From contig JAUYJS010000008.1 of NCBI GenBank assembly GCA_030698565.1, forward strand, positions 15,098 to 79,097: a stretch of 64,000 nucleotides of DNA, given 5' to 3'. Origin of the DNA: Candidatus Shapirobacteria bacterium. Its GTDB lineage: Bacteria; Patescibacteriota; Microgenomatia; UBA12405. Below are positions 1-64,000 of the stretch, one piece after another. The translations under genes and the position numbers were made by a program. The notes beneath the pieces were generated by a model that saw nothing but the letters and a program-made list of their open reading frames with translations, was not told where the DNA came from and did no database searches. Numbering within the stretch: the first letter of the stretch is position 1; each line of letters starts with the position of its first letter.

Positions 1-805
1 TAATCTAATCTTAATCTTGTCTTTAACTTTAAACAAAGCTTGCAGTTCACTAACTTTTTCCCAAGATACTTCAGAGATATGAACTAAACCCTCCAAGTTC
101 AAAAAAGTACCTTTTTGGTCATAGCTAACTTTAACAAAAATACCAAATGGCTCAACCCTAACTATTTCTGCATCAAAAATATCATCTATCTTTAAATTTT
201 CAATGGCACTAACTTCTTCGCCGACCCGACCTGGCTCAGACACCAATCTTTCAGAAAAGACCAATCTATTTTTAGCCTGATCAACTTCCAAAACTTTAAC
301 CTTAATTTTTTTACCAATTAATTTATCTGGATCACCATCATATTTAGATCCAATTTGAGATCCGGGAATAAAACCAAAAAAACCAAATGGAGCAATTACT
401 ACAGTACCACCTCGATTTAATTCTTTGGCAAATACAGCCACCTCGCCACCACTCTTTTCCTTTTCAGAAAAATAATTCCAACCATAACCTGAAGCCGCTC
501 CACGAATCGAAACCAAAATTTGTCCTTTATCATTTTCTGGAGATTTTACTTGAACTTCGATTTCATCGCCAACTTTTAAATCAGCCACATAATCTTTGAC
601 AAATTCAAATTCTTTACCAGCCACCATCGCATCGGTTTTACCACCAATGTCAATATAAATAGCTTTATTCTTTATCGCAATAATTTTACCCTTAACATCT
701 TGACCTTTTTTTAAACCCAAAAGGTCAACACTTTCGCTTTTAAGCAGATCTTCCATACTCAAAATCTCTTCTTTCTTCTTTATCTTTTTTTCTTTCTTAG
801 CCATA
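1..805 (-). CDS. rpsA: 30S ribosomal protein S1 (N-terminal part; gene runs off the window start)
   Basis: Reverse-strand translation from ATG (cat at 803-805) gives MAKKEKKIKKKEEILSMEDLLKSESVDLLGLKKGQDVKGKIIAIK... with at least three S1 RNA-binding repeats (KVGDEIEVQV, GKKIKVKVLEVD, FGIFVKV). It is absent from the ORF track because it is truncated by the window edge. Confidence 0.7.
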
Positions 806-852
806 TGCTTTAAAATTTATCCTTCCGAAGCTCTTATTAGAGCGAAGGAGGA

Positions 853-877
853 CAAAAAACCCCGATTTGATCGGGGG
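853..877 (-). terminator. Rho-independent terminator downstream of 5S rRNA
   Basis: On the minus strand: ccccgatcaaatcgggg followed by tttttt (plus strand aaaaaa at 854-859, stem at 860-876). Confidence 0.5.
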
Positions 878-950
878 TATAGAGGGATTGGGTACCCCAA
901 ACAAATTAATAAGTAAGTTAAATTTCAATTTATTGAATCATTTTTAGTTT

Positions 951-1076
951 CTCGGTTCTGGCCACGACCTATCTTCAAGATCCCTTGCGGAAAGACTATT
1001 GTCAGTGCTAAAACGTTTCACTTCTCTGTTCGGAATGGGAAGAGGTGGTTCCATCTCGCTCCAGTGACCAGAACTG
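951..1076 (-). rRNA. rrf: 5S ribosomal RNA
   Basis: The reverse complement contains the hallmark CCCATTCCGAACAGAGAAGTGAAAC motif. Helix I ends pair (ttctggtca / tggccagaa). Length is about 125 nt. Confidence 0.85.
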
Positions 1077-1209
1077 AAAAACTAAAACAAAGTAATTATA
1101 AACTAATTTCTTGGCCTCTAAATAGAGTTGCCTAATCTGGCTCCTAAACCACAATAGAATTGTAGTCTAAGAGCCATACTATATAAAAAAGATTTCTTCG
1201 ATCTTTCCA

Positions 1210-4180
<2,971 letters not shown>

Positions 4181-4359
4181 TAGTTTTGGCAACTCAATTC
4201 AGTTGCCAAGAAATTGAAAGTCTTATAATTACTTTTTTCGATTCAATAAATTGTTAATGTGCAGTATTCAGTTTAAGGAAATAAATTTCTTTATTTCCTT
4301 ATTTCTAAATATCTCTTAAATGGATTTATCCACCGAAGTTCTGCTTTGCAGAACGTAGG

Positions 4360-4433
4360 TGGACCCAAGGAGAGTCGAACTCCTGATCTCCTCGTTGCAA
4401 ACGAGGCGCTTTAACCAACTGAGCTATGGGCCC
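4360..4433 (-). tRNA. tRNA-Ala (anticodon TGC)
   Basis: Reverse complement is gggcccatagctcagttggttaaagcgcctcgtttgcaacgaggagatcaggagttcgactctccttgggtcca. It folds as a cloverleaf with a 7-bp acceptor stem, anticodon loop tt-TGC-aa and TTCGA T-loop. CCA is not encoded. Confidence 0.9.
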
Positions 4434-4660
4434 AGAGACCATCTTCTACTTTATTAAAAGTGCCAAAAAACAAAAAAACCTGCCAGTCCGGCAGGCTGGC
4501 CGAAAGCTCTTGCTTTCGGCTACTTCAAATCCTTTTAAAACAATTTAATCGGCCCAGTCTAAACCTAAATAAGTTGTTTTTTTGTTATATTTAATAGCTT
4601 TCAGCATTCGCAAGTGTTCATATTCTACAAGATACCCGAGCCTACGTCAATTAGATAAAA

Positions 4661-5302
4661 TCACCAGTTTTTACCCATTTTTGCTTTAGCAAATTCTAGT
4701 CCAATTGGAATTATTGAAATTGCAATAATAACAACTACTACATAATGAAAATTAGCCTTAACAATAGGAAAATTTCCAAAATAAAATCCTCCAAATACAA
4801 ACAGAGCTACCCACACTAAACCACCAATAAAATTAAACCAAATAAATCTCCAATAATTCATTTTACCAACTCCCGCTACAAATGGAGCAAAAGTCCTCAC
4901 TATTGGTACAAACCTAGCCAAAATAATTGCCTTACCCCCATGTTTTTCGTAAAAATTAGTTGCTTTATCCAAATATTCTTTTTTCAAGAATCTGCTATTC
5001 ATGCTAAAAGCCCGAGGACCAATAAAATGACCAATCCAATAATTTATTGTATCACCCAAAAAAGCCGCCAAAAACAACAATAAAAATAAAATATAAACAT
5101 TAAAAGAACCAATTGCCGCCAAAGCCCCAGCCGCGAACAAAAGTGAATCACCTGGTAAAAATGGGGTAATTACAAAACCGGTTTCCATAAAAACCACCCC
5201 AAACAAAATTGCATAACTAAGCATTCCGTAATTTTGAATTACCAAAACCAAATTTTTATCTATATGCAAAAACAAATCAACCAAGTATTTTAAAATTGTC
5301 AT
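4661..5302 (-). CDS. DedA/SNARE-associated family membrane protein
   Basis: 213-aa ORF with typical DedA motifs (FMETGFVITPFLPGDSLLFAAGALAA ... ARFVPIVRTFAPFVAGVGKM). Confidence 0.75.
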   Translation of the reverse strand: MTILKYLVDLFLHIDKNLVLVIQNYGMLSYAILFGVVFMETGFVITPFLPGDSLLFAAGALAAIGSFNVYILFLLLFLAAFLGDTINYWIGHFIGPRAFSMNSRFLKKEYLDKATNFYEKHGGKAIILARFVPIVRTFAPFVAGVGKMNYWRFIWFNFIGGLVWVALFVFGGFYFGNFPIVKANFHYVVVVIIAISIIPIGLEFAKAKMGKNW

Positions 5303-5441
5303 AAAGCATTTTAGTCCCTCTGGCTAATCTTTTCCAGACCAAATTTTACTGTCCGCCAAATATTGTTAGCGCTTCCAAACAAAATCAACACCACTGCTCC
5401 CATTAATCCTACAATTCTAAAGTAGTTCCATTTTTTCATAG

Positions 5442-5515
5442 TGGGCAATAGTAGACTCGAACTACTGACCCCCGTCTTATCAGGACGGTGCTCTAACCAA
5501 CTGAGCTAATTGCCC
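5442..5515 (-). tRNA. tRNA-Ile (anticodon GAT)
   Basis: Reverse complement is gggcaattagctcagttggttagagcaccgtcctgataagacgggggtcagtagttcgagtctactattgcccac. Anticodon loop is ct-GAT-aa with a TTCGAGT T-loop. Confidence 0.9.
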
Positions 5516-5644
5516 TAAATTATTTTTAAAGTGTGCTCTAATTTACCATGCCGAAGTTCTGCTTTACAGAACGAAGGCTGGCCAACTGACCTGCCCGCCA
5601 GACTGCGAAGCTGTCGGTGGGGCTAATTGCCCTTAATTTCAAAA

Positions 5645-6595
5645 TTAGTATATCACAGCTTTTTCCACTAAAATCTCCACAACTGCTTTAGCTGTATTTA
5701 TTTTAGTTGCTTTTTCAAAACCCTGAAATTGGCACTGTCTGTTTACTTCTAAAACATAGCTATTATCAAACTCATCTTTCATTATATCCACCCCACAATA
5801 ATCCAACCCACACACCTGTGCCACTTTTTCCGCCAATTCGCTATCTTCTTTGGAAATTTCCCAGCTTTCTACCTCTCCGCCCAAAGAAAAATTACTCCTA
5901 AATTCATCGCCAACTGCCGATCGTTTCATCGCTCCCAATGTTTTTCCACCCAGAACAATAACTCTCATATCCCATCTGGTCGACAAGCATTTCTGCCACA
6001 GATACATTCCCAAGCTCTTTTCATCAATTTTCTTAAGCACCGTTTTTAATTCTTTTTCGTTATTAATTTTTCGAACACTTTTTCCCTGAAACCCTCTTTC
6101 ATGTTTACAAATAATTGGATATTCCCAACCAAAAAAAGTATTTCTCCCATTTTCAAGGGGAGATGTCCGTAGGACAGAGGGGTTTAGAACTTGTTCTCTT
6201 GTATAAAAGATTTTGGTCGGTACCACCGAAATATCATTCACCACAAATACCCCATGTTGAGAAATTTTTCCCATTCTCGGCCAACTCAAATAACTCACTT
6301 CATTAGCACAAAAAATTTTATCTTTCAAAAGTTTTAGCAGTAAATTTCTACCTTCAATATATTTACCCGATTCAGTTCCAGCCACTCGGCACCACACCGC
6401 CAAAGTATTTTCTTCATTAATTTCTTTACCACATGCCAAAACTTTAGTTTTTCCATTTTCCACTTCAAAACTTAATTCTTTATACAACACTCGACTAACC
6501 TCCACTCCCAATTTTCCTGCCTCTTCTACTAATCTATTTACCTCATAGCTACTTTGCTGTGCTGACATGGTCAACACTAAAATTTTTTTATTCAT
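5645..6595 (-). CDS. RimK-family ATP-grasp amino-acid ligase (alpha-L-glutamate-ligase-like)
   Basis: 316 aa. The C-terminal half matches the RimK ATP-grasp core (RVIVLGGKTLGAMKRSAVGDEFRSNFSLGGEVE..VCGLDYCGVDIM...VLEVN). It contains one in-frame repeat-derived insert, LNPSVLRTSPLENGRNT. Confidence 0.7.
   Translation of the reverse strand: MNKKILVLTMSAQQSSYEVNRLVEEAGKLGVEVSRVLYKELSFEVENGKTKVLACGKEINEENTLAVWCRVAGTESGKYIEGRNLLLKLLKDKIFCANEVSYLSWPRMGKISQHGVFVVNDISVVPTKIFYTREQVLNPSVLRTSPLENGRNTFFGWEYPIICKHERGFQGKSVRKINNEKELKTVLKKIDEKSLGMYLWQKCLSTRWDMRVIVLGGKTLGAMKRSAVGDEFRSNFSLGGEVESWEISKEDSELAEKVAQVCGLDYCGVDIMKDEFDNSYVLEVNRQCQFQGFEKATKINTAKAVVEILVEKAVIY
6139..6188. repeat. Palindromic repeat copy A (diverged), in frame inside the CDS 5645-6595
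   Basis: tatttctcccattttcaaggggagatgtccgtaggacagaggggttta. Same architecture as copies B-D: a ctcccc/ggggag hairpin plus a gagggg tail. Confidence 0.8.
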
Positions 6596-6609
6596 ATGTT
6601 TATATGTAC

Positions 6610-6629
6610 GGGCGATTCATGAATCGCCC
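6610..6629. terminator. Intergenic GC palindrome gggcgattcatgaatcgccc (family copy 1)
   Basis: Perfect 9-bp arms (gggcgattc/gaatcgccc) with a 2-nt loop, lying between two minus-strand ATP-grasp genes. Confidence 0.5.
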
Positions 6630-6636
6630 CTACGAA

Positions 6637-7650
6637 TTATTTTTTCAATCCAACTAAAAATTTAACTATTTCCGCAGGTACATCAATTCCCGTTGCCTTC
6701 ATAAAACCTTTAAACTGAGGTCCTTTATTAACTTCCCAAATTACAGGTTTATTTATATCATAATTTCTAAAAGCCACATCGACTCCGGCCACCCACAACC
6801 CACACACCTCCGCCGCTTTAACCGCTAAATCTTCAATTTCTTTGGGTAATTTAGCTACTTCCACCCTTCCTCCCGCACTATAATTATTTAAAAAATGATT
6901 CTTAGGAGCCGAACGTTTAATCACCCCAAGTACCTTTTTTCCCAAAACCAACACCCGGTAGTCCCCATCATTTTCAATATATTCTTGCAACATATATCTT
7001 CGGCCTTCTTCTGTTTCTGACTTTCTCAAATCCATCACCAATTTTTCTAATTCAGCCAAATTATTAGCCTTAAAAACCCTCGTTCCCCTATCCCCACCAC
7101 TACCCTTGAGAATTACTGGAAAAGTAAAAAAATATTTCTCCCCTTTATCAAGGGGAGATGTCGCAGCAGCGACAGAGGGGTTTTTCTGTTCTGTCTCTTT
7201 CATAAATTCATACAAATACCACAAACTACCATAAACAGTTTTAGGCACATCAATTCCCGCTCGCTTCATCACCAACATTTGGTAAGCCTTACACGTATCC
7301 GAAGGCCTACCTTTCAAAACCAACGGATCCACCACAACTGGCGTTTTATATTTCTCCCCTTTATCAAGGGGAGATGTCGCAGCAGCGACAGAGGGGTTTT
7401 TCACCGAATCTAAAATCAAATTTACTTCTTCCCAGTGTTTTCCTGTTGTTCTAAAAAACAAAACATCATAATCTTTAATATTTTTTTTTCTTCTTAATTT
7501 TACTTCCCCAAAATCAGTATCAAAACAAACTTCATTATAAGACACCAAATCCAAAACCACCCCCAGTTTCTTCGCCGCTCTTTTTATCATCATCAAATGC
7601 TGACTAACTTTTCCTCCAAAAAATAGGGCAATTCTTGTTTTTTTATTCAT
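6637..7650 (-). CDS. RimK-family ATP-grasp ligase carrying two identical in-frame repeat insertions
   Basis: 337 aa. The RimK-like C-terminus is YRVLVLGKKVLGVIKRSAPKNHFLNNYSAGGRVE...GVDVAF...IWEVNKGPQFKGF. The peptide KNPSVAAATSPLDKGEKY occurs twice and is encoded by two identical ~54-nt DNA repeats. Confidence 0.7.
   Translation of the reverse strand: MNKKTRIALFFGGKVSQHLMMIKRAAKKLGVVLDLVSYNEVCFDTDFGEVKLRRKKNIKDYDVLFFRTTGKHWEEVNLILDSVKNPSVAAATSPLDKGEKYKTPVVVDPLVLKGRPSDTCKAYQMLVMKRAGIDVPKTVYGSLWYLYEFMKETEQKNPSVAAATSPLDKGEKYFFTFPVILKGSGGDRGTRVFKANNLAELEKLVMDLRKSETEEGRRYMLQEYIENDGDYRVLVLGKKVLGVIKRSAPKNHFLNNYSAGGRVEVAKLPKEIEDLAVKAAEVCGLWVAGVDVAFRNYDINKPVIWEVNKGPQFKGFMKATGIDVPAEIVKFLVGLKK
7133..7186. 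repeat. Palindromic repeat copy B, in frame inside the CDS 6637-7650
   Basis: tatttctcccctttatcaaggggagatgtcgcagcagcgacagaggggttttt, identical to copy C. Confidence 0.85.
7347..7402. repeat. Palindromic repeat copy C, in frame inside the CDS 6637-7650
   Basis: Identical to copy B. On the coding strand it encodes KNPSVAAATSPLDKGEKY. Confidence 0.85.
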
Positions 7651-7665
7651 ATTTTTATTTATAAT

Positions 7666-7716
7666 TATTTCTCCCCTTTTTAAGGGGAGATACGGCGAAT
7701 GCCGAGAGGGGTTTAG
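7666..7716. repeat. Palindromic repeat copy D, intergenic, overlapping the stop codon of 7713-9038
   Basis: attatttctccccttttttaaggggagatacggcgaatgccgagaggggtttagc. It may double as a terminator hairpin. Confidence 0.75.
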
Positions 7717-9038
7717 CTTTTTGCCGAAATTAAAAACCCTCCCAAATCTTTTCTACCCAATAAAAATTTGGTTCTCAATTTATGTCGATCAGCCACATTG
7801 ACTGCGGTCACAATTTTCCGACCGTTTAACCAAAAAGTCAAACCCACCACTGGCCGATCATTATTTTTACCTAAAGCTGATTTATAATGCCGATAATACA
7901 ATATTTTATTTTCATCCAAAAGACCTAGTTCTTGAGCTAAAACTCTATCTATTGAACTCCTATAAGCTCCGGTATCGATCTTAGCCGTCACCTCTTTGAA
8001 ATTTTTCTTGCCTTTTCCAGTTTTAATTTTAATATTTTCCAAAGGACCTACTAACTTAACCTTTTCTTTTTCCTCAACTTTATCAGAGAAACTTTCACCA
8101 AATAAATATTTAGCCAAAGTAATGGCGTGTTCTGTACTTCTAACTTCTATTTCTTCCAGTTTATCCATCCTCGCTTTTAACCCCGCCTTATTGCATATTT
8201 GAATCGATAAACCCGGCCTAGCATTAACTTCCAAAACCATTGGCCCTTTTTCTTTATCCAACACCACATCCACACCCAAAAACCCCAAACCCGGAATAGC
8301 CTTTTGACAATTTACTGCTGTTTCCAAAATCTCTTTCCAAAAAGGAATTTTTATACCATTAACTTTTCTCATTTTCTTTTTGCCATAATCATAAATTCGT
8401 CTTATCGGTTCTCCCTTACCTTCAATTCCAAAAGTGGTAATTCCCGAAGCCAGATCAATCCCCAAACCCACCGCCCCCTGTTGTAAATTCGCCTTACCAC
8501 CACTTTTTTCTGTTGGAATTCTAAACATGGCCATTACCGGCACTTTGTTGTAGACAATTACCCGAATATCCGGCGTCCCGACCTTAGTAATCGCCAAAAA
8601 CATCGGATGAATTCTAATTCTCTCTTCCACCAAAACCGGATCCGATGCTCCGTGCATACTATAACGACCTGCCAAAACATCTTGACAATGAAGTTTAATA
8701 TCTTGAGTAGTTATAATCTGGCCATTCATTTTCTGCCATTCACCAGCCCATTTGGCTCTGCGTCGAATAATTATAATTCCCTCACCACCGTATCCTGATT
8801 CCGGTTTGATCACAAAATTTCCTTCCAAATCTTCCCAGCGAAAGTTATCTAATTCTTCAATCGTCTTAAATCTTTTGATTAGCAAAGGCACACCAATATT
8901 TGCTTTGGCCAATATCTTCTTAGTTCTATATTTACTATCCGCTACCATCCGATCAGCCGTTGTATTTTTTCTCAAATAAACCTTATTCCTTTCGTTTTTA
9001 GTTAAAAACTGACGATAAGGTTTCAAAAAGGCAAACAT
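7713..9038 (-). CDS. ATP-grasp domain protein fused to a C-terminal retropepsin-like (Zn_protease / RimK-associated aspartic peptidase) domain
   Basis: 441 aa. The N-terminal ATP-grasp signature is FVIKPESGYGGEGIIII ... MVLEVNARPGLS. The C-terminal IDTGAYRSSID carries the D-T-G-A retropepsin catalytic motif. Confidence 0.6.
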   Translation of the reverse strand: MFAFLKPYRQFLTKNERNKVYLRKNTTADRMVADSKYRTKKILAKANIGVPLLIKRFKTIEELDNFRWEDLEGNFVIKPESGYGGEGIIIIRRRAKWAGEWQKMNGQIITTQDIKLHCQDVLAGRYSMHGASDPVLVEERIRIHPMFLAITKVGTPDIRVIVYNKVPVMAMFRIPTEKSGGKANLQQGAVGLGIDLASGITTFGIEGKGEPIRRIYDYGKKKMRKVNGIKIPFWKEILETAVNCQKAIPGLGFLGVDVVLDKEKGPMVLEVNARPGLSIQICNKAGLKARMDKLEEIEVRSTEHAITLAKYLFGESFSDKVEEKEKVKLVGPLENIKIKTGKGKKNFKEVTAKIDTGAYRSSIDRVLAQELGLLDENKILYYRHYKSALGKNNDRPVVGLTFWLNGRKIVTAVNVADRHKLRTKFLLGRKDLGGFLISAKS

Positions 9039-9040
9039 AT

Positions 9041-9925
9041 CTACTTCTTTTTGTTCGAATCTCTAATCGCACTTTTAAACCTATTAAACTCAGCCAATCT
9101 TATCCCAGTATAATTCCCCACCACTAAATTGATAATTAATACCATTAATACCATTAATTCAGGATTGTATAAAATAATATTTTGAATCCAATTAAAGTTC
9201 ATAGTAATTGACCCAAAAATAGCCAATATTAACGTTCCCACAGTTAAGCTTCTGGCTTCCTTTCGACTTTTTACCAATTGAGTCCGCACAAATTCTTCCG
9301 CCAAAAGCACCATAAACAGAATTGGGAAAATAGAAATCTGACTCAAATCGACAAGTTTAAAAAACGAAGTAATCAGCATTAATCCAAATGTCCCCAAAGA
9401 AATAAACAAAAGATTGATTGATCTGGCTGGCCAAAAATGAATTCTTAATCGTCTTAAAATTAGATTAGACAATAACGATACTATTAATATCATGGCGAAC
9501 AAAAGCAATCCACCAAAAATACCCGTCGCCAAAAAGGTAATCGCAATCATCGTCGGCATAAAAGTCCCATAACCAGTCAAACCAAAAATATAGTGCAACA
9601 CCGACACTAAAGTAGCAATCAACGGCAACATCAATAGTAGAACTATAGTGTTTGTCGCCACTCCCCGAGTCATTGCCCACTTAATTAATATTCTAATAGT
9701 ATTAAATCCATTCCATTTACCTACATCATAACGCACCTGTTTAATTTCTGGTTCGGTAATATTGGCTGAAACTTCAGCCACCACAGTCGGCACTATTGTA
9801 GGCGACACACTAGTTACTGTTGGAGTAACAGATGTTTTTCCGGTAACTGCCAATATTTGGCTTCCACAAAACAAACTCAATAGTATTAATACTGAAATTA
9901 GGAAAATGGGGGTAATTTTTCTCAT
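9041..9925 (-). CDS. Polytopic (about 7-TM) membrane protein with signal peptide; candidate 7TM partner of the ATP-grasp/retropepsin system
   Basis: 294 aa. N-terminal signal peptide, then a Thr/Val/Pro-rich segment and about 7 hydrophobic helices. Its stop is 2 nt from the start of the ATP-grasp-retropepsin gene, so they are probably co-transcribed. Confidence 0.45.
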   Translation of the reverse strand: MRKITPIFLISVLILLSLFCGSQILAVTGKTSVTPTVTSVSPTIVPTVVAEVSANITEPEIKQVRYDVGKWNGFNTIRILIKWAMTRGVATNTIVLLLMLPLIATLVSVLHYIFGLTGYGTFMPTMIAITFLATGIFGGLLLFAMILIVSLLSNLILRRLRIHFWPARSINLLFISLGTFGLMLITSFFKLVDLSQISIFPILFMVLLAEEFVRTQLVKSRKEARSLTVGTLILAIFGSITMNFNWIQNIILYNPELMVLMVLIINLVVGNYTGIRLAEFNRFKSAIRDSNKKK

Positions 9926-10010
9926 ATGTTCGGTAGTTTATATTTTTTTAAAGTGTAAACGTTGCGTATTATATCACCAATTAGCTATCCACCTATTATC
10001 ACCTATTTAG

Positions 10011-10018
10011 TGTATAAT
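10011..10018 (+). promoter_or_regulatory. Extended -10 promoter element TGTATAAT, 10 nt upstream of the ATG at 10029
   Basis: tttagTGTATAATttccatatctATG. No Shine-Dalgarno is visible, suggesting a leaderless or near-leaderless transcript. Confidence 0.35.
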
Positions 10019-10028
10019 TTCCATATCT

Positions 10029-10358
10029 ATGACACAGTTACTCGCCGTAAACATAGGGGAGATCCCTCTGAGAACCGGTCAAAGTCTCGCAACTACTTAT
10101 CCAACAGTGTCTATTCTTTTCTCAATTATTATCAAAAATGCCCTTACTATAGTTGGTCTTATTTTTCTTGGCCTTTTGATTTACGGCGGTCTTTCTTATA
10201 TAATCGGTGCAGGTAGTGATGATGCCAAAAAAGCCGAACAAGCTAAGGGAATTATAACTAACGCTTTAATCGGATTTGCGATAGTCTTTCTAAGCTACTT
10301 TATAATCCAAATAATACAAATTATTACCGGAATTGACATCCTTAATCCAACTCTTTAA
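10029..10358 (+). CDS. Small two-helix membrane protein, VirB2/TrbC-like T4SS pilin candidate (paralog 1 of 6)
   Basis: 109 aa. Hydrophobic helix, then a charged loop (GAGSDDAKKAEQAKGIITNALIGFAIVF), then a second helix. Motif G(G/A)xxYIxSxGDxxKxxxAxxxITNAxIG is shared with the 5 downstream paralogs. Confidence 0.5.
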   Translation: MTQLLAVNIGEIPLRTGQSLATTYPTVSILFSIIIKNALTIVGLIFLGLLIYGGLSYIIGAGSDDAKKAEQAKGIITNALIGFAIVFLSYFIIQIIQIITGIDILNPTL

Positions 10359-10701
10359 ACCAAAATTAATATTAGCCGCTGACCCATTATTTGGTTCAGT
10401 TTCTAATCCAACCAAATACAATAGTAAGAACGGAGAAGGTCTCTTTCTTTTTTTAAGTAATATTTTCAAATTAATAGCCGTTATTGGCGGTATTTTTTTA
10501 ATTTTCCAAATAATTATGGCTGGTTTTGCCTATATTTCAGCCAGTGGTGATCCCAAAAAAACCGAAGCCGCTTGGACCAAAATTTGGCAAAGCATCCTCG
10601 GCTTACTCATTATTGCTTCAGCCTTTATTATTGCCGGTGTTGTTGAACGACTAACTGGCATCAATATTATTAATCCTGTCATTTATGGTCCAACTAATTA
10701 A
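10333..10701 (+). CDS. VirB2/TrbC-like pilin candidate (paralog 2)
   Basis: 122 aa with AGFAYISASGDPKKTEAAWTKIWQSILGLLIIASAFII. The start is uncertain because the ORF overlaps the previous one by 26 nt. Confidence 0.45.
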   Translation: MTSLIQLFKPKLILAADPLFGSVSNPTKYNSKNGEGLFLFLSNIFKLIAVIGGIFLIFQIIMAGFAYISASGDPKKTEAAWTKIWQSILGLLIIASAFIIAGVVERLTGINIINPVIYGPTN

Positions 10702-11050
10702 ACCGATTTTAGCTATAGGTAGTACTTCTTTTTCCTTAACCGGTCCAGGTATTGATCCTGGCACCGACCCCACTACAAAACTTGAAACTGTTATAAGCAA
10801 CACCATTGCTGTTTTAACCATTGTCGCTGTTATATTTTTCGTTTTACAAATTATTTTTGCCGGTTACGCTTTTATTTCTTCCCGTGGTGATGAAAAAAAA
10901 TTGGAAATTGCCAAGGACAGATTAACCAACAATGTCTTAGGCTTATTTATAGTTGTAGTTGCCGTTGGCTTAGGCGCCTTAATTGCCAAATTAGTCGGTA
11001 TACCCAATATTCTCGATCTAAATCAAACATTTACCAAAATGGGATTATAA
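10685..11050 (+). CDS. VirB2/TrbC-like pilin candidate (paralog 3)
   Basis: 121 aa with AGYAFISSRGDEKKLEIAKDRLTNNVLGLFIVVVAV. Confidence 0.45.
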   Translation: MVQLIKPILAIGSTSFSLTGPGIDPGTDPTTKLETVISNTIAVLTIVAVIFFVLQIIFAGYAFISSRGDEKKLEIAKDRLTNNVLGLFIVVVAVGLGALIAKLVGIPNILDLNQTFTKMGL

Positions 11051-11056
11051 AAAAAT

Positions 11057-11383
11057 ATGATTACCAATCCTCTTCTAAAAAACAACGACACTATAGTCAC
11101 CAACCCAAATGCCTATGTTAGCAACGTTATTGGTGCCGTTATTTCTATCTTTTTTATCGTGGGCATCATTTACTTCACCTGGAATGTCGTTTTTGCTGGT
11201 TACCATATGATCAACTCCCAAGGAGAGAGCAAAAAAGTCGAAGAAGCCAGAAGTCACTTAACCAATGCTGTTATTGGTATTTTTGTCGTCTTTTCTATTT
11301 TTGCTCTTCTCAAATTAGTTATTACCATTTTAGGCTTAAATATCGATACTAATAATCTCTTAATTTCACTACCATCCCTTTAA
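11057..11383 (+). CDS. VirB2/TrbC-like pilin candidate (paralog 4)
   Basis: 108 aa with AGYHMINSQGESKKVEEARSHLTNAVIGIFVVFSIF. Confidence 0.45.
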   Translation: MITNPLLKNNDTIVTNPNAYVSNVIGAVISIFFIVGIIYFTWNVVFAGYHMINSQGESKKVEEARSHLTNAVIGIFVVFSIFALLKLVITILGLNIDTNNLLISLPSL

Positions 11384-11446
11384 TATTTAAATAAATCCTG
11401 ATACAATAAATTATTATTTACAAATTAATATAAAAACCCAACAAAA

Positions 11447-11836
11447 ATGATCAAAAAAATAGCTAACCGCCTAAAAATGTTCTCTTTAATTCCTTCTGTT
11501 TACGCTGCAGGCGAGACAATTCAAATAGCTCCAACAGATACGGTTTGGGATAAGATTGTCAAAAACCTGACCGTCGGTAGTATAATTGGCGGCTTAATTA
11601 ATTTAGTGTTAATTGTTGCTTCGTTAATTTTCTTCTTTATCTTGGTCATTGGCGGTATCAAATGGATTGTTTCCAATGGCGATGAAAAAAGTGTCGAAAG
11701 TGCCCGATCTCAAATAACCAATGCCCTCATCGGTTTAGCTATCGTTTTTGCTGCCTGGGCAATCCTAAAGTTAATCGGTATACTTTTTGGACTTGATCTT
11801 ACTTCTGGATTCACCGTCCCTACATTTACAAAATAA
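11447..11836 (+). CDS. VirB2/TrbC-like pilin candidate (paralog 5)
   Basis: 129 aa with GGIKWIVSNGDEKSVESARSQITNALIGLAIVFAAWAILKLI. Confidence 0.45.
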   Translation: MIKKIANRLKMFSLIPSVYAAGETIQIAPTDTVWDKIVKNLTVGSIIGGLINLVLIVASLIFFFILVIGGIKWIVSNGDEKSVESARSQITNALIGLAIVFAAWAILKLIGILFGLDLTSGFTVPTFTK

Positions 11837-11860
11837 TTTCTGAAAAGTTAATTAATCAAT

Positions 11861-11884
11861 CCCCGCTGCGGCGGGGTTTTTGTT
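11861..11884 (+). terminator. Rho-independent terminator after paralog 5
   Basis: ccccgctgcggcgggg followed by tttttgtttt. Confidence 0.7.
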
Positions 11885-11889
11885 TTAAT

Positions 11890-11988
11890 ACGTCATTGCG
11901 ATGAGGCTTTGCGACGTGGCAATCTCATTAATAATTTAGACTAACTCACTCCCAAATAAGATTGTCACGCTTCGCTCGCAATGACGTG
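11890..11988. repeat. About 100-nt intergenic imperfect palindrome (12-bp perfect terminal inverted repeat acgtcattgcga / tcgcaatgacgt)
   Basis: Inverted repeats at 11890-11901 and 11977-11988, with nested partial complementarity (gcgacgtggcaatc / gattgtcacgc). It lies between pilin paralogs 5 and 6 and is followed by a second cggggtttttgttt tract. Confidence 0.5.
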
Positions 11989-12011
11989 CTTAGTACGGGG
12001 TTTTTGTTTAT

Positions 12012-12019
12012 TGTATAAT
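12012..12019 (+). promoter_or_regulatory. Extended -10 TGTATAAT, 9 nt upstream of the ATG at 12028
   Basis: ttatTGTATAATcaacacatATG. Confidence 0.35.
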
Positions 12020-12027
12020 CAACACAT

Positions 12028-12444
12028 ATGTTCAAACTCTTTTCTTATTTTTTACCATTAATTATTTTTGTTTCACTGATCTTTCCTTCAATTAATCCAG
12101 TCTTTGCTCAAAAAGAATGGAAACAAATTAATTCCAAATGTATTAGCTCTGTTTCTGGCGCCGAAGACGTCGCCACTATCCAAGGCTTCGAATGTATTTT
12201 CTACAATATTCTTCAAGTCATAGTTTATATTGCCGGAATTGCTTTCCTTTTTATGTTTATTACTGGCGGTTATCAATATCTTTTTTCAGCCAATGACCCA
12301 AAAAAAACCGCCCAAGCCTCTTCCACTCTCACCATGGCTATTTTGGGAGTTATCGGTATAATTGCCTCTTGGTTTATCCTCCGACTAATCTCTAATTTTA
12401 CTGGTATTACCAATTTAACCAACTTCGTCATTCCTGGCCCATAA
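12028..12444 (+). CDS. VirB2/TrbC-like pilin candidate (paralog 6, with signal peptide)
   Basis: 138 aa with GGYQYLFSANDPKKTAQASSTLTMAILGVIGIIASWFILRLI. Confidence 0.45.
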   Translation: MFKLFSYFLPLIIFVSLIFPSINPVFAQKEWKQINSKCISSVSGAEDVATIQGFECIFYNILQVIVYIAGIAFLFMFITGGYQYLFSANDPKKTAQASSTLTMAILGVIGIIASWFILRLISNFTGITNLTNFVIPGP

Positions 12445-12476
12445 CCTGCCACTAATTTACCTAGTCGTTATATAAT

Positions 12477-12485
12477 CTGTATAAT
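12477..12485 (+). promoter_or_regulatory. Extended -10 cTGTATAAT, 6 nt upstream of the ATG at 12492 (leaderless candidate)
   Basis: tataatcTGTATAATttcactATG. Confidence 0.3.
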
Positions 12486-12491
12486 TTCACT

Positions 12492-13334
12492 ATGCGTTAT
12501 TATCGGATTATTCTTTCTATATCAATTTTTGTCTTGTTTGTATTTTTATTTTCTGTTCCAATCAAAACCCTAGCCATTGAAATTACTACCGATCTTCCAA
12601 CTCCTGAAGTCCAAACAACCCCAGTTTCCACAGGCTCTACCACTGTGCCCACAACCCCAGCTCCGACAAAAATAAGTGAATTTATGAGTATCTGGGGGTC
12701 ATTCATCAACTTTTTTAAGTCATTTACTAAGTCCTATGCCGTTCAACCAAACAATCCTCCATCTTTAACTAATTTTGGTGACATCAACAATTCCGAAAAC
12801 ACCTATGATTCTGTCACTCGATCTACTGATTATAGTGATCAACTTAGTCAAAAAAACCAATACATCAGTGATGTAATTAATGGCATATACGAAGACAAAA
12901 ATATGTCTTCGTGTCCCAGTGATTCCGATATTACTATCAAAAAAGTAGCTTTTTATTTAATTAAAGTCAAAAACACTTCTCTAAATGTCGAATCTCAAAA
13001 AGAAACAGATTTTTTAAATAGTCCCGAATTTATTAACTTTAGTATCGATCCTTCTTTATATTCTTGTTACGACCAAATTTACGATCAATTTCCTTCCATT
13101 CCTCAAGGTGGTGAAAATAACGCCGAAAACGCCGCTGGTAGTCAGCAATTAAATAATTCTTTGCGTAGAATTATGCCCGACCGAGAAGTTGGTACTGCAG
13201 TTGGAAACAATAATGATAAAAACAAATATACCAACCAAAATAATGAACTACAGAAAGATGCTGGTAAATTTATGTCTCCCGAAAATTTTACTGTAAAAGA
13301 TTTTACGAATTTACGTCCTGCCGGTTGGCAATAA
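12492..13334 (+). CDS. Secreted protein, Thr/Pro-rich N-terminal region, function unknown (T4SS-locus associated)
   Basis: 280 aa. Signal peptide MRYYRIILSISIFVLFVFLFSVPIKTLA. No recognizable catalytic motifs. Confidence 0.4.
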   Translation: MRYYRIILSISIFVLFVFLFSVPIKTLAIEITTDLPTPEVQTTPVSTGSTTVPTTPAPTKISEFMSIWGSFINFFKSFTKSYAVQPNNPPSLTNFGDINNSENTYDSVTRSTDYSDQLSQKNQYISDVINGIYEDKNMSSCPSDSDITIKKVAFYLIKVKNTSLNVESQKETDFLNSPEFINFSIDPSLYSCYDQIYDQFPSIPQGGENNAENAAGSQQLNNSLRRIMPDREVGTAVGNNNDKNKYTNQNNELQKDAGKFMSPENFTVKDFTNLRPAGWQ

Positions 13335-13394
13335 TGCAATTTAAACCAATAGATTGTTTTTTTAATTACTGCTAAAATTGTAAAAGTTATACAT

Positions 13395-14966
13395 ATGTTT
13401 ATCAAGCAATTTCTCCACCATCTCAACCACCGCGACACCAAGATTTTAACCAAACCAAAAATTCCTCGACTTTCAAAATTCTGTTTAGTTTTTTTAGTTT
13501 TAATTTCCAGTATATATTTAGTCAAAGTAATTAAAGCCCAAAATATAATCGAGCAAGTTCAAAAAGCTCAAACCAAAGGCAACAACGCCGAATCTTGGCA
13601 TTTGAATGCACTTGAAACTACTGCCACCACATTAGCTACATCTTTATCTGGTAAGTTAGAATTCAATCCAGACGGATCTTTTAAATCTAGTTATTTACCT
13701 GGCGGAGCTATCGGAATGACCACAAATTTTATTGCCACTCTTTACAACCCTCCTGCTTCCGGCATTGAATATATTGCCCAAGTAAAAAATCAATTTCTGG
13801 GCGGCAATCCAGTCTACGCCCAAGGAGCCGGTTTCGCTGGTTTACAACCGATTCTTCCACTTTGGCGAGGATTTAGAAATGTTGTTTACGTTCTTTCAGC
13901 TTTAGTATTTGTCATTATCGGCTTAATGATTATGTTTCGAGTTAAAGTCAGTCCTCAAGCAGTTATCAATATTCAAAATGCCATTCCTCAAATAATCATT
14001 ACTCTAATATTAGTTACTTTTTCTTACGCTATCGCTGGTTTATTAATAGATATATCCACATTTTTTCAAACCATGGTTATGGCCCTTCTTTTTCAAAGTT
14101 ATGGTCAAAACGGTTTACTTTATCACACAGGTGCAATAAATTATAATTTTTCTCAACTTGCAAATCCTGGCTTCTGGAACGTTTTCAGTTTAATGAATAA
14201 AGCAGCACCAGCCGGGTTTCTTCTTTTGATGTCCGAGGTAATTAGCTTATTGATGGGACTAATTATCGGTATTACTCCAGCGGCTATCGGTGGTCCAGCT
14301 GTCGGTTTAGTTACTGTCGGTATCGGATTAAAATTTGGCTTTTTAGGAGGAATAATTTTATTCTTAATTATTGGAATCATAATTTTTATTTGGATACTCA
14401 AGTTTTTCTTCGGACTTATTAAAGTTTATGTTAGTCTTATTATTCGAATAATTTTAGCTCCTCTAGAAATTGGCATGGGAGCTTTTCCCAATTCAAAAAT
14501 TGGATTTTCTAGCTGGTTAATTAGTGTCTTGGCCGATCTTTCTGTCTTTCCTATCTCGATACTTTTTTTAGTATTTGCTAATATTCTTATTGAAACTTCG
14601 TCTCAAGGTTTATGGCGCCCCAGCCTTCTTGCTTTCACCGCACCTTTTGACTTAATTGGTATAGCTATAGGTTTAGCTACCCTCATGATGTTATCTCAAT
14701 TACCTGAATTAATTCCTCAGTTTGTTTTCCAGCTTAAACCATCACCTCTTGGTAATGCCGTTGGCGAAAGCTGGAAAAATATGCCATTTAGAGGATTAGC
14801 CTCCACTATTGGTGGTGAAGTCGGATACGCAACTGGCGGAGCCATAACTGAAGCAATTGGTAACAGATTAGAAAGAAGAGCCGGAGAAACAATTGACCGA
14901 CCAGCTAAAAAAAGACCACCTCTGGCCAATGAAAAAAGAAGACCTAGACGGCTTTTTGGATGGTAG
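13395..14966 (+). CDS. Polytopic membrane protein, VirB6/TrbL-like candidate
   Basis: 523 aa. Signal/TM, then a ~130-aa extracytoplasmic domain, then 6 or more TM helices, then a basic C-terminal tail (KKRPPLANEKRRPRRLFGW). It follows the pilin array directly. Confidence 0.4.
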   Translation: MFIKQFLHHLNHRDTKILTKPKIPRLSKFCLVFLVLISSIYLVKVIKAQNIIEQVQKAQTKGNNAESWHLNALETTATTLATSLSGKLEFNPDGSFKSSYLPGGAIGMTTNFIATLYNPPASGIEYIAQVKNQFLGGNPVYAQGAGFAGLQPILPLWRGFRNVVYVLSALVFVIIGLMIMFRVKVSPQAVINIQNAIPQIIITLILVTFSYAIAGLLIDISTFFQTMVMALLFQSYGQNGLLYHTGAINYNFSQLANPGFWNVFSLMNKAAPAGFLLLMSEVISLLMGLIIGITPAAIGGPAVGLVTVGIGLKFGFLGGIILFLIIGIIIFIWILKFFFGLIKVYVSLIIRIILAPLEIGMGAFPNSKIGFSSWLISVLADLSVFPISILFLVFANILIETSSQGLWRPSLLAFTAPFDLIGIAIGLATLMMLSQLPELIPQFVFQLKPSPLGNAVGESWKNMPFRGLASTIGGEVGYATGGAITEAIGNRLERRAGETIDRPAKKRPPLANEKRRPRRLFGW

Positions 14967-15000
14967 CACCCAAGTGATAATCTAATCTTTAATATAGAAA

Positions 15001-17280
15001 TTATCTTCGTCTACTAAACATTCTTTTAACAAAAGATCCTGAATCTTTGTAAACAAAATACTCTCCCAAATTCAAGCTCTCCACTATCCAATTCCACTGT
15101 TCTTCAGTCATAAAATGATCAGCGCTCGGTCCTAAAATCTTTTTTAAATGCCTATATTCCGGCTCATCATATTCATCCAAATTTATCTTATATTTAGTTG
15201 CTAAATATCGTACATTTTTAAAATCATCTTTAATCCACTCAGTCCTCATATCATTATTACTGGATTGTAAGACTCCTGCTAACCAATCAACAAAAAACGA
15301 CTGATTTTCCAGCTCATTACCTTCAACTGTGCATTTCATAAAAGCATCATACGTTCCTTCAAATAAAGGCACTCTCATATCGCCCGGTTTAACGGCATCT
15401 TTAGATTGTAATCCCACCTTAGCCTTCTTTACCTTTTGATTAACAATAGCTGTAAAATACGCCCAGAAATCTTTCTTCCCTTCTAGATTAGATAAACCTT
15501 TTAATATATCCTCGGTTTTAATCATTTTATCCGGATCTTTTTCTTTACAAAAATATCTAATCCAACCAGGAGTCAAAGACTTAATCAAATGTCGGGTTAC
15601 CTTCGGTCCAGACCCTGGTTTACCTTTACGTGACTCATCCTCTCGGAATTTACCAAAATGAATCATTTCCGAAAAATCATCTCCATCAATAAATTGGGCA
15701 TTAAAAACCGATTTTTCCGAGGAAGCAACTATAAATTTTTCGGCGATTTGCATTGCTTTTCTCGCCTTTGTATCACTACCTAACTGAGCTATCATGTATT
15801 CCCTAACCTGAGTCTGAGAAGAACTTCTCGCCCCTAATTCTTCATGTTCATCATATGTAAAACCCCAATATTTTTTCCCATAAAAAGGATCTTCAGTTGC
15901 TGGTTTGGCTCTTTTTTGTTCAATGATTTTCGGATCAACTCCGGCCTTAGCCATCATCTCCAGATAATTAAAATTAGCTTCTTCTACTAAATCCCACGAT
16001 CTTCCCAAATCAACACCCTGACCATTAAATAGACGATCCCCATCTACTTTCCAATCCTTAAACAAAAAGTACATCATATCTCTAGTAATAAATCTTTTTC
16101 TTCTACCAATATCACCAATGGCCTGCACTACTCCGCCACCTTTTTCTCCATAACCGCCACTAGCCATATCCATAAAATATTCAGTGTCATGGACCGCCAA
16201 TCTGGTTCTGATCATTCTATCAATAAACTTATACTGTTCCTTTTCTTTTTCAGTTTTACCCCTACCCTTAATCTCGTCTAATATGGCATTCAAATAGTTA
16301 GTTGATTCTCCGGAAATTTGTAAGTCGTTACTTTCGTATCCCGACCCTTCAATGAAATCCAAAACATCATCAGTAAACCTAAATAATATTTCTGGATTGT
16401 CATAGGGTATCTCTTTAGACCTACTCCCAATAATATCCCGAAAAAGTTTAAGTTTATCTGGTAACGCCTTTTCATTTTCAGCAACCCTTTTATCCCTTTT
16501 TGCCTTTGCTTGTCGCTGTCCTTCGGTCATTTCAATTTCTGGAGTTTCTTCATTATCATTTACATCCTCTTTATCAGGTTTAATTCTAGTAGGCACACTA
16601 GTAACTGGCTTCTTTTCTTCCGATCTTTCTCTTTCTTGAGCCAAATAAGCCATTAATGTCTTCCATTCTAATTCATAAGGTGTTTCTCTCAACCTTCGAT
16701 TTAATTGAGATGTTTCTTGTAAAAGCTGAACCGTCCTTTCGTTATAAGATTTTCTACCACTAGACATATTTAAATCAAAAATTTCTCTTAAATCTCTCAT
16801 CTCTTGAGCAATTGGAACTAATTGCTCACAAGAAATCATTCTTTTTTGAACACGTCCTTCTAATCCCTTTAATGCATCGGGTAGATGTCGATCAAGCCCA
16901 CCCAAAACAGAATCATCTTGGACATCAGCAATTCCTGATTCTATAACCGCTAAAGCCGCAGCATCTGCCAATTTATTCAAATCAGCTTCATCAATTTTTT
17001 CCCTACCCTCTGCTCTATTAGCGTTTTTTAATGAATTGTTGTAGCCCTCTACAGTATTCTCTCCATGACCCAGTCCTCCTATTATCCTTTGTACATTTGT
17101 TTCTCGATCTGGTACATTTGAGTCAAAAATATTAGCGGCTAAAAACTGATCTTTTATTTGCTGAACTTGCCTTTCTTTCATTAACATCACTTCCACATCG
17201 TGTACATCTTTATGTACAATTACAGCTTCATAAGACGAACTTTTCTCACTCATATCCCAAATTATATCATTTCTAATCAA
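15001..17280 (-). CDS. Large hypothetical soluble protein (759 aa)
   Basis: Long intact ORF with charged coiled-coil-like central region. I recognise no conserved catalytic motif. Confidence 0.5.
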   Translation of the reverse strand: MIRNDIIWDMSEKSSSYEAVIVHKDVHDVEVMLMKERQVQQIKDQFLAANIFDSNVPDRETNVQRIIGGLGHGENTVEGYNNSLKNANRAEGREKIDEADLNKLADAAALAVIESGIADVQDDSVLGGLDRHLPDALKGLEGRVQKRMISCEQLVPIAQEMRDLREIFDLNMSSGRKSYNERTVQLLQETSQLNRRLRETPYELEWKTLMAYLAQERERSEEKKPVTSVPTRIKPDKEDVNDNEETPEIEMTEGQRQAKAKRDKRVAENEKALPDKLKLFRDIIGSRSKEIPYDNPEILFRFTDDVLDFIEGSGYESNDLQISGESTNYLNAILDEIKGRGKTEKEKEQYKFIDRMIRTRLAVHDTEYFMDMASGGYGEKGGGVVQAIGDIGRRKRFITRDMMYFLFKDWKVDGDRLFNGQGVDLGRSWDLVEEANFNYLEMMAKAGVDPKIIEQKRAKPATEDPFYGKKYWGFTYDEHEELGARSSSQTQVREYMIAQLGSDTKARKAMQIAEKFIVASSEKSVFNAQFIDGDDFSEMIHFGKFREDESRKGKPGSGPKVTRHLIKSLTPGWIRYFCKEKDPDKMIKTEDILKGLSNLEGKKDFWAYFTAIVNQKVKKAKVGLQSKDAVKPGDMRVPLFEGTYDAFMKCTVEGNELENQSFFVDWLAGVLQSSNNDMRTEWIKDDFKNVRYLATKYKINLDEYDEPEYRHLKKILGPSADHFMTEEQWNWIVESLNLGEYFVYKDSGSFVKRMFSRRR

Positions 17281-17319
17281 AACTCAACCATTCCCAATAT
17301 TTTCCTTATAATTAAAAAC

Positions 17320-19005
17320 ATGGAGACAAAAATTCTCACTCCCGCTACCGTAAACGACATTGATTTTCATGTTCGTACCTATCGTACCGCTCTCAAAAGT
17401 AATTTAGAAGTGACTATTAACTCGCTGGTCAATTCTCATCTCAAAATGGAATCGATTCTTCATCCTCTAGGTAGCAATTCCAAAAAAGTAGATCTATCAG
17501 CCTTAATTTATTCACTTTTACGCTTACCCCACCAAACCGATCAAGCTCTCAAAATTATCGTCGGCCAAAATTTAGATATTTTTACTCAATCTGGCTATAC
17601 CAATGTTGACCAGTGGCCCGAAACCAAGGCCTTTTCCCGTCGCCGTAGCTGTTTTTATCAATCGTCTAAACACATCTTAGCTTGCTTTACCGCATCTATT
17701 TCTGACATTGATGATTTAGTAAATCTCTTAATCGCTTTTCAAACCGAATGGAACAAGTTTCATTTAATTCTCAAAAGTAAATATAAAAATCCCCTTGATT
17801 TTCAAAACTCTTTAAAAACCAATAAATTAAGTCAAGAATTAGATATATCAGAAAACGATTGGAACCGACTTATAACCGCTTTTGGACCTCAGTATAAGCT
17901 CCGCCTTAAAAGAGTTTTTCAGCAGTCACTAAATTTAAGGATTCAACTTTTAGCTGCTTCCTGGGTCAACTACACTAAAACTACCCAAAAATGGTGGAAA
18001 CATATTGCTATCCACGTTTCCGATCATTTTCACATTTCCCGCCAGCAAATATATTTCGTCTCCAGCAACACTCACAGTCTAATGAATTTATTTACCGGTT
18101 TCGCCCTCAAAAACCAAAATAAAATCTTATCTTTAATAAAAACCGACCGCCCTGATTTATATGCTGTCTGGGAACAAATCCAAAGTAAAGAAAGTTTATT
18201 GCAATCTAATGATTTCCTTTATTTTGTGTTTAAATTTTATTCTGATAATTTATTAAAAACTGAATTCTTAGAATATCAGCAAAAACTAGGCATCATCAGT
18301 ATTCCAAATTCTCATTTTTTAGATGTCGATGTCCAAATTTTCCCCGTCAAAAACTTAATTCATTCAGCCGATTCCCGACTCAAAATTTCTAAACCCAAAA
18401 CCTTAGTTAAATCAGAAGCTTTAATCTTTAATGTTGATTACCCATTAGGTTTCTCCGCCTATCATGTTTTAACCGAAATTCTAGAGAATGTCCAAAAAGT
18501 AAAAGGTGTTTACATCTTGAGCAAGGCCGCCGTCTTAAATAGTCAAATCGGTGATATCCAAGCACCTCGATTAGTTTTTGATGAACATACCCAAAATTCT
18601 TATATTTTTAAAAACTGTTTTAACTCTTTTTTTCCTTTTGTTAACAACCAAGGATCCATTTTAACCAATCAAAAAGCTGTTTCGGTTTTAGGTACATTTT
18701 TAGAAAACGAAGCCCTACTTAAAAATTATTTCGAAAACAATATTACGATTATTGAAATGGAATCCGGTCCTTATCTAAATGCTATTACCGAGGCTAGCTA
18801 TGACCAACAAACTCCAAAGAACACCATTATTGATTTAAACAACACCCCTTTCGATCTGGGTATTATTAACTACACTTCCGACACACCCTATTCCCAAGCT
18901 CAAAATCTAGGATCAGGTAGTTTGTCTTTAAATGGCATCGAACCGGTAAATCTTGGCTCCCTTGCTATTTTGCAACGAATAATTAATCTCGAAGAATCCA
19001 TTTAA
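17320..19005 (+). CDS. Hypothetical protein with C-terminal nucleoside phosphorylase-like (PNP/UDP/MTAN-family) domain
   Basis: Start re-assigned to ATG 17320 (METKILTP...). The track start at 17200 would overlap the divergent gene. The C-terminus (LIFNVDYPLGFSAYHV...KGVYILSKAAV...TIIEMESGPYLNAI) resembles the PNP_UDP_1 fold with an EMES-type motif. Confidence 0.4.
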   Translation: METKILTPATVNDIDFHVRTYRTALKSNLEVTINSLVNSHLKMESILHPLGSNSKKVDLSALIYSLLRLPHQTDQALKIIVGQNLDIFTQSGYTNVDQWPETKAFSRRRSCFYQSSKHILACFTASISDIDDLVNLLIAFQTEWNKFHLILKSKYKNPLDFQNSLKTNKLSQELDISENDWNRLITAFGPQYKLRLKRVFQQSLNLRIQLLAASWVNYTKTTQKWWKHIAIHVSDHFHISRQQIYFVSSNTHSLMNLFTGFALKNQNKILSLIKTDRPDLYAVWEQIQSKESLLQSNDFLYFVFKFYSDNLLKTEFLEYQQKLGIISIPNSHFLDVDVQIFPVKNLIHSADSRLKISKPKTLVKSEALIFNVDYPLGFSAYHVLTEILENVQKVKGVYILSKAAVLNSQIGDIQAPRLVFDEHTQNSYIFKNCFNSFFPFVNNQGSILTNQKAVSVLGTFLENEALLKNYFENNITIIEMESGPYLNAITEASYDQQTPKNTIIDLNNTPFDLGIINYTSDTPYSQAQNLGSGSLSLNGIEPVNLGSLAILQRIINLEESI

Positions 19006-19016
19006 TACCAAAACGT

Positions 19017-19038
19017 AGGGGCGAATCACGATTCGCCC
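19017..19038. terminator. Bidirectional terminator-like palindrome ggggcgaatcacgattcgccc (family copy 3) between convergent genes
   Basis: 9-bp arms gggcgaatc/gattcgccc followed by aatttt. Located between the stop of 17320-19005 (+) and the stop of ftsH (-). Confidence 0.55.
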
Positions 19039-19047
19039 AATTTTAAA

Positions 19048-21009
19048 TTAAACAGATGGGTTTTCCACCATCAATGCCTCAAATTCCATCTGGCCCAAAC
19101 TTTCTTTTTCAACTAAAACCTTGGCAATTCTGTCTAAATTTTCTCTATTATCCAGCAATACTTTCTGAGCCCTCTCAAAAGCCTTGTTAATAAATTTTTT
19201 AATTTCAGTATCAACTTTAGACATCATTCGGTCAGAAATTTTTGCTGGTTCCATATAAGTCTTACCCCAATTCCCCACATCAATTTGCGGTCCCAAATTT
19301 ACCGGGCCTAAAGCACTCATACCCCATTCAACTACCATATCTCGGGCAATCCGCGTCGCATGGGAAATATCAGACGAAGCTCCAGTAGTAATATCACCAA
19401 AAACTAATTCTTCAGCCGCCCGACCACCCATCGCCATAGCCATTAACTTAATTAATCGTGATTTAGTTTCATGCACTCTATCCTTTTTGGGTGGAATCAA
19501 AGTAAACCCAAGTGCCATACCTCGAGATACAATTGAAATTCTTTGGACTGGATCTAATTCTTCCACGTAATTGACAATAGCATGACCAGCTTCATGATAA
19601 GCCGTCATTAGTCTGTCTTCATCGGTTTGAGACCGTCTTTTTTCCGCACCCATTTTTACTCTCAAAGCTGCCTCTTCTACATCAGCGAAATTTATTTTAT
19701 CTTTATTGTTTCTAGCTGCCGCAATAGCTGATTCATTTAGCATATTTTCCAGATCAGCACCCGAAAAACCAACGGTTCTTCTAGCCACCGCATCCCAGTC
19801 CACATCTTTATCAAAAGGCTTACCTCGAGCATGAATTGCTAAAATTTCTTTTCTAGATTCAATATCCGGTAACTCCAAAACTACCCTTCTGTCAAACCGA
19901 CCCGGACGAAGTAAAGCCGGATCCAACAAATCGCCTCTGTTAGTCGCCGCTAATACTACAACCGCAGTATTAGCTTCAAATCCGTCCATTTCTACCAATA
20001 TTTGATTTAATGTTTGTTCTCTTTCTGAGTGTCCTCCCTCCAAACCACCCCTCATCCTACCGATAGCGTCAATTTCGTCAATAAAAATAATCGCCTTACC
20101 AGCCTTTTTAGCCGTAGAAAACAAATCTCTTACTCTAGACGCTCCAATACCGACCAACATTTCCATGAATTCTGATCCGGCCATAGCATAAAAAGGCACA
20201 TTAGCCTCGCCGGCCACCGCTTTAGCCAAAAGGGTTTTACCCACCCCACTCGGACCGACCAACAATACACCCTTCGGTGCTCTTGCTCCCATTTTTCGGT
20301 ATTTCTCTGGATGTTTCAAAAAATCAACCACTTCCACTAAATCATTTTTAGCCTCTTCAACTCCAGCTACATCCTTAAATGACATATTCTGTTTTCCCTT
20401 AATAAACAATTTAGCCGTCGATTTCCCAAACCCAAAAATACTTCCAGCACCACCAGTTTGACGACCAAAAATCCAAAATATAAACAAAATAGGCAACCCT
20501 ACAGTCAAAAGTAAACTCAAAACTTCACCAAAAGTTTTCCAACCTTGCCTATTTTCTACCTGGAAACTAACTTTCGACATATCAATTCCTTCCCTTTGCA
20601 AAATTTCCGCCATTGAAGTTGTTGGTTCCTTTGAAGAGACCAGAACTTTATCGTCTTTCAAAGTCACCACCACCTCATTATCCGACACAGTAATACTCTT
20701 TTGCTCATCTTTTTTTATAGACTCAATTACATTAGACAAAGATACTCGACTTATTTCCTGTGGTAAAAATAACTGTCTCAAGGTTGAAATAACCCAAAAA
20801 ACCAAAACAGTATATAAAATAAATTTAATTATTGATTGCGGCGTAATCTCGATTCTTTTGATTTTTACGCCAGGTGGTAATTTATCTCTAATCTCCTTTG
20901 GTATATCCAAATTATTTTTTTTAGCCGACGGCCACAACTTTTTTAGCTTGTCTAAAAATATATTACTCAATTTCATCTTACGATTATACCATCCCAGCTT
21001 TGTATTCAA
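19048..21009 (-). CDS. ftsH: ATP-dependent zinc metalloprotease FtsH
   Basis: 653 aa. N-terminal TM, AAA Walker A (GPSGVGKTLLAKA), Walker B (IIFIDEIDA), SRH, and HEAGHAIV zinc motif. Confidence 0.95.
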   Translation of the reverse strand: MNTKLGWYNRKMKLSNIFLDKLKKLWPSAKKNNLDIPKEIRDKLPPGVKIKRIEITPQSIIKFILYTVLVFWVISTLRQLFLPQEISRVSLSNVIESIKKDEQKSITVSDNEVVVTLKDDKVLVSSKEPTTSMAEILQREGIDMSKVSFQVENRQGWKTFGEVLSLLLTVGLPILFIFWIFGRQTGGAGSIFGFGKSTAKLFIKGKQNMSFKDVAGVEEAKNDLVEVVDFLKHPEKYRKMGARAPKGVLLVGPSGVGKTLLAKAVAGEANVPFYAMAGSEFMEMLVGIGASRVRDLFSTAKKAGKAIIFIDEIDAIGRMRGGLEGGHSEREQTLNQILVEMDGFEANTAVVVLAATNRGDLLDPALLRPGRFDRRVVLELPDIESRKEILAIHARGKPFDKDVDWDAVARRTVGFSGADLENMLNESAIAAARNNKDKINFADVEEAALRVKMGAEKRRSQTDEDRLMTAYHEAGHAIVNYVEELDPVQRISIVSRGMALGFTLIPPKKDRVHETKSRLIKLMAMAMGGRAAEELVFGDITTGASSDISHATRIARDMVVEWGMSALGPVNLGPQIDVGNWGKTYMEPAKISDRMMSKVDTEIKKFINKAFERAQKVLLDNRENLDRIAKVLVEKESLGQMEFEALMVENPSV

Positions 21010-21141
21010 GTTTACTTATAACCTCTTTTCCCCGCACATAAACCGTTTTTATTCCGCAACGGTAAAATACAATATACAAAAATATTTTAACGTTGCAGGA
21101 ACGTTTAAATTACATCGTAATTTATTACGTTCCGCATGCTT

Positions 21142-21429
21142 TTAATTTTTATTTAACTCCAACAGTAGTTCCCTATCATCCTTAATACCTTCTCTCACCC
21201 AAAACCGATGACTGCACTGCATGCACTTATACCAAATCCTAAATTTACCCTTTTCAAAACTAGTTCTAATCGGTTCCATTAAGCCTTTACAATCACTCAC
21301 CCTATCCCCTGGTGTTTCATAATCTACATGCTTTCCCCACAAACAATTAGGGCAATGATCAGTATACCCATCACCGATTATCTTAGCTCCACATTTTTCA
21401 CAAACAAAATTTTCAATTACTCTTTTCAT
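21142..21429 (-). CDS. Small zinc-ribbon protein, RNHCP-domain-like
   Basis: 95 aa with paired CxxC motifs: CEKCG...TDHCPNCLWGKH...CMQCSH. Confidence 0.4.
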   Translation of the reverse strand: MKRVIENFVCEKCGAKIIGDGYTDHCPNCLWGKHVDYETPGDRVSDCKGLMEPIRTSFEKGKFRIWYKCMQCSHRFWVREGIKDDRELLLELNKN

Positions 21430-21435
21430 GATTAT

Positions 21436-24288
21436 TTATTTCCCCAATTCAACCCCCATTTTAATATCCCGATCTAATTTCTGATTAAATAACAATTTTC
21501 CACCTACTAAGCTCGCTGCCGGCTGCACCTGTGTCGGTTGCCATTCTGCCGGATAAGAAATTAAAGTAACCAAACCAGTATCCCCAAAACCAGGCTGCTT
21601 TTGCACATAATTTAGATAAGAAAATTTAGTCTTTTGGCTCAAATCGATTCCACTCGAATATCTAATTTCTATTAATCTTTTTTTATTAGCCGGTACTACC
21701 ACCAAAAAACCCACCTCTTTTTTGTTACCTTCCTGCCTTATTTTTAGTTCATCAGCCCCATAAATTCTTCGACTATCAGGATTATCAACATCAGTTACAC
21801 TCACTTGAGCCAAATTAATATCAATTGGTAAGTAAACCCTTAAATAATTTTTATAATCTCCACCCGGCCAATTAGTATTCTTGGCTGTATTTTCGTAATT
21901 AATCTTTACTATCCTGGCAATTGACCCCGTTGAAATATCGATCTGTTCCTCAATATTTCTATATAAAAAATAGTTTACTTTGTTAACTCCCAAATTAGCC
22001 TCAACTAAATATAAATAATCAGCCAGACAATTTTCCAGCGCACATTTACCCTGATACATCGCCCCATCCCACCCCAAATCGGCCATAATTTTAGCCGATT
22101 CTTTTTGGTTTAAAGCCATTATAATTTCATTTTTTTCCAAAAGATCAATTATGGTTTTACCCAAAAGCATATCTTGATCAGTTTTTAGGTTTTTAATCTC
22201 TTCAAATAACTGCTTCCCTAAACCACCTAAAAACGATGCCTTCTGGTTTGATCCTGGAAAAAAATTCTTTTCCGAATAATATTCGGCCTGTTCGTATAAA
22301 TTATCTTTATTAATTTTTTCTTTGAAATCCGGCACATAAACTTCTCCCACTACCCCCAAAATTGACCTAGCAACGGCAAGGTCTACACCAATTACTCCGT
22401 CTACTTTTCTACCAATTTCTTTGTCCAAAAACCATTGTAAATCAGCCGCCGCCAAAGGAAAACTTGCCTTCCAATTAGCATCTCGCATAAACCACCCCGC
22501 CTCACCCAAAATATTCTTAATTTCTTCAGGCGGTTCCACATGACCATTTATCTGTCCGTCAGCTTCGTAAACATCTTTAACTTCTAAATTTAAAAGATGA
22601 CCATTTTCAAAACTCAAAATTCCAAATGAACCAATAAATCCACCTGTTGGTCTTAACTCCATTTCATTTTGAAACAACACCAAATAATCTCTTTTCTTAC
22701 CATCAGCACCAACTAAATCTGGCAAAACTTTTATTCCTTTTTTTACCAATTCTACTGTATTTTTTATTTCGTTTAACTGTTTTACCCCATTTTGTGGCCA
22801 AGATCTAAAACGAGCTGGCAACCAACTCCAATTACCCCCCAATCTTGCTTGCAATAAACCAAAACCTTGATCTATTTCTGCGAGATTACTATCTATTTTG
22901 GCTAACTCTTTTGGCCAATCAATTGTTTTACCTTGAAAAATTGCTTTATCGATTATTTCGCCACTTTTAGCTAATTGAATCCCGCTTTTTTCCAACAACA
23001 ATACATCCTCAGCCACTTTAATTAAAGATTGATAATTTCTAATTATTCCAATTTTATTTAAACCCCAATCATCAATTTGACTATCAGTGATTTTGTTTTT
23101 ATTCCAGTAATAATCCACCTGTTTTTCTGCTTGGTCATATTTCTTTTCTTTAATTAATTTTTCTACTCCATAAATATTTTTAACCGTCAAATAATTTATC
23201 CTCAGCCAATTTAATGGTAATAGCACCAAAATTAAAGCCAACCCACCAACATACCACCACCACTTACCCAAATTAATATTAAGTTTTAAATTAAAACGTC
23301 TTTTATTTACTGTGTCATTTTTTGACACAACAATTTCTTTAACTGGTTCATCGTCTTCTTCTATTATTTCTTCCTCGTTTTCAATTTTTTTAGTTACCTC
23401 TCTTAATTTCGAATTCTTAATTAAAGGCTTAAAATCATTCCAATCAATTTCTTCTTTTACTACTTCTTCGGCTTCCACCACTACTTCATATTTTTCTTCT
23501 TTTTTAGATCTGCCTTGCAGTTCTTTATTTTTTCTCCGGCTTTCCTCATCTAATCGACACAAAAAATATTGCAATGTCTCTTTAATACTTTCCTTAAGTT
23601 CTTCTCTCGGTTGCCATCTTAGTTTATTTTTGACTATTTTTATTTCCTCTTCACTCCACAAGTCTGTTTGAATATCATTCTGAATCACTTTAAATCTAGT
23701 CATCTTCGCCTCATCAATCAAAATTTTAGCCACCACCTCCGAATCGAATTCATTTCCTACTATCAAAAATTCTTCTCTTTCGGTTCCCGACAAAAAACTG
23801 GCCCTCAAAATCGCTTCAACCAAATCTTTAATTCCCAATAATCTATATTTTAAATTTAAAGAAGGCAAAACTAAATTTTTATTACTTGCCGCCTGTTTTA
23901 ACGCTGTCGTCAAAAACCAATTATCTTCCATCCCTGGTCCGACCACTCCCTGACCATCAACCAGCCTCCAATTTATTTCTAAGTTCTTAGCCTTGTCATT
24001 TAACTCTTTAGCTTTTTCACTATCATTTACACAAACAATAGTTAATTTTCCTGATTTAATTTTATTCCAAAAATCAGTCTCCCCTCTAAAATCAAAAACA
24101 TAACTAAACTCCTCTTTCTCCAATTCCTCCAAATCCATTTTAATTTCCAAATTTGTCCCGCTCAAATCAGCCACATGTTCGCCCACACCAATTACTTTTA
24201 TATCTTTATTCAACAATTCTATAGCCAAATTCTTGGCCACAAAATGATCTATTCCTATTATTAAAGCAGATGGAACCGAATGACTCAT
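21436..24288 (-). CDS. Fusion protein: N-terminal NAD-dependent epimerase/dehydratase-like Rossmann domain + TM + C-terminal DUF4012-like extracytoplasmic domain
   Basis: 950 aa. The N-terminus (ALIIGIDHFVAKNLAIELLNKDIKVIGVG) is Rossmann-like. A central charged linker and TM helix follow. The C-terminal region contains ELRPTGGFIGSFG, which I recall as typical of DUF4012 envelope proteins. Confidence 0.4.
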   Translation of the reverse strand: MSHSVPSALIIGIDHFVAKNLAIELLNKDIKVIGVGEHVADLSGTNLEIKMDLEELEKEEFSYVFDFRGETDFWNKIKSGKLTIVCVNDSEKAKELNDKAKNLEINWRLVDGQGVVGPGMEDNWFLTTALKQAASNKNLVLPSLNLKYRLLGIKDLVEAILRASFLSGTEREEFLIVGNEFDSEVVAKILIDEAKMTRFKVIQNDIQTDLWSEEEIKIVKNKLRWQPREELKESIKETLQYFLCRLDEESRRKNKELQGRSKKEEKYEVVVEAEEVVKEEIDWNDFKPLIKNSKLREVTKKIENEEEIIEEDDEPVKEIVVSKNDTVNKRRFNLKLNINLGKWWWYVGGLALILVLLPLNWLRINYLTVKNIYGVEKLIKEKKYDQAEKQVDYYWNKNKITDSQIDDWGLNKIGIIRNYQSLIKVAEDVLLLEKSGIQLAKSGEIIDKAIFQGKTIDWPKELAKIDSNLAEIDQGFGLLQARLGGNWSWLPARFRSWPQNGVKQLNEIKNTVELVKKGIKVLPDLVGADGKKRDYLVLFQNEMELRPTGGFIGSFGILSFENGHLLNLEVKDVYEADGQINGHVEPPEEIKNILGEAGWFMRDANWKASFPLAAADLQWFLDKEIGRKVDGVIGVDLAVARSILGVVGEVYVPDFKEKINKDNLYEQAEYYSEKNFFPGSNQKASFLGGLGKQLFEEIKNLKTDQDMLLGKTIIDLLEKNEIIMALNQKESAKIMADLGWDGAMYQGKCALENCLADYLYLVEANLGVNKVNYFLYRNIEEQIDISTGSIARIVKINYENTAKNTNWPGGDYKNYLRVYLPIDINLAQVSVTDVDNPDSRRIYGADELKIRQEGNKKEVGFLVVVPANKKRLIEIRYSSGIDLSQKTKFSYLNYVQKQPGFGDTGLVTLISYPAEWQPTQVQPAASLVGGKLLFNQKLDRDIKMGVELGK

Positions 24289-24596
24289 AAAATTATTTTA
24301 AAGCAAAAGACAAGTACAAACTAGGTACGGTAATAATTCGGTTATTATGCGGTTAATTCCCAAGCTAATTTCGTCCCAACCCGGACTAGGTTTAAGTAGC
24401 GACGTGAAAAATGTAATGACATAAGATATCGAAAGGTTATAAAAAACGTACATATAAAATAAATTTCTTGGCTTTAAAATCTATTGTCACAAGGTTAATT
24501 GTGTTTTTAAAAAACGTCATAACTCCCAAATTAAAATATGAAGAATGTTCTGATATTAAACAGGGAACTGGATCAAAAAAACATATAACTCCGTAG

Positions 24597-24616
24597 GGGC
24601 GATTCATGAATCGCCC
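24597..24616. terminator. Intergenic GC palindrome gggcgattcatgaatcgccc (family copy 2)
   Basis: Identical core to copy 1. A second palindrome ggacaggtcgcgacctgtcc at 24652-24671 overlaps the stop of the flippase gene. Confidence 0.5.
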
Positions 24617-24671
24617 TCAACAAATCGAAAATTAAACAGGGGGTTTTGTACGGACAGGTCGCGACCTGTCC

Positions 24672-25919
24672 CTATCTCTTAATTGTTTGCCACAATTTAA
24701 AGCTCATCAAGCTGCAAGCCAGTGCCTCTGTTAACACAGTCACCCACGCCGCTCCATAAATTCCAAATCTAGGTATCGCCCACAGGTTTCCTCCTAAATT
24801 AAAAACCAAAGCAATTAAACCAAACCACAAAATTTCTTTTTGTCCACCTCGGGAAATCAAAGTAAATCCAATTAAATGTTCGATATAAGAAAAGAACAGG
24901 GCAATTAAAAGAATTCTCAAAACACCAGCCGAAGCGGCGTATTGGTTTCCAGCTAAAACTTGGATAATCCAAGGAGCCATAAAATATATAACTGGTATTA
25001 CCAAAAAAACACTACCTACCAAAAGCAAAGCCGAAGTTTTAAATAATCTTTTTTTCCATTCAAGACCAAATTCTTTTTCCGATTCTTGGTGATCAGCAGA
25101 AAGTAGGGGAAAGATACTATTTACAAAAAAATAAGCTGGTTGAACCAAACTAGAGTAGATTTTGTACGCCAATCCATACCAAGCTACAGCCGCAATTCCA
25201 ACATATCTTTGTATCAACATCGAGTCGACTGCCCGATCATAACCCGCAAAAACAATCAAATAAACTCCCATCGGCCACGTCTCTTTTAATAATCTCTTAA
25301 TTATAATCCAGTTAATTTTTTTAATTTTTAAGTTAAATCCAATATTACCCAAGAATTTAGATCCAATCATTAAGCTTAAAACTCGTGCAAAAAGATAAGT
25401 CGAAAACACCCAAAGCAAGTTGATTAATCCCGGCCAAAACCATAAAACAATTAAAAAAAACAAAGGAAAAGCCACATCCATAAATACTTTAAGTTCCATT
25501 TTCAATTTACTTTGGAAAATTATTTCCATGCTTCCCGCCAAAGAAGTAAACCAAATCATACTCAAAGCCACTAAAGCTTCGCCTCGGATTGGTGCAAATC
25601 CCGACCACAAAAAGATTAGTGTTATACCCAAAACAAAAGCCACCCCCGTGATCATCAATCTCAACCAAATCAACTGCTCAAAAAGTTCCTTTTTGTTTTC
25701 ACTTTTTTCCGTTGAAGTTTCTCTTACCCCAATAATTTTTATACCAAAGTCAGCTAATGAATCTAATAATAAAAATACAGACGTCACCAAAGTAAAACTA
25801 CCGTAAACTTCCACCCCTAATTTCCGTGTCAAAATACCAGTCGTTACCAGGCTAATTAAAACTGTAATGGTTTTACCGGCCACCTGAGCCATAGTATTTA
25901 TAATTGGCCGCTTAAACAT
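24672..25919 (-). CDS. Polysaccharide/oligosaccharide flippase (Wzx / MOP-superfamily PST-type)
   Basis: 415 aa, about 12 TM. The N-terminus (AQVAGKTITVLISLVTTGILTRKLGVEVYGSF) is typical of the Wzx/PST family. Confidence 0.6.
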   Translation of the reverse strand: MFKRPIINTMAQVAGKTITVLISLVTTGILTRKLGVEVYGSFTLVTSVFLLLDSLADFGIKIIGVRETSTEKSENKKELFEQLIWLRLMITGVAFVLGITLIFLWSGFAPIRGEALVALSMIWFTSLAGSMEIIFQSKLKMELKVFMDVAFPLFFLIVLWFWPGLINLLWVFSTYLFARVLSLMIGSKFLGNIGFNLKIKKINWIIIKRLLKETWPMGVYLIVFAGYDRAVDSMLIQRYVGIAAVAWYGLAYKIYSSLVQPAYFFVNSIFPLLSADHQESEKEFGLEWKKRLFKTSALLLVGSVFLVIPVIYFMAPWIIQVLAGNQYAASAGVLRILLIALFFSYIEHLIGFTLISRGGQKEILWFGLIALVFNLGGNLWAIPRFGIYGAAWVTVLTEALACSLMSFKLWQTIKR

Positions 25920-25932
25920 AATATAGATGTTA

Positions 25933-27162
25933 TCAGATAAAACCCAAAACCACAGCCAAAAGCCAAAAATTTTGTGGTAGGGTAATCCAGTAGTGATCCC
26001 ACATAGCCGTCGCCAAAATTACCAATAAAAGAACTATCTTTTTTATGTTTAATTTTGGTTTAATTGTTTGTTTTATCAACCAAACTAAAACAATTATTCC
26101 TATTAGTCCCAATTCTGTCCAAAGCAAAAAGAAAACATTATGAACTGGTTGCAACCAAAAATAAAAATTATGTTTCTCGAATTCTGGTAACTTGACCAAA
26201 AAATTTCCCAAACCTATTCCCAAAAAAGGTTTTTCTTTAATCATATTAAAAGCCGCCCCAGTTAAATTTATTCTTTTTTCTATATCCACAGGATCAAAAC
26301 CACCAATAAATCTATTAATCGGATAATTAATATTAATAAAAGCCAACACCCCCAAAAATAATCCACCTAAAATTAAAATTATTCCTAATATATATTTTTT
26401 ACTTTTATTCCCCAAATAAACCAAAGACATCCAAACCAACAAGGTTAGTAACCAAACCAACCGACTGCCTGTAATTATAATTCCAAAATTTAAAAGCCAA
26501 GTAATTGCCCACCACCAAATCTTTGACCAACTGTCTACTTTTCCTTTTAAAATAAACCAAAGTATTAAACTGGTTAATAAAAATCCAGCCAAGCTATTTG
26601 GATGAGAGAAAGTTCCATAAGCTCTCAATAATCCTTGTCCCATCACCGATATTTGGGCAATCCCAATCGTATTAAAATTAAAACTTCTTTCTCCCAGCCA
26701 ATAAAAAATTCCGCCAACACTTCTACCCAAAAAAATTTGGCTCAAAGCCAAAAATACTTCGATGACTGTCCAAACACTAATCGCCACCACTAAATTACTT
26801 TTTAATTCAATCTTTTTTCTCAGAAAATAAACTAATGTCAAAATCCACTGTCCAATTCTCAACCATCGGTACATTGCCACCCACTTATTTTGAGCCAATA
26901 CCACATTTACCGCCATTAATATCAAAAAAATAATTGTTTTTTCCCAAGCCACCTTGTTTAACCTTATTTCTTTTATGCCAACCAAGATAAATCCCAGAAA
27001 CCAAATAGCATCCAAAAAATAAAAAGTAGGGGACAGATAATCAACTCTCAAACCTTGTACAAAACTCCAATCCGGCCAGAAATGCTTACCCAGCTGGGTC
27101 GGAATCAACAATAAAAATACCAAAAAAACTACTTTTTCGAATCTAGCCAGCACATTCTTCAC
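25933..27162 (-). CDS. O-antigen ligase/polymerase-like (Wzy_C) membrane protein
   Basis: 409 aa, polytopic. Central IIITGSRLVWLLTL motif followed by a periplasmic loop. Confidence 0.5.
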   Translation of the reverse strand: MKNVLARFEKVVFLVFLLLIPTQLGKHFWPDWSFVQGLRVDYLSPTFYFLDAIWFLGFILVGIKEIRLNKVAWEKTIIFLILMAVNVVLAQNKWVAMYRWLRIGQWILTLVYFLRKKIELKSNLVVAISVWTVIEVFLALSQIFLGRSVGGIFYWLGERSFNFNTIGIAQISVMGQGLLRAYGTFSHPNSLAGFLLTSLILWFILKGKVDSWSKIWWWAITWLLNFGIIITGSRLVWLLTLLVWMSLVYLGNKSKKYILGIILILGGLFLGVLAFININYPINRFIGGFDPVDIEKRINLTGAAFNMIKEKPFLGIGLGNFLVKLPEFEKHNFYFWLQPVHNVFFLLWTELGLIGIIVLVWLIKQTIKPKLNIKKIVLLLVILATAMWDHYWITLPQNFWLLAVVLGFI

Positions 27163-27178
27163 GTCCTATCTTAGCACA

Positions 27179-27649
27179 TTAGGCCTTTGGCTTAATCACA
27201 ATATGCCTATCTTCACCCTCACCCTCAGATTCCGACACTATTCCCTCCGTTTCCGCAATCGCCATATGGCAAATTCTTCGTTCATAAGAACTCATGTGAG
27301 CCAAAACTACCGGAGTACCAGTTGATTGAACTTTCTTAACCAAATTTTCTACCATACCAACCAATCTCTCTTTTTGTTCAGCCCTGTAATTATTTATATC
27401 CAAAAGGACTCTAATCCATTCATTATTTTTATTTTTAATCATCAATGACAACACTGTTTGAATTGCCGATAAATTTCTACCTCTAAATCCAATCAAGTTA
27501 GCAGGGTTAGCTACAGTAATTCCTACCAGTACCTGACTTTCTTCACCTTCCATATCTTCTACAAAAGCATTTTCCACTTCAAAATTCATCTTTTCCAAAA
27601 GGTCGCAAGTTAATTTCAAGATGACTTCATTTCTTTCTTTATTATCCAT
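27179..27649 (-). CDS. jag: Jag/KhpB RNA-binding protein (KH + R3H domains)
   Basis: 156 aa with R3H motif SYERRICHMAI. Canonical position downstream of yidC. Confidence 0.8.
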   Translation of the reverse strand: MDNKERNEVILKLTCDLLEKMNFEVENAFVEDMEGEESQVLVGITVANPANLIGFRGRNLSAIQTVLSLMIKNKNNEWIRVLLDINNYRAEQKERLVGMVENLVKKVQSTGTPVVLAHMSSYERRICHMAIAETEGIVSESEGEGEDRHIVIKPKA

Positions 27650-27680
27650 AACGCCTATTTTAACATGCTTAAAAAAGTTT

Positions 27681-28463
27681 TCACTTGCTATTTACCGTCA
27701 ACTTATTAGTAATTAATTGTTGCCCAATCATTACTAAAGAATTCACAAACCAATAAAGAAGCATACCTAAATTAAAACTCCATCCCAAAAAGATTGTCAT
27801 TAACGGCATCAAATATGTTGATTGGGTTCGCATCATCGACATCATGTCATCTTCCTTATTTTTAGTTACCTTAACCACATTTTTATCAACCGCTGGTGCT
27901 GGCATCATTAATTTAGCGCTCCAATACTGAAGTAAACCCGAACCTACCAATAAAATAAAAGGTAAAATCATTTGAGCTACAACTCCTCCATCAAATAATT
28001 TAGCTGGAGTTTGAGTCAGATTTGATCCAAAAAACATTAAATCAAATTTAAAATCCTGACTTATTTGATAAGGTGCTACTAATAATTTATTGATATCTTC
28101 AAAACTACCCTTACCCTCCGAAAACTGCGACACCACGTTAAAGGCTTGAAAAAATATTATTAAAACAGCAATTTGCAAAATATTAGGCAAACAACCAGCC
28201 ACTGGATTTATTCCTTCTTGCTTATAAAGTTCCATTTGAGCCTTTGCCAAAGCCTCTTTTTGATTTCCATATTTTTCCTTTAATTTATTTATCTTTGGCT
28301 GCAAGTCCCTCATTCTATTTGCCGACTTTAAGCTAGGAAAAACTAAAGGTAGTAACAAAAGTCTAATTAAAATTGTTATCAAAATGATTGCCCAACCCAA
28401 ATTACCAACCATATAATAAAGACCAAACAAGGCGTTAACAAAAGGAGCTATAAATAAATTCAT
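27681..28463 (-). CDS. yidC: Membrane protein insertase YidC (short form)
   Basis: 260 aa, Oxa1/YidC 5-TM core (INPVAGCLPNILQIAVLIIFFQAF). Confidence 0.9.
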   Translation of the reverse strand: MNLFIAPFVNALFGLYYMVGNLGWAIILITILIRLLLLPLVFPSLKSANRMRDLQPKINKLKEKYGNQKEALAKAQMELYKQEGINPVAGCLPNILQIAVLIIFFQAFNVVSQFSEGKGSFEDINKLLVAPYQISQDFKFDLMFFGSNLTQTPAKLFDGGVVAQMILPFILLVGSGLLQYWSAKLMMPAPAVDKNVVKVTKNKEDDMMSMMRTQSTYLMPLMTIFLGWSFNLGMLLYWFVNSLVMIGQQLITNKLTVNSK

Positions 28464-28466
28464 GGA

Positions 28467-28673
28467 CTATTTTAACAGATCAACTCCACTCCCGCCTCCA
28501 GGACGGCAGCGTAAAATTCTTTTAAATCCCAAAAACAAACCCTTTATCACACCATATTTATCTACCGCCTCATAAGTATATTCAGAACAGCTAGGAATAA
28601 AGCGGCAATTATATCCCGAGGATAAATATTTTTTATACCAAATCAATATTTTTAATACTATTTTTTTAATCAT
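28467..28673 (-). CDS. yidD: Membrane protein insertion efficiency factor YidD
   Basis: 68 aa with the CRFIPSCSEY motif. Confidence 0.85.
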   Translation of the reverse strand: MIKKIVLKILIWYKKYLSSGYNCRFIPSCSEYTYEAVDKYGVIKGLFLGFKRILRCRPGGGSGVDLLK

Positions 28674-29007
28674 TCAATTTAAGTTGGCTAAAAACCCTAA
28701 TTACTTCATTGTCGACTTCCATAAAACTTTTCAAAAGAATTTCCCTTTTAGTCAAAAAAACCATTTTCCAGCCCATGCCATTTTCCAGCCCATGCCTTTT
28801 AACGCTTTCCGATAAATATCTTTTAATTCGATTTCTATCAACTGCTCTTTTAGAAATTCTTTTGGAAATAATAAATCCAAATTGATTCTTATCAATATCA
28901 TTCTTTAGATAAATTAAACCAAAAAAAGGGGATTGATAAATCCGCCCTTTTTCTTTTACATTTAAAAAGTCAGTTCTTTTACAGATTCTATTTTCTTTTT
29001 TCAACAC
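28666..29007 (-). CDS. rnpA: RNase P protein component
   Basis: 113 aa with IISKRISKRAVDRNRIKR RNR-type motif. Contains a 17-nt tandem DNA duplication at 28767-28800. Confidence 0.85.
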   Translation of the reverse strand: MLKKENRICKRTDFLNVKEKGRIYQSPFFGLIYLKNDIDKNQFGFIISKRISKRAVDRNRIKRYLSESVKRHGLENGMGWKMVFLTKREILLKSFMEVDNEVIRVFSQLKLND

Positions 29008-29015
29008 AACTTATT

Positions 29016-29160
29016 TTACATCAGACACGGTCAGTTTAGTTCTACCCTTAGCTCTTCTTCTTTTTATAACATTTCTACCGTCGTGATCAAACATCCGCTT
29101 TAAAAATCCGTGAACACGAGAGCGTTTTTTACTTTTAGGTTGAAAAGTTCTTTTTGGCAT
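29016..29160 (-). CDS. rpmH: 50S ribosomal protein L34
   Basis: Reverse strand translates to [48 protein letters not shown]. Too short for the ORF track. Sits in the canonical rpmH-rnpA-yidD-yidC-jag order. Confidence 0.85.
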
Positions 29161-29231
29161 AATGGCTATTTTAGCATAAACACCACTTTTAAATTTGATA
29201 TCTTTTAATTTGTGGAAAACTCCTCTATGAT

Positions 29232-29240
29232 TAATGTGGA
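29232..29240. promoter_or_regulatory. DnaA box (tgtggataa = TTATCCACA) in the rpmH-dnaA intergenic region
   Basis: Perfect 9-mer consensus, 95 nt upstream of dnaA. Confidence 0.5.
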
Positions 29241-29333
29241 TAACCTAAAACCTCCCCGTTTTTATTCTCCTGCTTTACTGCCAATTTTATAGTATTTTTT
29301 CTAAATACTACATAAAAATAATAAATAATAAAA

Positions 29334-30680
29334 ATGGATATAGATCGGATTTGGAAAAACACTCAAGAAGAACTCAAGGTTGTTCTGGCTCCAGCCGTTT
29401 TTCAAACTTTTGTCGCCAAAACTCAGCTAATTAGCCTCCAAAATAATATTGCCACTATTGCTTGCCCCAATTCTTATTTAGTCGATATTAATCACAAACG
29501 CTACTATCAATTATTTAAGGGCGCTTTGGATAATCAAACCAAAAGTGATAATCAACTAAATTTTATTATTCAGGAAATTCCTAAAATCGATTTAGAAAAT
29601 TCTAATTCAGCCCCGCTTTTTACTTATGCTTCTCCCAAAAAAACTTTTTCCGATTCCAATTTACATCCCAAATATACCTTTGAAAATTTAATTGTGGGCA
29701 ATAGTAACAATTTTGCTTATGCTGCCGCCCAGGGTATTGTCAAAAACCCTGGTCTAACTTACAACCCATTTTTCATTTGGGGTGGAGTAGGTGTGGGTAA
29801 AACCCATTTAATGCAGGCTGTTGGCCATGAACTTCTCAAGAGCAACCCTGATTTCAAAGTCAAATATTTTCCCGCCGAAACCTTTGCCAATGAATTAATC
29901 GGTGCTTTAAAATCCAAAAACATGAACCAATTTAAAAATAAGTACCGCAGTTTAGACTGTATTTTAGTTGATGATATTCAATTTATTGCCGGCAAAGAGT
30001 ATATCCAAGAGGAATTTTTTCACACTTTCAACGCCCTTCATATGGCTGGTAAACAAGTTATTTTAACCTCCGATCGCAAACCTAGTGAGATCAAAGATTT
30101 AAAAGACCGCTTGGTTTCTCGTTTTATGGGTGGTTTAACTGTTGATATTCAAATGCCAGATTATGAAATGCGAGTCGCTATTATTAAGCAAAAAATGGAA
30201 GAACGGGGGAGTAGAATCACCAATGAAGCCATAAGTTATTTAGCTGAAAATGTGGTTTCCAATATTCGCGACATCGAAGGTCGGCTTCAAGAATTGACTA
30301 TCCAAGCTATGGCCAAAAATATTCCTGAAATAAATTTAGAATTCATTCAGTTTATTATCAATCCTAACTCCAATACTTTTTTTGAATCTGCCTCTGCAAA
30401 AGTTACTCCTCGTCACTTAATTTCCGTTTGCGCCAAATATTTTAATATTAAAACAGGGGATTTGTGTGGCAAAAGTCGAAAAAAAGAATTGGTTTCCGCC
30501 CGTCATATCACAGCCTACTTACTTTTAACCGAAATTGAGTTACCCCTAGAAGAAGTCGGTCATCTTTTGGGTGGCCGCGATCATACCAGTATTATGCACG
30601 CTCGTGACAAAGTTCAAACAGAGTTCTCCACTAATCCACAAATTCGACAACTTATCAACCAAATTAAAGGCACCTTCTAA
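29334..30680 (+). CDS. dnaA: Chromosomal replication initiator protein DnaA
   Basis: 448 aa with AAA+ Walker A (GGVGVGKTHLMQAVG), sensor motifs, and a C-terminal DNA-binding domain. Confidence 0.95.
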   Translation: MDIDRIWKNTQEELKVVLAPAVFQTFVAKTQLISLQNNIATIACPNSYLVDINHKRYYQLFKGALDNQTKSDNQLNFIIQEIPKIDLENSNSAPLFTYASPKKTFSDSNLHPKYTFENLIVGNSNNFAYAAAQGIVKNPGLTYNPFFIWGGVGVGKTHLMQAVGHELLKSNPDFKVKYFPAETFANELIGALKSKNMNQFKNKYRSLDCILVDDIQFIAGKEYIQEEFFHTFNALHMAGKQVILTSDRKPSEIKDLKDRLVSRFMGGLTVDIQMPDYEMRVAIIKQKMEERGSRITNEAISYLAENVVSNIRDIEGRLQELTIQAMAKNIPEINLEFIQFIINPNSNTFFESASAKVTPRHLISVCAKYFNIKTGDLCGKSRKKELVSARHITAYLLLTEIELPLEEVGHLLGGRDHTSIMHARDKVQTEFSTNPQIRQLINQIKGTF

Positions 30681-30689
30681 TTTAACTTT

Positions 30690-30990
30690 TGACTTATCCA
30701 CTTTTTTTTAAAGTTATCCACCAACTTATCCACTTTTTTATTTTTGTTTTTCCCCCGAAAGAAACCCAAACTTCAAGTCAAATTATAAGCTAATTTATCT
30801 AATTTTTCCCTAATTTTAGACAAACAATCAATTTTACACCCCTCTAAAATAACACTTTATCCACAAAAATCCATCAATAAAAATAATCTTCCACTAATCC
30901 ACCACCTCTAATAACAACACTACTATTCTTTTTATTAAAAAATCTTTATTAACAACTTTAACTTTTAAACATAAATTGATAATATAAGTC
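30690..30990. promoter_or_regulatory. oriC candidate: DnaA-box cluster plus AT-rich unwinding region between dnaA and dnaN
   Basis: ttatccac at 30695-30702, 30714-30722 and 30726-30733. A perfect ttatccaca at 30857-30865 and taatccacc at 30895-30903. Then about 80 nt of more than 80% AT (30905-30990). Confidence 0.7.
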
Positions 30991-30991
30991 A

Positions 30992-32116
30992 ATGAAACTT
31001 TCCCTTCTTCAGGAAAATTTAAATTCCGCCTTAAGTAACGTTTCCCGATTCGTTTCTTCCAAGTCTCAATTACCTATATTAAATAACATTCTTATAACTA
31101 CTGATAATGGCCGTCTTAAACTATCGGCTACCAATTTAGAGTTGGGAATAAATTATTGGGTTGGTGCCAAAATCGAGCAAGAAGGTGTCCTGGCTTTACC
31201 CGCCAAAGAAATTACTGAATTTGTTTCCTACTTATCCTCTGGCAAAATTGATTGTGAATTAAACGATAAAAATCTTTTAAGTATATTTTCTACCAAGGCC
31301 GAATCTACTTTTGCCACAATTCCCGCTACAGATTTTCCTACCATTCCTTCAATAAATCCCAGTACTGCCTTTGAAATTGATTTATCTTTATTAGCCACTG
31401 CTGTTTCTCAAGTGGCTTTCGCTGCCGCTTCTGATGATTCCCGCCCAATTTTGACAGCTATTTTATGTAAATTCACCTCTCAAAGTTTTACTTTAGTGGC
31501 CACTGATGGTTTTCGACTATCACTTAAAACCATAAAATTAGTTAATCCAATCAAATTAAATGATGGTCAAGAAGAATTGACATTTTTAATTCCCGCCCGA
31601 AGTTTAATCGAAGTTACTAAACTCGCCAAGAACACTAAAAAAATTACAATTGGTTTAACATCTGATGGTCACCAGGTTGTATTCGTTCTAGACGATCTAG
31701 AGTTAGTTTCTCGATTGATTGAAGGGGATTACCCTGACTTCAAAAGGATCATCCCTGATAGTTTTACTACTCGAATATTTATTAATCGGGAAGAATTTTC
31801 TCAGGCAGTTAAAATTGCTTCTGTTTTTGCTCGGGAGTCAGCTAATGTTGTTCGCTTTAATTTAAAAGCTAATGCATTAGAATTAACTGCCAATGCACCT
31901 CAAATCGGGCAAAATCGGGCCACTGTCGAAGCCAAAATAGAAGGCAATCCTTTTCAGGTAGCTTTTAATTTTAAGTTTATTAATGATTTTCTCAATATTT
32001 GCAAAGGTGAAGAAATTCTCATAGAACTAAATGAAACATTTTCTCCGGTTTCTTTTCAGGATCAATCTGATCCGAGTTTAACCCACATTATCGGTCCAGT
32101 CAGTGTTCAAAACTAA
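30992..32116 (+). CDS. dnaN: DNA polymerase III beta sliding clamp
   Basis: 374 aa, three-domain clamp. N-terminus is MKLSLLQENLNSALSNVSRFV. Confidence 0.9.
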   Translation: MKLSLLQENLNSALSNVSRFVSSKSQLPILNNILITTDNGRLKLSATNLELGINYWVGAKIEQEGVLALPAKEITEFVSYLSSGKIDCELNDKNLLSIFSTKAESTFATIPATDFPTIPSINPSTAFEIDLSLLATAVSQVAFAAASDDSRPILTAILCKFTSQSFTLVATDGFRLSLKTIKLVNPIKLNDGQEELTFLIPARSLIEVTKLAKNTKKITIGLTSDGHQVVFVLDDLELVSRLIEGDYPDFKRIIPDSFTTRIFINREEFSQAVKIASVFARESANVVRFNLKANALELTANAPQIGQNRATVEAKIEGNPFQVAFNFKFINDFLNICKGEEILIELNETFSPVSFQDQSDPSLTHIIGPVSVQN

Positions 32117-32120
32117 ATTT

Positions 32121-32510
32121 TTATTCCCATTCAATCAAATGGCTTTGAGGATCCACCTCGTTTTGTATTAGCCACTTTGTAATTTCGCCTTCAATTGTCT
32201 CTTTATTTCCTGATTTAATTTTCACGGTTAAAGTTAGGGGTTTTTGATATTGTTGAATAGTAAATCCTTTTCCTTGGTAGGGTAATATTCGCCACAACGG
32301 GTATTTCTCTTCATTAGTTAGTGCAATTGTGGGAACCAAAGTCGGAGTCGCAATTATTGGTTCATTTGTTGGTGTCGGTAAAATTACTTGATTTTGATTA
32401 ATTTCTTCCACCTTATTACCATAAATTACCTTAATACTCGCCATTACTACCACAATCAAGCTCAATGCCACAATTAATTGGTACTTTTTTAAAAATTGAT
32501 TTAATTTCAT
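32121..32510 (-). CDS. Small exported/membrane-anchored protein, unknown (T4SS-like locus)
   Basis: 129 aa with an N-terminal TM/signal. Confidence 0.35.
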   Translation of the reverse strand: MKLNQFLKKYQLIVALSLIVVVMASIKVIYGNKVEEINQNQVILPTPTNEPIIATPTLVPTIALTNEEKYPLWRILPYQGKGFTIQQYQKPLTLTVKIKSGNKETIEGEITKWLIQNEVDPQSHLIEWE

Positions 32511-32520
32511 TTAACAAATT

Positions 32521-33528
32521 TTATTCTTTTAATAATGGAACCGCTAGAGTTATTGTGGCCGGCCCGGTATCTAATATTCCTTTACCGAGACAAATTAAAT
32601 AAGGTCTCAGAAGAGGATAATTATCAACATCCAAATAAGCTATATAAGTCTGATTAATATTCACTTCCTCAGGTGCCTTGTCTTCAAAATTGGTTAAATC
32701 ATATTGGGCTCCGCCATCAATATTAATAATTTTAAAATTATTAATTGGCAAGGCTTTTATTTCATCAAAATTAAAAGTTGGATAATCATCTTGTTTGGCA
32801 ATTATGGAAGACAAAAGGTCAACATCTAATTTAATTAAAGTGCCGTCCCAAGAAAATCTAGCTACAATGGGAAAGCCTTTATCAGTTAAAATCGGGTAAT
32901 TTTTAATGGCATAATAAGCGTTAATCTTCACAATTTGTGAATTTTCTTTACTACTGCTGACAAATCTGGGATTAATAATTTCCTCATATTCCACATTGTT
33001 TATCGAAATATTTAAACCACTTAAATTCAAGTTTTGATTAACAAGCTTTAAAAAAATATTTTTAATCTGCTCCACTTCTAGTTTTTGGGACACTATCGGG
33101 ATAGGGTTTAGTAAAAGATTTTTATAATAAGAAATCTTATTTTCAGTTTTGTTTATTTCTAAAGTAGATTTATCAGTTTCATTTTCAAAAACAGTTAAAC
33201 TAGAATTATCCAATTTAGAATTATTAAATCCCAAATTTTGGCTCATTTTATTTCCAATTTCTGTAGTATTTGCTTCCCCTAAAACTTTATAAACAGTCAA
33301 GGTGGGATCAATTTTTATATCGTTTATTCCCCAACTAATTTGATTAGGGGATTTCTGGTAGGGTAAAAGATTAGATTGGAATTGTGTTGGTGTTGGGTCA
33401 GTCTTGTTAATAGGTTTTGTAACTGGTTGCTGCTTCAGAAAAAGTAATATTAAAAAAATAACTCCAATCCCAATAATTAAGATTTTTCTAATTGTTTTTA
33501 TTTGGCTCATTTTTATAATTTTCCACAA
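32521..33528 (-). CDS. Exported protein with N-terminal TM anchor, unknown (T4SS-like locus)
   Basis: 335 aa, N-terminal TM. Overlaps the upstream gene by 16 nt, suggesting translational coupling. Confidence 0.35.
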   Translation of the reverse strand: MWKIIKMSQIKTIRKILIIGIGVIFLILLFLKQQPVTKPINKTDPTPTQFQSNLLPYQKSPNQISWGINDIKIDPTLTVYKVLGEANTTEIGNKMSQNLGFNNSKLDNSSLTVFENETDKSTLEINKTENKISYYKNLLLNPIPIVSQKLEVEQIKNIFLKLVNQNLNLSGLNISINNVEYEEIINPRFVSSSKENSQIVKINAYYAIKNYPILTDKGFPIVARFSWDGTLIKLDVDLLSSIIAKQDDYPTFNFDEIKALPINNFKIINIDGGAQYDLTNFEDKAPEEVNINQTYIAYLDVDNYPLLRPYLICLGKGILDTGPATITLAVPLLKE

Positions 33529-36071
33529 TTATCTAAGCAACCTCGTGGTACATCTTTTGGTAAATAAGTATTAATTTGATCCAATTCATTAAGTTGGTAA
33601 TGAAGATGCGGCCCAGTGCTATTACTACCAGTGTTTCCGCTTTCTCCAATTACCTCTCCTGCCTTAAACTCTTTTTGCCCAGTAAAGTTAATACTGTTTA
33701 AATGAAGATATGAAGTATAAAATTCTTTTCCTTTACAAGTACTGTGTAATCTAATAATCTCTCCACCAGTACTACTGCGTTCCCTGATAGCCACTCCATT
33801 ATGGGTAGCTAATACCGGGGTACCAGTACCCACACCAATGTCAATTGATTCCTTAATTGTTCTACAATGAGAACCGGTTGAACCTAAGTTAGGATCACAA
33901 TTTGTATCTGATCCTTGAGTAACATCTTTTCCTGGTGCATTTACTGGCCAACCGTTTGGACAACTTGAGGGTAGCGGGGTATTAGGATCTAAATTTGATG
34001 TTACTTCTTCTCCTCCACCCCCCATACCTGCCGGTGTTACTAAACTAGAAACCTGACTTGAAGTAAAAATCATATAAATAAATAAAAACCCAAACACTCC
34101 TATTATTATTGGGCCAGCGGCTGCTGTCGCTGCGGCTGTAGCCGATGCTAACGCACCAGCTAAGGCCGGACCAAGAAGAGTTGTGGCAATACCTAATCCC
34201 ATTTTACCAAGACTACCTAAAGCATCACCTAAATTACCCTGTAAAAAATTTTTTAGAAAAGATAATCCTCCCATGATTGCTGCGCCAATTCCGCCAGTAG
34301 CTGCCCCAGCTACTGTACTCACTGCGGATTGGACTGCTCCACTAGCCAATGCTTTTCCAGCCATCGAGGCTCCTGCCTTCATACTACTTCCAAAAAAATT
34401 ACCCATGGCCATTTTTAAGCCTTGCCCTAGGCCATTTTTTGATATCAGTCCAAAAGTATTTTGAGCAAAGACTCTAAAACCACCTTCAACTCCATTATTT
34501 AAAAAATTACCTAATTTTGGGAAAATTTTAGTAACAAAACCACCAGTAAACTTATCGGCTTTTTGAATAAAATTTGTCCAACCCTGAGCTTTATTAAAAT
34601 AACCCATTAAGTTATTATCTGTTTTAATTTCGCCAAAAAAACTTTGCAGTCTATCGACATCTGCCAAACCATCTATATGTAGATTTACATCGACAGCACG
34701 TTGATTCAGTAATTCAAATCTTTTAATTACAGTTTCAACCTTTTCTTGCCCGGTAACTAATCCAACTGTCATTTTTGTATATTCAAAATCTCTCTCCATC
34801 TTGGCACTATTCTCGCCTCCAACACCTGCCTTGACCTTAATCTCCTTACTAAAACTATCAATCGGGTTATTAACAAAGGGTTTAATAAAGTCTTTTAAAT
34901 CATTAGCCACAACCCTTTGTTCTTCCGTTAAATTAGGATTTGACTCAATAATCTTGTTATCAAAAACCTCCTCAAACATTTCACCTCTATAAGTATTAAT
35001 TAATCCTGGATTTCCCTTTATCAAACTACTAATCTCTTCCTCTACTCCTCTTGCTTCAAATTTTACTGTCGACAGTTCTGTTGCCGTCAGCTCCGGCAAG
35101 ATTCTAATTACTTCATTTGAAAAAGTATTTGTGTAAATTTCTCCCGTTTCTAAATCACGCCCAGAAAAGGCATTAATTACTGTTTGTTCAATTTTTGGTT
35201 TTAAAAATCTCACTCGGTTTTTAGTTATTTGAGAAACGCTTGGATTGTCTTCTAAGTGAGATGCCAAATTTTCAACCAGAGATTCACTTTTATTTTCAAT
35301 TTTAATCCTAGTATCTATTCCATAAACTGCTTCTGCCAGCTCTGCATTGACCTTTTTTCTAACCACTGGCTTAGTAATTTCTTTAGTAATTTCAGCTATT
35401 TCTTTTTTTGGTTCAATTATTAGTTTTTGTTCTAAAATCCTAGGACCGAACTGCTTAAAAATTTTTTCTACAACAATACTGGCCTGTTCAGCAGTAACGC
35501 CCAAACTTTTAATTTTAGTCTCAACTCTCTTTGTATTTTGGTCGACTAATCTTTCAATTCCGCTTTTATCCTTACTTTGAATTATTTCTTTTTGTTTTGT
35601 TTCAGTAACTTTCTCTGTATTTAGATCCCTTTGTTCTTTGGCAATTTTTTGTTGACCCTCAATAAAATTATCTATATTATTTTTAATCGTTTCTGGCTGG
35701 ACCAAACCTTCATTCTTTTTAATTTCTTCCTCAGCTTGTTTACTTTGTAGTTCTTTTAAAGTTTCTTTATCTATAACAACAGATTCCTGTTTTACAGTAG
35801 TTTCTTCTAATAAATCCTTAATTTTTTCATCTTTTAAATCTTCAGGAATTTCATTTAAAGCATTTAAAATTCCATCAACATCATCAATCCTTAATTTACC
35901 CCATCTATCTAAGTGTGAAAGTAATTTTTGGCTAGAAATAATTAGCCCATTATCGGGATTTAATTGAATTCCAATATCTTTTACAATTTTAAAAGCGTCA
36001 ATTAGATCCGAGACAACAGTATATTTTTTTGTGTTGTTCTCAATTTCCAGTCTAATAGCAGAAGAATCCAT
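33513..36071 (-). CDS. T4SS-associated cell-wall hydrolase candidate: coiled-coil N-terminus, Gly/Ala-rich membrane segment, C-terminal M23 (LytM) peptidase
   Basis: 852 aa. The C-terminus has the M23 motifs GEVIGESGNTGSNSTGPHLHYQ. The middle region (GASMAGKALASGAVQS...AAATAAAGPIIIGVFGFLFIYMIF) is Gly/Ala-rich and hydrophobic. Confidence 0.6.
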   Translation of the reverse strand: MDSSAIRLEIENNTKKYTVVSDLIDAFKIVKDIGIQLNPDNGLIISSQKLLSHLDRWGKLRIDDVDGILNALNEIPEDLKDEKIKDLLEETTVKQESVVIDKETLKELQSKQAEEEIKKNEGLVQPETIKNNIDNFIEGQQKIAKEQRDLNTEKVTETKQKEIIQSKDKSGIERLVDQNTKRVETKIKSLGVTAEQASIVVEKIFKQFGPRILEQKLIIEPKKEIAEITKEITKPVVRKKVNAELAEAVYGIDTRIKIENKSESLVENLASHLEDNPSVSQITKNRVRFLKPKIEQTVINAFSGRDLETGEIYTNTFSNEVIRILPELTATELSTVKFEARGVEEEISSLIKGNPGLINTYRGEMFEEVFDNKIIESNPNLTEEQRVVANDLKDFIKPFVNNPIDSFSKEIKVKAGVGGENSAKMERDFEYTKMTVGLVTGQEKVETVIKRFELLNQRAVDVNLHIDGLADVDRLQSFFGEIKTDNNLMGYFNKAQGWTNFIQKADKFTGGFVTKIFPKLGNFLNNGVEGGFRVFAQNTFGLISKNGLGQGLKMAMGNFFGSSMKAGASMAGKALASGAVQSAVSTVAGAATGGIGAAIMGGLSFLKNFLQGNLGDALGSLGKMGLGIATTLLGPALAGALASATAAATAAAGPIIIGVFGFLFIYMIFTSSQVSSLVTPAGMGGGGEEVTSNLDPNTPLPSSCPNGWPVNAPGKDVTQGSDTNCDPNLGSTGSHCRTIKESIDIGVGTGTPVLATHNGVAIRERSSTGGEIIRLHSTCKGKEFYTSYLHLNSINFTGQKEFKAGEVIGESGNTGSNSTGPHLHYQLNELDQINTYLPKDVPRGCLDNCGKL

Positions 36072-36105
36072 TAAATAAAATTATATCAATTGCCCCATCT
36101 TTCTC

Positions 36106-38478
36106 CTAGACAATATCTTTACCCAAAAGCTTGTCGTAATCTGGTTTTTTATCGTTATTTTGTTTGTTGTCAATAAATTCCGGCACATTTTTTTTAGCAA
36201 ATTGCGGTGGCTGGGGAATTTTTGGCTCAGTTTGATTTATAAAAACTGGCCCTTTATTATTATTTTGAGGAACCACAGTTTCTGGTTTAGGTGGTTCAAA
36301 TTTGGGCAAGGGCGGCAAAGGAGGTAGTTTGTCCGAGTCACTGAAAGATTTAAATAAATCTTTATACTTAGGCGAATCTATTTCATTTGCTTTTTTTTCG
36401 ATTTCTCCATCTTTTACTTGTTTTTCGTGCTCATCAAGTTTTTTTTGTTCCAAAACCTCAAGTTCTGAAATCCTTTGGTTTAAAGCATTTTCTATTTTTT
36501 CCGCTTCATTTATGTTTATTTGTTGGGGTTTTTCTACGACCGTTTCTAAAAACATTTTTCTATTTTCATTTACTGGTACTGGTATAGGTTGAGCCGGCAA
36601 AGACGGTTTAACCTCTTCTGTCTTTTTAGGTTCCAAATTTATTGGTGGGCTAATTGGCTTAACTGGTTCAGCAGCCGTTTTTTGTTGTTTTAATTTTTCT
36701 TCCGGGTTTGAAGTAATTAATCTATGTTCATCTTCAGAGGCAATTACTTTAATAGCCACATGGTTTTGTCCGGCAAAAAATATGCCTTCACCTTTACCCG
36801 CACTCAAAAGTAGTTGTTTTTCTCCTTCAGATAAATAAAATACTTCCGCTAATTGGTCAATAGCCGCACTGTGCTGTTTTAAAAGAATTTGAATCGAACT
36901 GTTGGTCACTATTTCTTTACCATACGGTGTTTGCAAAAAATCATCCACGTCTTGGGTAATTGTCGTTACTCCCAGATAATATTTTCTACCTCTTTTAACC
37001 ACACCTCTTAAAAACGCGGCCGAATCCGGATACTGCATCAAATACCAAGCCTCATCGACTATCAAAATTCTTTTTTTAAGATTATTTTTAATTACCGTCC
37101 ACACATAATCCAAGATGATATACATAGCTACTGGTCGTAGGGAATCTTCCAAGTTTCTTATTCCAAAAACGACAAAATTACTAGTTAAATTAACTGTTGT
37201 TTTTTGGTTAAAAATACCCGCAAAAGCGCCTTTAATATATCTTTCCAGTCGGGCAGCAATATTGGCAGCTTTCGGATCTTCCATTCCAATTAGTGATTTA
37301 TATAAATCTTCTACTAATGGAGCTTCCTTGTTTTGTGTTTCCGGATCTGGGGTTATCCCTTTCATTTTGTAGGCATCCAATAGAGCCCGATCCAAGATCG
37401 ATTCTTCCATAGGATCCATTTGCCCCAACATTACCTTAAACAATTGATGTAAAGACAGCATTTTAGAATTAAGGGCGTTTTCCCCCTCTTCCATAGTTAA
37501 AGATAAATCAAAAGGATTAATTTTTGAATTTTCATTATAACCAAAGGCAACATATTGGCCTCCGACTGATTCACACAAGTCACGGTATTCATTTTCTGGA
37601 TCAATAACAATAATATCTGTTCCAAACATAGCCGATCTCAATGCTTCTAATTTTATTAAATATGATTTACCCGCACCAGCAGTCGCAAAAACCACCGAAT
37701 TATAATTAGGCATAGAGAACCTGTCAAAAATTACCAGAGATCCGTTATGTTGATTTATTCCATACATTATTCCCTTATCATCCGAGAGGTCTGAAGACAC
37801 AAATGGAAAAGTCGTCGCCAAGGAAGTTGTATCCATATTTCGAGTTATTTGAAGTTTATCGTCGCCAATTGGTAGGGTAGTGATAAAACCATCTTCCATT
37901 TGCAAAGTAGCCCTTTTACTAATAATTAAAAGTGCTCCCAAGGCTGCTTCTAAATTTTTATTAATTCTGTTAAGCTCCGCTACAGAGTCAGCTGTAATTG
38001 TTATATATAAACCAAATTGAAAAAAGCGTTCTTCTCCTTTAACCAAATCAGCTTGTAAATTCAAAGCATCTTCTAATTTAGCTTGAGTTGCTGGATTAAC
38101 CAATCTTCCTCTCTGAATATCCGAACCAATTTCCGCTTCCATTTCAGTAATTTTTCGCCTCAAATCATCCAAAATTTCCTTACCATCAGTTGGATAAATA
38201 AACATGGAAATATTAAGTGAGGCATCGAAATTAATTAAAGATGACAACCAATTTATGCCGACAAATCGGGGATATGCCGCCACAAACAAGGTTCGATAAT
38301 ATTTATTGTCAATTCTTAAATAATCAAAATCCACTTCAATTGCCGAAGGTGCAATCACATCTTTAGTGGTTACTAATCCTTCCGCAAACGGCTTAATATT
38401 ATTATTTGTTTCAATTGTCGACACTACCGTTTCCGGTTTTATATCTGTTTTTTTTATTAATTTATTTAAAAAACTCAT
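36106..38478 (-). CDS. VirB4/TrsE/TraC-family T4SS ATPase with unusual ~200-aa Pro/Lys-rich C-terminal tail
   Basis: 790 aa. N-terminal RTLFVAAYPRFVGINWL region, Walker A FATAGAGKSYLIK, and Walker B ILIVDEAWYLM. The C-terminal tail (PISPPINLEPKK...PPLPPLPKFEPPKPE) is low-complexity. Confidence 0.8.
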   Translation of the reverse strand: MSFLNKLIKKTDIKPETVVSTIETNNNIKPFAEGLVTTKDVIAPSAIEVDFDYLRIDNKYYRTLFVAAYPRFVGINWLSSLINFDASLNISMFIYPTDGKEILDDLRRKITEMEAEIGSDIQRGRLVNPATQAKLEDALNLQADLVKGEERFFQFGLYITITADSVAELNRINKNLEAALGALLIISKRATLQMEDGFITTLPIGDDKLQITRNMDTTSLATTFPFVSSDLSDDKGIMYGINQHNGSLVIFDRFSMPNYNSVVFATAGAGKSYLIKLEALRSAMFGTDIIVIDPENEYRDLCESVGGQYVAFGYNENSKINPFDLSLTMEEGENALNSKMLSLHQLFKVMLGQMDPMEESILDRALLDAYKMKGITPDPETQNKEAPLVEDLYKSLIGMEDPKAANIAARLERYIKGAFAGIFNQKTTVNLTSNFVVFGIRNLEDSLRPVAMYIILDYVWTVIKNNLKKRILIVDEAWYLMQYPDSAAFLRGVVKRGRKYYLGVTTITQDVDDFLQTPYGKEIVTNSSIQILLKQHSAAIDQLAEVFYLSEGEKQLLLSAGKGEGIFFAGQNHVAIKVIASEDEHRLITSNPEEKLKQQKTAAEPVKPISPPINLEPKKTEEVKPSLPAQPIPVPVNENRKMFLETVVEKPQQININEAEKIENALNQRISELEVLEQKKLDEHEKQVKDGEIEKKANEIDSPKYKDLFKSFSDSDKLPPLPPLPKFEPPKPETVVPQNNNKGPVFINQTEPKIPQPPQFAKKNVPEFIDNKQNNDKKPDYDKLLGKDIV

Positions 38479-38479
38479 T

Positions 38480-39184
38480 TTATTTTTTAGTACTAACCAT
38501 TGGGGCGGTGTAATTTAATGTCTGAATTTTTTGATTTATCGAATTTTCTTCATTATATATTTTATAAAACAATTCTATTAATTCTTTAGTTGCTAGTTGC
38601 CTTATTTCCAAACCCAACCTAGCAAATAGTCTCATCAAATGATCTCGTTTAGGTTCCAAATTAGCCTTTGCTTTTTCTAAAATATAATTTTTATCATAAG
38701 GTAATACTTGAGACTTTTTTTTCATCGGCAGTAAACTAGCCAAAATTTGTTTATTAGCCGATTTTATACCCAACTCTAAAACTGAAAATCTAACTAAAAC
38801 ATAAAATGATTTAGATAGTACTTCATTTTTTTTAACCGTCTCTTCTATAAATTTTCTATAAAGCTGAATTCTCTGTTTCAATAGCGGGTTAATTTGTTTT
38901 TCTTCAGCCGTCTTCAAATTATTTAAATAAGCGCTTACATCTTTTGTATTTGATCTGATTAGAATTTGAATTGGAAAATTAAGTGAATTTAAAATTCCAC
39001 CATATGCAAAAACCAAAGACGACTGTTCTTTTTCCGACAAAAGGTCGAAATTTACCGATGATAATTGCATTACCATAGCGCACGACCCATCTTTTAAAAT
39101 CACCACATTATCCACCACATCTTCAATCTGAAGATGCTCTTGAGTAGTTCCTTTAATGGCGATTTTTAATGGGTCACTTGGCAT
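38480..39184 (-). CDS. Hypothetical soluble protein encoded immediately upstream of VirB4 (1-nt gap)
   Basis: 234 aa, no TM segments or recognised motifs. Tight spacing implies co-translation with the ATPase. Confidence 0.35.
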   Translation of the reverse strand: MPSDPLKIAIKGTTQEHLQIEDVVDNVVILKDGSCAMVMQLSSVNFDLLSEKEQSSLVFAYGGILNSLNFPIQILIRSNTKDVSAYLNNLKTAEEKQINPLLKQRIQLYRKFIEETVKKNEVLSKSFYVLVRFSVLELGIKSANKQILASLLPMKKKSQVLPYDKNYILEKAKANLEPKRDHLMRLFARLGLEIRQLATKELIELFYKIYNEENSINQKIQTLNYTAPMVSTKK

Positions 39185-39206
39185 ACCTTTTATTATTAAT
39201 CATAAC

Positions 39207-40142
39207 TTAATTAGAAGCAATAATTCTTATTGGTTTAACAATCTGACCAGACAAATCAATATTAACCCGATCAAAATTACTACCTTCTTTTTCGGCAATC
39301 ATTAAGTAACGACCGTTGGCTAAAGGCGTTGAAGTTTTAAATTGACCCAAAGAGTTAGTTTTTAAAACTCGAGAAGAATTACCATGTTCATCTTGAATTT
39401 CAACAATTACCCCCTCCACTATTCCGCCTTGGATATCCGTCGCCATCCCCACCACTACATTTGGCACATCGGGAATATCTGGCATGGGTATAGTACCAAA
39501 CACAGCACTACCAGTTGCCTCCAATTTTTCCGTTTTTAAGTCTAAATTTGTTTTTTGATTTTTCCAATCGTTGGCAGTGTTTTTAATTTGTGCCTCGGTT
39601 TTTATTACTTCAACTGGTTTACTCGGCTCATCAATTACCGTTGATTTAATTATCTTTTGATCAGGCTTAAAATCCTCCTCTTTTTCCATTTCTGTTTCTT
39701 TAGGTTCCCCTAAAGTCAATGATTTCAGATAATCACTTATCTTTCTTTTTTTGTCTTCATCTTTTAATTGCCAACCTTTATTATTGTTTTCTTCCGCACT
39801 TTCTTCATCCCTATTTTTAGGTTCACTAAAATCAGTTTTAAGCCAGTTTACGTCAACACTTTTTTTGTAAATAAAAATAGTTGGAGAGTAGATTGCCTTA
39901 ATAAAAGAAGATATCCATTTTTCTAATGGTCTATCTTGGAGGGGAACAAAAGCCAATATTAATCCGCCCCCAGCAAAAATTGCCATTAATGGCCATTTAA
40001 CTAGAATCATTATGTTAGTCGCGTTAAATAGCATGGCAATTATTACTCCAGCCGCAGCTTTTAAAAACTGCTTTAAGGTCATTTCACCGACGAGTTTGAA
40101 TTCATACGATGAAATTTGCTGTGGTATTGGGTGTTGTTCCAT
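39207..40142 (-). CDS. Membrane protein: VirB3-like N-terminal 2-TM segment + C-terminal carboxypeptidase-regulatory-like beta-sandwich domain
   Basis: 311 aa. The N-terminal two TMs (LKAAAGVIIAMLF...WPLMAIFAGGGLILAFV) match the small membrane protein that classically precedes VirB4. The C-terminus (VVVGMATDIQGGIVEGVIVEIQDEHGNSS...GQFKT) is CarbopepD_reg-like. Confidence 0.4.
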   Translation of the reverse strand: MEQHPIPQQISSYEFKLVGEMTLKQFLKAAAGVIIAMLFNATNIMILVKWPLMAIFAGGGLILAFVPLQDRPLEKWISSFIKAIYSPTIFIYKKSVDVNWLKTDFSEPKNRDEESAEENNNKGWQLKDEDKKRKISDYLKSLTLGEPKETEMEKEEDFKPDQKIIKSTVIDEPSKPVEVIKTEAQIKNTANDWKNQKTNLDLKTEKLEATGSAVFGTIPMPDIPDVPNVVVGMATDIQGGIVEGVIVEIQDEHGNSSRVLKTNSLGQFKTSTPLANGRYLMIAEKEGSNFDRVNIDLSGQIVKPIRIIASN

Positions 40143-40170
40143 TGGTTAAATTTTACAGTAAATTCTAGCC

Positions 40171-41097
40171 GTGATGTTAAACTATCTCATGCGTCGACTT
40201 TTAATTGTGGATGGCCATGCCATCGCTCATCGGGCTTATCATTCAATTCCACCCTTAACTTTTCAAGGTCAACCAGTCAACGCCATCTATGGTTTTTATT
40301 CAATGTTATTAACCGCCATCAGCAGTTTAAAACCTCATTATTTAATTGTTTGCTTAGATTCTCCCGGACCAACTCTTCGGCAACATGAGTTTATTGGTTA
40401 TCGAGCCAAACGTAAACCAACCGACATGGATTTAGTTTCCCAACTACCCTTACTTCAGGAAAGTTTACAAACCTCAACCATTCCCAATTTTGCTATTGGT
40501 GGGTACGAAGCCGATGATTTAATTGCCTCTTTAACCAAATTAGCCTTAAAAAAGGTCAGAAAAGGTATAATTTCTCAGATAACCATTATTACTGGTGACA
40601 AAGATTTAATGCAACTAGTAGGACCACAAGTAGAACTTTTTGTCCCAATTCGCGGTTTGTCGGAAACTAAAATTTTCCAAAAAGATGATGTCAAAGAAAA
40701 ACTAGGAGTTTTTCCTACTCAAGTTATCGACCTAAAAGCCTTAATGGGAGACATGTCAGATAATTATCCTGGAGTAGCTGGTATTGGCCCAAAAGTGGCG
40801 GTCGATTTACTTAGCCAATACAAAAATCTGGATAATATTTATCAACATTTAGATGAAATCAAGCCGGCAGTCAAAGAAAAATTAATTAACGGTCGGGAAA
40901 ACGCTTATTTATCCCAAAAACTAGCCTCTCTAATTTACGACATTCCTTTTAAATTTAAATTAAAAGAGGCCTTATGGAATCAAAACAGAATGGAAAATTT
41001 AAAACAACTTTTTTTAAACTATAATTTTAAATCCTTAGCCGCGAGGTTAGACAAAAAGAATCCACCAAAAAAAATTAATCAAACTTCATTATTTTAA
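40171..41097 (+). CDS. 5'-3' exonuclease (Pol I N-terminal domain-like, FEN family)
   Basis: 308 aa. LLIVDGHAIAHRAYH, GDKDLMQLV, and the H3TH motif PGVAGIGPKVA. Confidence 0.85.
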   Translation: MMLNYLMRRLLIVDGHAIAHRAYHSIPPLTFQGQPVNAIYGFYSMLLTAISSLKPHYLIVCLDSPGPTLRQHEFIGYRAKRKPTDMDLVSQLPLLQESLQTSTIPNFAIGGYEADDLIASLTKLALKKVRKGIISQITIITGDKDLMQLVGPQVELFVPIRGLSETKIFQKDDVKEKLGVFPTQVIDLKALMGDMSDNYPGVAGIGPKVAVDLLSQYKNLDNIYQHLDEIKPAVKEKLINGRENAYLSQKLASLIYDIPFKFKLKEALWNQNRMENLKQLFLNYNFKSLAARLDKKNPPKKINQTSLF

Positions 41098-41100
41098 TAC

Positions 41101-42276
41101 ATGAAAAAAAAAATATTTAATCTACAAGTAGTCTTGGTCCACGATTATTTAAAAGAATTTGGGGGAGCTGAAGCAGTTTTGGAAACCTTGTCAGAAATTT
41201 TTCCAAAAGCTCCCATTTTTACCACTCTTTATTGTCCTAAATTTTTTGGACCACACCAAGATCGTTTAGAAAAAAAATGGCATAGTAGAATTCATCAAAG
41301 TTTTTTTCAATTTATCCCATTTGCTTATAAAATAGTCAGCCCATTACGTCTCTTGTCACCTCTGGCTTTTAAATCTTTTGATTTTTCTTCATACGATTTA
41401 ATTATTACATCAGCTACTGGTGCCTATTTTCCAAATTCTTTGAATAAAAAAGGAGCTCGTCTAATTTGTTATTGTCACACTCCACCGCGTTATCTTTATG
41501 GTTTACCGACAGCCAGAAATTTAACAAACAACAAGTTTATTCGACTTTTTATAAACTTTATAAACCATTTTCTCCGTTTACTCGATTTCCATTTTGCCAA
41601 AAACGTCGATTTATTCATTGCCAATTCAAATACCACTTCTCAAAGAATCAAAAAATTTTATCGCCGCGAATCTACGATTATTAATCCTCCTATTGATATA
41701 TTAAAAAAGGCGAAGGGTGTTTTTTTAGGAGCGGAATCATGTCCCGAAGGGACGCGTGAGCACCTCCAAAAAATACCCGAGCAGTACTACATCACTGGAG
41801 GTAGACTAGCCCGAGCCAAAAGATATGACATTGCCATTCAAGCTTGTAATCAACTTAAAGTTAAATTAAAAATTTTTGGTCGGGACTTTGCTAATTTTGA
41901 ATCCGAATTAAAACAGCTTGCCGGTCCTACTGTCGAATTTTTAGGTGAAATTACTCAATCTCAAAAATCTCAACTCCTAGCCACAGCCGAAGCTTTTATT
42001 TTTTGTTCCGACAATGAAGATTTTGGCATTGTGCCAGTTGAAGCCATGGCTTATGGTTGTCCTGTAGTGGCTTATAAAAGTGGTGGCACGGCCGAAACAG
42101 TCATTGAAGGCCAAACGGGCATATTTTTTACCAAGTTAACCGCCGACTCTTGTGTTCAAGCTATTAAAAAATTATCAACCCTAAAAATTGATCCCAAAAA
42201 ATGTATAGCACGAGCTACCGAATTTAGTACTGATAACTTTATCAAGAAAATTAAAGCCTCGGTTTCTAAAACTTAG
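41101..42276 (+). CDS. Glycosyltransferase family 4 (GT-B, group 1)
   Basis: 391 aa with C-terminal EDFGIVPVEAMAYGCPVVA and the E-x7-E region. Confidence 0.8.
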   Translation: MKKKIFNLQVVLVHDYLKEFGGAEAVLETLSEIFPKAPIFTTLYCPKFFGPHQDRLEKKWHSRIHQSFFQFIPFAYKIVSPLRLLSPLAFKSFDFSSYDLIITSATGAYFPNSLNKKGARLICYCHTPPRYLYGLPTARNLTNNKFIRLFINFINHFLRLLDFHFAKNVDLFIANSNTTSQRIKKFYRRESTIINPPIDILKKAKGVFLGAESCPEGTREHLQKIPEQYYITGGRLARAKRYDIAIQACNQLKVKLKIFGRDFANFESELKQLAGPTVEFLGEITQSQKSQLLATAEAFIFCSDNEDFGIVPVEAMAYGCPVVAYKSGGTAETVIEGQTGIFFTKLTADSCVQAIKKLSTLKIDPKKCIARATEFSTDNFIKKIKASVSKT

Positions 42277-43229
42277 GAACCATTCTCTAGCCATTTTTGA
42301 ACATCAAGTGCCGCCTTGCAACCATCTCCGGCAGCTGCCACAGCTTGACGATACACACTATCAGCACAATCTCCGGCTGCAAAAATGCCCTCTGTACTGG
42401 TCATTGTTGGAAAATCTGGATTTTTATGTGTCACCACATAACCCGATTCTTCTAATTCAACTAAATTTTGCAAAAAAATGCTTGATGGTTCTCTGCCTAT
42501 TGCCACAAATAAGCCATCAACTTCCACTAACTTTTCTTCACCGGTTAAATTATTTTTTACTTTAATCTTTTCTAGTTTTTCCTGCCCAATTATTTCAGTC
42601 ACCTCACTATTCCACCAGATCTCAATTTTATTATTCCCCAAAATTCTTTTTTGTTCAATCTGTACAGCTCTAAACTTATCTCGGCGGTGAATCATGTAGA
42701 TTTTACTGGCAAATTTTGCCAAAAAACTTCCATCTTCGCATGCCGTATTTCCGCCACCTACCACGGCGACAACCTTGTCTTTAAAAAATATTCCATCGCA
42801 GGTTGCGCAACCACTAACTCCATGACCAATTAATTCTTTTTCACCCTTAATTCCCAGCCACTTAGACTGGGCTCCAGTGGCTATTATTATTGATTTTGAT
42901 TTAATAATTTCTCCATTTTCAAGATAAATATCAAATATATCGGCAGTTTTTTTAATTTCTTTTACTACTCCTTGTTTTATTTCACCACCCAAATTTTTTA
43001 CCTGGGACTGCATGTCCATCATTAATTTAACTCCACCAATACCGGTTGAAAATCCTGGGTAATTATCAACATAAGTTGTCAATGTTAGCTGTCCACCTGG
43101 TTGATTTCCAGCAATAATCAATGTTTTTAAATCAGCTCGAATATTATAAATAGCCGCTGTTAATCCAGCCGGCCCCGAACCTACAATTAGAGTGTCATAA
43201 ACGACTTGAGTGTCTATCATATGGTCCAT
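42273..43229 (-). CDS. trxB: Thioredoxin reductase
   Basis: 318 aa with FAD site GSGPAGLTAAIY, redox CATCDG, and NADPH site GGGNTA. Confidence 0.9.
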   Translation of the reverse strand: MDHMIDTQVVYDTLIVGSGPAGLTAAIYNIRADLKTLIIAGNQPGGQLTLTTYVDNYPGFSTGIGGVKLMMDMQSQVKNLGGEIKQGVVKEIKKTADIFDIYLENGEIIKSKSIIIATGAQSKWLGIKGEKELIGHGVSGCATCDGIFFKDKVVAVVGGGNTACEDGSFLAKFASKIYMIHRRDKFRAVQIEQKRILGNNKIEIWWNSEVTEIIGQEKLEKIKVKNNLTGEEKLVEVDGLFVAIGREPSSIFLQNLVELEESGYVVTHKNPDFPTMTSTEGIFAAGDCADSVYRQAVAAAGDGCKAALDVQKWLENGS

Positions 43230-43278
43230 TTTATCATCTAATACTTGATACTAAGCACAGAATCCTCAATACTAAATA

Positions 43279-44202
43279 ATGAACCGAGAAATTAGAGGAA
43301 CTATTATTTTTGTTCTTAAATTAATTAAGACTAAGGGTAGTTTTTTATTTTGGTTTTTTGTTCGTTTATTTTCGGCCACACTTCCTCTAATTTCAATTTA
43401 TCTATTTTCTCGTACTATTAGTCTATTGGAAAAAGGCACTGATTTAAAGCAAATAGTTTCCTTGATATTAATTATTTTTTTGGTTTTTCTCTTAGAAAAT
43501 TTTACCCGGAACTTATCATTGTCGAAACTGGAAGTAATAAACAACAATATCCAATTTGATATTCATAATTATTTAATTCCTGGACTCGAATTAAAAAATA
43601 AGCTTTCTCGTCATCAAGGTATTCAAACTATTAGAAATTTTTCCGAAGCCTTGAGGATGACATTGGAACTATTACGTCAACCTGGAGCCGACAGCCTTAT
43701 TTCTCTTATTGCTACTCCAATTATTCTTTACTTTTTAGATCTCAGGGTTTTTGTGATTGAAGTCGCTTATATATCCATTTATTTTTTAGTCGATATTTAT
43801 ACAACTCAACATTATATATTTTTGAAAAATTTAAGTCATGCCAAAACCGAAGCTTATTATGCCCGGCTTCAAGATTCTAACGACATTGATTTGGAAGAAA
43901 CCCAATACAACCGATTGATAGTTAAATTAAGTCGTTGGGCTTTTACCGAAGGATTTTTTCTCCAAACCACCATGACTATTTTTTATTCCCTAATCCTTTT
44001 TTATTTAGTTTTATCAGTATCCATGGGTTTTAAAACCGTTTCAGACTTGGTTTTGATTATGGGTTACGTAGTTTCTACTCAAACTTTTCTTAATTCATTA
44101 AGTACTATCAAAGACAAGCTAACCGACACCAAGGTCGCTCTTTATCGTTTAGCTAAAAGTGAATCGGTCGACTGTATAAATATCGACGATTTGATAACAT
44201 AG
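43279..44202 (+). CDS. ABC-exporter-type transmembrane domain protein lacking an ATPase domain
   Basis: 307 aa, 6 TM in type-I exporter layout. Ends (VALYRLAKSES) where an NBD would normally begin. The next gene starts 4 nt later. Confidence 0.35.
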   Translation: MNREIRGTIIFVLKLIKTKGSFLFWFFVRLFSATLPLISIYLFSRTISLLEKGTDLKQIVSLILIIFLVFLLENFTRNLSLSKLEVINNNIQFDIHNYLIPGLELKNKLSRHQGIQTIRNFSEALRMTLELLRQPGADSLISLIATPIILYFLDLRVFVIEVAYISIYFLVDIYTTQHYIFLKNLSHAKTEAYYARLQDSNDIDLEETQYNRLIVKLSRWAFTEGFFLQTTMTIFYSLILFYLVLSVSMGFKTVSDLVLIMGYVVSTQTFLNSLSTIKDKLTDTKVALYRLAKSESVDCINIDDLIT

Positions 44203-44206
44203 GTTC

Positions 44207-45073
44207 ATGCCAGAATTACCTGAGGTTGAAGTTATTCGCCAATTTTTAGACAAGAATTTAATCAACAAAACCATTGCTGATTTAACAATACTAAACCCTA
44301 AATCTTTTGTGGGTAACACTGACCAGGTCATAGGCCAAAAAATAGTTTCATTTTCTCGTTTAGGTAAACAATTATCATTTAATCTATCAAACGACTTAAT
44401 TCTCCTGTTTCATCTCAAAATGACTGGACAATTAGTAATTATCAAAAAGACAAAAACCGTTTTAGGTCACCCTACACCAAAAACCAATGAACTATCTTTA
44501 CCTCACAAAGCCACTCGGTTAATTTTAACCTTTTCCGAAGATACTAATCTCTACTTTAATGATCAACGTAAATTTGGTTGGGTAAAATTACTTAAACCAG
44601 AGGAACTAAAAGATTTTCAAAAAACTCTCGGTTTAGATATTTTTGATTCTAATTTCACCTCCAAATATTTTTATTCTCAACTCCAAAAAAGTGGTCGCGG
44701 TATAAAATTAGTCCTTTTGGATCAAAACAAATTCGCTGGCATTGGCAATATTTATGCCAATGACGCTTTGTTTTTAAGCCAGATTCATCCTCAAACCCCT
44801 GCCAATTGTGTGACTAAAACTCAAGCAAAAAATCTTCATTCCTACCTAATTTCTTTGATGACTGAATCAATCAAACACGGAGGCTCTACTGCCAAAGACA
44901 ATAAATACATTCACCCCGACGGCTCTTTTGGTCAGCACCAGTACTATTTTAGGGTTTACCAAAAAGAAGGCGAACCTTGTTCTGTTTGCACTACTCCTAT
45001 AAAACGCCTTAAAATAAGTGGTCGTTCAGCTTTCTTTTGTCCATCTTGTCAAATCAAAAGTAATTGCTTGTAA
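44207..45073 (+). CDS. mutM: Formamidopyrimidine-DNA glycosylase (Fpg/Nei family)
   Basis: 288 aa. N-terminal MPELPEVE, H2TH region, C-terminal zinc finger CSVC...CPSC. Confidence 0.85.
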   Translation: MPELPEVEVIRQFLDKNLINKTIADLTILNPKSFVGNTDQVIGQKIVSFSRLGKQLSFNLSNDLILLFHLKMTGQLVIIKKTKTVLGHPTPKTNELSLPHKATRLILTFSEDTNLYFNDQRKFGWVKLLKPEELKDFQKTLGLDIFDSNFTSKYFYSQLQKSGRGIKLVLLDQNKFAGIGNIYANDALFLSQIHPQTPANCVTKTQAKNLHSYLISLMTESIKHGGSTAKDNKYIHPDGSFGQHQYYFRVYQKEGEPCSVCTTPIKRLKISGRSAFFCPSCQIKSNCL

Positions 45074-45122
45074 TAAAAAAATAAATTTTGCGTATTAATA
45101 TTAAGTTAATAATTTTTTTAAA

Positions 45123-45689
45123 ATGAAAAACACAACTAAAACATTTTTTTTAATAACCGCCTTATATTTATTTTTAACCACCCCAACTTTTGCTGTTGAG
45201 TCTACTCTTACCCCTGCTAAAACTGTTAAGTTAGAGCGTGAGGACAAACAAGGATTAAAAGAAGAAAAACAAGAGTTTAAAAACACGATTAAGAAAACTC
45301 AACAAGAAGACAAAACTCAAAAGAAACAAGTTTTAAGTCAACTCAAAAAAACTAGATTAGAAAACAGCTTTAATCGAATTAAAAAAGAGTTAAATACCAG
45401 ACTAAATTATCTTACGTCCATGAAAACCAAAATCGAAGCCAGACTTAATCAAAAGAAAGCCGCCGGTAAAGATGTCAGCGCGGCGGAAACCAAATTAAAA
45501 GAATTTGACACTACAGCTTATACCGCTGATATGGCTGCTCTTAACACTCAAATTAGTCAAATTATGACAGTAGATAAACCAGTCAGTTTAATGCCCCAAC
45601 TTCGAGCGGCAGTTAATAAAGTTAGGACCGACTTAAACAACTTACACAAAGTTTTAGTCGATAGTTTAAGACTTATTGTCAGAAACTAA
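45123..45689 (+). CDS. Secreted coiled-coil protein, unknown
   Basis: 188 aa with signal peptide and Lys/Glu/Gln-rich helical repeats. Confidence 0.4.
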   Translation: MKNTTKTFFLITALYLFLTTPTFAVESTLTPAKTVKLEREDKQGLKEEKQEFKNTIKKTQQEDKTQKKQVLSQLKKTRLENSFNRIKKELNTRLNYLTSMKTKIEARLNQKKAAGKDVSAAETKLKEFDTTAYTADMAALNTQISQIMTVDKPVSLMPQLRAAVNKVRTDLNNLHKVLVDSLRLIVRN

Positions 45690-45764
45690 GATTATAAAAT
45701 GCAAATCAAAAAAAACCCCATCTCTTTTTATTAGGACGGTTTTTTTTGTTATAGTTTTATAAAT

Positions 45765-46019
45765 ATGAAAAAAAATATTGTTTATATTCTAACCATTTTA
45801 GCCGTTTCTTTTAGTCTTTCAGCTTGTACCACATCAGAATTAAAAATTAAATTATTGGAAAAAGTAGGTCAAAAGGTGGAAAAAGTAGAAAATAAAATTA
45901 ACCAAAAAACTGATGATGAAAAAACCGAAATTAATGACCAAACCCTTCAAGAGTTAAACACCTCTCCTGGTTCAACTATCGACCAGGACCTTGATCAAAT
46001 CGAAATCGATCTTAAATAA
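45765..46019 (+). CDS. Small lipoprotein candidate
   Basis: 84 aa with a signal peptide ending LSAC (lipobox-like). Confidence 0.35.
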   Translation: MKKNIVYILTILAVSFSLSACTTSELKIKLLEKVGQKVEKVENKINQKTDDEKTEINDQTLQELNTSPGSTIDQDLDQIEIDLK

Positions 46020-46407
46020 GACCAAAAGATCTTATTAAAGATAATAATAGACTACAGACACTGACGGCAAATAAGACGCTTAACCAGATTCTAAAACGAG
46101 TTAATTTGTAGTTGTTTTCCAGTTGAGCAAAAATAAAACCGGCCAGTATTATAACCGATATAGTTATTAGCAGGGTAAAGTATGGGAAATCATTTATAAT
46201 TACCTCTCGGCCAATTTCCCCAAATTCAATTAACTCTTTAGGATTGATTACTCCGATTAAATACCAGACTAGTCTAACTAAAACAGAACTAATTATTATC
46301 AACAAAATCCAGCCACCCTTAATTCCTATTTTTTGAATCCGAAACCACCATTTGGGCTTCATTTTAATTTCTTTCTTTTTAATTTGGCTCATTATTTTTT
46401 CTTTCAT
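46012..46407 (-). CDS. Membrane protein, putative anti-sigma factor (by position)
   Basis: 131 aa, 3 TM. Overlaps the ECF sigma stop by 4 nt. Confidence 0.35.
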   Translation of the reverse strand: MKEKIMSQIKKKEIKMKPKWWFRIQKIGIKGGWILLIIISSVLVRLVWYLIGVINPKELIEFGEIGREVIINDFPYFTLLITISVIILAGFIFAQLENNYKLTRFRIWLSVLFAVSVCSLLLSLIRSFGLI

Positions 46408-46967
46408 TTTAGTTTAATTAATTTGTGTTTTAATAATTTTTTAGCTCTAAACAACAATACTCCAACTTGACTATGAGGAATATGTAAAATATCGGAAATT
46501 TCCTCGTAATTTCTATTATCATAATAAAAAAGAAGAATACTTTCTTTATATTTTAAATCTAACTCATTTATGTATTTTTTTATTAATAGGTTCCGTTCAG
46601 TCTCTATTTCTAAATCTTCCGCTAATTTTTGATTGTTATCAAAGTAATCTTCTTTAAAATCCAAAGATTCACTTTTTAGTCTCTTTTTGCTTTTAAAATA
46701 ATCGATGGCGTTGTTGTGGGCTATCCGGTAAATCCAACTGGAAAATTTTTTTTGGGTATCAAATGACTGGATATTTACATAAACACTTACAAAAACCTCT
46801 TGAAGTAAATCTTCCACATCTTCTCCAGATTGATTAATCAAGTTCTTTAAATAAAAAAACAGTTTCTTTTCGTATCTGTCGATCACTAATCCAAACTTTT
46901 CTTGTTTACCTTTTTGGATTAAATTAATTAATTCCTCATCAGTCATAAGTCTATTATACAAGCCCAT
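46404..46967 (-). CDS. ECF-type RNA polymerase sigma-70 factor
   Basis: 187 aa with region 2 (DLLQEVFVSVY...FSSWIYRIAHNNAIDYFK) and region 4 HTH. Confidence 0.8.
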   Translation of the reverse strand: MGLYNRLMTDEELINLIQKGKQEKFGLVIDRYEKKLFFYLKNLINQSGEDVEDLLQEVFVSVYVNIQSFDTQKKFSSWIYRIAHNNAIDYFKSKKRLKSESLDFKEDYFDNNQKLAEDLEIETERNLLIKKYINELDLKYKESILLFYYDNRNYEEISDILHIPHSQVGVLLFRAKKLLKHKLIKLK

Positions 46968-46968
46968 G

Positions 46969-46981
46969 CTACACTTGTAGT
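46969..46981. promoter_or_regulatory. cop-box-like dyad cTACActTGTAgt abutting the ATG of the BlaI/CopY-like repressor gene
   Basis: Matches the TACAnnTGTA operator consensus of BlaI/MecI/CopY repressors. Related dyads occur at 47366-47382, 53273-53288 and 56355-56370. Confidence 0.45.
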
Positions 46982-47350
46982 ATGAATTGCCAAGTTAAAT
47001 GTCGTCAAAAATGCCAATTATTAGGCTCTTTAGAACAAAAAATAATTGAAGTTTTGTGGAATGCGAAAAACCCGCTTAAGCCAGCCGAAGTCCTAATGAA
47101 AATTGAAGGTGAATATTCATATACCACCATCATGACTGTATTAAAAAGGATGTCTTTAAAAGGAATTTTAAAAAGAGAGTTGAATGGTAAGGTCTATTTT
47201 TACAGTCCTTTAAAAATCAAAGAAACTTTTGTTGCCGATTGTTTAAATGACTTATTCGCCCGCCTTTTTGATTGTTATGGGCAAGCTGTAGTTGATTCTT
47301 TTTATTCTTCTGCTAAAGAAGCTAATATTAAAACCTCACTTGCTTCTTGA
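46982..47350 (+). CDS. BlaI/MecI/CopY-family winged-helix transcriptional repressor
   Basis: 122 aa with LGSLEQKIIEVLW...YTTIMTVLKRMSLKGIL. Has an extra Cys-rich N-terminus, MNCQVKCRQKCQ. Confidence 0.7.
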   Translation: MNCQVKCRQKCQLLGSLEQKIIEVLWNAKNPLKPAEVLMKIEGEYSYTTIMTVLKRMSLKGILKRELNGKVYFYSPLKIKETFVADCLNDLFARLFDCYGQAVVDSFYSSAKEANIKTSLAS

Positions 47351-47381
47351 CATTTTTTTTAACTCTACTACACTTTGTAGT

Positions 47382-48893
47382 ATGTCAACAAAAAATAAAG
47401 TTCAAACATTCTTTGTCCAAGGTCTTCACTGTGCCTCTTGTCAATTAATAATCGAAAAAAGATTAATTAAAGAAGATGGTATTGAGATGGTTGATGTTTC
47501 CCTAAACAAAGGATCTCTAACGATTGAACACAATCCTGATCTCAAAATAACACCCGATGTTTTAAATAGAATCTTTAATGAAGACGGTTACAAATTTGCT
47601 CGTGAACATTTCAAAAAGACCCAACAAATAGCTAAAAATAGTCATTGTGCTATTCCAGACGAAGCTCCATCTAATCCTTTAAATTCATATTTAATTGCAG
47701 GTATCTTTATTTTGGGTTATCTATTTTTATCCAAGAGTGGTTTTTCTTCTCTAATTTCAGTTAATTCCCAATCATCTTTACCAGTATTTTTTCTTTTTGG
47801 ATTATTAGCCGGCCTTTCTAGTTGTGCTGCCTTAGTCGGTGGAATAATTTTATCTTTAAGTAAACAATGGTTATCAGTATATAGCTCCGACGAATCAACC
47901 CTGAGAAAATCCGAGCCCCATATTCTTTTTAATCTAGGTCGAGTTTTAGGTTATGTCGTTTTAGGGGGAGTTTTAGGTTACATCGGTAATTTCTTTAGAC
48001 TATCGCCAATTACCACCGCATCGATAGTTATCTTAGTTTCTTTATTTATGGCCGCTTTAGGTTTACAAATGGTTGGAGTAAAAGCTTTGCGTAATTTTCA
48101 AATTCGATTACCCACATCTATAACCCGAAAATTAGCTGATGAAACTAATTTCCAAGGGCGTTTGGGACCATTTTTAATGGGGGCCTTAACTTTCTTTTTA
48201 CCCTGTGGTTTTACTGCTACCGCTCAGGCTTTAGCTCTTTCTTCAGGTAATCCTACTCAAGGAGCTTTGATTATGGGTTTATTTGCACTAGGTACGGTTC
48301 CTGGCCTTTTAGCTATTGGTTTAAGTAGTGTCAAATTTTATAGTGATCCCAAAATTTCTCGTCAGTTTTCTTTAATTGCCGGAATTTTAGTTCTGTTCTT
48401 TTCCATTTTCAATATCAATTCTCAGATGTCGGTTTTAGGTGTTTCTAGTCTAAGTGATTTAATTCCGAGTAACATAGCAACAAAAACCCAAACTGTGGGG
48501 GAGTTGCCGCCAATGGTGAACGGAAAACAAGTTATTAAAATTAAAGCGTCTTCCACTGGTTACATTCCAAATCGTATTACGATGAGAGCCAATACTCCAA
48601 CACGCTGGGAAGTTACCGATACTGGTACTAGTGGTTGTACCAACGCTATTATTTCCCGAAGTTTATTTGAAGGTCAAATTGACTTAACCCCCGGTACTAT
48701 ATCTTTTAAGGAATTTACATCACCTAAGCCAGGGAAATACAAGTTCTCTTGTTGGATGGGGATGATATCTGGAACAGTAGAAGTAGTGGATGAAACTGGC
48801 TCAACTGGAGCTACTGCAAATGCCGTACCAGTTGAATCTGGAGCCAAAGGTTGTGGTTGTGGTGGAGGCGGTAGCGCCTGTGGCGGCCGCTAA
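47382..48893 (+). CDS. Heavy-metal-associated (HMA) domain + DsbD_2/CcdA-like membrane domain + C-terminal cupredoxin-like domain protein
   Basis: Start reassigned to ATG 47382 (MSTKNKVQTF). GLHCASCQ HMA motif, about 6 TM with an LPCG motif, and a C-terminal cupredoxin-like domain (KPGKYKFSCWMGMISGTVEVV) with a Gly/Cys tail. Confidence 0.55.
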   Translation: MSTKNKVQTFFVQGLHCASCQLIIEKRLIKEDGIEMVDVSLNKGSLTIEHNPDLKITPDVLNRIFNEDGYKFAREHFKKTQQIAKNSHCAIPDEAPSNPLNSYLIAGIFILGYLFLSKSGFSSLISVNSQSSLPVFFLFGLLAGLSSCAALVGGIILSLSKQWLSVYSSDESTLRKSEPHILFNLGRVLGYVVLGGVLGYIGNFFRLSPITTASIVILVSLFMAALGLQMVGVKALRNFQIRLPTSITRKLADETNFQGRLGPFLMGALTFFLPCGFTATAQALALSSGNPTQGALIMGLFALGTVPGLLAIGLSSVKFYSDPKISRQFSLIAGILVLFFSIFNINSQMSVLGVSSLSDLIPSNIATKTQTVGELPPMVNGKQVIKIKASSTGYIPNRITMRANTPTRWEVTDTGTSGCTNAIISRSLFEGQIDLTPGTISFKEFTSPKPGKYKFSCWMGMISGTVEVVDETGSTGATANAVPVESGAKGCGCGGGGSACGGR

Positions 48894-48943
48894 ATTTATT
48901 GAATTTATTAATTCTTAATTATTAATTTTTAATTAAACTAATT

Positions 48944-49156
48944 ATGCAAACAGTAACTTTTAGTATTCCCGACATGCACTGTCCTTCTTGTCCTAAATTA
49001 ATCAAATTGACTTTACTAGACATCGATGGGGTTAATGAAGTTGAAGCTTCGTTAGACACAAAAAAAGTAGTTGTTAATTTTGATTCTCAAAAAACTTCAG
49101 TTGTTTCACTTATTAATTCAATCAAAGAAACTGGATATACCGCCAGTCTTAAATAA
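48944..49156 (+). CDS. copZ: Copper chaperone CopZ (HMA domain)
   Basis: 70 aa with the MHCPSC metal-binding motif. Near-duplicate of the first HMA domain of the downstream ATPase. Confidence 0.8.
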
Positions 49157-49160
49157 ATCT

Positions 49161-52100
49161 ATGACTCAAGATATAAAATCAAAGCAGGTGATTTTATCTG
49201 TTCCCGATATGCACTGTCCTTCTTGTCCTAAATTAATTACTCTCGGCCTCAAGGATCAATCCGGAGTTATTTCTGTTAATGCTTCTTTGGAAAATAAACA
49301 AGTCGTTGTTAATTTTGATCCGGAAAAAATTAAAATCAACGATTTATTAGCCAACATAAAAGAATCTGGATATACAGCCATATCCAAAGAGAACGGAGAT
49401 ATGCCTGTTATCGAAAATGCACCACCTGAATTACCTACAAAAACAATTACTCCAACTACTGTTTCTGGTACCCAGGTTGCCCTTTTAAATTTAACTGGTA
49501 TGCACTGTTCTTCATGTGCTGGTTTAATTGAAAGGTCTCTTAAAAAAATACCCGGCGTGACTGAAGTCAATGTTAATTTTGCCTCGGAAAAAGCCCGGAT
49601 TGTTTACAATTCCAACACAACAAAGGTTGAAGATTTGATTAAAGGTGTCGAATCAGCTGGTTACCACGCCTCACAGCCTGGTGAAAAAGAAGAAAACCAG
49701 AAAGAAAAACGAGCCCACGAAATTAGTTATTGGTCCAAAAAATTTCTCCTAGGTCTGGTTTTGAGTTTACCCATGATTCTTTTCATGGTTTACGATTTCA
49801 CTAATGCCATTCCATTTAAGACCAGCATTATGCCTTACGCCGGAATTCTCTCACTGCTTTTATCCACCCCGGTTCTTTTTTATGTCGGATCAAACTTTTT
49901 CGCTGGTTTTTGGTCAGCCCTAAAAATGCGAACTTTTTCTATGGATTCGTTAATTGCTATCGGTACCGGTACTGCTTTCACCTACAGTCTTTACGAATTC
50001 ATTAAATATGCTTCTGAAACAGGTTCCATTATTGGTTTAAATGGCACAAAGGTTCCAGATCTTTATTTTGAAGTAGCGGCATTTTTAATCACCTTTGTTT
50101 CTTTAGGTAAATATCTTGAAGCCAAAGCCAAAGGCAAAACTTCCGAAGCGATTGAAAAACTCACAGGGTTAGCTCCTAAAACCGCCCGAGTTATGCGTCA
50201 AGGTCAACCAATCGATATCCCAGTAGAACAGGTCGTTGTGGGGGATATCATTGTTGTTCGTCCTGGTGAAAGAATTCCAGTTGATGGTGAGGTAGTTTCT
50301 GGTTATTCAGCTGTCGATGAATCGATCCTTACGGGTGAATCTTTACCTGTTGAAAAACAAATTGGGTCTAAAGTTTATACAGCTTCTATCAATAAAACCG
50401 GTTCCTTCGAATTTAAAACTACAAAAATTGGTGCCGACACAGCCTTAAGTCAAATCGTAAAATTAATTGAAGATGCCCAAGGGTCTAAGGCGCCAATCCA
50501 AGCTGTTGCCGACAAAATTTCTTCAATTTTCGTTCCAGTGGTTATTGGAATTGCCATTCTTACCTTCATAGTTTGGTATTTTTTACTTAGTGCCACTTTA
50601 ACCTTTTCTCTTTTAGCTTTTGTTGCTGTTATCGTTATTGCCTGTCCTTGCGCCTTAGGCTTAGCTACTCCGACTTCAATCATGGTCGGAACTGGCAAAG
50701 GGGCCGAATATGGTGTTTTGATAAAAGGTGGTGAACCTTTAGAAATGGCTGAAAAAATCAAGGCCATCGTCTTTGACAAAACTGGTACCCTAACTAAGGG
50801 TAAACCAGAAGTAACCGACTTTATAAATTACCTGCCAGGTGATCAAACTATTCTTTCAGTTTTGTATTCAATTGAACAAAAAAGCGAGCATCCCTTGGCC
50901 GAAGCCATTGTTCGTTATGGTCAAAATACTGGTGCTGTTAATTATGCCATTGAAGACTTTCAAGCCATCCCAGGTCATGGTGTCAAAGCCACCGTTAATG
51001 GGCAAGTCTATTTTGTAGGTAATCGTAAACTTTTGGAAATCAACCAAATTCCTCTAACTTCTGGTTATGACATGGAAAGATTAGAAAACGATGGTAAAAC
51101 CGCCATGGTCATAGCTAATCAAGAAAAAGTTTTAGGTTTAATTGCTGTAGCCGATCAAGTTAAAGAATCATCTGCTTCAGTTGTCTCCAAGCTAACAAAA
51201 ATGGGTATAACTGTTTATATGATTACTGGCGACAACCGTCGTACAGCTGATGCAATCGCTAAACAGGTCGGTATTACTAATGTATTAGCTGAAGTTTTAC
51301 CTCAAAATAAAGCTGAGGAAGTTAAAAAGCTTCAAGATTCTGGTATTAAAGTTGCCATGGTTGGTGATGGTATTAATGACGCTCCAGCTCTAACTCAAGC
51401 TGATTTAGGTATAGCCATGGCCTCTGGTGCCGATATTGCCATGGAATCAGGAAATATTGTAATAATGACCAACGACTTAAACGGCGTTTTAACTGCCATA
51501 AGTCTATCGCGGGAAACTGTTGGTAAAATTCGTCAAAACATGTTTTTTGCCTTATTTTATAACGTCTTAGGTATCCCGATTGCAGCCCGCGCCTTAGCTT
51601 TTATGGGTCTTATTCTTAAGCCTGAGCTAGCTGGCTTGGCTATGGCATTGTCTTCAGTTTCAGTTGTGACCAATTCTTTAACCCTAAAATTATTTAAGCC
51701 AGGTAAATTCAATTGGATTTCTCGTTTAGCCCCTTTTGTTATGGTGGGTCTATTTTTAGGTGTATTTATCGAATTTGCTCGATTTTCTTCCCAAATGGGA
51801 GGATTAGAGTCTGGGGCCAAATCTGGGCCGGCTGCCTATATTCAAAAAGCTCCAGTTATTAAAACAGTCATAAATAGGCTTTTGGTCGACAATGCTTCCA
51901 AGATTGGTTTTGCGGAAAACCTCCCTAAGTTATTTATAGGTGTCAACAAATTACCTGAATCAATAATGCTAGCCGAGGGCTCCTCCGATCTTTCAGAACA
52001 GGGAAGTGTCATTTTAGGTGCCAAAGAAGCTGCCATGATGACAGAAGAAGGTTTAATTAGTGGTATCAATTCTGAGATCCCTGACTTTTTCGGGCTACCC

Positions 52101-52544
52101 AAATTAAAAGTTGTCGGCATCCTGGCTCCTACTGGCACGATTCTAGACGAATATCATATCTTTAGTAAAGATAGCTTAGAAGGTTTAACCAAAGCTAATA
52201 ATGATTTTCTAATTACAGAAACTCCCCTAGAAGACCTTAAACTTTTTTATCTTTATGACAGTGCCAATATCCCTAAGGCTTTAGATTCACTTATCAACCC
52301 AGCCAAAACTTCATATACGATTGATGGAACTAAATATCTTTCGACCGTAATTGGTTATGATGAGGCCAAAATGATGATTAAAGAAAAACTTTTCCAAAAA
52401 AAGTTTGACACCATCAAAGATATTTTTGGCAACAATATTATAATTACCGGTCTTCCTAAAAAGACTCTTACTAGTCTTGATATGATGCACTTTGTACCCA
52501 GGGAATTTAAAGATAATTTTATTTCCACCTCTGAAAATAAATAA
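49161..52544 (+). CDS. copA: Copper-translocating P1B-type ATPase CopA with two N-terminal HMA domains and a ~300-aa C-terminal extension
   Basis: Start reassigned to ATG 49161 (MTQDIKSK), directly after the copZ stop. Motifs: MHCPSC, GMHCSSC, TGES, CPC ([12 protein letters not shown]), [17 protein letters not shown]. About 300 aa follow the last TM, with no counterpart in canonical CopA. Confidence 0.85.
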
Positions 52545-52556
52545 TCTATATAAAGT

Positions 52557-52970
52557 ATGAAAATTCCACCAAATTTAATACTTATTACTATTCTTATTGT
52601 TGGTGGATTTTTATTATTAAAATCTCCCACTGTTGTGACTACAACCAATCCAATATTAGAGGTAACTCCGACAACAGTTCCGGTTACAGACAAAGTACAA
52701 ATTTTAAAAGCCACATATGGACCACCAACAGGTTTTTACCCCATAGAATTTACTGTTAAAGCTGGTCAGCCAGTTCGACTTGAAGTTTTAGCCACTGAAA
52801 ACGGTCGTGGATGTATGGGAAGTATTATGGTTCCGGATTTTCTTCCTGACGATATTCAGTTTTTTACAAAAGGGGAAACAAATGTTTTTGAATTTACACC
52901 CACTATCCCAGGGGAATACCAAATAACCTGTGGCATGGGCATACCCCACGCTAGTTTAGTCGTTAAATGA
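52557..52970 (+). CDS. Membrane-anchored cupredoxin-like protein
   Basis: 137 aa, N-terminal TM. Its C-terminal domain is homologous to the C-terminus of 47382-48893 (EYQITCGMGIPHASLVV vs KYKFSCWMGMISGTVEVV). Confidence 0.5.
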   Translation: MKIPPNLILITILIVGGFLLLKSPTVVTTTNPILEVTPTTVPVTDKVQILKATYGPPTGFYPIEFTVKAGQPVRLEVLATENGRGCMGSIMVPDFLPDDIQFFTKGETNVFEFTPTIPGEYQITCGMGIPHASLVVK

Positions 52971-52972
52971 CC

Positions 52973-53236
52973 TTATTTCTCAGTTATCTTGTTATAAAGC
53001 CAACCCGTCGAACAAACAACTATCCAGGTCATGGCTGCATAAAATACAGCACCAAAAAGCATTTCTGGAATATTTAAAACAGTTACTTGTAAATCAGTCA
53101 ATTTAATTCCATGAAAAGCCATTGAGTACATTCTAAAAGAAATTTCAGGAAATAAATTTGTGATTACCGAGCACAACAAAAAATAAACAAATGTTACCGC
53201 CGCTGCTGCAATTGCTAAGATTCTATGCCTAATCAT
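52973..53236 (-). CDS. Small membrane protein, unknown
   Basis: 87 aa, 2-3 TM helices. Confidence 0.3.
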   Translation of the reverse strand: MIRHRILAIAAAAVTFVYFLLCSVITNLFPEISFRMYSMAFHGIKLTDLQVTVLNIPEMLFGAVFYAAMTWIVVCSTGWLYNKITEK

Positions 53237-53333
53237 TTAAATATTAATTAATAATTAAAAAAAAACGGTTACCTACTATAAAGTGTAGAATTACCTTAAG
53301 GAATTATCAACAGTTAAATTACTAGAATAAATT

Positions 53334-55364
53334 ATGGATCATTCAAAACATCAAATGCACGATATGTCCCACATAGACCATGAATCAGCCATGACCAATC
53401 CGAAAATGGCTGAGTTTATGGAAAAAGACATGCGTAACCGTTTCTTTTGGTCGTTACTTCTAACTATCCCCACGCTTTTGTTTACTTATCTTCCAATACC
53501 AACCGTAATCCCTAAAAACTGGTTATTAATGCTTTTGGTGACTCCAGTTGTCTTTAAATTTGGGTCGATTTTCCCTGTCGGTGCTTACGAAGCACTTAAA
53601 AAGAAAACTCTAAACATGATGGTTTTAATTGCCATCGGAGTATTAGCTGCCTACATTTTTAGCGTGGTAATAACTTTGTTCATTGGCGGTGAAACTTTTT
53701 TTGAAGCCGCGGCCATGTTGGTAACTTTTGTTCTCTTTGGCCATTGGATGGAGATGAAATCTCGTCGGGGAACATCAGACGCTCTTCGAGCTTTATTTGA
53801 TTTGGTTCCGCCACAGGCGCGAGTCTTTAGAGGTGGACAAGAATTAGTTATCTCTACTGCCGATGTTTTAATTGGTGATATTGTGATTCTTAAACCAGGC
53901 GATAAAGTTCCAGTTGATGGAGAAGTAGTTGAAGGCGAGACATCTATCGATGAATCTTTAGTAACTGGAGAATCGATTCCAGTTGAGAAAAAAGTTGGTG
54001 ATTTAGTCATTGGCGGATCGATCAATCAAATGGGATCACTTAAATTTAAGGCCATCAAGGTCGGTGCCGATACTGCTCTGGCACAAATCGTCAAACTGGT
54101 AGAAACCGCTCAAAATTCCAAAGCCCCAGGGCAAAGAATTGCCGACAAAGCTGCTCAATATTTAGTAATTTTAGCTATTGGATCAGGACTAATTACATTT
54201 ATAGTTTGGTATTTTGTACTAGGTCAATCATTATTATTTGCTTTAACTTTTGCTATTTCGGCTGTAGTCATTGCTTGTCCCGATGCCCTAGGACTGGCTA
54301 CCCCCACTGTCGTGGCTGTTGGTACTGGTTTGGGCGCTAAACATAATATTTTGATTAAAGATGCCACCACACTCGAACAAGTATCCAAAATTAATACTGT
54401 AGTGATGGACAAAACCGGGACTTTAACTGAAGGAAAACCAATTGTGACTCAAGTGATTGCGGCCAAAGGATTTACTGAAGATCAGGTCTTGATGTACGAT
54501 GCAGCGGTTGAAAAAATGTCGGGTCATCCATTAAGTAAAGCAATTCTTTCTGAAGTAGAAAAACGCAAACTGTCAATTTCAAATGACGTCAAAAACTTTA
54601 AAGCAATTTCCGGTCATGGAGTTGAGGCTATAGTTGATGGCAAACAGATAATCGTTGGCAATTTAAAACTAATTAAAGACAGGGGGATTGACATAGCCCC
54701 AATAGAATTATCGGTTCAAAAGCTTTTAAATGAAGGTAATACAATTATGTTATTGGCTATGGACAACAAGATTGCCGGAGTTGTTGGTGTCGCCGACCCA
54801 ATCAAAAAAAGCTCATATATCGCCGTTAAAAAGATGCAGGAAATAGGGATTGAAGTGGCTATGATTACCGGAGACAATCAAAAAACTGCAGATAATATTG
54901 GTAAAACTTTAGGAATTACTAGAATATTTGCCGAAGTGTTACCAGAAGATAAAGCCAATTATATTAAGAAACTCCAGAATGAGGGTAAATTTGTGGCCAT
55001 GGTTGGAGACGGAGTCAATGATGCACCAGCCCTCGCCCAAGCAAATATTGGTATTGCTATTGGCGCAGGAACTGACGTGGCTATTGAAACAGCTAATGTC
55101 GTCCTAATGAAGTCAGACCCATTAGATATTTTAAGAGCCATTCGATTAAGCAAAGCTACTGTCCGAAAAATGAAAGAAAATCTGGTTTGGGCCAGTGTTT
55201 ATAATGTTTTAGCCATTCCTATTGCCGCCGGAATATTATATCCAAGCATGGGTATAACTCTTCGTCCTGAAGTTTCAGCATTATTAATGTCTGTTTCTTC
55301 AATTATCGTGGCTACTAATGCAGTTTTATTGAAACGTGCGGAAAAGAATTTAATTACTATATGA
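53334..55364 (+). CDS. P1B-type heavy-metal ATPase, CopB-like (His/Met-rich N-terminus) with a CPD transmembrane metal-site motif
   Basis: 676 aa. The N-terminus (MDHSKHQMHDMSHIDHESAM) has no HMA domain. Motifs: TGES, IACPDALGLATP (CPD rather than CPC/CPH), DKTGTLT, GDGVNDAPAL. Confidence 0.8.
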   Translation: MDHSKHQMHDMSHIDHESAMTNPKMAEFMEKDMRNRFFWSLLLTIPTLLFTYLPIPTVIPKNWLLMLLVTPVVFKFGSIFPVGAYEALKKKTLNMMVLIAIGVLAAYIFSVVITLFIGGETFFEAAAMLVTFVLFGHWMEMKSRRGTSDALRALFDLVPPQARVFRGGQELVISTADVLIGDIVILKPGDKVPVDGEVVEGETSIDESLVTGESIPVEKKVGDLVIGGSINQMGSLKFKAIKVGADTALAQIVKLVETAQNSKAPGQRIADKAAQYLVILAIGSGLITFIVWYFVLGQSLLFALTFAISAVVIACPDALGLATPTVVAVGTGLGAKHNILIKDATTLEQVSKINTVVMDKTGTLTEGKPIVTQVIAAKGFTEDQVLMYDAAVEKMSGHPLSKAILSEVEKRKLSISNDVKNFKAISGHGVEAIVDGKQIIVGNLKLIKDRGIDIAPIELSVQKLLNEGNTIMLLAMDNKIAGVVGVADPIKKSSYIAVKKMQEIGIEVAMITGDNQKTADNIGKTLGITRIFAEVLPEDKANYIKKLQNEGKFVAMVGDGVNDAPALAQANIGIAIGAGTDVAIETANVVLMKSDPLDILRAIRLSKATVRKMKENLVWASVYNVLAIPIAAGILYPSMGITLRPEVSALLMSVSSIIVATNAVLLKRAEKNLITI

Positions 55365-55463
55365 AAACAATAAAAATAACCGCGATTCTCACCTGTCCCG
55401 AATGTAATAAAGCGCAATCAGTTATAATGTCCCTTAAAACAACTTGAAGGTACAAAAAAAGAT

Positions 55464-56309
55464 TTATTTTAATGCCGCATCAGCCACTGACTTCATATCA
55501 GTCCAGCTATATGCTCCAGCAAAGTTGGTCGAATTTAGATAAAATCCAGGAGTTCCGTTTACACCCAAGGAAGTCGCTAATGCAGAATCTTCAGCTAAAC
55601 GGGTATTATATTTGCCACTATCAAGACATTTCTTTAATTCACTTTTATTAACAGCAGATGCTAAGAAATCGGCTACCTGCTGCGATTTAGTGGCATCGTT
55701 TTTGACTTCGTCATTGATTAGTGTATAACCCTTGGCCGACATTAAAAGATCATGTGCTTGCCAAAACTTACCTTGATCAAAGGCACAATAAAGAGCCTTT
55801 GTTCCTAGTTCTCCGTTCCCGTGACCATTCGTATAAATCCACACAAAATCTGCTTTTCCTTGATCAATTAATTTTTTCATTTCCAAAATAGGTGGTACGT
55901 AAGTTCCACCCTGTGAAACTAATTTGAATTGTGGTCCCATTTGAGCTCCAATTTCAGTATTGGCTCCAGAGGCGACGCCGCAATAAGGACAGCTCGGATC
56001 CGATACTTCCACCATTAATAATTTTTTATCACCTTTACCAAATTTAATTACATTTTTAGAAAACAGACCCTTGATGGTTTCTTGTGATATTTGAGGTTTA
56101 CCTGGTACTTGTTGGGCTGGTTGAGGATCATTGACCGTCGGGTTGGCTACTACAGTAGCTTGATCACCATATTTGCTTTTCCCAAAAAGATACCCAACAG
56201 CAAAAGACAGAAGTATTATAAGCAAGGAAAAAAAATAAAGCATACTCTTATCTACCACTAATGGAGTAGGTGAATTATATCTTGTTGGTTGATTACTTTT
56301 TCTTATCAT
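55464..56309 (-). CDS. Membrane-anchored DsbA-like thiol:disulfide oxidoreductase (thioredoxin fold)
   Basis: 281 aa, N-terminal TM, CPYC active site (DPSCPYCG). Confidence 0.7.
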   Translation of the reverse strand: MIRKSNQPTRYNSPTPLVVDKSMLYFFSLLIILLSFAVGYLFGKSKYGDQATVVANPTVNDPQPAQQVPGKPQISQETIKGLFSKNVIKFGKGDKKLLMVEVSDPSCPYCGVASGANTEIGAQMGPQFKLVSQGGTYVPPILEMKKLIDQGKADFVWIYTNGHGNGELGTKALYCAFDQGKFWQAHDLLMSAKGYTLINDEVKNDATKSQQVADFLASAVNKSELKKCLDSGKYNTRLAEDSALATSLGVNGTPGFYLNSTNFAGAYSWTDMKSVADAALK

Positions 56310-56371
56310 ACTAGATTCTATTAACGCTAGCCAAAAATGTCAAGAAGGTAATGTGCTACAATAGGTAGTAT

Positions 56372-56740
56372 ATGGTAAAAACCGATCTTTTAGGTTCACT
56401 TGAGCAAAAAATCATGGATATTTTATGGACTGCCAAAACTCCCCAAAAACCAGCCCAAGTTCTAAAAAAACTTAAGGGAAAATACGCCTACACCACTATT
56501 ATGACTGTTCTAAAACGGATGAACGATAAGTGTGTTTTAGAAAGAAAATTAATTGGTAAGGTTTATTTTTATTCCCCCTTAGCCAATAAAGAAAAATTTA
56601 TTAAATCTAATTTGTCGGGAATTTTTGATGAATTAGTTGGTTCTTATGGCCACCTCGCCATCTCACAATTTGTCGATTCTATAAAAAATAATAAAGATGA
56701 TTTAAAATTACTTCAAAAATATTTAAGTCAAAACAAATGA
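56372..56740 (+). CDS. BlaI/MecI/CopY-family transcriptional repressor (paralog 2)
   Basis: 122 aa with LGSLEQKIMDILW...YTTIMTVLKRMNDKCVL. Overlaps the downstream M56 gene by 4 nt. Confidence 0.7.
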   Translation: MVKTDLLGSLEQKIMDILWTAKTPQKPAQVLKKLKGKYAYTTIMTVLKRMNDKCVLERKLIGKVYFYSPLANKEKFIKSNLSGIFDELVGSYGHLAISQFVDSIKNNKDDLKLLQKYLSQNK

Positions 56741-57693
56741 ACTCAAAAAGTTTAAACAGTTTTCGTAACCTTTTTTTCTTTTTAATTGTCAGTCTCGGTT
56801 TAATTTACACTTTAATACTAGTCAAAGGTTTAGGTCGGTCAATGTCGGGCTTTGTTATGCAACTAATTTTTCTTTTAGACATTTTAAAAACCCAACCACT
56901 TCTTTCATTAAAATTAATATTTTCATCCCAGTTCGTTTTTAATGTTGGTTTTGGTTTTACTATTTTATTTCTCAGCCTTAAATATTTAAACGCCTTACTT
57001 CGCTCATTATTAAACTTTAATTTAACTCAAAAAACCATAAAAAATTTAATAATTATTAAATCAAACAAGAAATATTTTATTTTTAAATCAACTCAACCCC
57101 AAGCTTTTACTGTCGGATTTTTCTTACCCAAAATTTATATTTCTACATCTCTTATTAGAAAAAGTACAGACATTGAACTTAAGGCTGTATATCGGCATGA
57201 ATTAAAACATAAAATGAACTTAGATCCACTAAAAGATTTTATTATTAATTTTATTTCACTATCACTTCCCCCATTTTTTGGTAAAAAAAAGTTTTTTGGT
57301 CAATATTCTGCCCTCGTGGAAATTAATTGTGACTCTTTTGCCCAATTAAAACTTAAAAGTAGTCTTCCTTTAGTTTCTGCCTTGCTCAAAACAACATCTT
57401 CTCATTCAGTAATCTTGGAAACCGCCGCTTATTTTTCTAGTCAAAGTGAAAGAATAAAAGTCTTGGTCGGTGAAAGTCGACTAAAAATTAAACAACTATT
57501 TTTAATGAATTCATTCATTTTAGTTTTTGCCATATTTAGTTTAAATCTGGTTACTAACACCAATCTTTTTTATAACTGCGAGCACGTACTTAAATGTGTC
57601 CAAATCTTTTTATCCGAGAATAAGCAAACTAAATTAGTTAATTCTTCACCTGTTTCAGTTTCTCCAGTTATGGACCATTGTCCCCAATGCTAA
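56737..57693 (+). CDS. BlaR1/MecR1-like M56-family membrane metallopeptidase (no C-terminal sensor domain)
   Basis: 318 aa, polytopic, HEXXH motif (YRHELKHKMN). C-terminal CPQC. Confidence 0.5.
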   Translation: MNSKSLNSFRNLFFFLIVSLGLIYTLILVKGLGRSMSGFVMQLIFLLDILKTQPLLSLKLIFSSQFVFNVGFGFTILFLSLKYLNALLRSLLNFNLTQKTIKNLIIIKSNKKYFIFKSTQPQAFTVGFFLPKIYISTSLIRKSTDIELKAVYRHELKHKMNLDPLKDFIINFISLSLPPFFGKKKFFGQYSALVEINCDSFAQLKLKSSLPLVSALLKTTSSHSVILETAAYFSSQSERIKVLVGESRLKIKQLFLMNSFILVFAIFSLNLVTNTNLFYNCEHVLKCVQIFLSENKQTKLVNSSPVSVSPVMDHCPQC

Positions 57694-57744
57694 ATAACAA
57701 CCATCTGTTTTGCTCTAACTCCTAGTAAATAGTATAATAAACGT

Positions 57745-57885
57745 ATGATGTTTCCTTATTTTTATGGTTCTGAGTTTGGTACTATGGGTATTTGGTTTAT
57801 TTTAAGTATTTTAACCTGGGCCGGTTTTTTAATTCTTTTATTCTTATTGATAGTTTATTTGCTTAAACGAATTCGCCAACAGTAA
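57745..57885 (+). CDS. Possible 46-aa single-TM micro-protein
   Basis: Translates to MMFPYFYGSEFGTMGIWFILSILTWAGFLILLFLLIVYLLKRIRQQ. Below the ORF-track length cut-off. No further support. Confidence 0.2.
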   Translation: MMFPYFYGSEFGTMGIWFILSILTWAGFLILLFLLIVYLLKRIRQQ

Positions 57886-57965
57886 AAACTCTTTAATAAC
57901 TACATATTGTAGTATATAATTATCTATTGCTTATTCTCTTATAAATTAACCTGTTAAAATAAACT

Positions 57966-58424
57966 ATGTTTTTAGTTAACCCAGCTTATGCCCAATGTCC
58001 GGTTTGTATTGTTACTGTTGGCGGTGGTATGTTTATCGCCAGAAAGCTAGGCGTAGACGATTTATTGGTTTCTACATGGATTGCAGCTTTAAATGTAGCC
58101 GCTTCTTTTTGGTTGGCTCCAAAAATAAAAAATAGAATATTGGGCAACCCGGTTATATTTTCCTTATTAATGCTCGGTTTCACTTTTTTTTATTTTTATA
58201 CTACAAAACAAATCGGTCTCCTTCATAGCAAAATTTTAGGAGTAGATAAAATTATTTTAGGTCAAATCATTGGAACCTTAATTATGTTTTTAGGCATCTT
58301 TATTGATCGTTTTTCTCGGATTAAAAACGGTGGTAAAATTCTTTTCCCTTACCAGAAAGTCATTTTTCCTATAGGTTCGCTTTTAATTATTACTCTTATT
58401 TTTAAATTTGCCTTCAATCTTTAA
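57966..58424 (+). CDS. Membrane protein, unknown (N-terminal CPVC motif)
   Basis: 152 aa, 4 TM. Confidence 0.35.
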   Translation: MFLVNPAYAQCPVCIVTVGGGMFIARKLGVDDLLVSTWIAALNVAASFWLAPKIKNRILGNPVIFSLLMLGFTFFYFYTTKQIGLLHSKILGVDKIILGQIIGTLIMFLGIFIDRFSRIKNGGKILFPYQKVIFPIGSLLIITLIFKFAFNL

Positions 58425-58437
58425 TATATAATCAACT

Positions 58438-58989
58438 ATGATCAACAACACTGACATCGATCAATTCATGTCCAAAATTAAAAAACTAGAAAAAGGCGAA
58501 CAACTAGATTTATCCTCAGACGAGGATTTATCTATAGCCATCATGAATTTAATTTCCATTGAAGAACATTTATTTTTCTCAGGCAACAAAACCGGCGATA
58601 ATAAATATTTTGATTTAATCAACGAAATTAGGGAAATGAGAAAAGGCCTTTTGAAAATGATTATCAAAGATTATGAAGGGGAAGTTTGGTGTATTAGCAA
58701 GCATCTCCTCGCTGCTTCAATGCGTCTCATGGAAGTGGGGACTAAAGCCCAAACCAAAGGCAATCAAGCCAAAGCCAATGAATTATTTAAAAAATCTTAT
58801 GATTTATACAATCTCTTTTGGGGTCTAAATTTAGGTATGGTTAAAAACAGCGATCTAAAATCATCTCCAAGCAAAGCTTTAGTTCAGGACATTGACGACA
58901 AAGAAGCTCCAATTTCTTATTCTAAAAATGAATTTTTAGGTAAAGTCAGTAGTGTTATTGGTAAGATTTTGGATTGTTGCCGGGAATAA
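58438..58989 (+). CDS. Hypothetical soluble protein
   Basis: 183 aa, no recognised motifs. Confidence 0.35.
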   Translation: MINNTDIDQFMSKIKKLEKGEQLDLSSDEDLSIAIMNLISIEEHLFFSGNKTGDNKYFDLINEIREMRKGLLKMIIKDYEGEVWCISKHLLAASMRLMEVGTKAQTKGNQAKANELFKKSYDLYNLFWGLNLGMVKNSDLKSSPSKALVQDIDDKEAPISYSKNEFLGKVSSVIGKILDCCRE

Positions 58990-58997
58990 TTCCACAC

Positions 58998-59645
58998 TTA
59001 TATTTTAGCTATTTCTTTTAATTTTTCCAAATTTTTGACGGCTATTCTTCGTCCCACAGCTGAAATATAACCTTCTTTTTGCAGTTTTAAAATCTGCAAA
59101 GTTACTGTTTCTCTGGTTAATCCGGTCATACTAGCAATCATTCGATGTGGAGTATTAAAATTAATTGTGACCCCTTTTCTGTTTGGTTCACCAAACTTAT
59201 TAGACATAGAATATATTAGTCCGGCAATTTTAGTATAAGCATCTCCAAAAACCAATTGCTGCATACTATCAGTTAGTTCCATAAATTCAGACCACATAGT
59301 TCGGCTTAACTTATCAAATAATTCTTTGTCACTTCTAATAAAATTTAAGGTCTCTTCCTTTGGTGCTACCCAAATTTCCAAAGGGCTAATAGATTCAAAA
59401 TAATATTTATTTTTTTCGCCTGTTAAAGCCGTTATCATAGAAACTGTAAAAAGAGGTTTGAATAATGGTAAAGTAATCTCTCGACCATCTTTGGACACAG
59501 TATAAACTCTCGAATAACCACTTTTTTCAAAAACAATTCCTGATATTTCTTCGTCTGGACTAAAAACAATTCTTCCTTTTTTAAACTTTATAAGTTTGTG
59601 TTTTTTAAAGTAAGCAACCAGTTTTTTCTTGATTATTTCGTTCAT
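58998..59645 (-). CDS. Crp/Fnr-family transcriptional regulator
   Basis: 215 aa with a cNMP-binding-like N-terminus and C-terminal HTH (RMIASMTGLTRETVTLQILKLQKEGYI). Confidence 0.7.
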   Translation of the reverse strand: MNEIIKKKLVAYFKKHKLIKFKKGRIVFSPDEEISGIVFEKSGYSRVYTVSKDGREITLPLFKPLFTVSMITALTGEKNKYYFESISPLEIWVAPKEETLNFIRSDKELFDKLSRTMWSEFMELTDSMQQLVFGDAYTKIAGLIYSMSNKFGEPNRKGVTINFNTPHRMIASMTGLTRETVTLQILKLQKEGYISAVGRRIAVKNLEKLKEIAKI

Positions 59646-59787
59646 TTTTGTTTGATTAACTTATATATATTTATATGTAATGTTGAATACAACACTCAAC
59701 CAGTATAATTCAATTTTGTATTGAAGTAAACAATCATATCATTGCCACCTTAAATCAAAGTTAAGTTCATAATTGAGTAACCTATAA

Positions 59788-60459
59788 TCATACTGATTCT
59801 TCAAAACGATAGCCTAAACCATACATAGATTTTATAAATTTATCTTTAGTAAAATTTTGCAACTTCTTTCGAATCCTTTTTATGTGGACATCAATTGTGT
59901 TTGAATTATAAAAATTTTTATCCTTCCAAACGTAGCTATATAACTCTTCTCTGGAAACCAACTTATCTCTATTGATTATCATATATCTTAAGAGTAGATA
60001 TTCTTGATGAGATAATTTTATAATTTGTTCATTCCAAAAAATACAATGTTTAGATAAATCCAGAACTAAATTACCAACTCTAATACATTTTCCCTTTTTA
60101 AGATCTTCTGTTCTTCTGAATAAAGCTCTAATCCTTGCTTCCAATTCAGCAAAGATAAAAGGTTTAGTTAAGTAATCATCCGCTCCAACATCCAATGCTT
60201 CAACAATTATTTCTTTATTTTCATTAGTGGTGAACAATAAAATTGCTACTTTTTTATCGGATTCTCTCACCTTTTTGCAAATGCTTATTCCATCAGTATC
60301 TGGTAAATAATAATCAATAATTAAAAGATCGTATTCCTTGTTACGAAATCTTTTTAATCCTTCCTTGCCCGCACCAGCCACATCAACACTATATTTATTT
60401 AGTTTCGTCTTAATAATTTTTGACAAATGTAAATCGTCTTCAATATAAAGAATATTCAT
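59788..60459 (-). CDS. Two-component response regulator, OmpR/PhoB family
   Basis: 223 aa. Receiver domain (LLIIDYYLPDTDG) plus winged-helix trans_reg_C output. Confidence 0.85.
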   Translation of the reverse strand: MNILYIEDDLHLSKIIKTKLNKYSVDVAGAGKEGLKRFRNKEYDLLIIDYYLPDTDGISICKKVRESDKKVAILLFTTNENKEIIVEALDVGADDYLTKPFIFAELEARIRALFRRTEDLKKGKCIRVGNLVLDLSKHCIFWNEQIIKLSHQEYLLLRYMIINRDKLVSREELYSYVWKDKNFYNSNTIDVHIKRIRKKLQNFTKDKFIKSMYGLGYRFEESV

Positions 60460-60524
60460 AATTTAATAATACTATTACAATAATCTGGCACGATTTCATT
60501 CCACTCCTAATCTTTAATTTAATA

Positions 60525-61415
60525 TTATTGATTTGGGATAATGATATTAAATTGACTACCTTTTCCATAAGTACTAGTAAAATTTATTTCTCCATTAAAA
60601 TAATCTTTAATGATATTTTGGCTAATATACAAACCAAAACCTGTTCTTTCATGGCTATTTTTATTAGTAAAGAAAGGTCGAAAAATCATTTTTCTGTCTT
60701 CATTTTTAATACCACAACCATTATCGATAATACTTATAAATAATTTATCAATTTCCTTTTTAATTTCGATCCGCACAAATCTTTCAACCCGGTCAATGTT
60801 TTTGAAAGAATCTATACTATTCATAATAATATTAGCTACTATTCTTGACAATTTTACCGAAAAACCCATAATCTGATTTTTGTGTACCGGTTGGAAAATT
60901 AATTTTACTTGCTGTCGTTCAGCTGTGTGAGTTAGGAGTAATAATATATTTTTAATTTCTACATTTAAATCAAATTGTTCTTTTGTTTCCTCGTGAACTA
61001 ATTGTTTTTGAGAATTTTTAATTATTGATTCGACTGTCTTTGAAGCTATTAGGGATTGATTAATTAAGCCCAAAATATCGAGACCATTATTTTTTAATAA
61101 TTTACACGACTCTTGTTTTAGACTATCTAAATTTAAGGAAATGACAGTTAGGGGATTTTTAATATCATGCAATAATCCCGCTGAAATTTTACCAAACTCA
61201 GCTAAATTATTTAAATCCATCATTCTTTGTAACTGATATTCTCTAATTTCCCTTGTTCTTTTATTAACTTCTATCTTTAGGTTTATATTTTGTTTCTTTA
61301 ATTTATTAGCCAAATTAACCGCTTCTTTTTCCCTAAATAAACTATAAAGGCCAAAAAGCCTAAAAACCGACATTAAAGATAATCTTTTTTTTGGCACGTT
61401 ATTAATATCCGACAT
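60525..61415 (-). CDS. Sensor histidine kinase (apparently cytoplasmic, no TM sensor)
   Basis: 296 aa. H-box LLHDIKNPLTVIS, and HATPase_c N/G boxes (IIDNGCGI, GFGLYISQ). Confidence 0.8.
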   Translation of the reverse strand: MSDINNVPKKRLSLMSVFRLFGLYSLFREKEAVNLANKLKKQNINLKIEVNKRTREIREYQLQRMMDLNNLAEFGKISAGLLHDIKNPLTVISLNLDSLKQESCKLLKNNGLDILGLINQSLIASKTVESIIKNSQKQLVHEETKEQFDLNVEIKNILLLLTHTAERQQVKLIFQPVHKNQIMGFSVKLSRIVANIIMNSIDSFKNIDRVERFVRIEIKKEIDKLFISIIDNGCGIKNEDRKMIFRPFFTNKNSHERTGFGLYISQNIIKDYFNGEINFTSTYGKGSQFNIIIPNQ

Positions 61416-61544
61416 TTCTCGATTCTTTATTAGTCAGCACTCTTTTTAATAATTTATTCATTATTTTTCACCTCCTTTTCATTGTAATAGATAATCAATT
61501 CCATTAAACAACATAATGATGAACAAATTATGAATTCTATGTTC

Positions 61545-63307
61545 TTACAATTGTTCCAGTCGTAATTGCCATTCCTTTATGATAAAAAAACTATCATTCC
61601 AAATTTGTTTCGAGTTAATATCAATTCCAACTTCTTTTAAAATTTTTGTTGGATTCTGAGAACCACCAGCCATTAAAATAGTTTCGATATTAGATACAAA
61701 CTCTTGCCTTTCATTTTTATATCTGGCAAATAGTGCATAAGACAAAAGTTCACCAAAATTATAGGCATAACAGTAAAACGGGGTATTGACGATATGGGGG
61801 ATATATGACCATTCGTATTTAAATATCTGATCAATCTCCACACTATCACCAAATTGTTCTTTTAATGTCTCTAGCCATAATTCAGATAACTGTTTTGCAG
61901 TACAACCCTTAGAAATTAATTCATGGGCTCTAATTTCAAAAATAACAAAATAATTTTGTCTTAAAATTGAAGCATAAGAATCGGCCAATTTTTCCATTAG
62001 CATTGATTTTCTAATTTTTGGATCAGTTTCTTTTTGATATAAATTTTCAAACAAAATCATTTCCGCCAAAGTTGAAGCTGTTTCCGCCAAAGGCAAATTA
62101 GCGTGTTGGACAGAGGGTAGATGTTGACTTGCCAATAAACTATGAACCGCATGACCTAATTCATGAGCCAAGGTCGACACATCTCTAATTCTGCCAGTAA
62201 AATTCAGCATTACATACGGTGTAATTTTAGGGTTAACTGTGGCGCAAAAAGCGCCACTTCTTTTATTTGGTTGAGGATGACTATCGATATGTTTTTGGTC
62301 TATTACTTTATTGGCCAAGTTGCCAAATTGAGGTGAAAATTCATTAAAGACATCTTTTACTATTGCCACCGCTTCGTCAAATCTAATTTGCTTTTCTTTA
62401 CTTTCTATTGGGGCGTAAATATCAAATCTTTTCAGTTTATTTTGTCCAAGTATTTTAGCTTTATATTTGAAAAAATCTTGGAATATGGTTCTGTTTTTCT
62501 GGCAAACTGACAATAAATTTTCAATCGCTTTGTCACTAATTTGGTTGGCAAAGTTCCTAACTTGAATTGGTGTCTCGTAACCTCTCAGCTTAGCTTCGTA
62601 GTCCCAATCTTTAACAATCGCCTGATAAATGGCAAAAAATTTATCTAAATTATCCTTTTGTTTTTCTAGAAGAGATCTATAAGCTGCCTCCCTTAATTCC
62701 GCTTTAGGACTGTGGACCAAGGCTAATAGTTCTGATTGAGTTTTTATTTTTTTTTAATTTCATATTTAAATTCGGTTTCAATTAAATTTCTTAAATCAAT
62801 CAAAACATTACTCCCGCTTATATCTTTTTGGGCAATAATAATTTCTTCTTTTTGGCTTAAAGTGTACTTGGCCGCCAGCCGATTGTAATTTAATGAATAT
62901 TCCAAATCCTTAATCGCTCCAAAAAGTCTCTTGGCGTTTTTATCATCTAATTTCTCTTTTCCCTTAATTTTTTTGCCTTTTAACCAATGCGAAATTGGTC
63001 TGGTTTTATGACTATATTCTAAAAAAAGATTATCTGTCTGGCTTTTATAAAGTTTGGCTACAGAATTTTTCTGATCAACTGCTTCCATTAAATGAGGTAA
63101 ATAACTAAGACGAGACATTTGGCTAGTCAAGTTTTCTCTAAATTTCACCAACTTTTTAAAATCATTTTCTTTCATTGACGGATCTAATTTTAAAATCCAT
63201 CCATCTATTTTTTTTAACTCAACTTCAATTTCGTCATATAACTTAGAAAAATATTTTACTGGCAGAATATTATCCAGGTTCCATTTTAAAATTGTATCAA
63301 TTGACAT
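61545..63307 (-). pseudogene. pepF: Oligoendopeptidase F (M3B) split by a frameshift in an A9 homopolymer into an N-terminal ORF (62744-63307) and a C-terminal ORF (61545-62720)
   Basis: The C-terminal ORF has the HELGHAVHS zinc motif. The N-terminal ORF matches the Peptidase_M3_N region. The two frames overlap across ttttttttt at 62747-62755, and a 1-nt indel there would fuse them (...EIKKKIKTQSELLALVHSP...). Confidence 0.6.
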
Positions 63308-63344
63308 TATTTATTTTACCAGTCTTGGTCTGATACAATGGCTT

Positions 63345-64000
63345 GTGTCCCAAAAAATAATTATTGTTGGTGCTGGCCCGGCTGGGCTTTTTGCTGCTTT
63401 AGAATTGACCAAGGATGCCGACCATCCCGAAGTTACAATTATTGAACAAGGCCCGTCCTTAGAAAGTCGCCCCAGAACCGAAACTATGATTGGTGTAGGT
63501 GGGAGTGGTACATTTTCTGACGGTAAACTTCATTTCACTCCAGTTTTATCTCATGAAAAATTATTTGATCTTTACTCTTTGGAAGAATATCAAACTTTTT
63601 TAGATTATTCTGAAAAGTTATTTTTAGACTACGGTGTTACTGCTCCCAATACCCCGGAAAATTTAGCTGAAGCCGACGAGATAGTGGAACAATGTCACCA
63701 ACAAGGAATTAAATTATACATTCGTCGATGTCGTCATGTTGGTAGCGATATGTTGCCCGGGGTTGTTAAAAATATGGTTGATGAACTTGAAAAAAGAGGA
63801 GTTAAATTTATTTGTCAAACAAAAATTGACCAAATTGTTGCCAAATATAAAAAAATTATCAGTATTAAATCGGGGAATCAGAATTTTACAGCCGATTCTT
63901 TTTTAATCGCTCCAGGTCGAATTGGAGCTATCTGGTTTCAAAATCAGGCTAAAATTCTGGGTTTAAATTATAAATATCAGGAAGTAGAAATCGGAGTTAG
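63345..64000 (+). CDS. FAD-dependent oxidoreductase (COG2509-like), N-terminal part; gene runs off the window end
   Basis: Frame from GTG 63345 translates to VSQKIIIVGAGPAGLFAALEL...GGSGTFSDGKL... with a dinucleotide-binding GxGxxG fold. Not in the ORF track because there is no stop in the window. Confidence 0.55.
   Translation, partial: MSQKIIIVGAGPAGLFAALELTKDADHPEVTIIEQGPSLESRPRTETMIGVGGSGTFSDGKLHFTPVLSHEKLFDLYSLEEYQTFLDYSEKLFLDYGVTAPNTPENLAEADEIVEQCHQQGIKLYIRRCRHVGSDMLPGVVKNMVDELEKRGVKFICQTKIDQIVAKYKKIISIKSGNQNFTADSFLIAPGRIGAIWFQNQAKILGLNYKYQEVEIGV

Follow-up and report, generated by a model that had tools for sequence, protein, structure and literature searches.

The transfer operons of pGO1/pSK41 (trs) and pIP501 (tra) share a gene order in which a VirB3-like protein (TrsC/TraC) is followed by TrsD/TraD, the VirB4 ATPase (TrsE/TraE) and a cell-wall hydrolase (TrsG/TraG). 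Systems of this type are assigned to the TrsD subclass of MPF-FATA in the available text of PMC12102498. T4SS of Patescibacteria have been described in the literature (Wang 2023, PMC10633639; Quinonero-Coronel 2025, PMC12102498; PMC12857230). In Southlakia epibionticum ML1 the T4SS is encoded by SEML1_0004-0019, and its genes were all essential in Tn-seq for epibiotic growth (PMC10633639). According to the text available for PMC12102498, VirD4-like genes are situated far from virB4 in many Patescibacteria.

We analysed a window of 64 000 nt from a Candidatus Shapirobacteria genome (contig JAUYJS010000008.1). Six tightly packed genes (32121-40142), here called locus B, occupy the minus strand, to which all coordinates within them refer; every one was recovered as an open reading frame at its expected position. 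The intergenic gaps range from -16 to +34 nt, so the six genes look like one operon; the block is convergent with dnaN (30992-32116) and has the GC content of its flanks. The original prediction had read it as a T4SS with a core of Gram-positive/CPR type, i.e. VirB4 together with a small VirB3-like transmembrane protein and a cell-wall hydrolase. This reading was borne out by a VirB4 score above the cut-off of the NCBI CD1110 VirB4 model and by accompanying PrgI, TrsD and M23 matches. The block is a chromosomal, origin-adjacent T4SS operon of ultra-small Patescibacteria (CPR), of a kind already published, and the locus itself is ordinary for these bacteria. Its similarity to other loci is far beyond chance. 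Three features flagged as unusual, namely the Pro/Lys/Glu tail of VirB4, the beta-sandwich on the VirB3-like module and the Gly/Ala-rich stretch in the hydrolase, are real and are common to Shapirobacteria and Woesebacteria rather than peculiar to one genome. What seems undescribed is that the ATPase tail bears a motif resembling a docking site, and that the wall-cutting enzyme is exchangeable and comes with a partner protein to match. We consider it very probable that locus B forms that half of a Patescibacteria-type T4SS which supplies energy and breaches the wall, the T4SS being a vertically inherited, chromosomal, origin-proximal derivative of the monoderm (MPF-FATA) conjugation machinery and no longer tied to a relaxase.

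The 790-aa protein (36106..38478) is a VirB4-family ATPase with a core at aa 29-595 and a C-terminal tail. It scored 391.6 bits against NF045971, the CD1110-family VirB4 model (cut-off 325 bits), over model positions 178-734; it also matched the TraG P-loop (E 7e-31), and in PDB it matched best with 4AG5 (E 4e-53), a structure of the C-terminal domain of VirB4. The homologue search gave at least 8000 scored candidates, all with E <= 1e-10; among the matches listed, identity was 61-83%, plus one of 97%. Walker A (ATAGAGKS, aa 265-272, 37663..37686), read from the translation and kept in 120 homologues, and Walker B (ILIVDE, aa 471-476, 37051..37068), found by regular expression and conserved, are intact, as had been claimed. 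A match to Pfam DUF87, the HerA central domain (E 1e-6), could suggest a HerA/FtsK-type translocase belonging to an unrelated system, with neighbours that are coincidental. However, this match is confined to the P-loop region, while VirB4 models align over ~550 residues with a score above cut-off, and PrgI-like and TrsD-like genes are adjacent to virB4 in ~90% of the 83 related loci; the probability left to such a translocase is negligible. The HerA/FtsK identity of the 790-aa protein is refuted by the VirB4 family models and 4AG5. Alignment to VirB4 families beyond the P-loop was the point on which the VirB4 reading had been staked from the outset, and the reading stands.

The 234-aa protein (38480..39184) had been called an orphan, which proved incorrect. 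It is TrsD-like, a separately encoded homologue of the VirB4 N-terminal domain. It matched NCBIfam TrsD/TraD (E 3.3e-7, at 30 bits against a much higher family cut-off of 200), positions 106-233 of the VirB4_plasma model (E 1.6e-6) and positions 2-130 of the CD1110 VirB4 model (E 2.3e-4), and its orthologues carry Pfam PF26593 (TraC-like). As this protein matches the N-terminal ~130 positions of two VirB4 models and the 790-aa protein starts at model position 178, it is a split-off VirB4 N-terminal module. Such a module is typical of the clade: a TrsD-like gene was present in 82 of 83 loci and was a separate ORF in all 73 loci that could be assessed. The trsD-like and virB4 genes are 1 nt apart, so their translation is probably coupled.

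The first gene of the operon encodes a 311-aa protein (39207..40142) composed of a VirB3-like (PrgI family) membrane hairpin, a disordered linker and a C-terminal beta-sandwich. Its Pfam matches, PrgI (E 2.7e-5, aa 5-87) and CarboxypepD_reg (E 7.7e-4, aa 230-288), are below the gathering scores; the fold is nevertheless confirmed by the AF2 model and Foldseek. Many of its 1336 homologues carry precomputed assignments to PF12666 and/or PF13620, and in 75-78 of 83 related loci a homologue immediately precedes the TrsD-like gene. In the PrgI-like module (aa 5-87, 39882..40130), hydropathy indicates two transmembrane helices (~27-47 and 52-68) joined by a KWP loop, and an amphipathic helix at 73-85; the AF2 helices are at 12-42, 45-65 and 73-85 (pLDDT 75-86). 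The first 20 residues are nearly invariant among 59 homologues. The Lys/Glu-rich linker (aa ~100-210, 39513..39845, pLDDT <50) is variable in alignments and gave no tblastn match in the related loci. The C-terminal domain (aa 228-310, 39213..39461, AF2 pLDDT ~90) is a transthyretin/CnaB/carboxypeptidase-regulatory-like beta-sandwich; Foldseek against PDB returned CnaB2 8bdw (E 2e-5), the transthyretin-like domain of carboxypeptidase D 3mn8 (E 2e-4) and HIU hydrolase 3qva at 27-30% identity. Model and fold search thus agree with the proposed fusion of a carboxypeptidase-regulatory-like domain to the VirB3-like module. From the positive-inside rule and the precedent of VirB3, the beta-sandwich is predicted to be cytoplasmic. 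CnaB and pilin domains, the nearest relatives in structure, lie mostly outside the cell, which runs counter to that placement.

The VirB4 tail (aa 596-790, ~195 aa, 36109..36693) is variable in sequence and clade-specific. Its composition (14% P, 15% K, 12% E) agrees with the low-complexity tail described initially, and the segment quoted then, PPLPPLPKFEPPKPE, sits at aa 719-733. Tail length was 149-371 aa among 120 VirB4 homologues; in related loci with VirB4 core identity of at least 73% tails measured 107-427 aa (107 coming from the split gene of locus L050), and in 11 loci with 64-69% core identity only 7-60 aa. Two segments are conserved. The first, KIPQPPQFAKKNVPEF (aa 753-768, 36175..36222; consensus IPQPPQL.KK..P.F), was delimited by columns at least 70% conserved in 121 aligned sequences. 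The second is the extreme C-terminal peptide PDYDKLLGKDIV (36109..36144; consensus K-M/L-D/N-Y-D/E-x-L-F-G-N/D-G-I-V-COOH), which is absent from every other ORF in the window; outside VirB4 itself, it turns up in the related loci only in the split-off VirB4 tail encoded by L050. The tail is predicted to be cytoplasmic. The C-terminal tail of F-plasmid TraD, which binds TraM, is likewise a disordered extension of a T4SS ATPase and ends in a short conserved acidic/aromatic peptide; the likeness is one of analogy only, as TraD is a coupling protein and not a VirB4. The available texts of Wang 2023 and PMC12102498 hold no mention of the VirB4 tail or of its Y-D/E-x-L-F-G end.

Downstream of virB4 is a gene for an 852-aa modular, membrane-anchored cell-wall hydrolase (33513..36071), which is the VirB1-function component. 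Of the related loci, 56 reach far enough and have a single large ORF downstream of virB4; in each of them that ORF comes after virB4 and measures 416-1229 aa. The Lys/Glu-rich N-terminal extension (aa 1-290, 35202..36071; 29% Lys+Glu at aa 100-300) is lineage-specific, with no counterpart in loci L001 or L002 and no tblastn match in any locus. The conserved middle domain (aa ~291-582, 34326..35201), which includes DK.TGG and is predicted to be cytoplasmic, aligns with 612-650-aa proteins of L001 and L002 and has no match in Pfam or PHROG. Next comes a Gly/Ala-rich hydrophobic region (aa 583-673, 34053..34325; 18% Gly and 14% Ala at aa 500-700), where hydropathy indicates two weaker segments and then one strong transmembrane segment, delimited at ~644-674 or more narrowly at ~649-673 (maxima 1.36, 1.43 and 1.94), and where FLFIY.IFT.S.VSSLV.P is conserved. 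The flanking charge, +2 before and -3 after, fits an N-in/C-out topology. The catalytic domain, Peptidase_M23 (E 1.8e-16, aa 740-829, 33585..33854), has a non-canonical first Zn-binding motif, H-x8-D, followed by Y.H and HLH; the His, Asp and HxH positions are kept in all 19 M23-type orthologues.

The region encoding the hydrolase is hypervariable between loci, with catalytic domains swapped, a feature not mentioned in the available texts of Wang 2023 and PMC12102498. The original prediction was right about the M23 domain and the Gly/Ala-rich stretch; the likeness to tape-measure proteins comes from the M23 domain alone. One could suppose, from matches to PHROG tape-measure families (E 1.6e-11 and 1.2e-10) and from Gly/Ala-rich hydrophobic segments such as many tape-measure proteins have, that phages were the source of the 852-aa protein, as a tape-measure or injection protein, and that the block is prophage-related. 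Yet all PHROG matches fall at aa 732-835, i.e. in the M23 domain, a domain also present in some tape-measure proteins; neither the remainder of the protein nor any of the five further genes matches a phage family, save a weak terminase match of TrsD (E 1.5e-4), and phage structural genes are absent. We regard a phage origin as extremely improbable.

The next gene encodes a 335-aa membrane-anchored extracellular protein (32521..33528; 329 aa if started at Met7, as by gene callers) with a PepSY/YycH/YpeB-like fold. The fold was confirmed by fold-level comparison; there was no Pfam PepSY match and no sequence-level similarity to YpeB, YycH/YycI or PepSY propeptides. The gene is found only beside M23-type hydrolases (19 of 19, versus 0 of 38 others), and from this exclusive co-occurrence we hypothesize that the protein is a partner of the M23 domain. 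Comparable pairs are YpeB-SleB, YycH/YycI-WalK and the PepSY propeptides of M4/M36 peptidases; here the partner would be an M23 domain on a T4SS protein. No mention of a PepSY/YycH-like partner occurs in the available texts of Wang 2023 and PMC12102498. The last gene encodes a 129-aa protein (32121..32510) in which hydropathy indicates an N-terminal transmembrane anchor before a small C-terminal domain; it had no family match in Pfam, NCBIfam or PHROG, and homologues lie between the hydrolase gene and dnaN in 34 loci.

Six tandem genes for VirB2-like T4SS pilins (10029..12444, plus strand), locus A, all matched PF18895 T4SS_pilin (E 1.7e-6 to 7e-10) and weakly a Mycoplasma ICE pilin-like family. 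Locus A is the likely partner of the six-gene operon. The two are 20 kb apart here; in locus L078 pilin genes adjoin the virB4 operon. A 523-aa polytopic membrane protein (13395..14966, plus strand), with ~7-8 transmembrane segments by hydropathy and no family match found, is a VirB6-like candidate by architecture only; its homologues in L073 and L078 precede virB4 by 4-6 kb, and in L078 pilins and this homologue together lie just upstream of virB4, linking the two loci. No VirB6- or VirB8-like component was identified by homology.

Southlakia epibionticum and ~80 Microgenomatia genomes have the same gene order beside dnaN/dnaA. In L001-L003 and most of 80 species-level genomes the shared arrangement starts with the 5'-3' exonuclease gene, continues through the genes for the PrgI-like protein, TrsD, VirB4, the hydrolase and the small transmembrane proteins, and ends with dnaN-dnaA-rpmH-rnpA-yidC. 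This synteny bears on whether the block is part of an ICE or a decayed conjugative plasmid, with a T4SS for conjugative DNA transfer. The VirB4 family is one used by Firmicutes ICEs (CD1110), and the VirB3-like, TrsD, VirB4 and hydrolase genes are collinear with pGO1/pIP501-type transfer operons. Strongly against it is the slot between the exonuclease gene and dnaN, identical in dozens of species; the GC content is that of the surroundings, and no VirD4 (T4CP), relaxase, integrase or VirB11 domain was found in the window, the absence of VirD4, relaxase and VirB11 Pfam domains from all its large ORFs being as predicted. Moreover, relaxases are rare in Patescibacteria and near virB4 in only 15 genomes (PMC12102498, available text). 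A conjugative function is thus very unlikely, although the genome might hold a gene for a relaxase or coupling protein outside the window.

The lack of a nearby relaxase and T4CP would also suit a T4SS-derived importer of DNA (or of RNA or nucleotides), similar to archaeal Ced or Helicobacter ComB, feeding a nucleotide-auxotrophic cell. A 2026 preprint proposes that a member of Minisyncoccota, with possible T4SS pili, acquires RNA from hosts. VirB4 did match CedD and CedB weakly (CedB at E 2e-12), but the 46.6 bits for CedB are far below the cut-off of 700. In Southlakia, competence needs ComEC, yet the cells can do without ComEC and not without the T4SS (attributed to Wang 2023), so T4SS essentiality there is not via ComEC-dependent DNA uptake. 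We consider an importer unlikely.

We know of no cultured representative of Microgenomatia. In the T4SS that we favour for locus B, VirB4 hexamers would dock on the membrane via the VirB3-like hairpin and TrsD and would power extraction of VirB2-like pilins and their polymerisation through a VirB6-like platform, the resulting pilus or conduit being directed towards a host bacterium. The hydrolase, oriented N-in/C-out, may cut peptidoglycan cross-links for passage of the machine through the wall of the cell itself and perhaps that of the host; the PepSY/YycH-like protein could restrain or position the M23 domain, as in YpeB/SleB or PepSY propeptides and M4 peptidases. The VirB4 tail might be a disordered tether offering its conserved terminal peptide to a putative partner. 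By analogy with Southlakia, the system would serve epibiotic growth on a host, not conjugation; the earlier suggestion of uptake or attachment rather than conjugation agrees with published opinion.

Compared with the systems of pGO1/pSK41 and pIP501, locus B has the same monoderm architecture with no outer-membrane core. Those systems differ in being plasmid-borne, with relaxase and T4CP and without VirB2 pilins, in having an SLT + CHAP hydrolase with an N-terminal anchor, and in lacking both the VirB3 beta-sandwich and the VirB4 tail. The phylum-wide survey of Patescibacteria, in its available text, reports that VirB4 is related to MPF-FATA and has TrsD more often than any other neighbour; it also reports VirB3 of PrgI type, arrays of VirB2 (above all in Microgenomatia), VirB1-like proteins bearing M23 or LysM, and a dnaA/dnaN/rnpA/rpmH neighbourhood without relaxase, all as seen here (PMC12102498). 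A search of that text gave no mention of the VirB4 tail or terminal motif or of the PrgI beta-sandwich; it places only 22.6% of Microgenomatia VirB3 hits near virB4, whereas here 75 of 83 loci have a PrgI-like gene directly next to TrsD-virB4. Southlakia differs in that its VirB4 has 612 aa and no tail, the C-terminal extension of its PrgI is predicted to be helical rather than a beta-sandwich, a Hedgehog/DD-peptidase fold takes the place of M23 at the end of its big protein, and its pilins, VirB6-like and NTF2-like genes form one cluster, while the Shapirobacteria pilin locus is 20 kb off. No relaxase or T4CP is recognisable in Southlakia, as in our window, and the two systems share a VirB2-like pilin array, a position adjoining dnaA-dnaN in the opposite direction, and the gene order. 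In Southlakia this order is a PrgI-family protein (300 aa), a TrsD-like protein (~290 aa), VirB4, a protein of >1000 aa whose C-terminus is a peptidoglycan peptidase domain, additional wall hydrolases, and small exported proteins, among them one that has prealbumin-like and BT0923-like domains (PMC10633639).

All six minus-strand ORFs listed in the original prediction of a T4SS-like locus were found: those of a 311-aa PrgI-like protein with a beta-sandwich (39207-40142), a 234-aa TrsD-like protein (38480-39184), a 790-aa VirB4 (36106-38478), an 852-aa hydrolase (33513-36071), a 335-aa protein identical to NCBI Q8P53_02995 from a Shapirobacteria MAG (32521-33528) and a 129-aa protein (32121-32510). 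The spacing of the genes ranges from a 16-nt overlap up to a 34-nt gap. Convergent with the operon is dnaN (30992-32116), whose end lies 4 nt from it; dnaA (29334-30680) precedes dnaN, with rnpA, yidD and yidC beyond dnaA on the far side. Rfam and tRNA scans gave no match inside the locus, and promoter and terminator scans were uninformative, with counts not exceeding the shuffled expectation.

The sample used for synteny comprised 83 loci: two from Woesebacteria, one from Shapirobacteria and those of 80 species-representative genomes. The common gene order was 5'-3' exonuclease, PrgI-like protein, TrsD-like protein, VirB4, large hydrolase, small transmembrane proteins and dnaN. We detected the PrgI-like hairpin in 75 loci, the beta-sandwich in 78, TrsD in 82 and dnaN in 55; the housekeeping genes flanking the operon were conserved across species. 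Many GTDB-representative records (L005, L010, L012 and others) are titled 'uncultured Gammaproteobacteria bacterium' despite a typical Microgenomatia locus, and one more (L051) is titled 'Candidatus Methanoperedens sp.'; such records are probably mislabelled or contaminated bins.

The conserved chromosomal synteny bears on the possibility that the locus is a mobile conjugative element. As had been claimed from the sequence, neither relaxase nor type IV coupling protein domains were found within the 64-kb window, which distinguishes it from conjugative MPF-FATA T4SSs; and, unlike a conjugative MPF-FATA ICE or plasmid, the operon sits in conserved flanks, has a GC content (0.32-0.36) equal to that of the flanks and has no integrase near it. 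On these grounds the conjugative element is disfavoured.

The ATPase was identified by profile and structure-sequence matches. The 790-aa protein scored 391.6 bits (cut-off 325) against NCBIfam NF045971 ('VirB4-like conjugal transfer ATPase, CD1110 family'), aligning to model positions 178-734 of 752, and its residues 228-589 matched the sequence of the Thermoanaerobacter VirB4 crystal structure (PDB 4AG5, E 4e-53). Since the VirB4 models and 4AG5 align well past the P-loop, a similarity restricted to that loop is excluded and the reading as a HerA/FtsK-type translocase is refuted. The T4SS-core reading of the locus is supported, with corrections. The score against TIGR00929 was 114 bits, below the cut-off of 643, which places the protein in the monoderm subfamily and not in the VirB4/CagE subfamily. 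Walker A (ATAGAGKS, aa 265-272) and Walker B (ILIVDE, aa 471-476) are intact and are conserved in 120 homologues; among the matches listed, the best homologues with names were all from Shapirobacteria, Woesebacteria or Patescibacteria, as would be expected of a VirB4 from the monophyletic Patescibacteria clade.

This VirB4, starting at NF045971 position 178, is devoid of the N-terminal membrane-proximal, VirB3-binding domain. The missing part is covered by the 234-aa protein, which aligned to some 130 N-terminal positions in each of two VirB4 models (2-130 in the CD1110 model, 106-233 in the Mycoplasma-ICE model). The label 'orphan' given to this protein earlier was therefore wrong: it also matched TrsD/TraD (NF041427; E 3e-7, 30.3 bits, curated cut-off of 200 not reached), and Pfam PF26593 'TraC-like' is present on its orthologues. 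By these profile matches we consider it a remote TrsD/TraD homologue, outside the staphylococcal/enterococcal family as NCBI defines NF041427. Searches against PDB sequences gave no match with the single 234-aa sequence and no meaningful match with the TrsD-family profile (best E 0.24).

Only one base lies between the stop codon of TrsD and the start codon of virB4 (ACT AAA AAA TAA A ATG, window 38476-38500, minus strand), and dropping one A from the A-rich run would fuse both genes. We ruled out that the A6 run holds a frameshift or a sequencing error, as the two genes were separate ORFs in 73 of the 73 assessable related loci; thus, the split is ancestral. The junction in relatives usually has a gap of 1-5 nt or an ATGA overlap which, with the split maintained, suggests translational coupling of TrsD and virB4. 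A two-gene VirB4 is also what is found in TrsD-TrsE systems.

The first gene of the operon encodes a protein with a weak match to Pfam PrgI (PF12666; E 2.7e-5, 25.1 bits, gathering score 27); most of its orthologues carry precomputed PF12666 and one was named 'PrgI family protein' by NCBI. In an AF2 model built on 59 homologues we observed a helical hairpin (aa 12-42 and 45-65), seen in hydropathy as well, a third helix (aa 73-85), a disordered stretch (aa ~100-210) and a beta-sandwich (aa 228-310, pLDDT ~90). The match to CarboxypepD_reg (PF13620) did not reach the gathering threshold of 32.3 (20.2 bits, E 7.7e-4); Foldseek matched the sandwich with probability 1.00 to CnaB2, to transthyretin-like domains of carboxypeptidases D, N and M and to HIU hydrolase. 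The modelled sandwich has a predicted prealbumin-like fold, and its fusion to a VirB3-like module, proposed originally, is borne out by the AF2 model and the Foldseek matches. The sandwich is 45-80% identical across nearly all loci, while the linker is not conserved. From two transmembrane helices joined by a 3-residue loop, with positive charge on either side, a cytoplasmic sandwich is predicted; VirB3 topology would imply the same placement.

The C-terminal tail of VirB4, 149-371 aa long in 120 homologues, is mostly unalignable along its length. Still, a check of its conservation, called for by the original prediction, revealed in these homologues a conserved motif, IPQPPQL.KK..P.F, and a terminal peptide which in most of them reads K-M/L-D/N-Y-D/E-x-L-F-G-N/D-G-I-V-COOH (PDYDKLLGKDIV in the window); low-complexity filler would be too modest a description of the tail. 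Tails of 107-427 aa occur in related loci whose VirB4 core identity is at least 73%, the value of 107 coming from a split gene in locus L050; 11 Microgenomatia loci at greater distance lack the tail (7-60 aa). In L050 (9971-12444) the tail is split off as a 105-aa ORF that retains the terminus ...DYDDLFGNGIV, either through a frameshift or assembly error or as a natural split. We rejected the terminus as a shared secretion signal: apart from the L050 split tail, no other protein ending in Y-D/E-x-L-F-G was found in the window or in 81 loci.

Downstream of virB4, the 852-aa protein matched Peptidase_M23 (PF01551) at aa 740-829 (E 1.8e-16, 60.5 bits, threshold 28.7). Its zinc-binding and catalytic residues are conserved, and the HLH and Y.H motifs are present; the first motif is H-x8-D, not H-x3-D, its His and Asp being conserved in 19 of 19 M23-type orthologues. 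Judging from the profile match and these motifs, the C-terminal domain is a predicted M23 peptidase with an unusual first motif. The resemblance to tape-measure proteins noted earlier did not hold: PHROG matches are confined to aa 732-835, so that the M23 domain alone matches phage tape-measure families, no such homology was found outside this lytic domain and the reading as a phage tape-measure protein is refuted. Pfam and NCBIfam searches at permissive E-values gave no credible match for the middle and N-terminal parts of the hydrolase, for the 335-aa and 129-aa proteins, or for two proteins, of 523 and 280 aa, encoded next to the pilin array of the window.

The 335-aa neighbour of the hydrolase has an extracellular, membrane-anchored topology and fold similarity to PepSY/YycH/YycI/YpeB-like regulators. 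Its homologues were accessible by exhaustive phmmer search, a word-based search having returned the protein itself only. Identity as VirB8/TcpC/TraM was rejected, as the protein does not have an NTF2-like fold after an N-terminal transmembrane helix.

Variability is extreme in the hydrolase region. Compared with the window, related loci have a median identity of 79% in the VirB4 core and 66% in dnaN; the corresponding medians are only 25% for both the hydrolase middle domain and the 335-aa protein, and 36% for the 129-aa protein. The catalytic domain itself is exchanged: among 57 hydrolase orthologues, Pfam recognised M23 in 19, NlpC/P60 in 8 (15 by BLAST clustering), Peptidase_C39-like in 8, VanY in 3 and CHAP in 2, with the C-terminal domain of the remaining ones unrecognised. 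Two related loci, L053 and L060, have VirB4 cores 96.6% identical, yet their hydrolases are only 35% identical and do not share the same type of catalytic domain; the flanks are ~80% similar in nucleotides, a similarity that is lost exactly from the virB4 stop to the last small ORF before dnaN. The hydrolases of this pair (L053 12533-16000 and L060 12769-16197, ~1150 aa) carry after the membrane segment an extra conserved extracellular domain with the motif WLHESGASNY...EDFGIH, which precedes the swappable catalytic domain and is absent from the 852-aa hydrolase of the window. That the extracellular parts evolve fast and swap domains suggests selection from an interaction partner, possibly the host wall.

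Elsewhere in the window, on the plus strand, lies locus A (10029-14966), the likely second half of the secretion machinery: six tandem divergent genes of VirB2-like T4SS pilins (PF18895, 10029-12444), followed by the gene of the secreted-looking 280-aa protein and that of the polytopic 523-aa protein (13395-14966), which has ~7-8 transmembrane segments and no family match. In L078, a related locus, the PrgI-TrsD-VirB4 operon is directly preceded by pilins and a 523-aa-protein homologue, which ties locus A and locus B together. As its homologues occur just upstream of virB4 in both L073 and L078, the 523-aa protein may be the missing VirB6-like component; it fits VirB6/TrbL solely by polytopic architecture and gene neighbourhood, with no Pfam or NCBIfam match to TrbL/VirB6 or PrgH even at E 1-10. 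In the 2025 survey (PMC12102498), such a component was rarely detectable in Microgenomatia. The 280-aa protein and the product of a 759-aa ORF (15001-17280) have no homology to similarly placed L078 genes.

This 759-aa minus-strand ORF, with no family match, overlaps by ~80 nt the start of a plus-strand gene for a 601-aa DUF6909 protein (E 5e-162; the pair spans 15001-19005). A minus-strand cluster between the pilin array and rRNA/tRNA genes (5645-9925) resembles a module for peptide ligation or modification; it combines two RimK-like ATP-grasp genes with a fusion of ATPgrasp_ST and Zn_protease and with a 7TM_transglut membrane protein. The rRNA operon (956-5515, minus strand) appears split: upstream of the 23S and 5S genes are tRNA-Ala and tRNA-Ile, separated by a VTT-domain gene (4661-5302), and tRNA-Ile is not followed by a 16S gene within the window. 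A plus-strand stretch (47292-55364) that encodes two heavy-metal P-type ATPases and a DsbD/HMA/cupredoxin protein, with GC of 0.38-0.40 versus ~0.33 elsewhere, may represent a horizontally acquired metal-resistance island.

In T4SSs, VirB3 anchors VirB4, VirB4 is required for pilin dislocation and pilus assembly, and VirB1-type enzymes open the wall. Following this established biology, VirB4, TrsD and the VirB3-like hairpin would form a cytoplasmic-membrane motor assembling the VirB2-like pilins via a polytopic platform; the 523-aa protein is a candidate for this role solely on account of its architecture. Hydropathy and charge predict an N-in/C-out orientation for the large hydrolase, which would put its peptidoglycan peptidase outside the membrane. 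YpeB controls SleB; by analogy, the PepSY/YycH-like protein may control the M23 peptidase. A Ced/ComB-like importer seems unlikely: there is similarity to CedB, but sub-threshold only, and essentiality of the Southlakia T4SS is independent of ComEC according to Wang et al. 2023.

For the T4SS of the Shapirobacteria/Woesebacteria clade one could speculate about two adaptations beyond the published description, a VirB4 docking arm and a host-range hydrolase cassette, although both together we hold to be rather unlikely. VirB4 may have gained a disordered arm of 140-430 aa with the near-invariant end Y-D/E-x-L-F-G-x-G-I-V; the arm could give the ATPase a coupling or recruitment device of its own, to which a substrate, an adaptor or another T4SS subunit docks, and so could stand in for the missing coupling protein. 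The hydrolase and accessory gene following virB4 (M23 and PepSY/YycH-like) may be a recombining host-range cassette, with its extracellular enzyme aimed at the host wall and not at the cell's own, and the PepSY/YycH-like partner may serve as a self-protection or immunity factor. The locus itself offers testable handles: the conserved terminal peptide should have a binding partner, the cellular side of the VirB3-tethered sandwich can be determined, M23 and the PepSY-like protein make up an enzyme-partner pair, and the hypervariable hydrolase cassette may track host cell-wall chemistry. Given a Microgenomatia co-culture, they could guide pull-downs, complex structure predictions and host-range comparisons.

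In Southlakia epibionticum, the one lineage tested, epibiotic growth requires a Patescibacteria T4SS, which lies there beside dnaA-dnaN (Wang et al. 2023, PMC10633639). Its components are a PrgI-family protein of 300 aa, an unannotated one of ~290 aa, a VirB4 of 612 aa and a protein of 1113 aa that ends in a DD-peptidase fold, besides further hydrolases of the lysozyme and cysteine-protease types, small exported proteins and a pilin array, with no coupling protein or relaxase recognised (PMC10633639). The phylum survey (Quinonero-Coronel et al. 2025, PMC12102498) assigns VirB4 to a monophyletic clade with a relationship to MPF-FATA and names TrsD as the most frequent virB4 neighbour; it further reports PrgI-type VirB3, VirB2 arrays, above all in Microgenomatia, VirB1-like proteins that bear M23, proximity to dnaA/dnaN and near absence of relaxases. 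The consulted parts of both papers do not describe a conserved VirB3-borne beta-sandwich, the VirB4 tail with its terminal motif, or the hydrolase hypervariability and M23/PepSY-like pairing; the Southlakia VirB4, unlike that of the window, has no tail. We regard the tail motif, the pairing and the hydrolase cassette as useful leads, not surprises. A specialist would expect exactly such a locus beside dnaN in Microgenomatia; thus, its interest is modest. The window adds no new kind of system. Like the Patescibacteria-clade T4SS of the survey, the window has a TrsD-like gene adjoining virB4, a PrgI/VirB3-like gene, a VirB2-like pilin array and a wall hydrolase, in a chromosomal setting near dnaA/dnaN with no relaxase in 64 kb. 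The 83-locus comparison agrees with both publications and shows the Microgenomatia version of the T4SS to be complete and conserved; locus B belongs to this known, recently published kind of system.

Follow-up and report, generated by a model that had tools for sequence, protein, structure and literature searches.

Why does a reduced genome carry so dense a set of copper genes, how are they controlled, and what is the long C-terminal extension of their copper pump, CopA? We address these questions in a window of 64,000 nucleotides from Candidatus Shapirobacteria, a small groundwater bacterium of the CPR. An initial sequence-only reading had proposed a dense copper-homeostasis cluster here, and domain searches bear this out. 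Our preferred reading, to which we give a probability of roughly 0.55, is that positions 46.0-58.4 kb form a chromosomal copper-export regulon under BlaI control, whose exported Cu(I) is handled by a domain fused to CopA, here called X. The genes and domains are as follows.

46012-46407, minus strand: putative anti-sigma protein, 131 aa, 3 transmembrane (TM) helices (ORF, TM prediction); shares 4 nt with the ECF sigma gene
46404-46967, minus: ECF-type sigma factor, divergent from BlaI-1 (Sigma70_r2 3e-17, Sigma70_r4_2 1e-9, NCBIfam sigma70-ECF 4e-27)
46982-47350, plus: BlaI/MecI/CopY-family repressor 1 (BlaI-1), N-terminus MNCQVKCRQKCQ (Penicillinase_R 1.4e-17)
47382-48893, plus: HMA + DsbD_2 + Cupredoxin_1 membrane protein (Pfam, topology, PDB sequence match)
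48944-49156, plus: CopZ-type HMA metallochaperone (HMA 7e-17)
49161-51707, plus: CopA core, P1B-1 Cu(I) ATPase with two HMA domains (CPC / YN(x4)P / MALSS motifs)
51714-51785, plus: ninth, extra TM helix linking CopA to X (AF2 helix, hydropathy)
51834-52541, plus: X domain, ~235 aa, predicted extracytoplasmic, two tandem repeats
52557-52970, plus: membrane-anchored CupA-like cupredoxin protein, C...CxMxI-P-H (Cupredoxin_1 1.2e-6; CupA 2MRY/4F2E E 4.7e-5)
52973-53236, minus: DUF5676 protein, 2 TM helices (Pfam; also in loci L008, L011 and L107)
53334-55364, plus: second P1B ATPase, His/Met-rich N-terminus, no HMA (domain search; TM4 motif CPD)
55464-56309, minus: membrane-anchored DsbA/thioredoxin-fold oxidoreductase, CPYC motif (domain search, TM prediction)
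56372-56740, plus: BlaI-family repressor 2 (BlaI-2; Penicillinase_R 6e-23); stop overlaps the protease start codon
56737-57693, plus: sensor-less BlaR1/PetP-like M48/M56 zinc protease, HELKH (domain search, alignment)
57966-58424, plus: 4-TM protein, 152 aa, conserved N-terminal AQCPxC (relatives' loci, TM prediction)

Pfam and NCBIfam agree with the gene content first listed, except that the 131-aa protein (46012-46407) has no recognisable anti-sigma domain, nor any domain in a Pfam search. This gene falls outside the start first assigned to the cluster (46404), the DUF5676 gene is an addition to the original list, and the regulon reaches at least 58424, past the earlier end at 57693, with the 152-aa protein a probable member. 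Relatives' loci keep neither the 131-aa 3-TM gene beside the cluster nor the ECF sigma pair with it, and the missing sigma pair counts against our reading.

CopA had been credited with an extension of about 300 aa after its last TM helix, with a frameshift-fused downstream gene (junction 51650-51700) as the alternative. The extension is real but measures 278 aa and opens with an additional TM helix (an AF2-predicted helix spans extension residues 3-31), so its placement after the last one was too simple. In line with the unknown fold first noted, it is of a kind absent from the family libraries, without a match in Pfam or NCBIfam, and X has none among PDB sequences either. The window, the NCBI MAG and an independent Logan assembly all carry the whole open reading frame (49161-52544, plus strand) unbroken, and its 1127-aa product is identical between the two independent assemblies. 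In-frame fusion of X to CopA occurs in 51 distinct loci, which span several CPR classes, and in 20 of 20 CPR genome loci in which the CopA 3' end is present; the junction is the same in homologues at 34-98% identity. An assembly or frameshift artefact merging two genes could appeal to archaea, where CopA and X are separate genes 3-30 nt apart, but the matching assemblies, the 51 in-frame loci and the conserved junction refute it, and we regard its probability as negligible.

The CopA product contains two HMA domains, E1-E2 and HAD domains (NCBIfam ATPase-IB1_Cu, 2e-186) and, read from its sequence, the motifs CPC, YNVLGIP, MALSS, DKTGT, TGES, HP and GDGxND. CopZ and the first of these HMA domains (HMA1) had been taken for near-identical copies from a recent tandem duplication; they are in fact 59% identical (39/66). 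Between genomes, identity is 71-85% for HMA1 with HMA1 and 53-71% for CopZ with CopZ, and because orthologues group by type, the duplication is old and, judged from these comparisons, took place before the sampled Shapirobacteria diverged. Delivery of Cu(I) from CopZ to CopA is established for the family, and CopZ would here hand cytoplasmic Cu(I) to the P1B-1 pump.

Many ultra-small bacteria and archaea encode X, a previously undescribed domain, together with copper pumps. By hhalign (E 1e-29) it is duplicated internally in tandem, and both repeats (about 51891-52187 and 52188-52517) bear the motifs G-x2-E-A-x-M-M ... F-F-G ... T-x-T-x-L-D-x2-H. We surveyed 96 distinct loci, of which 42 are informative, that is, with at least 2.6 kb on either side; CopA is fused or adjacent to X in all 42, and a CupA-like cupredoxin gene is also present in 37. 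CPR bacteria have X fused to CopA, whereas DPANN and Altiarchaeota encode it as a gene of its own, which adjoins copA (Altiarchaeota, Woesearchaeota, Nanoarchaeota); a divergent clade occurs in CsoR-X-MFP-CusA-like RND operons, with X at CusF's position. The domain is predicted to lie outside the membrane, as fused X follows an extra TM helix past the 8-TM core and stand-alone X has an N-terminal anchor preceded by Lys/Arg. Scored across 102 sequences, candidate ligands are conserved in repeat 1 (E107 90%, M111 91%, D147 99%, H150 87%) and in repeat 2 (E219 91%, M223 91%, D258 100%, H261 82%); there is no Cys in the window's X. The RND-linked clade (P0128) lacks the Met and His positions, so the fold does not always carry them. 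The top 29 Foldseek matches of X are MacB/LolC/LolE/FtsX-type families, a partial similarity with E values of only about 1e-2 and global TM-scores of 0.25-0.34. By analogy with CusF, we infer that X handles exported Cu(I): at the pump exit it may take Cu(I) through its conserved Glu/Met/His/Asp positions, then free it or pass it to outside-facing CupA-like cupredoxin sites.

One such site would belong to the protein at 47382-48893, in which a cytoplasmic HMA domain, seven TM helices, an extracytoplasmic CupA-like cupredoxin and a Gly/Cys-rich tail follow one another in the predicted topology. Its DsbD_2 core has two invariant intramembrane Cys, its cupredoxin motif is C...CxMxM (CupA 2MRY/4F2E, E 1.6e-4), and C17, C20, C148, C275, C419, C457 and M459 are invariant in 37 homologues. 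The 'CopB-like' pump is indeed a second P1B ATPase but has CPD, not CPH; CPD in the TM4/TM6-equivalent helix marks subtype VIc of Rhizobiales (PMC5552934). Together with the DsbA-like protein, whose gene has a promoter-like TTGACA-17-TAGAAT, and the CPxC protein (152 aa), these two proteins may provide auxiliary extracytoplasmic or thiol-based copper handling.

Control of these genes would fall to the two BlaI proteins, which are 56% identical and, on inspection of their sequences, both lack the CxCx4CxC copper/zinc motif. The candidate sites are as follows.

46970-46979, no strand: operator 1 TACACTTGTA within GCTACACTTGTAGTATG; abuts the BlaI-1 start codon, an arrangement shared by L005
47347-47379, plus: promoter-like TTGACA-16-TACACT, -10 inside operator 2 (TACACTTTGTA, 47369-47379)
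53277-53287, no strand: operator-like but degenerate, TATAAAGTGTA with 1 mismatch; sits between the DUF5676 gene and the CopB-like gene; weak
56357-56367, no strand: operator-like, TACAATAGGTA with 1 mismatch; precedes BlaI-2
57901-57911, no strand: operator 3 ACTACATATTGTAGTA, inside promoter-like TTAATA-16-TATAAT ahead of the 152-aa gene

The 64 kb contain three exact matches to TACA-N2-4-TGTA, all of them in the cluster's ~650 nt of non-coding DNA, and the extended palindrome is kept ahead of the same genes in L005, L006, L008 and L011. The promoter with operator 2 is conserved in L005, L008 and L011, and operator 3 in L006 and L008; promoter-like matches as a class show no enrichment over shuffles. 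The transcript may be leaderless, as only 8 nt separate the -10 element from the ATG at 47382. The M56 peptidase does lack a sensor domain, as first noted, and carries past its last TM helix a conserved motif, C281-x-H-x3-C287 ... (H)C315, with C281, H283 and C287 invariant across the alignment. Regulation of cop genes by such pairs in relatives, raised earlier as a question, is plausible given the conserved operators and a BlaI-M48 pair directly upstream of the operon in eight loci (L005, L007, L008, L011, L078, L090, L099, L101). Both repressors would bind ACTACA-N2-3-TGTAGT over the promoters of the cop operon, their own genes and the CPxC membrane protein; on sensing copper, the membrane protease would cleave BlaI and lift repression, and its Cys/His tail, outside the membrane, is the likely sensor. 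Outside the cell, Cys residues may become oxidised, a point against the tail as sensor.

The part given to X meets its most serious competitor in a docking or adaptor domain that binds no copper and whose partner outside the membrane is a CupA-like cupredoxin domain or, in other lineages, a membrane-fusion protein (MFP). MacB-type domains usually serve protein docking and mechanotransmission, not metal binding, and all strong structural neighbours of X are protein- or ligand-docking domains of type VII ABC transporters; the divergent clade without Met/His adjoins an MFP gene, and the cupredoxins co-encoded in most loci would supply a partner. Against this, the CopA-linked majority keeps two symmetric Glu/Met/Asp/His sets, a pattern that suits a ligand site better than a docking surface, and CPR CopA::X loci have no nearby MFP gene, so we consider docking possible but doubtful. 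Still less probable is that BlaI/M56 answers a non-copper signal, such as envelope or thiol-oxidative stress, with copper control coming from elsewhere. BlaR1-family proteases do respond to varied signals, the tail is Cys-based, a DsbA-like gene shares the regulon and 13 of the 42 X loci use CsoR instead; yet the conserved operators stand specifically ahead of copper genes, the cluster has no other copper sensor (CsoR, CueR or the CopY Cys motif), and PetP, of the same architecture, is copper-dependent.

The regulon might also be a recently acquired genomic island, as the sequence-only reading suspected. Its total GC is about 0.38 compared to about 0.30-0.33 in the immediate flanks, its codon usage differs from that of all other window genes pooled (p about 0.02), the module is common to CPR bacteria and DPANN archaea, and T4SS-like genes lie 6 kb upstream. 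The extra GC, however, sits in codon positions 1 and 2, GC3 being 0.264 where the rest of the window has 0.282 +/- 0.037, and the codon-usage deviation is due to gene strand: plus- and minus-strand genes differ by a distance of 1.04, whereas the cluster's distance to same-strand genes is 0.377 for a null mean of 0.371. Composition thus gives no sign of recent transfer. No tRNA, integrase or flanking repeats were found at the cluster borders, and the core operon and right-flank genes (152-aa, 183-aa and Crp-like) are syntenic in other Shapirobacteria, all of which makes recent acquisition very improbable. Of the two outcomes that the sequence-only reading had set against itself, conserved synteny is observed and a frameshift is excluded.

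The copper-export regulon favoured here can be set beside several known systems. Its CopA shares with those of E. coli, A. fulgidus and L. pneumophila an N-terminal HMA with CxxC and the motifs DKTGT, TGES, HP, GDGxND, CPC, YN(x4)P and MxxSS. Reviews give CopA eight TM helices and confine its terminal domains to the cytosol (PMC7558416, PMC11970713), whereas the window's CopA has a ninth helix followed at the C-terminus by a ~235-aa domain predicted to be extracytoplasmic. CupA of Streptococcus pneumoniae (PDB 2MRY/4F2E) has a cupredoxin-like domain with aligned C...CxMxM ligands and is encoded with copA; published descriptions place its copper supply to CopA on the cytoplasmic side, whereas here one cupredoxin domain forms the C-terminal part of the 7-TM HMA-DsbD_2 protein, with a predicted outward orientation. 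The second ATPase resembles CopB/P1B-3 and the 'CPD' Rhizobiales ATPases in its His-rich N-terminus without HMA, but has MSVSS where CopB/P1B-3 has MSxST.

PetR/PetP of Synechocystis sp. PCC 6803 likewise pairs a BlaI-family regulator with a sensor-less M48/M56 membrane protease of four TM helices and a cytoplasmic HExxH domain; stop and start codons overlap in both pairs, and PetR degradation is copper-dependent. Here the targets are copper-export genes and the operator is TACA-N2-3-TGTA, not GACN5GTC; the two Met of the TM2-TM3 loop proposed to sense copper in PetP are absent, which counts against our reading, and the window's protease has its conserved CxHx3C...(H)C tail. CopY/CopR belong to the same winged-helix family (TIGR02698 matches, below cut-off), and a TACAnnTGTA-type operator, the cop box, precedes the cop operon in those systems (PMC7253601). 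The window's repressors differ in having no C-terminal CxCx4CxC, a mostly 3-nt operator spacer and a partner protease.

X has no sequence similarity to the extracytoplasmic domains of MacB/LolC/LolE/FtsX (type VII ABC) and, unlike them, is tandemly duplicated, has a single TM anchor and no FtsX TM domain, and is attached to a P-type ATPase. CusF of cusCFBA is a small periplasmic Cu(I)/Ag(I) chaperone with Met/His-type ligands that receives Cu(I) from CopA. Its fold is unrelated to that of X, which is membrane-anchored or fused and whose copper binding is putative; both are extracytoplasmic and encoded alongside copper efflux pumps, the gene of the divergent X clade directly precedes MFP and RND genes, and CusF would be the functional analogue of X.

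We put at roughly 0.9 the probability that the copper genes at about 46.0-58.4 kb form a copper-export regulon marked by BlaI-type operators, in which the P1B ATPase CopA is genuinely fused to an extracytoplasmic domain, X (about 235 residues, window 51834-52541), that is its dedicated partner. The window derives from a Candidatus Shapirobacteria MAG (CPR/Patescibacteria); the locus tags are Q8P53_03055-03120, on a 353.7-kb contig, the proteins are identical to NCBI MDP4009938-MDP4009951, and the same locus is also found in an independent Logan assembly. Searches of the ORFs against Pfam and NCBIfam recovered every gene listed by the sequence-only reading and one that it had not listed, encoding a DUF5676 protein.

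Genes of the copper cluster (window coordinates; minus strand indicated)
46404-46967 (-), ECF sigma factor
46982-47350, BlaI-family repressor (BlaI-1)
47382-48893, membrane protein with HMA, DsbD_2 and Cupredoxin_1 domains
48944-49156, CopZ
49161-52544, CopA
52557-52970, cupredoxin protein
52973-53236 (-), DUF5676 protein
53334-55364, second P1B ATPase
55464-56309 (-), DsbA-like protein
56372-56740, second BlaI-family repressor (BlaI-2)
56737-57693, HExxH membrane protease

The putative anti-sigma gene exists as an ORF (46012-46407), with no recognisable domain. We dropped the ECF sigma pair as a part of the system, as its conservation with the cluster was not seen in the loci of relatives.

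CopA has the hallmarks of the P1B-1 class, with DKTGT, TGE in the A-domain, HP in the N-domain and GDGxND, Pfam matches to E1-E2_ATPase (3e-60) and Hydrolase (1e-40), and the transmembrane metal-site motifs CPC, YN(x4)P and MxxSS (as MALSS). Whereas P1B-1 pumps have eight transmembrane (TM) helices and both termini in the cytoplasm, an additional hydrophobic helix, conserved in homologues, follows the eighth, and the reading frame runs on for 278 residues past the normal CopA end; the window protein is thus a CopA with an added module. The sequence-only reading had described this C-terminal extension and had raised the possibility of a frameshift-fused downstream gene. A search of 5.8 billion proteins returned just 13 relatives of the extension, and all those with the N-terminal side present join the CopA C-terminus through the same junction. 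An X motif led to 23 species genomes, and in all CPR genomes among them with the copA 3′ end on the contig (Shapirobacteria, Gracilibacteria, Absconditabacteria/SR1 and Peribacteria), the CopA core continues in frame into X; on an Altiarchaeota contig, X is encoded separately, as a 276-aa protein whose gene begins 3 nt past copA. The extension is therefore real, an artefact being ruled out by the conserved junction, the second assembly and the in-frame CPR loci. One fused homologue of 1125 aa, P0015, has Trp at every expected Gly (for example, WMHCTSCAW), indicating that UGA stands for Gly in its genome of origin (Gracilibacteria/Absconditabacteria) and that the source database applied the wrong genetic code to it.

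An AlphaFold2 model of the extension (mean pLDDT 86.5, pTM 0.77) consists of a hydrophobic helix, a low-confidence linker and then the alpha/beta domain X. As the eight-helix CopA core ends in the cytoplasm, the ninth helix is predicted to place X outside the membrane, in agreement with the Lys/Arg residues that precede the N-terminal anchor of stand-alone X proteins. The two halves of X are homologous (hhalign probability 99.8%, E 1.3e-29, 93 columns), and each carries the pattern G-x2-E-A-x-M-M … F-F-G … T-x-T-x-L-D-x2-H. Over 102 near-complete domains, the equivalent positions of repeats 1 and 2 are conserved to a similar degree: G104 and G216 (98% and 96%), E107 and E219 (90% and 91%), M111 and M223 (both 91%), T142 and T253 (97% and 90%), D147 and D258 (99% and 100%), and H150 and H261 (87% and 82%). 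X has no match in Pfam even at E<=10, in NCBIfam at permissive thresholds or among PDB sequences.

In a library clustered at 50% identity, an exhaustive profile search with a cut-off of E<=1e-30 gave 125 or more representatives, some of which match the CopA tail alone, and about 100 contain a near-complete X domain. They comprise proteins fused to CopA (950-1130 aa) and many that stand alone (245-280 aa), the named ones among the latter coming from Woesearchaeota, Nanoarchaeota and Altiarchaeota; every member with a retrieved source name is either labelled ‘hypothetical’ or covered by the annotation of the ATPase. With 80 loci added from a metagenome scan, there are 96 distinct X loci in all, and CopA is fused or adjacent in 74 of these. 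Among the remaining 22, 19 extend less than about 400 nt upstream, in several cases with just a short CopA C-terminal fragment, and the other three belong to a divergent clade. Where at least 2.6 kb is available on both sides, CopA is present in 42/42 loci (fused in 32, directly adjacent in 10), the HMA-DsbD_2-cupredoxin protein or a small cupredoxin protein is encoded in 37, and the regulator is CsoR in 13 and BlaI with the protease in seven. In the divergent clade (L028-L031), the operon reads CsoR–unknown–X–MFP–RND, with an RND protein that scores best against the CusA/CzcA model and an X without the Met and His positions. The unknown gene encodes a secreted 152-aa protein, which on comparison is unrelated to the 152-aa protein encoded to the right of the cluster in the window.

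That X and CopA occur both fused and split argues, in ‘Rosetta-stone’ fashion, for the two being functional partners. The route by which Cu(I) exits a P1B pump without re-entry or damage to the envelope is understood mainly for Escherichia coli, where CopA passes it to CusF; to our knowledge, the step is not understood for organisms that lack a periplasm. X, strictly linked to copA and fused to the exit side of the pump in whole CPR classes, is a testable candidate for this step. Genomic context, residue conservation and analogy together make it plausible, at somewhat less than even odds, that X would take up Cu(I) at the pump exit. The main competing explanation is that X is a docking domain, the role typical of MacB-type domains. 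It draws on a possible structural likeness of X to MacB extracytoplasmic domains and on the absence of the Met and His positions from the RND-linked clade; X differs from MacB_PCD/FtsX-type domains in lacking both a PF12704 match and the FtsX transmembrane domain PF02687.

Both cupredoxin domains match Streptococcus pneumoniae CupA (2MRY/4F2E; E 4.7e-5 and 1.6e-4), a Cu(I) chaperone anchored in the membrane that has one bis-thiolate site and one rich in Met (PMC7558416), and the C…CxMxM ligand positions align with CupA in both matches, the 137-aa protein having CxMxI. For the large membrane protein, seven TM helices are predicted, with loop charges that fit an HMA domain inside and a cupredoxin domain outside; invariant in 37 homologues are the HMA CxxC, the intramembrane C148 and C275, and the cupredoxin C419, C457 and M459, a pattern that would fit a transmembrane Cys relay for copper or reducing power. 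About half of these homologues share a Gly/Cys-rich C-terminal tail, GCGCGGGGSACGG in the window (48800-48890). In the second P1B ATPase, the N-terminus is rich in His and Met, and CPD and MSVSS, both conserved in the orthologue at the related locus L005, stand in place of the TM metal-site CPH and the MSxST of CopB/P1B-3 enzymes; an uncharacterised CPD subtype of P1B ATPases is on record (PMC5552934).

CopZ and the first HMA domain of CopA (HMA1), described from the sequence as near-identical products of a recent duplication, are indeed paralogous and share an unusual DMHC(P/A)SCP loop, but are only 59% identical (39/66 residues; 36% for CopZ and HMA2). Among four Shapirobacteria genomes, identity is 71-85% between HMA1 domains and 53-71% between CopZ proteins, compared with 47-59% between CopZ and HMA1 inside one genome. 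The domains thus group by type across genomes, and the duplication is older than these genomes; this identity matrix rules out a recent duplication or gene conversion.

The palindrome TACA-N2-4-TGTA, whose TACA/TGTA core is the recognition element of BlaI, MecI and CopY (PMC7253601), occurs exactly three times in 64 kb (46970, 47369 and 57901), each time in the cluster's non-coding DNA, which totals roughly 650 nt. As this DNA makes up about 1% of the window, we calculate a probability of ~1e-6 for the chance placement of all three. One-mismatch versions lie upstream of BlaI-2 (at 56357) and the CPD-type ATPase (at 53277). In four related loci (L005, L006, L008 and L011), ACTACA-N2-3-TGTAGTA precedes the genes for BlaI, the HMA-DsbD_2-cupredoxin protein, DsbA and the 152-aa protein, and the BlaI-protease pair is directly upstream of the operon. 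A promoter-like TTGACA-16-TACACT at 47347-47374, a match to the consensus only, has its -10 element inside an operator and 8 nt before an ATG, which suggests that repression may act by occlusion of a leaderless promoter.

The two 122-aa BlaI paralogues are 56% identical to each other, lack the CxCx4CxC motif of CopY and score 33 and 47 bits against TIGR02698, under the cut-off of 122. On BlaI-1, a Cys-rich N-terminal extension, MNCQVKCRQKCQ (46982-47017), is predicted that has no counterpart in BlaI-2; BlaI-1 also has no adjoining protease. Some relatives (L078, L090/L092 and L101) have two BlaI-protease pairs, one upstream of the cop operon and a second, divergent one downstream, with a DsbA-like gene after it. 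In the window, the protease gene overlaps that of BlaI-2 by 4 nt. Across 13 homologues (32-42% identity), protease residues H154, E155, H158, E195, C281, H283 and C287 are invariant and the final (H)C315 is nearly so, and the four Cys/His positions from C281 onwards all follow the last TM helix.

To the right of the cluster, the 152-aa protein (57966-58424) has four TM helices, a conserved N-terminal AQCPxC motif and a putative operator upstream of its gene, with a 46-aa single-TM ORF (57745-57885) just before it; it is kept beside cop clusters, including L033, a stand-alone-X locus of DPANN type (30% identity). On the other side, type IV secretion-like genes (33513-40142, minus strand), encoding a PrgI-family protein, a TraG/VirB4-type P-loop ATPase (790 aa), an 852-aa protein with an M23-peptidase domain and a TraC-like protein, lie 6 kb upstream. 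At 956-5515 (minus strand), the order is 5S, 23S, tRNA-Ala, a 213-aa DedA/VTT-domain gene (4661-5302) and tRNA-Ile, so that the two spacer tRNAs flank a protein-coding gene; there is no neighbouring 16S gene, and the next gene encodes a RimK-like ATP-grasp protein.

A horizontal origin of the cluster had also been proposed, and we see no sign of recent acquisition. Total GC is raised, but the excess lies in codon positions 1 and 2, and GC3 is 0.264, compared to 0.282 ± 0.037 in the other window genes. Against the pool of all other genes, the cluster deviates in codon usage (distance 0.584; null 0.371 ± 0.086; p about 0.02); however, the region has a very strong strand bias, with plus- and minus-strand genes 1.04 apart, which can mimic ‘foreign’ codon usage, and the mostly plus-strand cluster compared with other plus-strand genes gives 0.377, at the null mean, so that the apparent signal is gone after strand control. 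Over the whole window, C3 and G3 are 0.21 and 0.08 in plus-strand genes and 0.08 and 0.20 in minus-strand genes, and GC skew is negative throughout. The core gene order is the same in other Shapirobacteria, as are the right-flank genes (152-aa, 183-aa and Crp-like); the CPD-type ATPase, small cupredoxin protein, DUF5676, DsbA and second BlaI are variable. Thus, neither the deviant third-position composition or codon usage nor the absence from relatives that mark recent genomic islands was found. The presence of the module in both CPR bacteria and DPANN archaea suggests an older lateral spread.

Taken together, these observations allow a broader and more tentative proposal, which we consider less likely than not: X would be a new class of extracytoplasmic copper acceptor, or ‘exit chaperone’, for P1B ATPases of ultra-small monoderms, built from a duplicated MacB-ECD-like unit, fused in CPR and split in DPANN/Altiarchaeota, and working with outward-facing CupA-like sites, while the protease would sense outside copper through its CxHx3C...HC tail and so extend the PetRP mechanism to copper efflux.

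The building blocks (P1B ATPases, CupA, BlaI/PetRP and the cop box) belong to established types. Neither P1B pumps that have a ninth helix and a duplicated extracytoplasmic domain nor the X family itself turned up in Pfam, NCBIfam or a literature search of incomplete coverage, which likewise returned no CopA fusion to a domain of extracytoplasmic or MacB-like type. As in CopY/CopR systems, a cop-box (TACAnnTGTA core) lies upstream of the cop operon as a putative operator, but the CxCx4CxC site is missing. The protease shares with the BlaR1/MecR1 (M56) transducers an HExxH motif (HELKH) and a gene next to blaI, but has no transpeptidase domain and ends 44 residues past its last TM helix, without their C-terminal extracellular penicillin-binding sensor. 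Among known systems, PetR/PetP of Synechocystis comes closest: a BlaI-family factor is paired with a 4-TM M48/M56 protease that has no sensor domain, their genes overlap, and PetP degrades PetR in the presence of copper (PMC7896320; bioRxiv 10.1101/2020.07.31.226407); the pair in the window matches this published description in both protein types and gene overlap. The Met pair proposed for the TM2-TM3 loop of PetP has no equivalent here, the loop being free of Met in 13 aligned homologues, and by analogy the Cys/His tail may serve as the copper sensor instead, a proposal that we hold at even odds. The likeness suggests that PetRP-type proteolytic copper sensing may not be confined to cyanobacterial photosynthesis genes.

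Follow-up and report, generated by a model that had tools for sequence, protein, structure and literature searches.

An intact CPD-type P1B ATPase in a Shapirobacteria copper island belongs to a widespread lineage related to CopB

The stretch of Candidatus Shapirobacteria DNA analysed here (64,000 nucleotides, hereafter the window) encodes a full-length P1B ATPase of 676 aa whose transmembrane metal-site motif reads CPD, which lies outside the classical textbook P1B signatures, as the sequence-only reading of this DNA had pointed out. This motif is real, is under selection at the amino-acid level and defines a clade; the gene is intact and ordinary for that clade; and the CPD branch as a whole is a large, widespread and barely studied copper-pump ATPase group related to CopB. 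The product is probably a functional ATP-driven heavy-metal exporter of this CopB-related lineage, most likely moving cytoplasmic copper by the standard P1B cycle.

The open reading frame begins with ATG, and its product matched the Pfam families E1-E2_ATPase and Hydrolase and the NCBIfam models TIGR01511 (Cu ATPase; 580 bits, cutoff 397) and TIGR01525 (597 bits, cutoff 346). Residues 31-669 align with CopA of L. pneumophila (LpCopA, 3rfu) at an E-value of 2e-162 and 545 bits, as against 257-274 bits for the ZntA and CadA structures, and the ZntA equivalog NF033775 reached 315 bits against a cutoff of 1240. The M4 motif is IACPDALGLATP, with C315-P316-D317 lying inside VVIACPDALGLATP, and the DNA is unambiguous as previously claimed, TGTCCCGAT occurring once in the whole window and in frame (Table 1). 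Such a 9-mer was present in 27 of 100 shuffled sequences, thus it is statistically unremarkable alone, and the weight of the motif comes from its aligned M4 position and its conservation. D317 aligns with C384 of LpCopA, the second Cys of CopA, and with the His of CopB, and C315 is the sole Cys of the protein.

Table 1. Features of the CPD ATPase and of the surrounding island (window coordinates)
Feature	Position	Strand	Basis
BlaI/CopY-family repressor, first	46982..47350	+	gene call
HMA-DsbD_2-Cupredoxin fusion membrane protein	47340..48893	+	gene call, Pfam
CopZ-like HMA chaperone, 70 aa	48944..49156	+	gene call, Pfam
Canonical CopA (CPC, two HMA domains), 1127 aa	49161..52544	+	ORF, Pfam, NCBIfam
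Small membrane-anchored cupredoxin-like protein	52557..52970	+	Pfam
DUF5676 two-TM protein, divergent from CPD ATPase	52973..53236	-	Pfam
CPD-type P1B (CopB-like) ATPase gene	53334..55364	+	ORF list, Pfam, NCBIfam, LpCopA alignment, AF2 model
His/Met-rich N-terminal tail with conserved pre-MA motif DHESAMTNPKMAEFMEKDMRNRF	53334..53441	+	sequence, alignment
M95, M1 entry-site Met (LpCopA M148, AfCopA M158)	53616..53618	+	alignment
GHWMEM, residues 136-141, cytoplasmic end of M2	53739..53756	+	alignment
TGT CCC GAT, C315-P316-D317, M4 CPx metal-site motif	54276..54284	+	ORF translation, 3rfu alignment
DKTGT phosphorylation motif, residues 359-363	54408..54422	+	invariant in alignment
YNVLAIP, residues 623-629, M5 YN(x)4P copper signature	55200..55220	+	alignment
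MSVSS, residues 652-656, M6 MxxSS copper signature	55287..55301	+	alignment
DsbA/Thioredoxin_4-like protein (CPYC)	55464..56309	-	ORF, Pfam
Second BlaI-family repressor	56372-56740	+	ORF, Pfam, gene call
M48/BlaR1-like membrane protease ending ...MDHCPQC	56737-57693	+	ORF, Pfam, gene call

The AF2 model (pLDDT 82.5) found its best fold matches among E1 structures of Cu-ATPases (8q74, TM 0.85; 7r0g, about 0.8), and the predicted fold resembles that of CopA, HMA4 and ATP7B with TM values up to 0.85. Its helices (residues 23-52, 61-76/79-89, 95-117, 123-155, 265-295, 300-313/317-336, 596-631 and 645-675) make up the eight-helix P1B membrane domain (MA, MB, M1-M6), with M4 broken and unwound at the xPx residues 314-316, and residues 1-21 are disordered. 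The presumed side-chain geometry at D317 is taken from homology alone.

Since a single base separates GAT from CAT (His), the sequence-only reading had left room for a sequencing error, or for an inactivating substitution in what would be an incipient pseudogene. Neither survives the comparison, and we regard an artefact or a decaying gene as extremely improbable: the identical 676-aa protein is encoded by three independent assemblies (SRR13727534 and SRR26726065 among them), CPD is present in every one of 240 relatives, near and distant, GAT (69 cases) and GAC (58) both serve as the Asp codon, and the full-length frame keeps its catalytic and copper-pathway residues. The 240 comprise the 120 closest database homologues (72-91% identity, Patescibacteria) and 120 relatives of a distant CPD protein (P0124), including those of Mycolicibacterium, Deinococcus and Rubrobacter. 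A pattern scan restricted to the ACPDALGLATP context, and hence without the ITCPD and CPDALALATP variants, found it encoded in genomes of at least 120 species from about ten phyla, and the complete copies among the scan matches listed all keep DKTGT, TGE, YN(x)4P and MxxS[ST]. In a residue comparison of 212 CPD, 6 CPH and 126 CPC proteins, the Asp was invariant throughout the CPD clade (212/212), and 180 of those 212 have a single Cys in the core. The lineage occurs in Patescibacteria, Chloroflexota, Actinomycetota, Deinococcota and Gemmatimonadota, and a tblastn search of PLSDB located it on proteobacterial plasmids as well; together with the genome scan, this rules out a restriction of CPD to Patescibacteria. 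The same PLSDB search yielded no named or characterised plasmid homologue of the CopF, ActP or SilP type, the annotations reading only 'heavy metal translocating P-type ATPase'.

The proposed database search for other CPD ATPases and their grouping thus uncovered a large lineage related to CopB. In neighbour-joining (NJ) trees of 620 core columns, built with six CPH representatives and with the characterised full-length CopB sequences outside the tree, CPD and CPH proteins grouped together at 100% bootstrap in each of two data sets, and CPC-type CopA fell outside this clade. The six representatives gave 285-302 bits against the ATP-binding domain of A. fulgidus CopB (AfCopB, 3skx/3sky) and 183-192 bits against the same domain of A. 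fulgidus CopA (AfCopA, 3a1c), thus they are true CopB-type proteins. Judged from these sequences, the CPH-type CopB pumps (P1B-3) appear to be the nearest relatives of the CPD lineage; monophyly of CPD with respect to the six CPH proteins received 20% bootstrap. The two groups share the derived residues H137, W138, M141, G146, L277, A281, G285, P596, M613 and A627. The window protein itself lies in a subclade dominated by Patescibacteria, where it joins Saccharibacteria and Moranbacteria copies with 99% bootstrap.

The likeness to CopB suggested earlier by the His/Met-rich N-terminus also holds in detail. Residues 1-36 contain 5 His and 7 Met without CxxC, which corresponds to the His-rich, CxxC-free N-terminus of P1B-3; Pfam matched no HMA domain in the 676-aa protein, hence the N-terminal feature of P1B-1 is absent. 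Within this tail the pre-MA motif is recognisable across phyla; both CPD and CPH proteins, but not CPC proteins, conserve H16, M29 and D32, and the motif H16...M29..D32 is common to five of the six CPH proteins. At the cytoplasmic end of M2, H137, W138 and M141 are common to CPD and CPH proteins and absent in CopA. The copper-type transmembrane signature (M1 Met, M5 YN(x)4P, M6 MxxS[ST]) is present in full: the entry-site Met M95 is found in 211/212 CPD, 6/6 CPH and 123/126 CPC proteins, Y623 and N624 are invariant in all three groups, and E140 and M652 are the equivalents of LpCopA E205 and M717. Conserved as in CopA are M95, E124, E140, D271, C315, P316, Y623, N624, M652 and S655, and the remaining P-type motifs are also in place (TGES 211-214, HP 398-399, GDGVNDAP 558-565). 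M4 carries CPD instead of the CPC of P1B-1, and Asp317 stands in place of the His in the CPH of P1B-3; M5 and M6 read YN and MSVSS, without the M5 Lys and M6 Asp (DxG) of P1B-2, and no P1B-2, P1B-4 or P1B-5 signature was found in the protein.

Like CopB of Archaeoglobus fulgidus and Enterococcus hirae (P1B-3, CPH), the window protein combines a His/Met-rich N-terminus with the lack of a CxxC HMA domain, and differs in the Asp for His and in M6 (MSVSS versus MSxST). At many positions (R144, D206, K342, P369 and that of the exit Glu E124) CPD proteins keep the CopA state from which CPH proteins have diverged, and the window protein scores higher against LpCopA than the CPH representatives do (545 versus 427-434 bits). 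With CopA (LpCopA 3rfu, AfCopA 7r0g, HMA4 8q74) it has the fold in common and is 41-44% identical throughout the core; its M1 Met, first Cys, Pro, YN, MxxSS and exit Glu all match those of CopA. It departs from CopA in the Asp for the second CPC Cys, in the missing HMA domain and in extra His and Met in the entry region. In P2-type ATPases, too, the M4 proline is followed by an acidic residue (PEGL, e.g. Glu309 of the sarcoplasmic-reticulum Ca2+-ATPase SERCA), and these pumps transport hard cations without Cys or Met ligands. A carboxylate directly after the helix-breaking M4 Pro at the ion site would be common to P2 and CPD pumps; given the distant P2-type matches of the window protein (about 125-140 bits), we read this likeness as an analogy and not as membership.

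It had been stipulated that the sequence-only reading would be refuted if CPD proved to be a common, already classified subgroup motif, and this is largely the case: besides its spread over many phyla, a 'novel CPD motif' was described in 2017 in Microbiologyopen for three rhizobial plasmid ATPases, which were placed in a P1B-3 subtype ('P1B-3a', cluster VIc; PMC5552934). These genes are carried by plasmids of Xanthobacter autotrophicus Py2, Nitrobacter hamburgensis X14 and Bradyrhizobium sp. BTAi1 (PMC5552934), and our PLSDB search recovered the three Rhizobiales plasmids as relatives (69% identity) of a Ralstonia holmesii CPD protein (locus L007). Like the window protein, the Rhizobiales subtype combines CPD (M4), YN(x)4P (M5) and MSxSS (M6), and it was grouped with CPH CopB. 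However, the window protein is about 50-55% identical to this proteobacterial branch, is shorter, has a short His/Met tail where that branch has a long HMA-like region without CxxC at the N-terminus, reads YNxLAIP instead of YNxxAFP, and lacks the DUF6629 and MFS partners beside its gene. The cluster VIc traits of few N-terminal His and a length above that of CPH CopB do not apply to it; N-terminal architecture is highly variable across the CPD clade, thus these traits look specific to the rhizobial sample. Beyond this paper, a full-text search of the searchable literature, with the main P1B classification papers outside its reach, found no other relevant paper on CPD ATPases and no biochemical or genetic work on them; elsewhere the abbreviation CPD stood for critical-point drying and the like.

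In the window, the gene is flanked by copper-handling genes (Table 1). A cop box, TACACTTGTA, lies at 46970-46979 directly upstream of the first BlaI/CopY-family repressor; it is the sole one in the window, and no CopY operator (TACAnnTGTA) was found upstream of the CPD gene. A CTAC-N-GTAG palindrome occurs upstream of both the CPD gene (53.27 kb) and the second BlaI gene (56.35 kb), and promoter and terminator scans of 46-58.6 kb gave no more sites than shuffled sequence. The CopA of the island is unusual in its C-terminal extension of about 280 aa, which has no Pfam match. Elsewhere, a CPD ATPase of candidate division WWE3, another lineage of Patescibacteria, is accompanied by CopA, CopZ and the same HMA-DsbD_2-Cupredoxin fusion; on a Ralstonia plasmid the neighbours include copABCD/copRS, CopC and a copper four-helix-bundle protein. 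RND efflux genes accompany the Nitrobacter plasmid copy, and in other species the neighbours include multicopper oxidase, CusF, HMA, DUF2933 and DUF305 proteins. At one further locus (L127) the CPD ATPase is associated with mobile-element genes and again with DUF5676. A census of 142 flanking ORFs from the loci of at least 120 species, which were picked simply in high-GC genomes and probably include spurious ones, showed weak enrichment (MFS 7, DUF6629 5, multicopper oxidase 4, cupredoxin 3); at loci of Patescibacteria/Chloroflexi type, cupredoxins occurred 3 times in 60 neighbours. Outside Patescibacteria the context is only loosely copper-specific, with many neighbours lacking a Pfam match and MFS and DUF6629 the most recurrent. 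Taken together, the gene neighbourhoods point to copper.

A copper-exporting CPD pump would work as follows. The His/Met-rich tail and the entry region formed by M95, H137, E140 and M141 would capture the metal and hand it to the M4-M6 site, where the sulfurs of C315 and M652 and the carboxylate of D317 would serve as ligands, the carboxylate standing where CopA has its second thiolate and CopB its imidazole. Once the metal has reached this site, D359 would be phosphorylated and the metal released to the outside past E124. Three parts of this scheme are inferred: the substrate (copper), direct metal binding by D317 and outward transport. In the E1-Cu state of the plant Cu-ATPase HMA4, the second Cys of CPC directly binds Cu+ (PMC10973460), as it does in AfCopA (PMC9433437), and the proposed high-affinity site consists of this Cys and the M6 Met (PMC10973460, PMC9433437). 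In the CPD ATPase the rest of the copper pathway is intact, and the gene is located in copper-handling loci. Against copper export stands the nature of the carboxylate, which as a ligand is harder than a thiolate or an imidazole and suits a pure Cu(I) site poorly, thus the substrate could differ; furthermore, a canonical CopA and CopZ are encoded in the same island, which suggests some functional difference of the CPD ATPase rather than redundancy.

In a rather unlikely alternative, the Cys/Met/Asp site would be specific for Cu(II) or a different divalent cation (Zn, Co, Ni, Fe, Mn, Cd) and not for Cu(I), CPD proteins being a functionally separate P1B subgroup beside CopA. An invariant, clade-defining Asp implies strong selection for something specific, the single core Cys of most CPD proteins makes an all-sulfur Cu(I) coordination as in CopA impossible, and three loci (window, WWE3, L127) pair the CPD ATPase with another P-type ATPase, which suggests non-redundancy. 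Acidic M4 or M6 residues go with the transport of harder cations, as in ZntA (M6 Asp) and P2 ATPases (Glu of PEGL). However, the other copper-signature residues (M1 Met, YN(x)4P, MxxSS, exit Glu) are all kept with no signature of P1B-2, P1B-4 or P1B-5, the entry-site GHWMEM is common to CPH CopB, and the neighbourhoods are copper-flavoured and not zinc- or cobalt-flavoured. The reclassification of CopB as a Cu(I) pump, as stated in a review (PMC7558416), also counts against a changed specificity. In a wider and likewise rather unlikely form of this alternative, the very widespread CPD proteins would be more than CopB variants and would make up a P1B subgroup with a function of its own, whose Cys/Asp/Met site confers a different selectivity (Cu(II) or another divalent) or proton coupling relative to CopA and CopB.

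It is less probable again that the CPD ATPase is a low-rate copper exporter analogous to CopA2/CcoI, which would feed extracytoplasmic cupredoxin-type proteins encoded nearby rather than serve detoxification. Cupredoxin-domain proteins do lie near CPD ATPases in the window (the small membrane-anchored protein and the fusion protein) and in the WWE3 and Daviesbacteria loci, the few cupredoxins of the census fit such a role, and the island already has a canonical detoxifying CopA. Yet the proteobacterial copies reside in plasmid resistance islands with copABCD, RND efflux and multicopper oxidase genes, typical of detoxification, and the mobile-element genes by the L127 copy also fit resistance cargo. 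Export of cytoplasmic copper by an intact CopB-related pump remains our preferred reading.

For the window gene, the outcome is mainly a clarification. For the family it reaches further, since the position that follows the M4 proline binds the metal directly and is the main basis for sorting P1B ATPases by substrate, and Asp is a third invariant state there besides Cys and His, in a lineage at least as diverse in our sample as the CPH CopB clade. This lineage is carried on resistance plasmids and common in Patescibacteria, and its annotation goes no further than 'copper-translocating' or 'heavy metal' ATPase. Should the CPD proteins indeed form a functionally distinct subgroup, this would explain their retention beside a canonical CopA even in the very small genomes of Patescibacteria. 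CPD pumps are also a natural experiment on the unsettled oxidation state, Cu(I) or Cu(II), of the copper that CopB-type pumps transport.

Two claims of the sequence-only reading, an ORF carrying CPD in place of the canonical CPC/CPH motif and a His/Met-rich N-terminus, were both borne out in the P1B ATPase at 53334-55364 of the window. TGTCCCGAT is found a single time in the window (54276-54284), in frame, and encodes C315-P316-D317 within VVIACPDALGLATP; among the 36 N-terminal residues (MDHSKHQMHDMSHIDHESAMTNPKMAEFMEKDM...) there are 5 His and 7 Met. C315 is the sole cysteine of the 676 residues, and there is no CxxC. Pfam recognises E1-E2_ATPase and HAD hydrolase domains, and NCBIfam TIGR01511 assigns the protein to the copper P1B subfamily with 580 bits (cutoff 397). 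Legionella pneumophila CopA (LpCopA, 3rfu) aligns with it end to end (E 2e-162), D317 lying opposite C384. An AlphaFold model built with 40 homologues as input (mean pLDDT 82.5) shows an eight-helix membrane domain with the M4 break at residues 314-316, and its closest folds in a PDB set without any full-length CopB structure were E1-state copper ATPases, plant HMA4 with Cu (8q74, TM 0.85) and Archaeoglobus fulgidus CopA (AfCopA; 7r0g, ~0.8).

The grouping was examined in an alignment of 345 sequences (212 CPD, 6 CPH, 126 CPC and 1 CIC; 620 core columns). The suggested likeness to CopB held, with CPD and CPH (CopB-type) proteins forming one clade apart from CPC CopA at 100% neighbour-joining bootstrap in two data sets; the six CPH sequences alone also formed a clade with 100% support, and bootstrap for CPD as monophyletic rather than paraphyletic to CPH was 20%. 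The nucleotide-binding domain of A. fulgidus CopB (AfCopB) scored 285-302 bits against the CPH representatives and that of AfCopA 183-192 bits, thus these are genuine CopB-type proteins. CPD and CPH share, to the exclusion of CopA, the derived residues H137, W138 and M141, which flank the entry-site Glu E140 (GHWMEM), together with G146, L277, A281, G285, P596, M613 and A627; common to both is also the motif H16...M29..D32 near the N-terminus, immediately before helix MA. At many further positions, namely R144, D206, K342, P369 and the exit-Glu position E124, CPD retains the CopA state from which CPH has diverged, and LpCopA scores 545 bits with the window protein but only ~430 bits with CPH proteins. 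The copper-pathway residues M95, E140, D271, C315, P316, Y623, N624, M652 and S655 show little or no variation across the three groups, and position 317 is the sole clean discriminator (D in 212/212, H in 6/6, C in 126/126). A single core cysteine was found in 180 of the 212 CPD proteins.

Sequencing error and an inactivating mutation, both raised as explanations of the aspartate, can be set aside. The identical protein is encoded by three independent assemblies, and [IV]ACPDALGLATP is present in 120/120 best database matches (72-91% identity), which come from Shapirobacteria, candidate division WWE3, Daviesbacteria, Microgenomates and other Patescibacteria. The window protein keeps TGES, DKTGT, HP, TGDN and GDGVNDAP, and Asp is found in all CPD relatives compared. 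When 1.84 billion cluster representatives (50% identity) were searched, four CPD proteins ranked first, followed by CPC CopA and six CPH proteins. The most divergent CPD representative found, from Candidatus Aquicultor, likewise gave CPD in 120/120 matches listed when used as query, its relatives including Mycobacterium sp. 155, Mycolicibacterium rhodesiae, Deinococcus indicus and Rubrobacter, with contexts IACPDALALATP and ITCPDALGLATP. An exact, degenerate-codon scan for ACPDALGLATP in one genome per GTDB species returned at least 120 loci, of which the 80 matches listed span Alpha-, Beta- and Gammaproteobacteria, Chloroflexota, Gemmatimonadota, Patescibacteria, Armatimonadota, Bacteroidota, Acidobacteriota, Myxococcota and one Bathyarchaeota MAG. 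Every complete copy at the loci returned keeps DKTGT, TGE, YN(x)4P and MxxS[ST], and at these loci Asp is written GAT 69 and GAC 58 times, so it is the amino acid and not the nucleotide that is conserved. CPD thus proves to be a common, clade-defining motif, already described though barely: PMC5552934, the one relevant paper that full-text searches on CPD yielded, describes it in rhizobial plasmid ATPases, and our plasmid search recovered the same replicons, with further CPD-bearing plasmids in Ralstonia, Variovorax, Paracoccus, Roseovarius, Polaromonas, Pseudomonas and others.

In the AfCopA and HMA4 crystal and cryo-EM structures, as described in PMC9433437 and PMC10973460, the Cu+ entry site comprises the M1 Met and both CPC cysteines, the second Cys lying 2.1 Å from copper; both cysteines and the M6 Met form the proposed high-affinity site, and release is begun by the second Cys with the M6 Met. 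This second Cys is a direct ligand, therefore D317 by homology stands where that ligand sits. Judged by alignment, the entry site would be M95/C315/D317 and the occlusion site C315/D317/M652. We consider that the window protein is probably a functional CopB-lineage pump that exports copper. The main rival, that Asp at the ligand position alters selectivity towards Cu(II) or another divalent ion, seems unlikely to us; according to a review (PMC7558416), P1B-3 pumps, originally named Cu(II) exporters, later proved to transport Cu(I) and were merged into P1B-1. A role in cupredoxin metallation is less probable still; cupredoxins do adjoin the gene in the window and at other CPD loci.

The putative copper exporter lies inside a copper-handling island of ~46.0-58.4 kb (table below). 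Opened mechanically at TTG 49071, the CopA ORF (1157 aa) is too long at its start: in the gene calls of the identical contig, CopA begins at 49161 (1127 aa), directly after the copZ stop. The cop box heading the copZ-copA operon is the only one in the window (chance expectation 0.68 per window) and is suggestive by position, not by count. The short palindromes, similar to each other, that precede the CPD ATPase and the second BlaI-like gene may act as an operator common to both. This second repressor is translationally coupled to the membrane protease (C-terminus ...SPVMDHCPQC), and the pair could act in metal-sensing signal transduction controlling the adjacent pump. The CopA extension reaches ~280 aa past M6, with an extra hydrophobic helix and ~250 residues that gave no significant Pfam match; given the helix, this domain would lie outside the cell. 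GC content is 0.38-0.40 over both ATPase genes versus 0.30-0.33 either side (48000-56000 versus flanks), which could be due to the island having been acquired laterally, or simply to conserved genes having such a composition. Across most of the window the GC skew takes strongly negative values.

Features of the copper-handling island, in order, and comparable features at other CPD loci
Feature	Locus	Position	Strand	Remark
ECF sigma factor	window			
cop box	window	46970-46979		TACACTTGTA, 3 bp upstream of repressor
BlaI/CopY-family repressor	window	46982-47350		
HMA-DsbD_2-cupredoxin fusion	window	47340-48893		
CopZ	window	48944-49156		
CPC CopA	window	49161-52544		two HMA domains
CopA C-terminal extension	window	51693-52541		
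Small cupredoxin	window			
DUF5676	window	52973-53236	-	opposite to CPD ATPase
Palindrome	window	53276-53292		CTACTATAAAGTGTAG
CPD ATPase	window	53334-55364	+	676 aa
DsbA-like protein	window			opposite strand to CPD ATPase
Palindrome	window	56353-56365		CTACAATAGGTAG
Second BlaI-type repressor and M48/BlaR1-like protease	window	56372-57693		
Membrane protein ORF	window	57966-58424		CPVC motif at start
HMA-DsbD_2-cupredoxin fusion	L123, other Patescibacteria lineage	4409-5773		
DUF5676	L127, Microgenomates	10720-10980		
DUF6629-ATPase-MFS unit	L124, proteobacterial plasmid	8354-12760		
DUF6629-ATPase-MFS unit	L125, proteobacterial plasmid	8276-12710		

Similar surroundings recur elsewhere. The three-part fusion (cytoplasmic HMA, DsbD_2 membrane domain, extracytoplasmic cupredoxin) stands next to CopZ/CopA and a CPD ATPase in two Patescibacteria lineages, the WWE3 homologue adjoining all three, and the two-TM family DUF5676 lies beside CPD-type ATPases at two unrelated Patescibacteria loci. 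A cupredoxin and a superoxide dismutase are near the Daviesbacteria copy, and another P-type ATPase, DUF5676, a CsoR-like gene and conjugation genes near the Microgenomates copy. On Ralstonia and Nitrobacter plasmids the ATPase gene is part of a conserved DUF6629-ATPase-MFS unit lying in copper or RND resistance islands, with copABCD/copRS or an RND efflux system alongside, and reading frames in the proteobacterial-plasmid units overlap or nearly so. In other species, a less refined count of neighbouring ORFs gave MFS, multicopper oxidase, DUF6629, DUF2933, HMA, CusF, cupredoxin and DUF305, most often MFS (7) and DUF6629 (5). Proteobacterial CPD pumps (loci L007, from Ralstonia holmesii, L009, L019, L037, L079 and others) have an N-terminal HMA-like domain without CxxC, bearing a conserved CG[FYH]HC...P.H[LV]C and then MAHEMGHGxGMDM, and some Patescibacteria copies have a PF19335-type CPxCGM heavy-metal-binding domain instead, thus N-terminal metal-binding modules are freely swapped within the CPD clade.

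A full-text literature search found no functional study of any CPD-type ATPase. The gene is a new Patescibacteria member of a known but uncharacterised CPD subtype. The interest of this locus is modest, that of the family, as a subject for biochemistry, somewhat greater.
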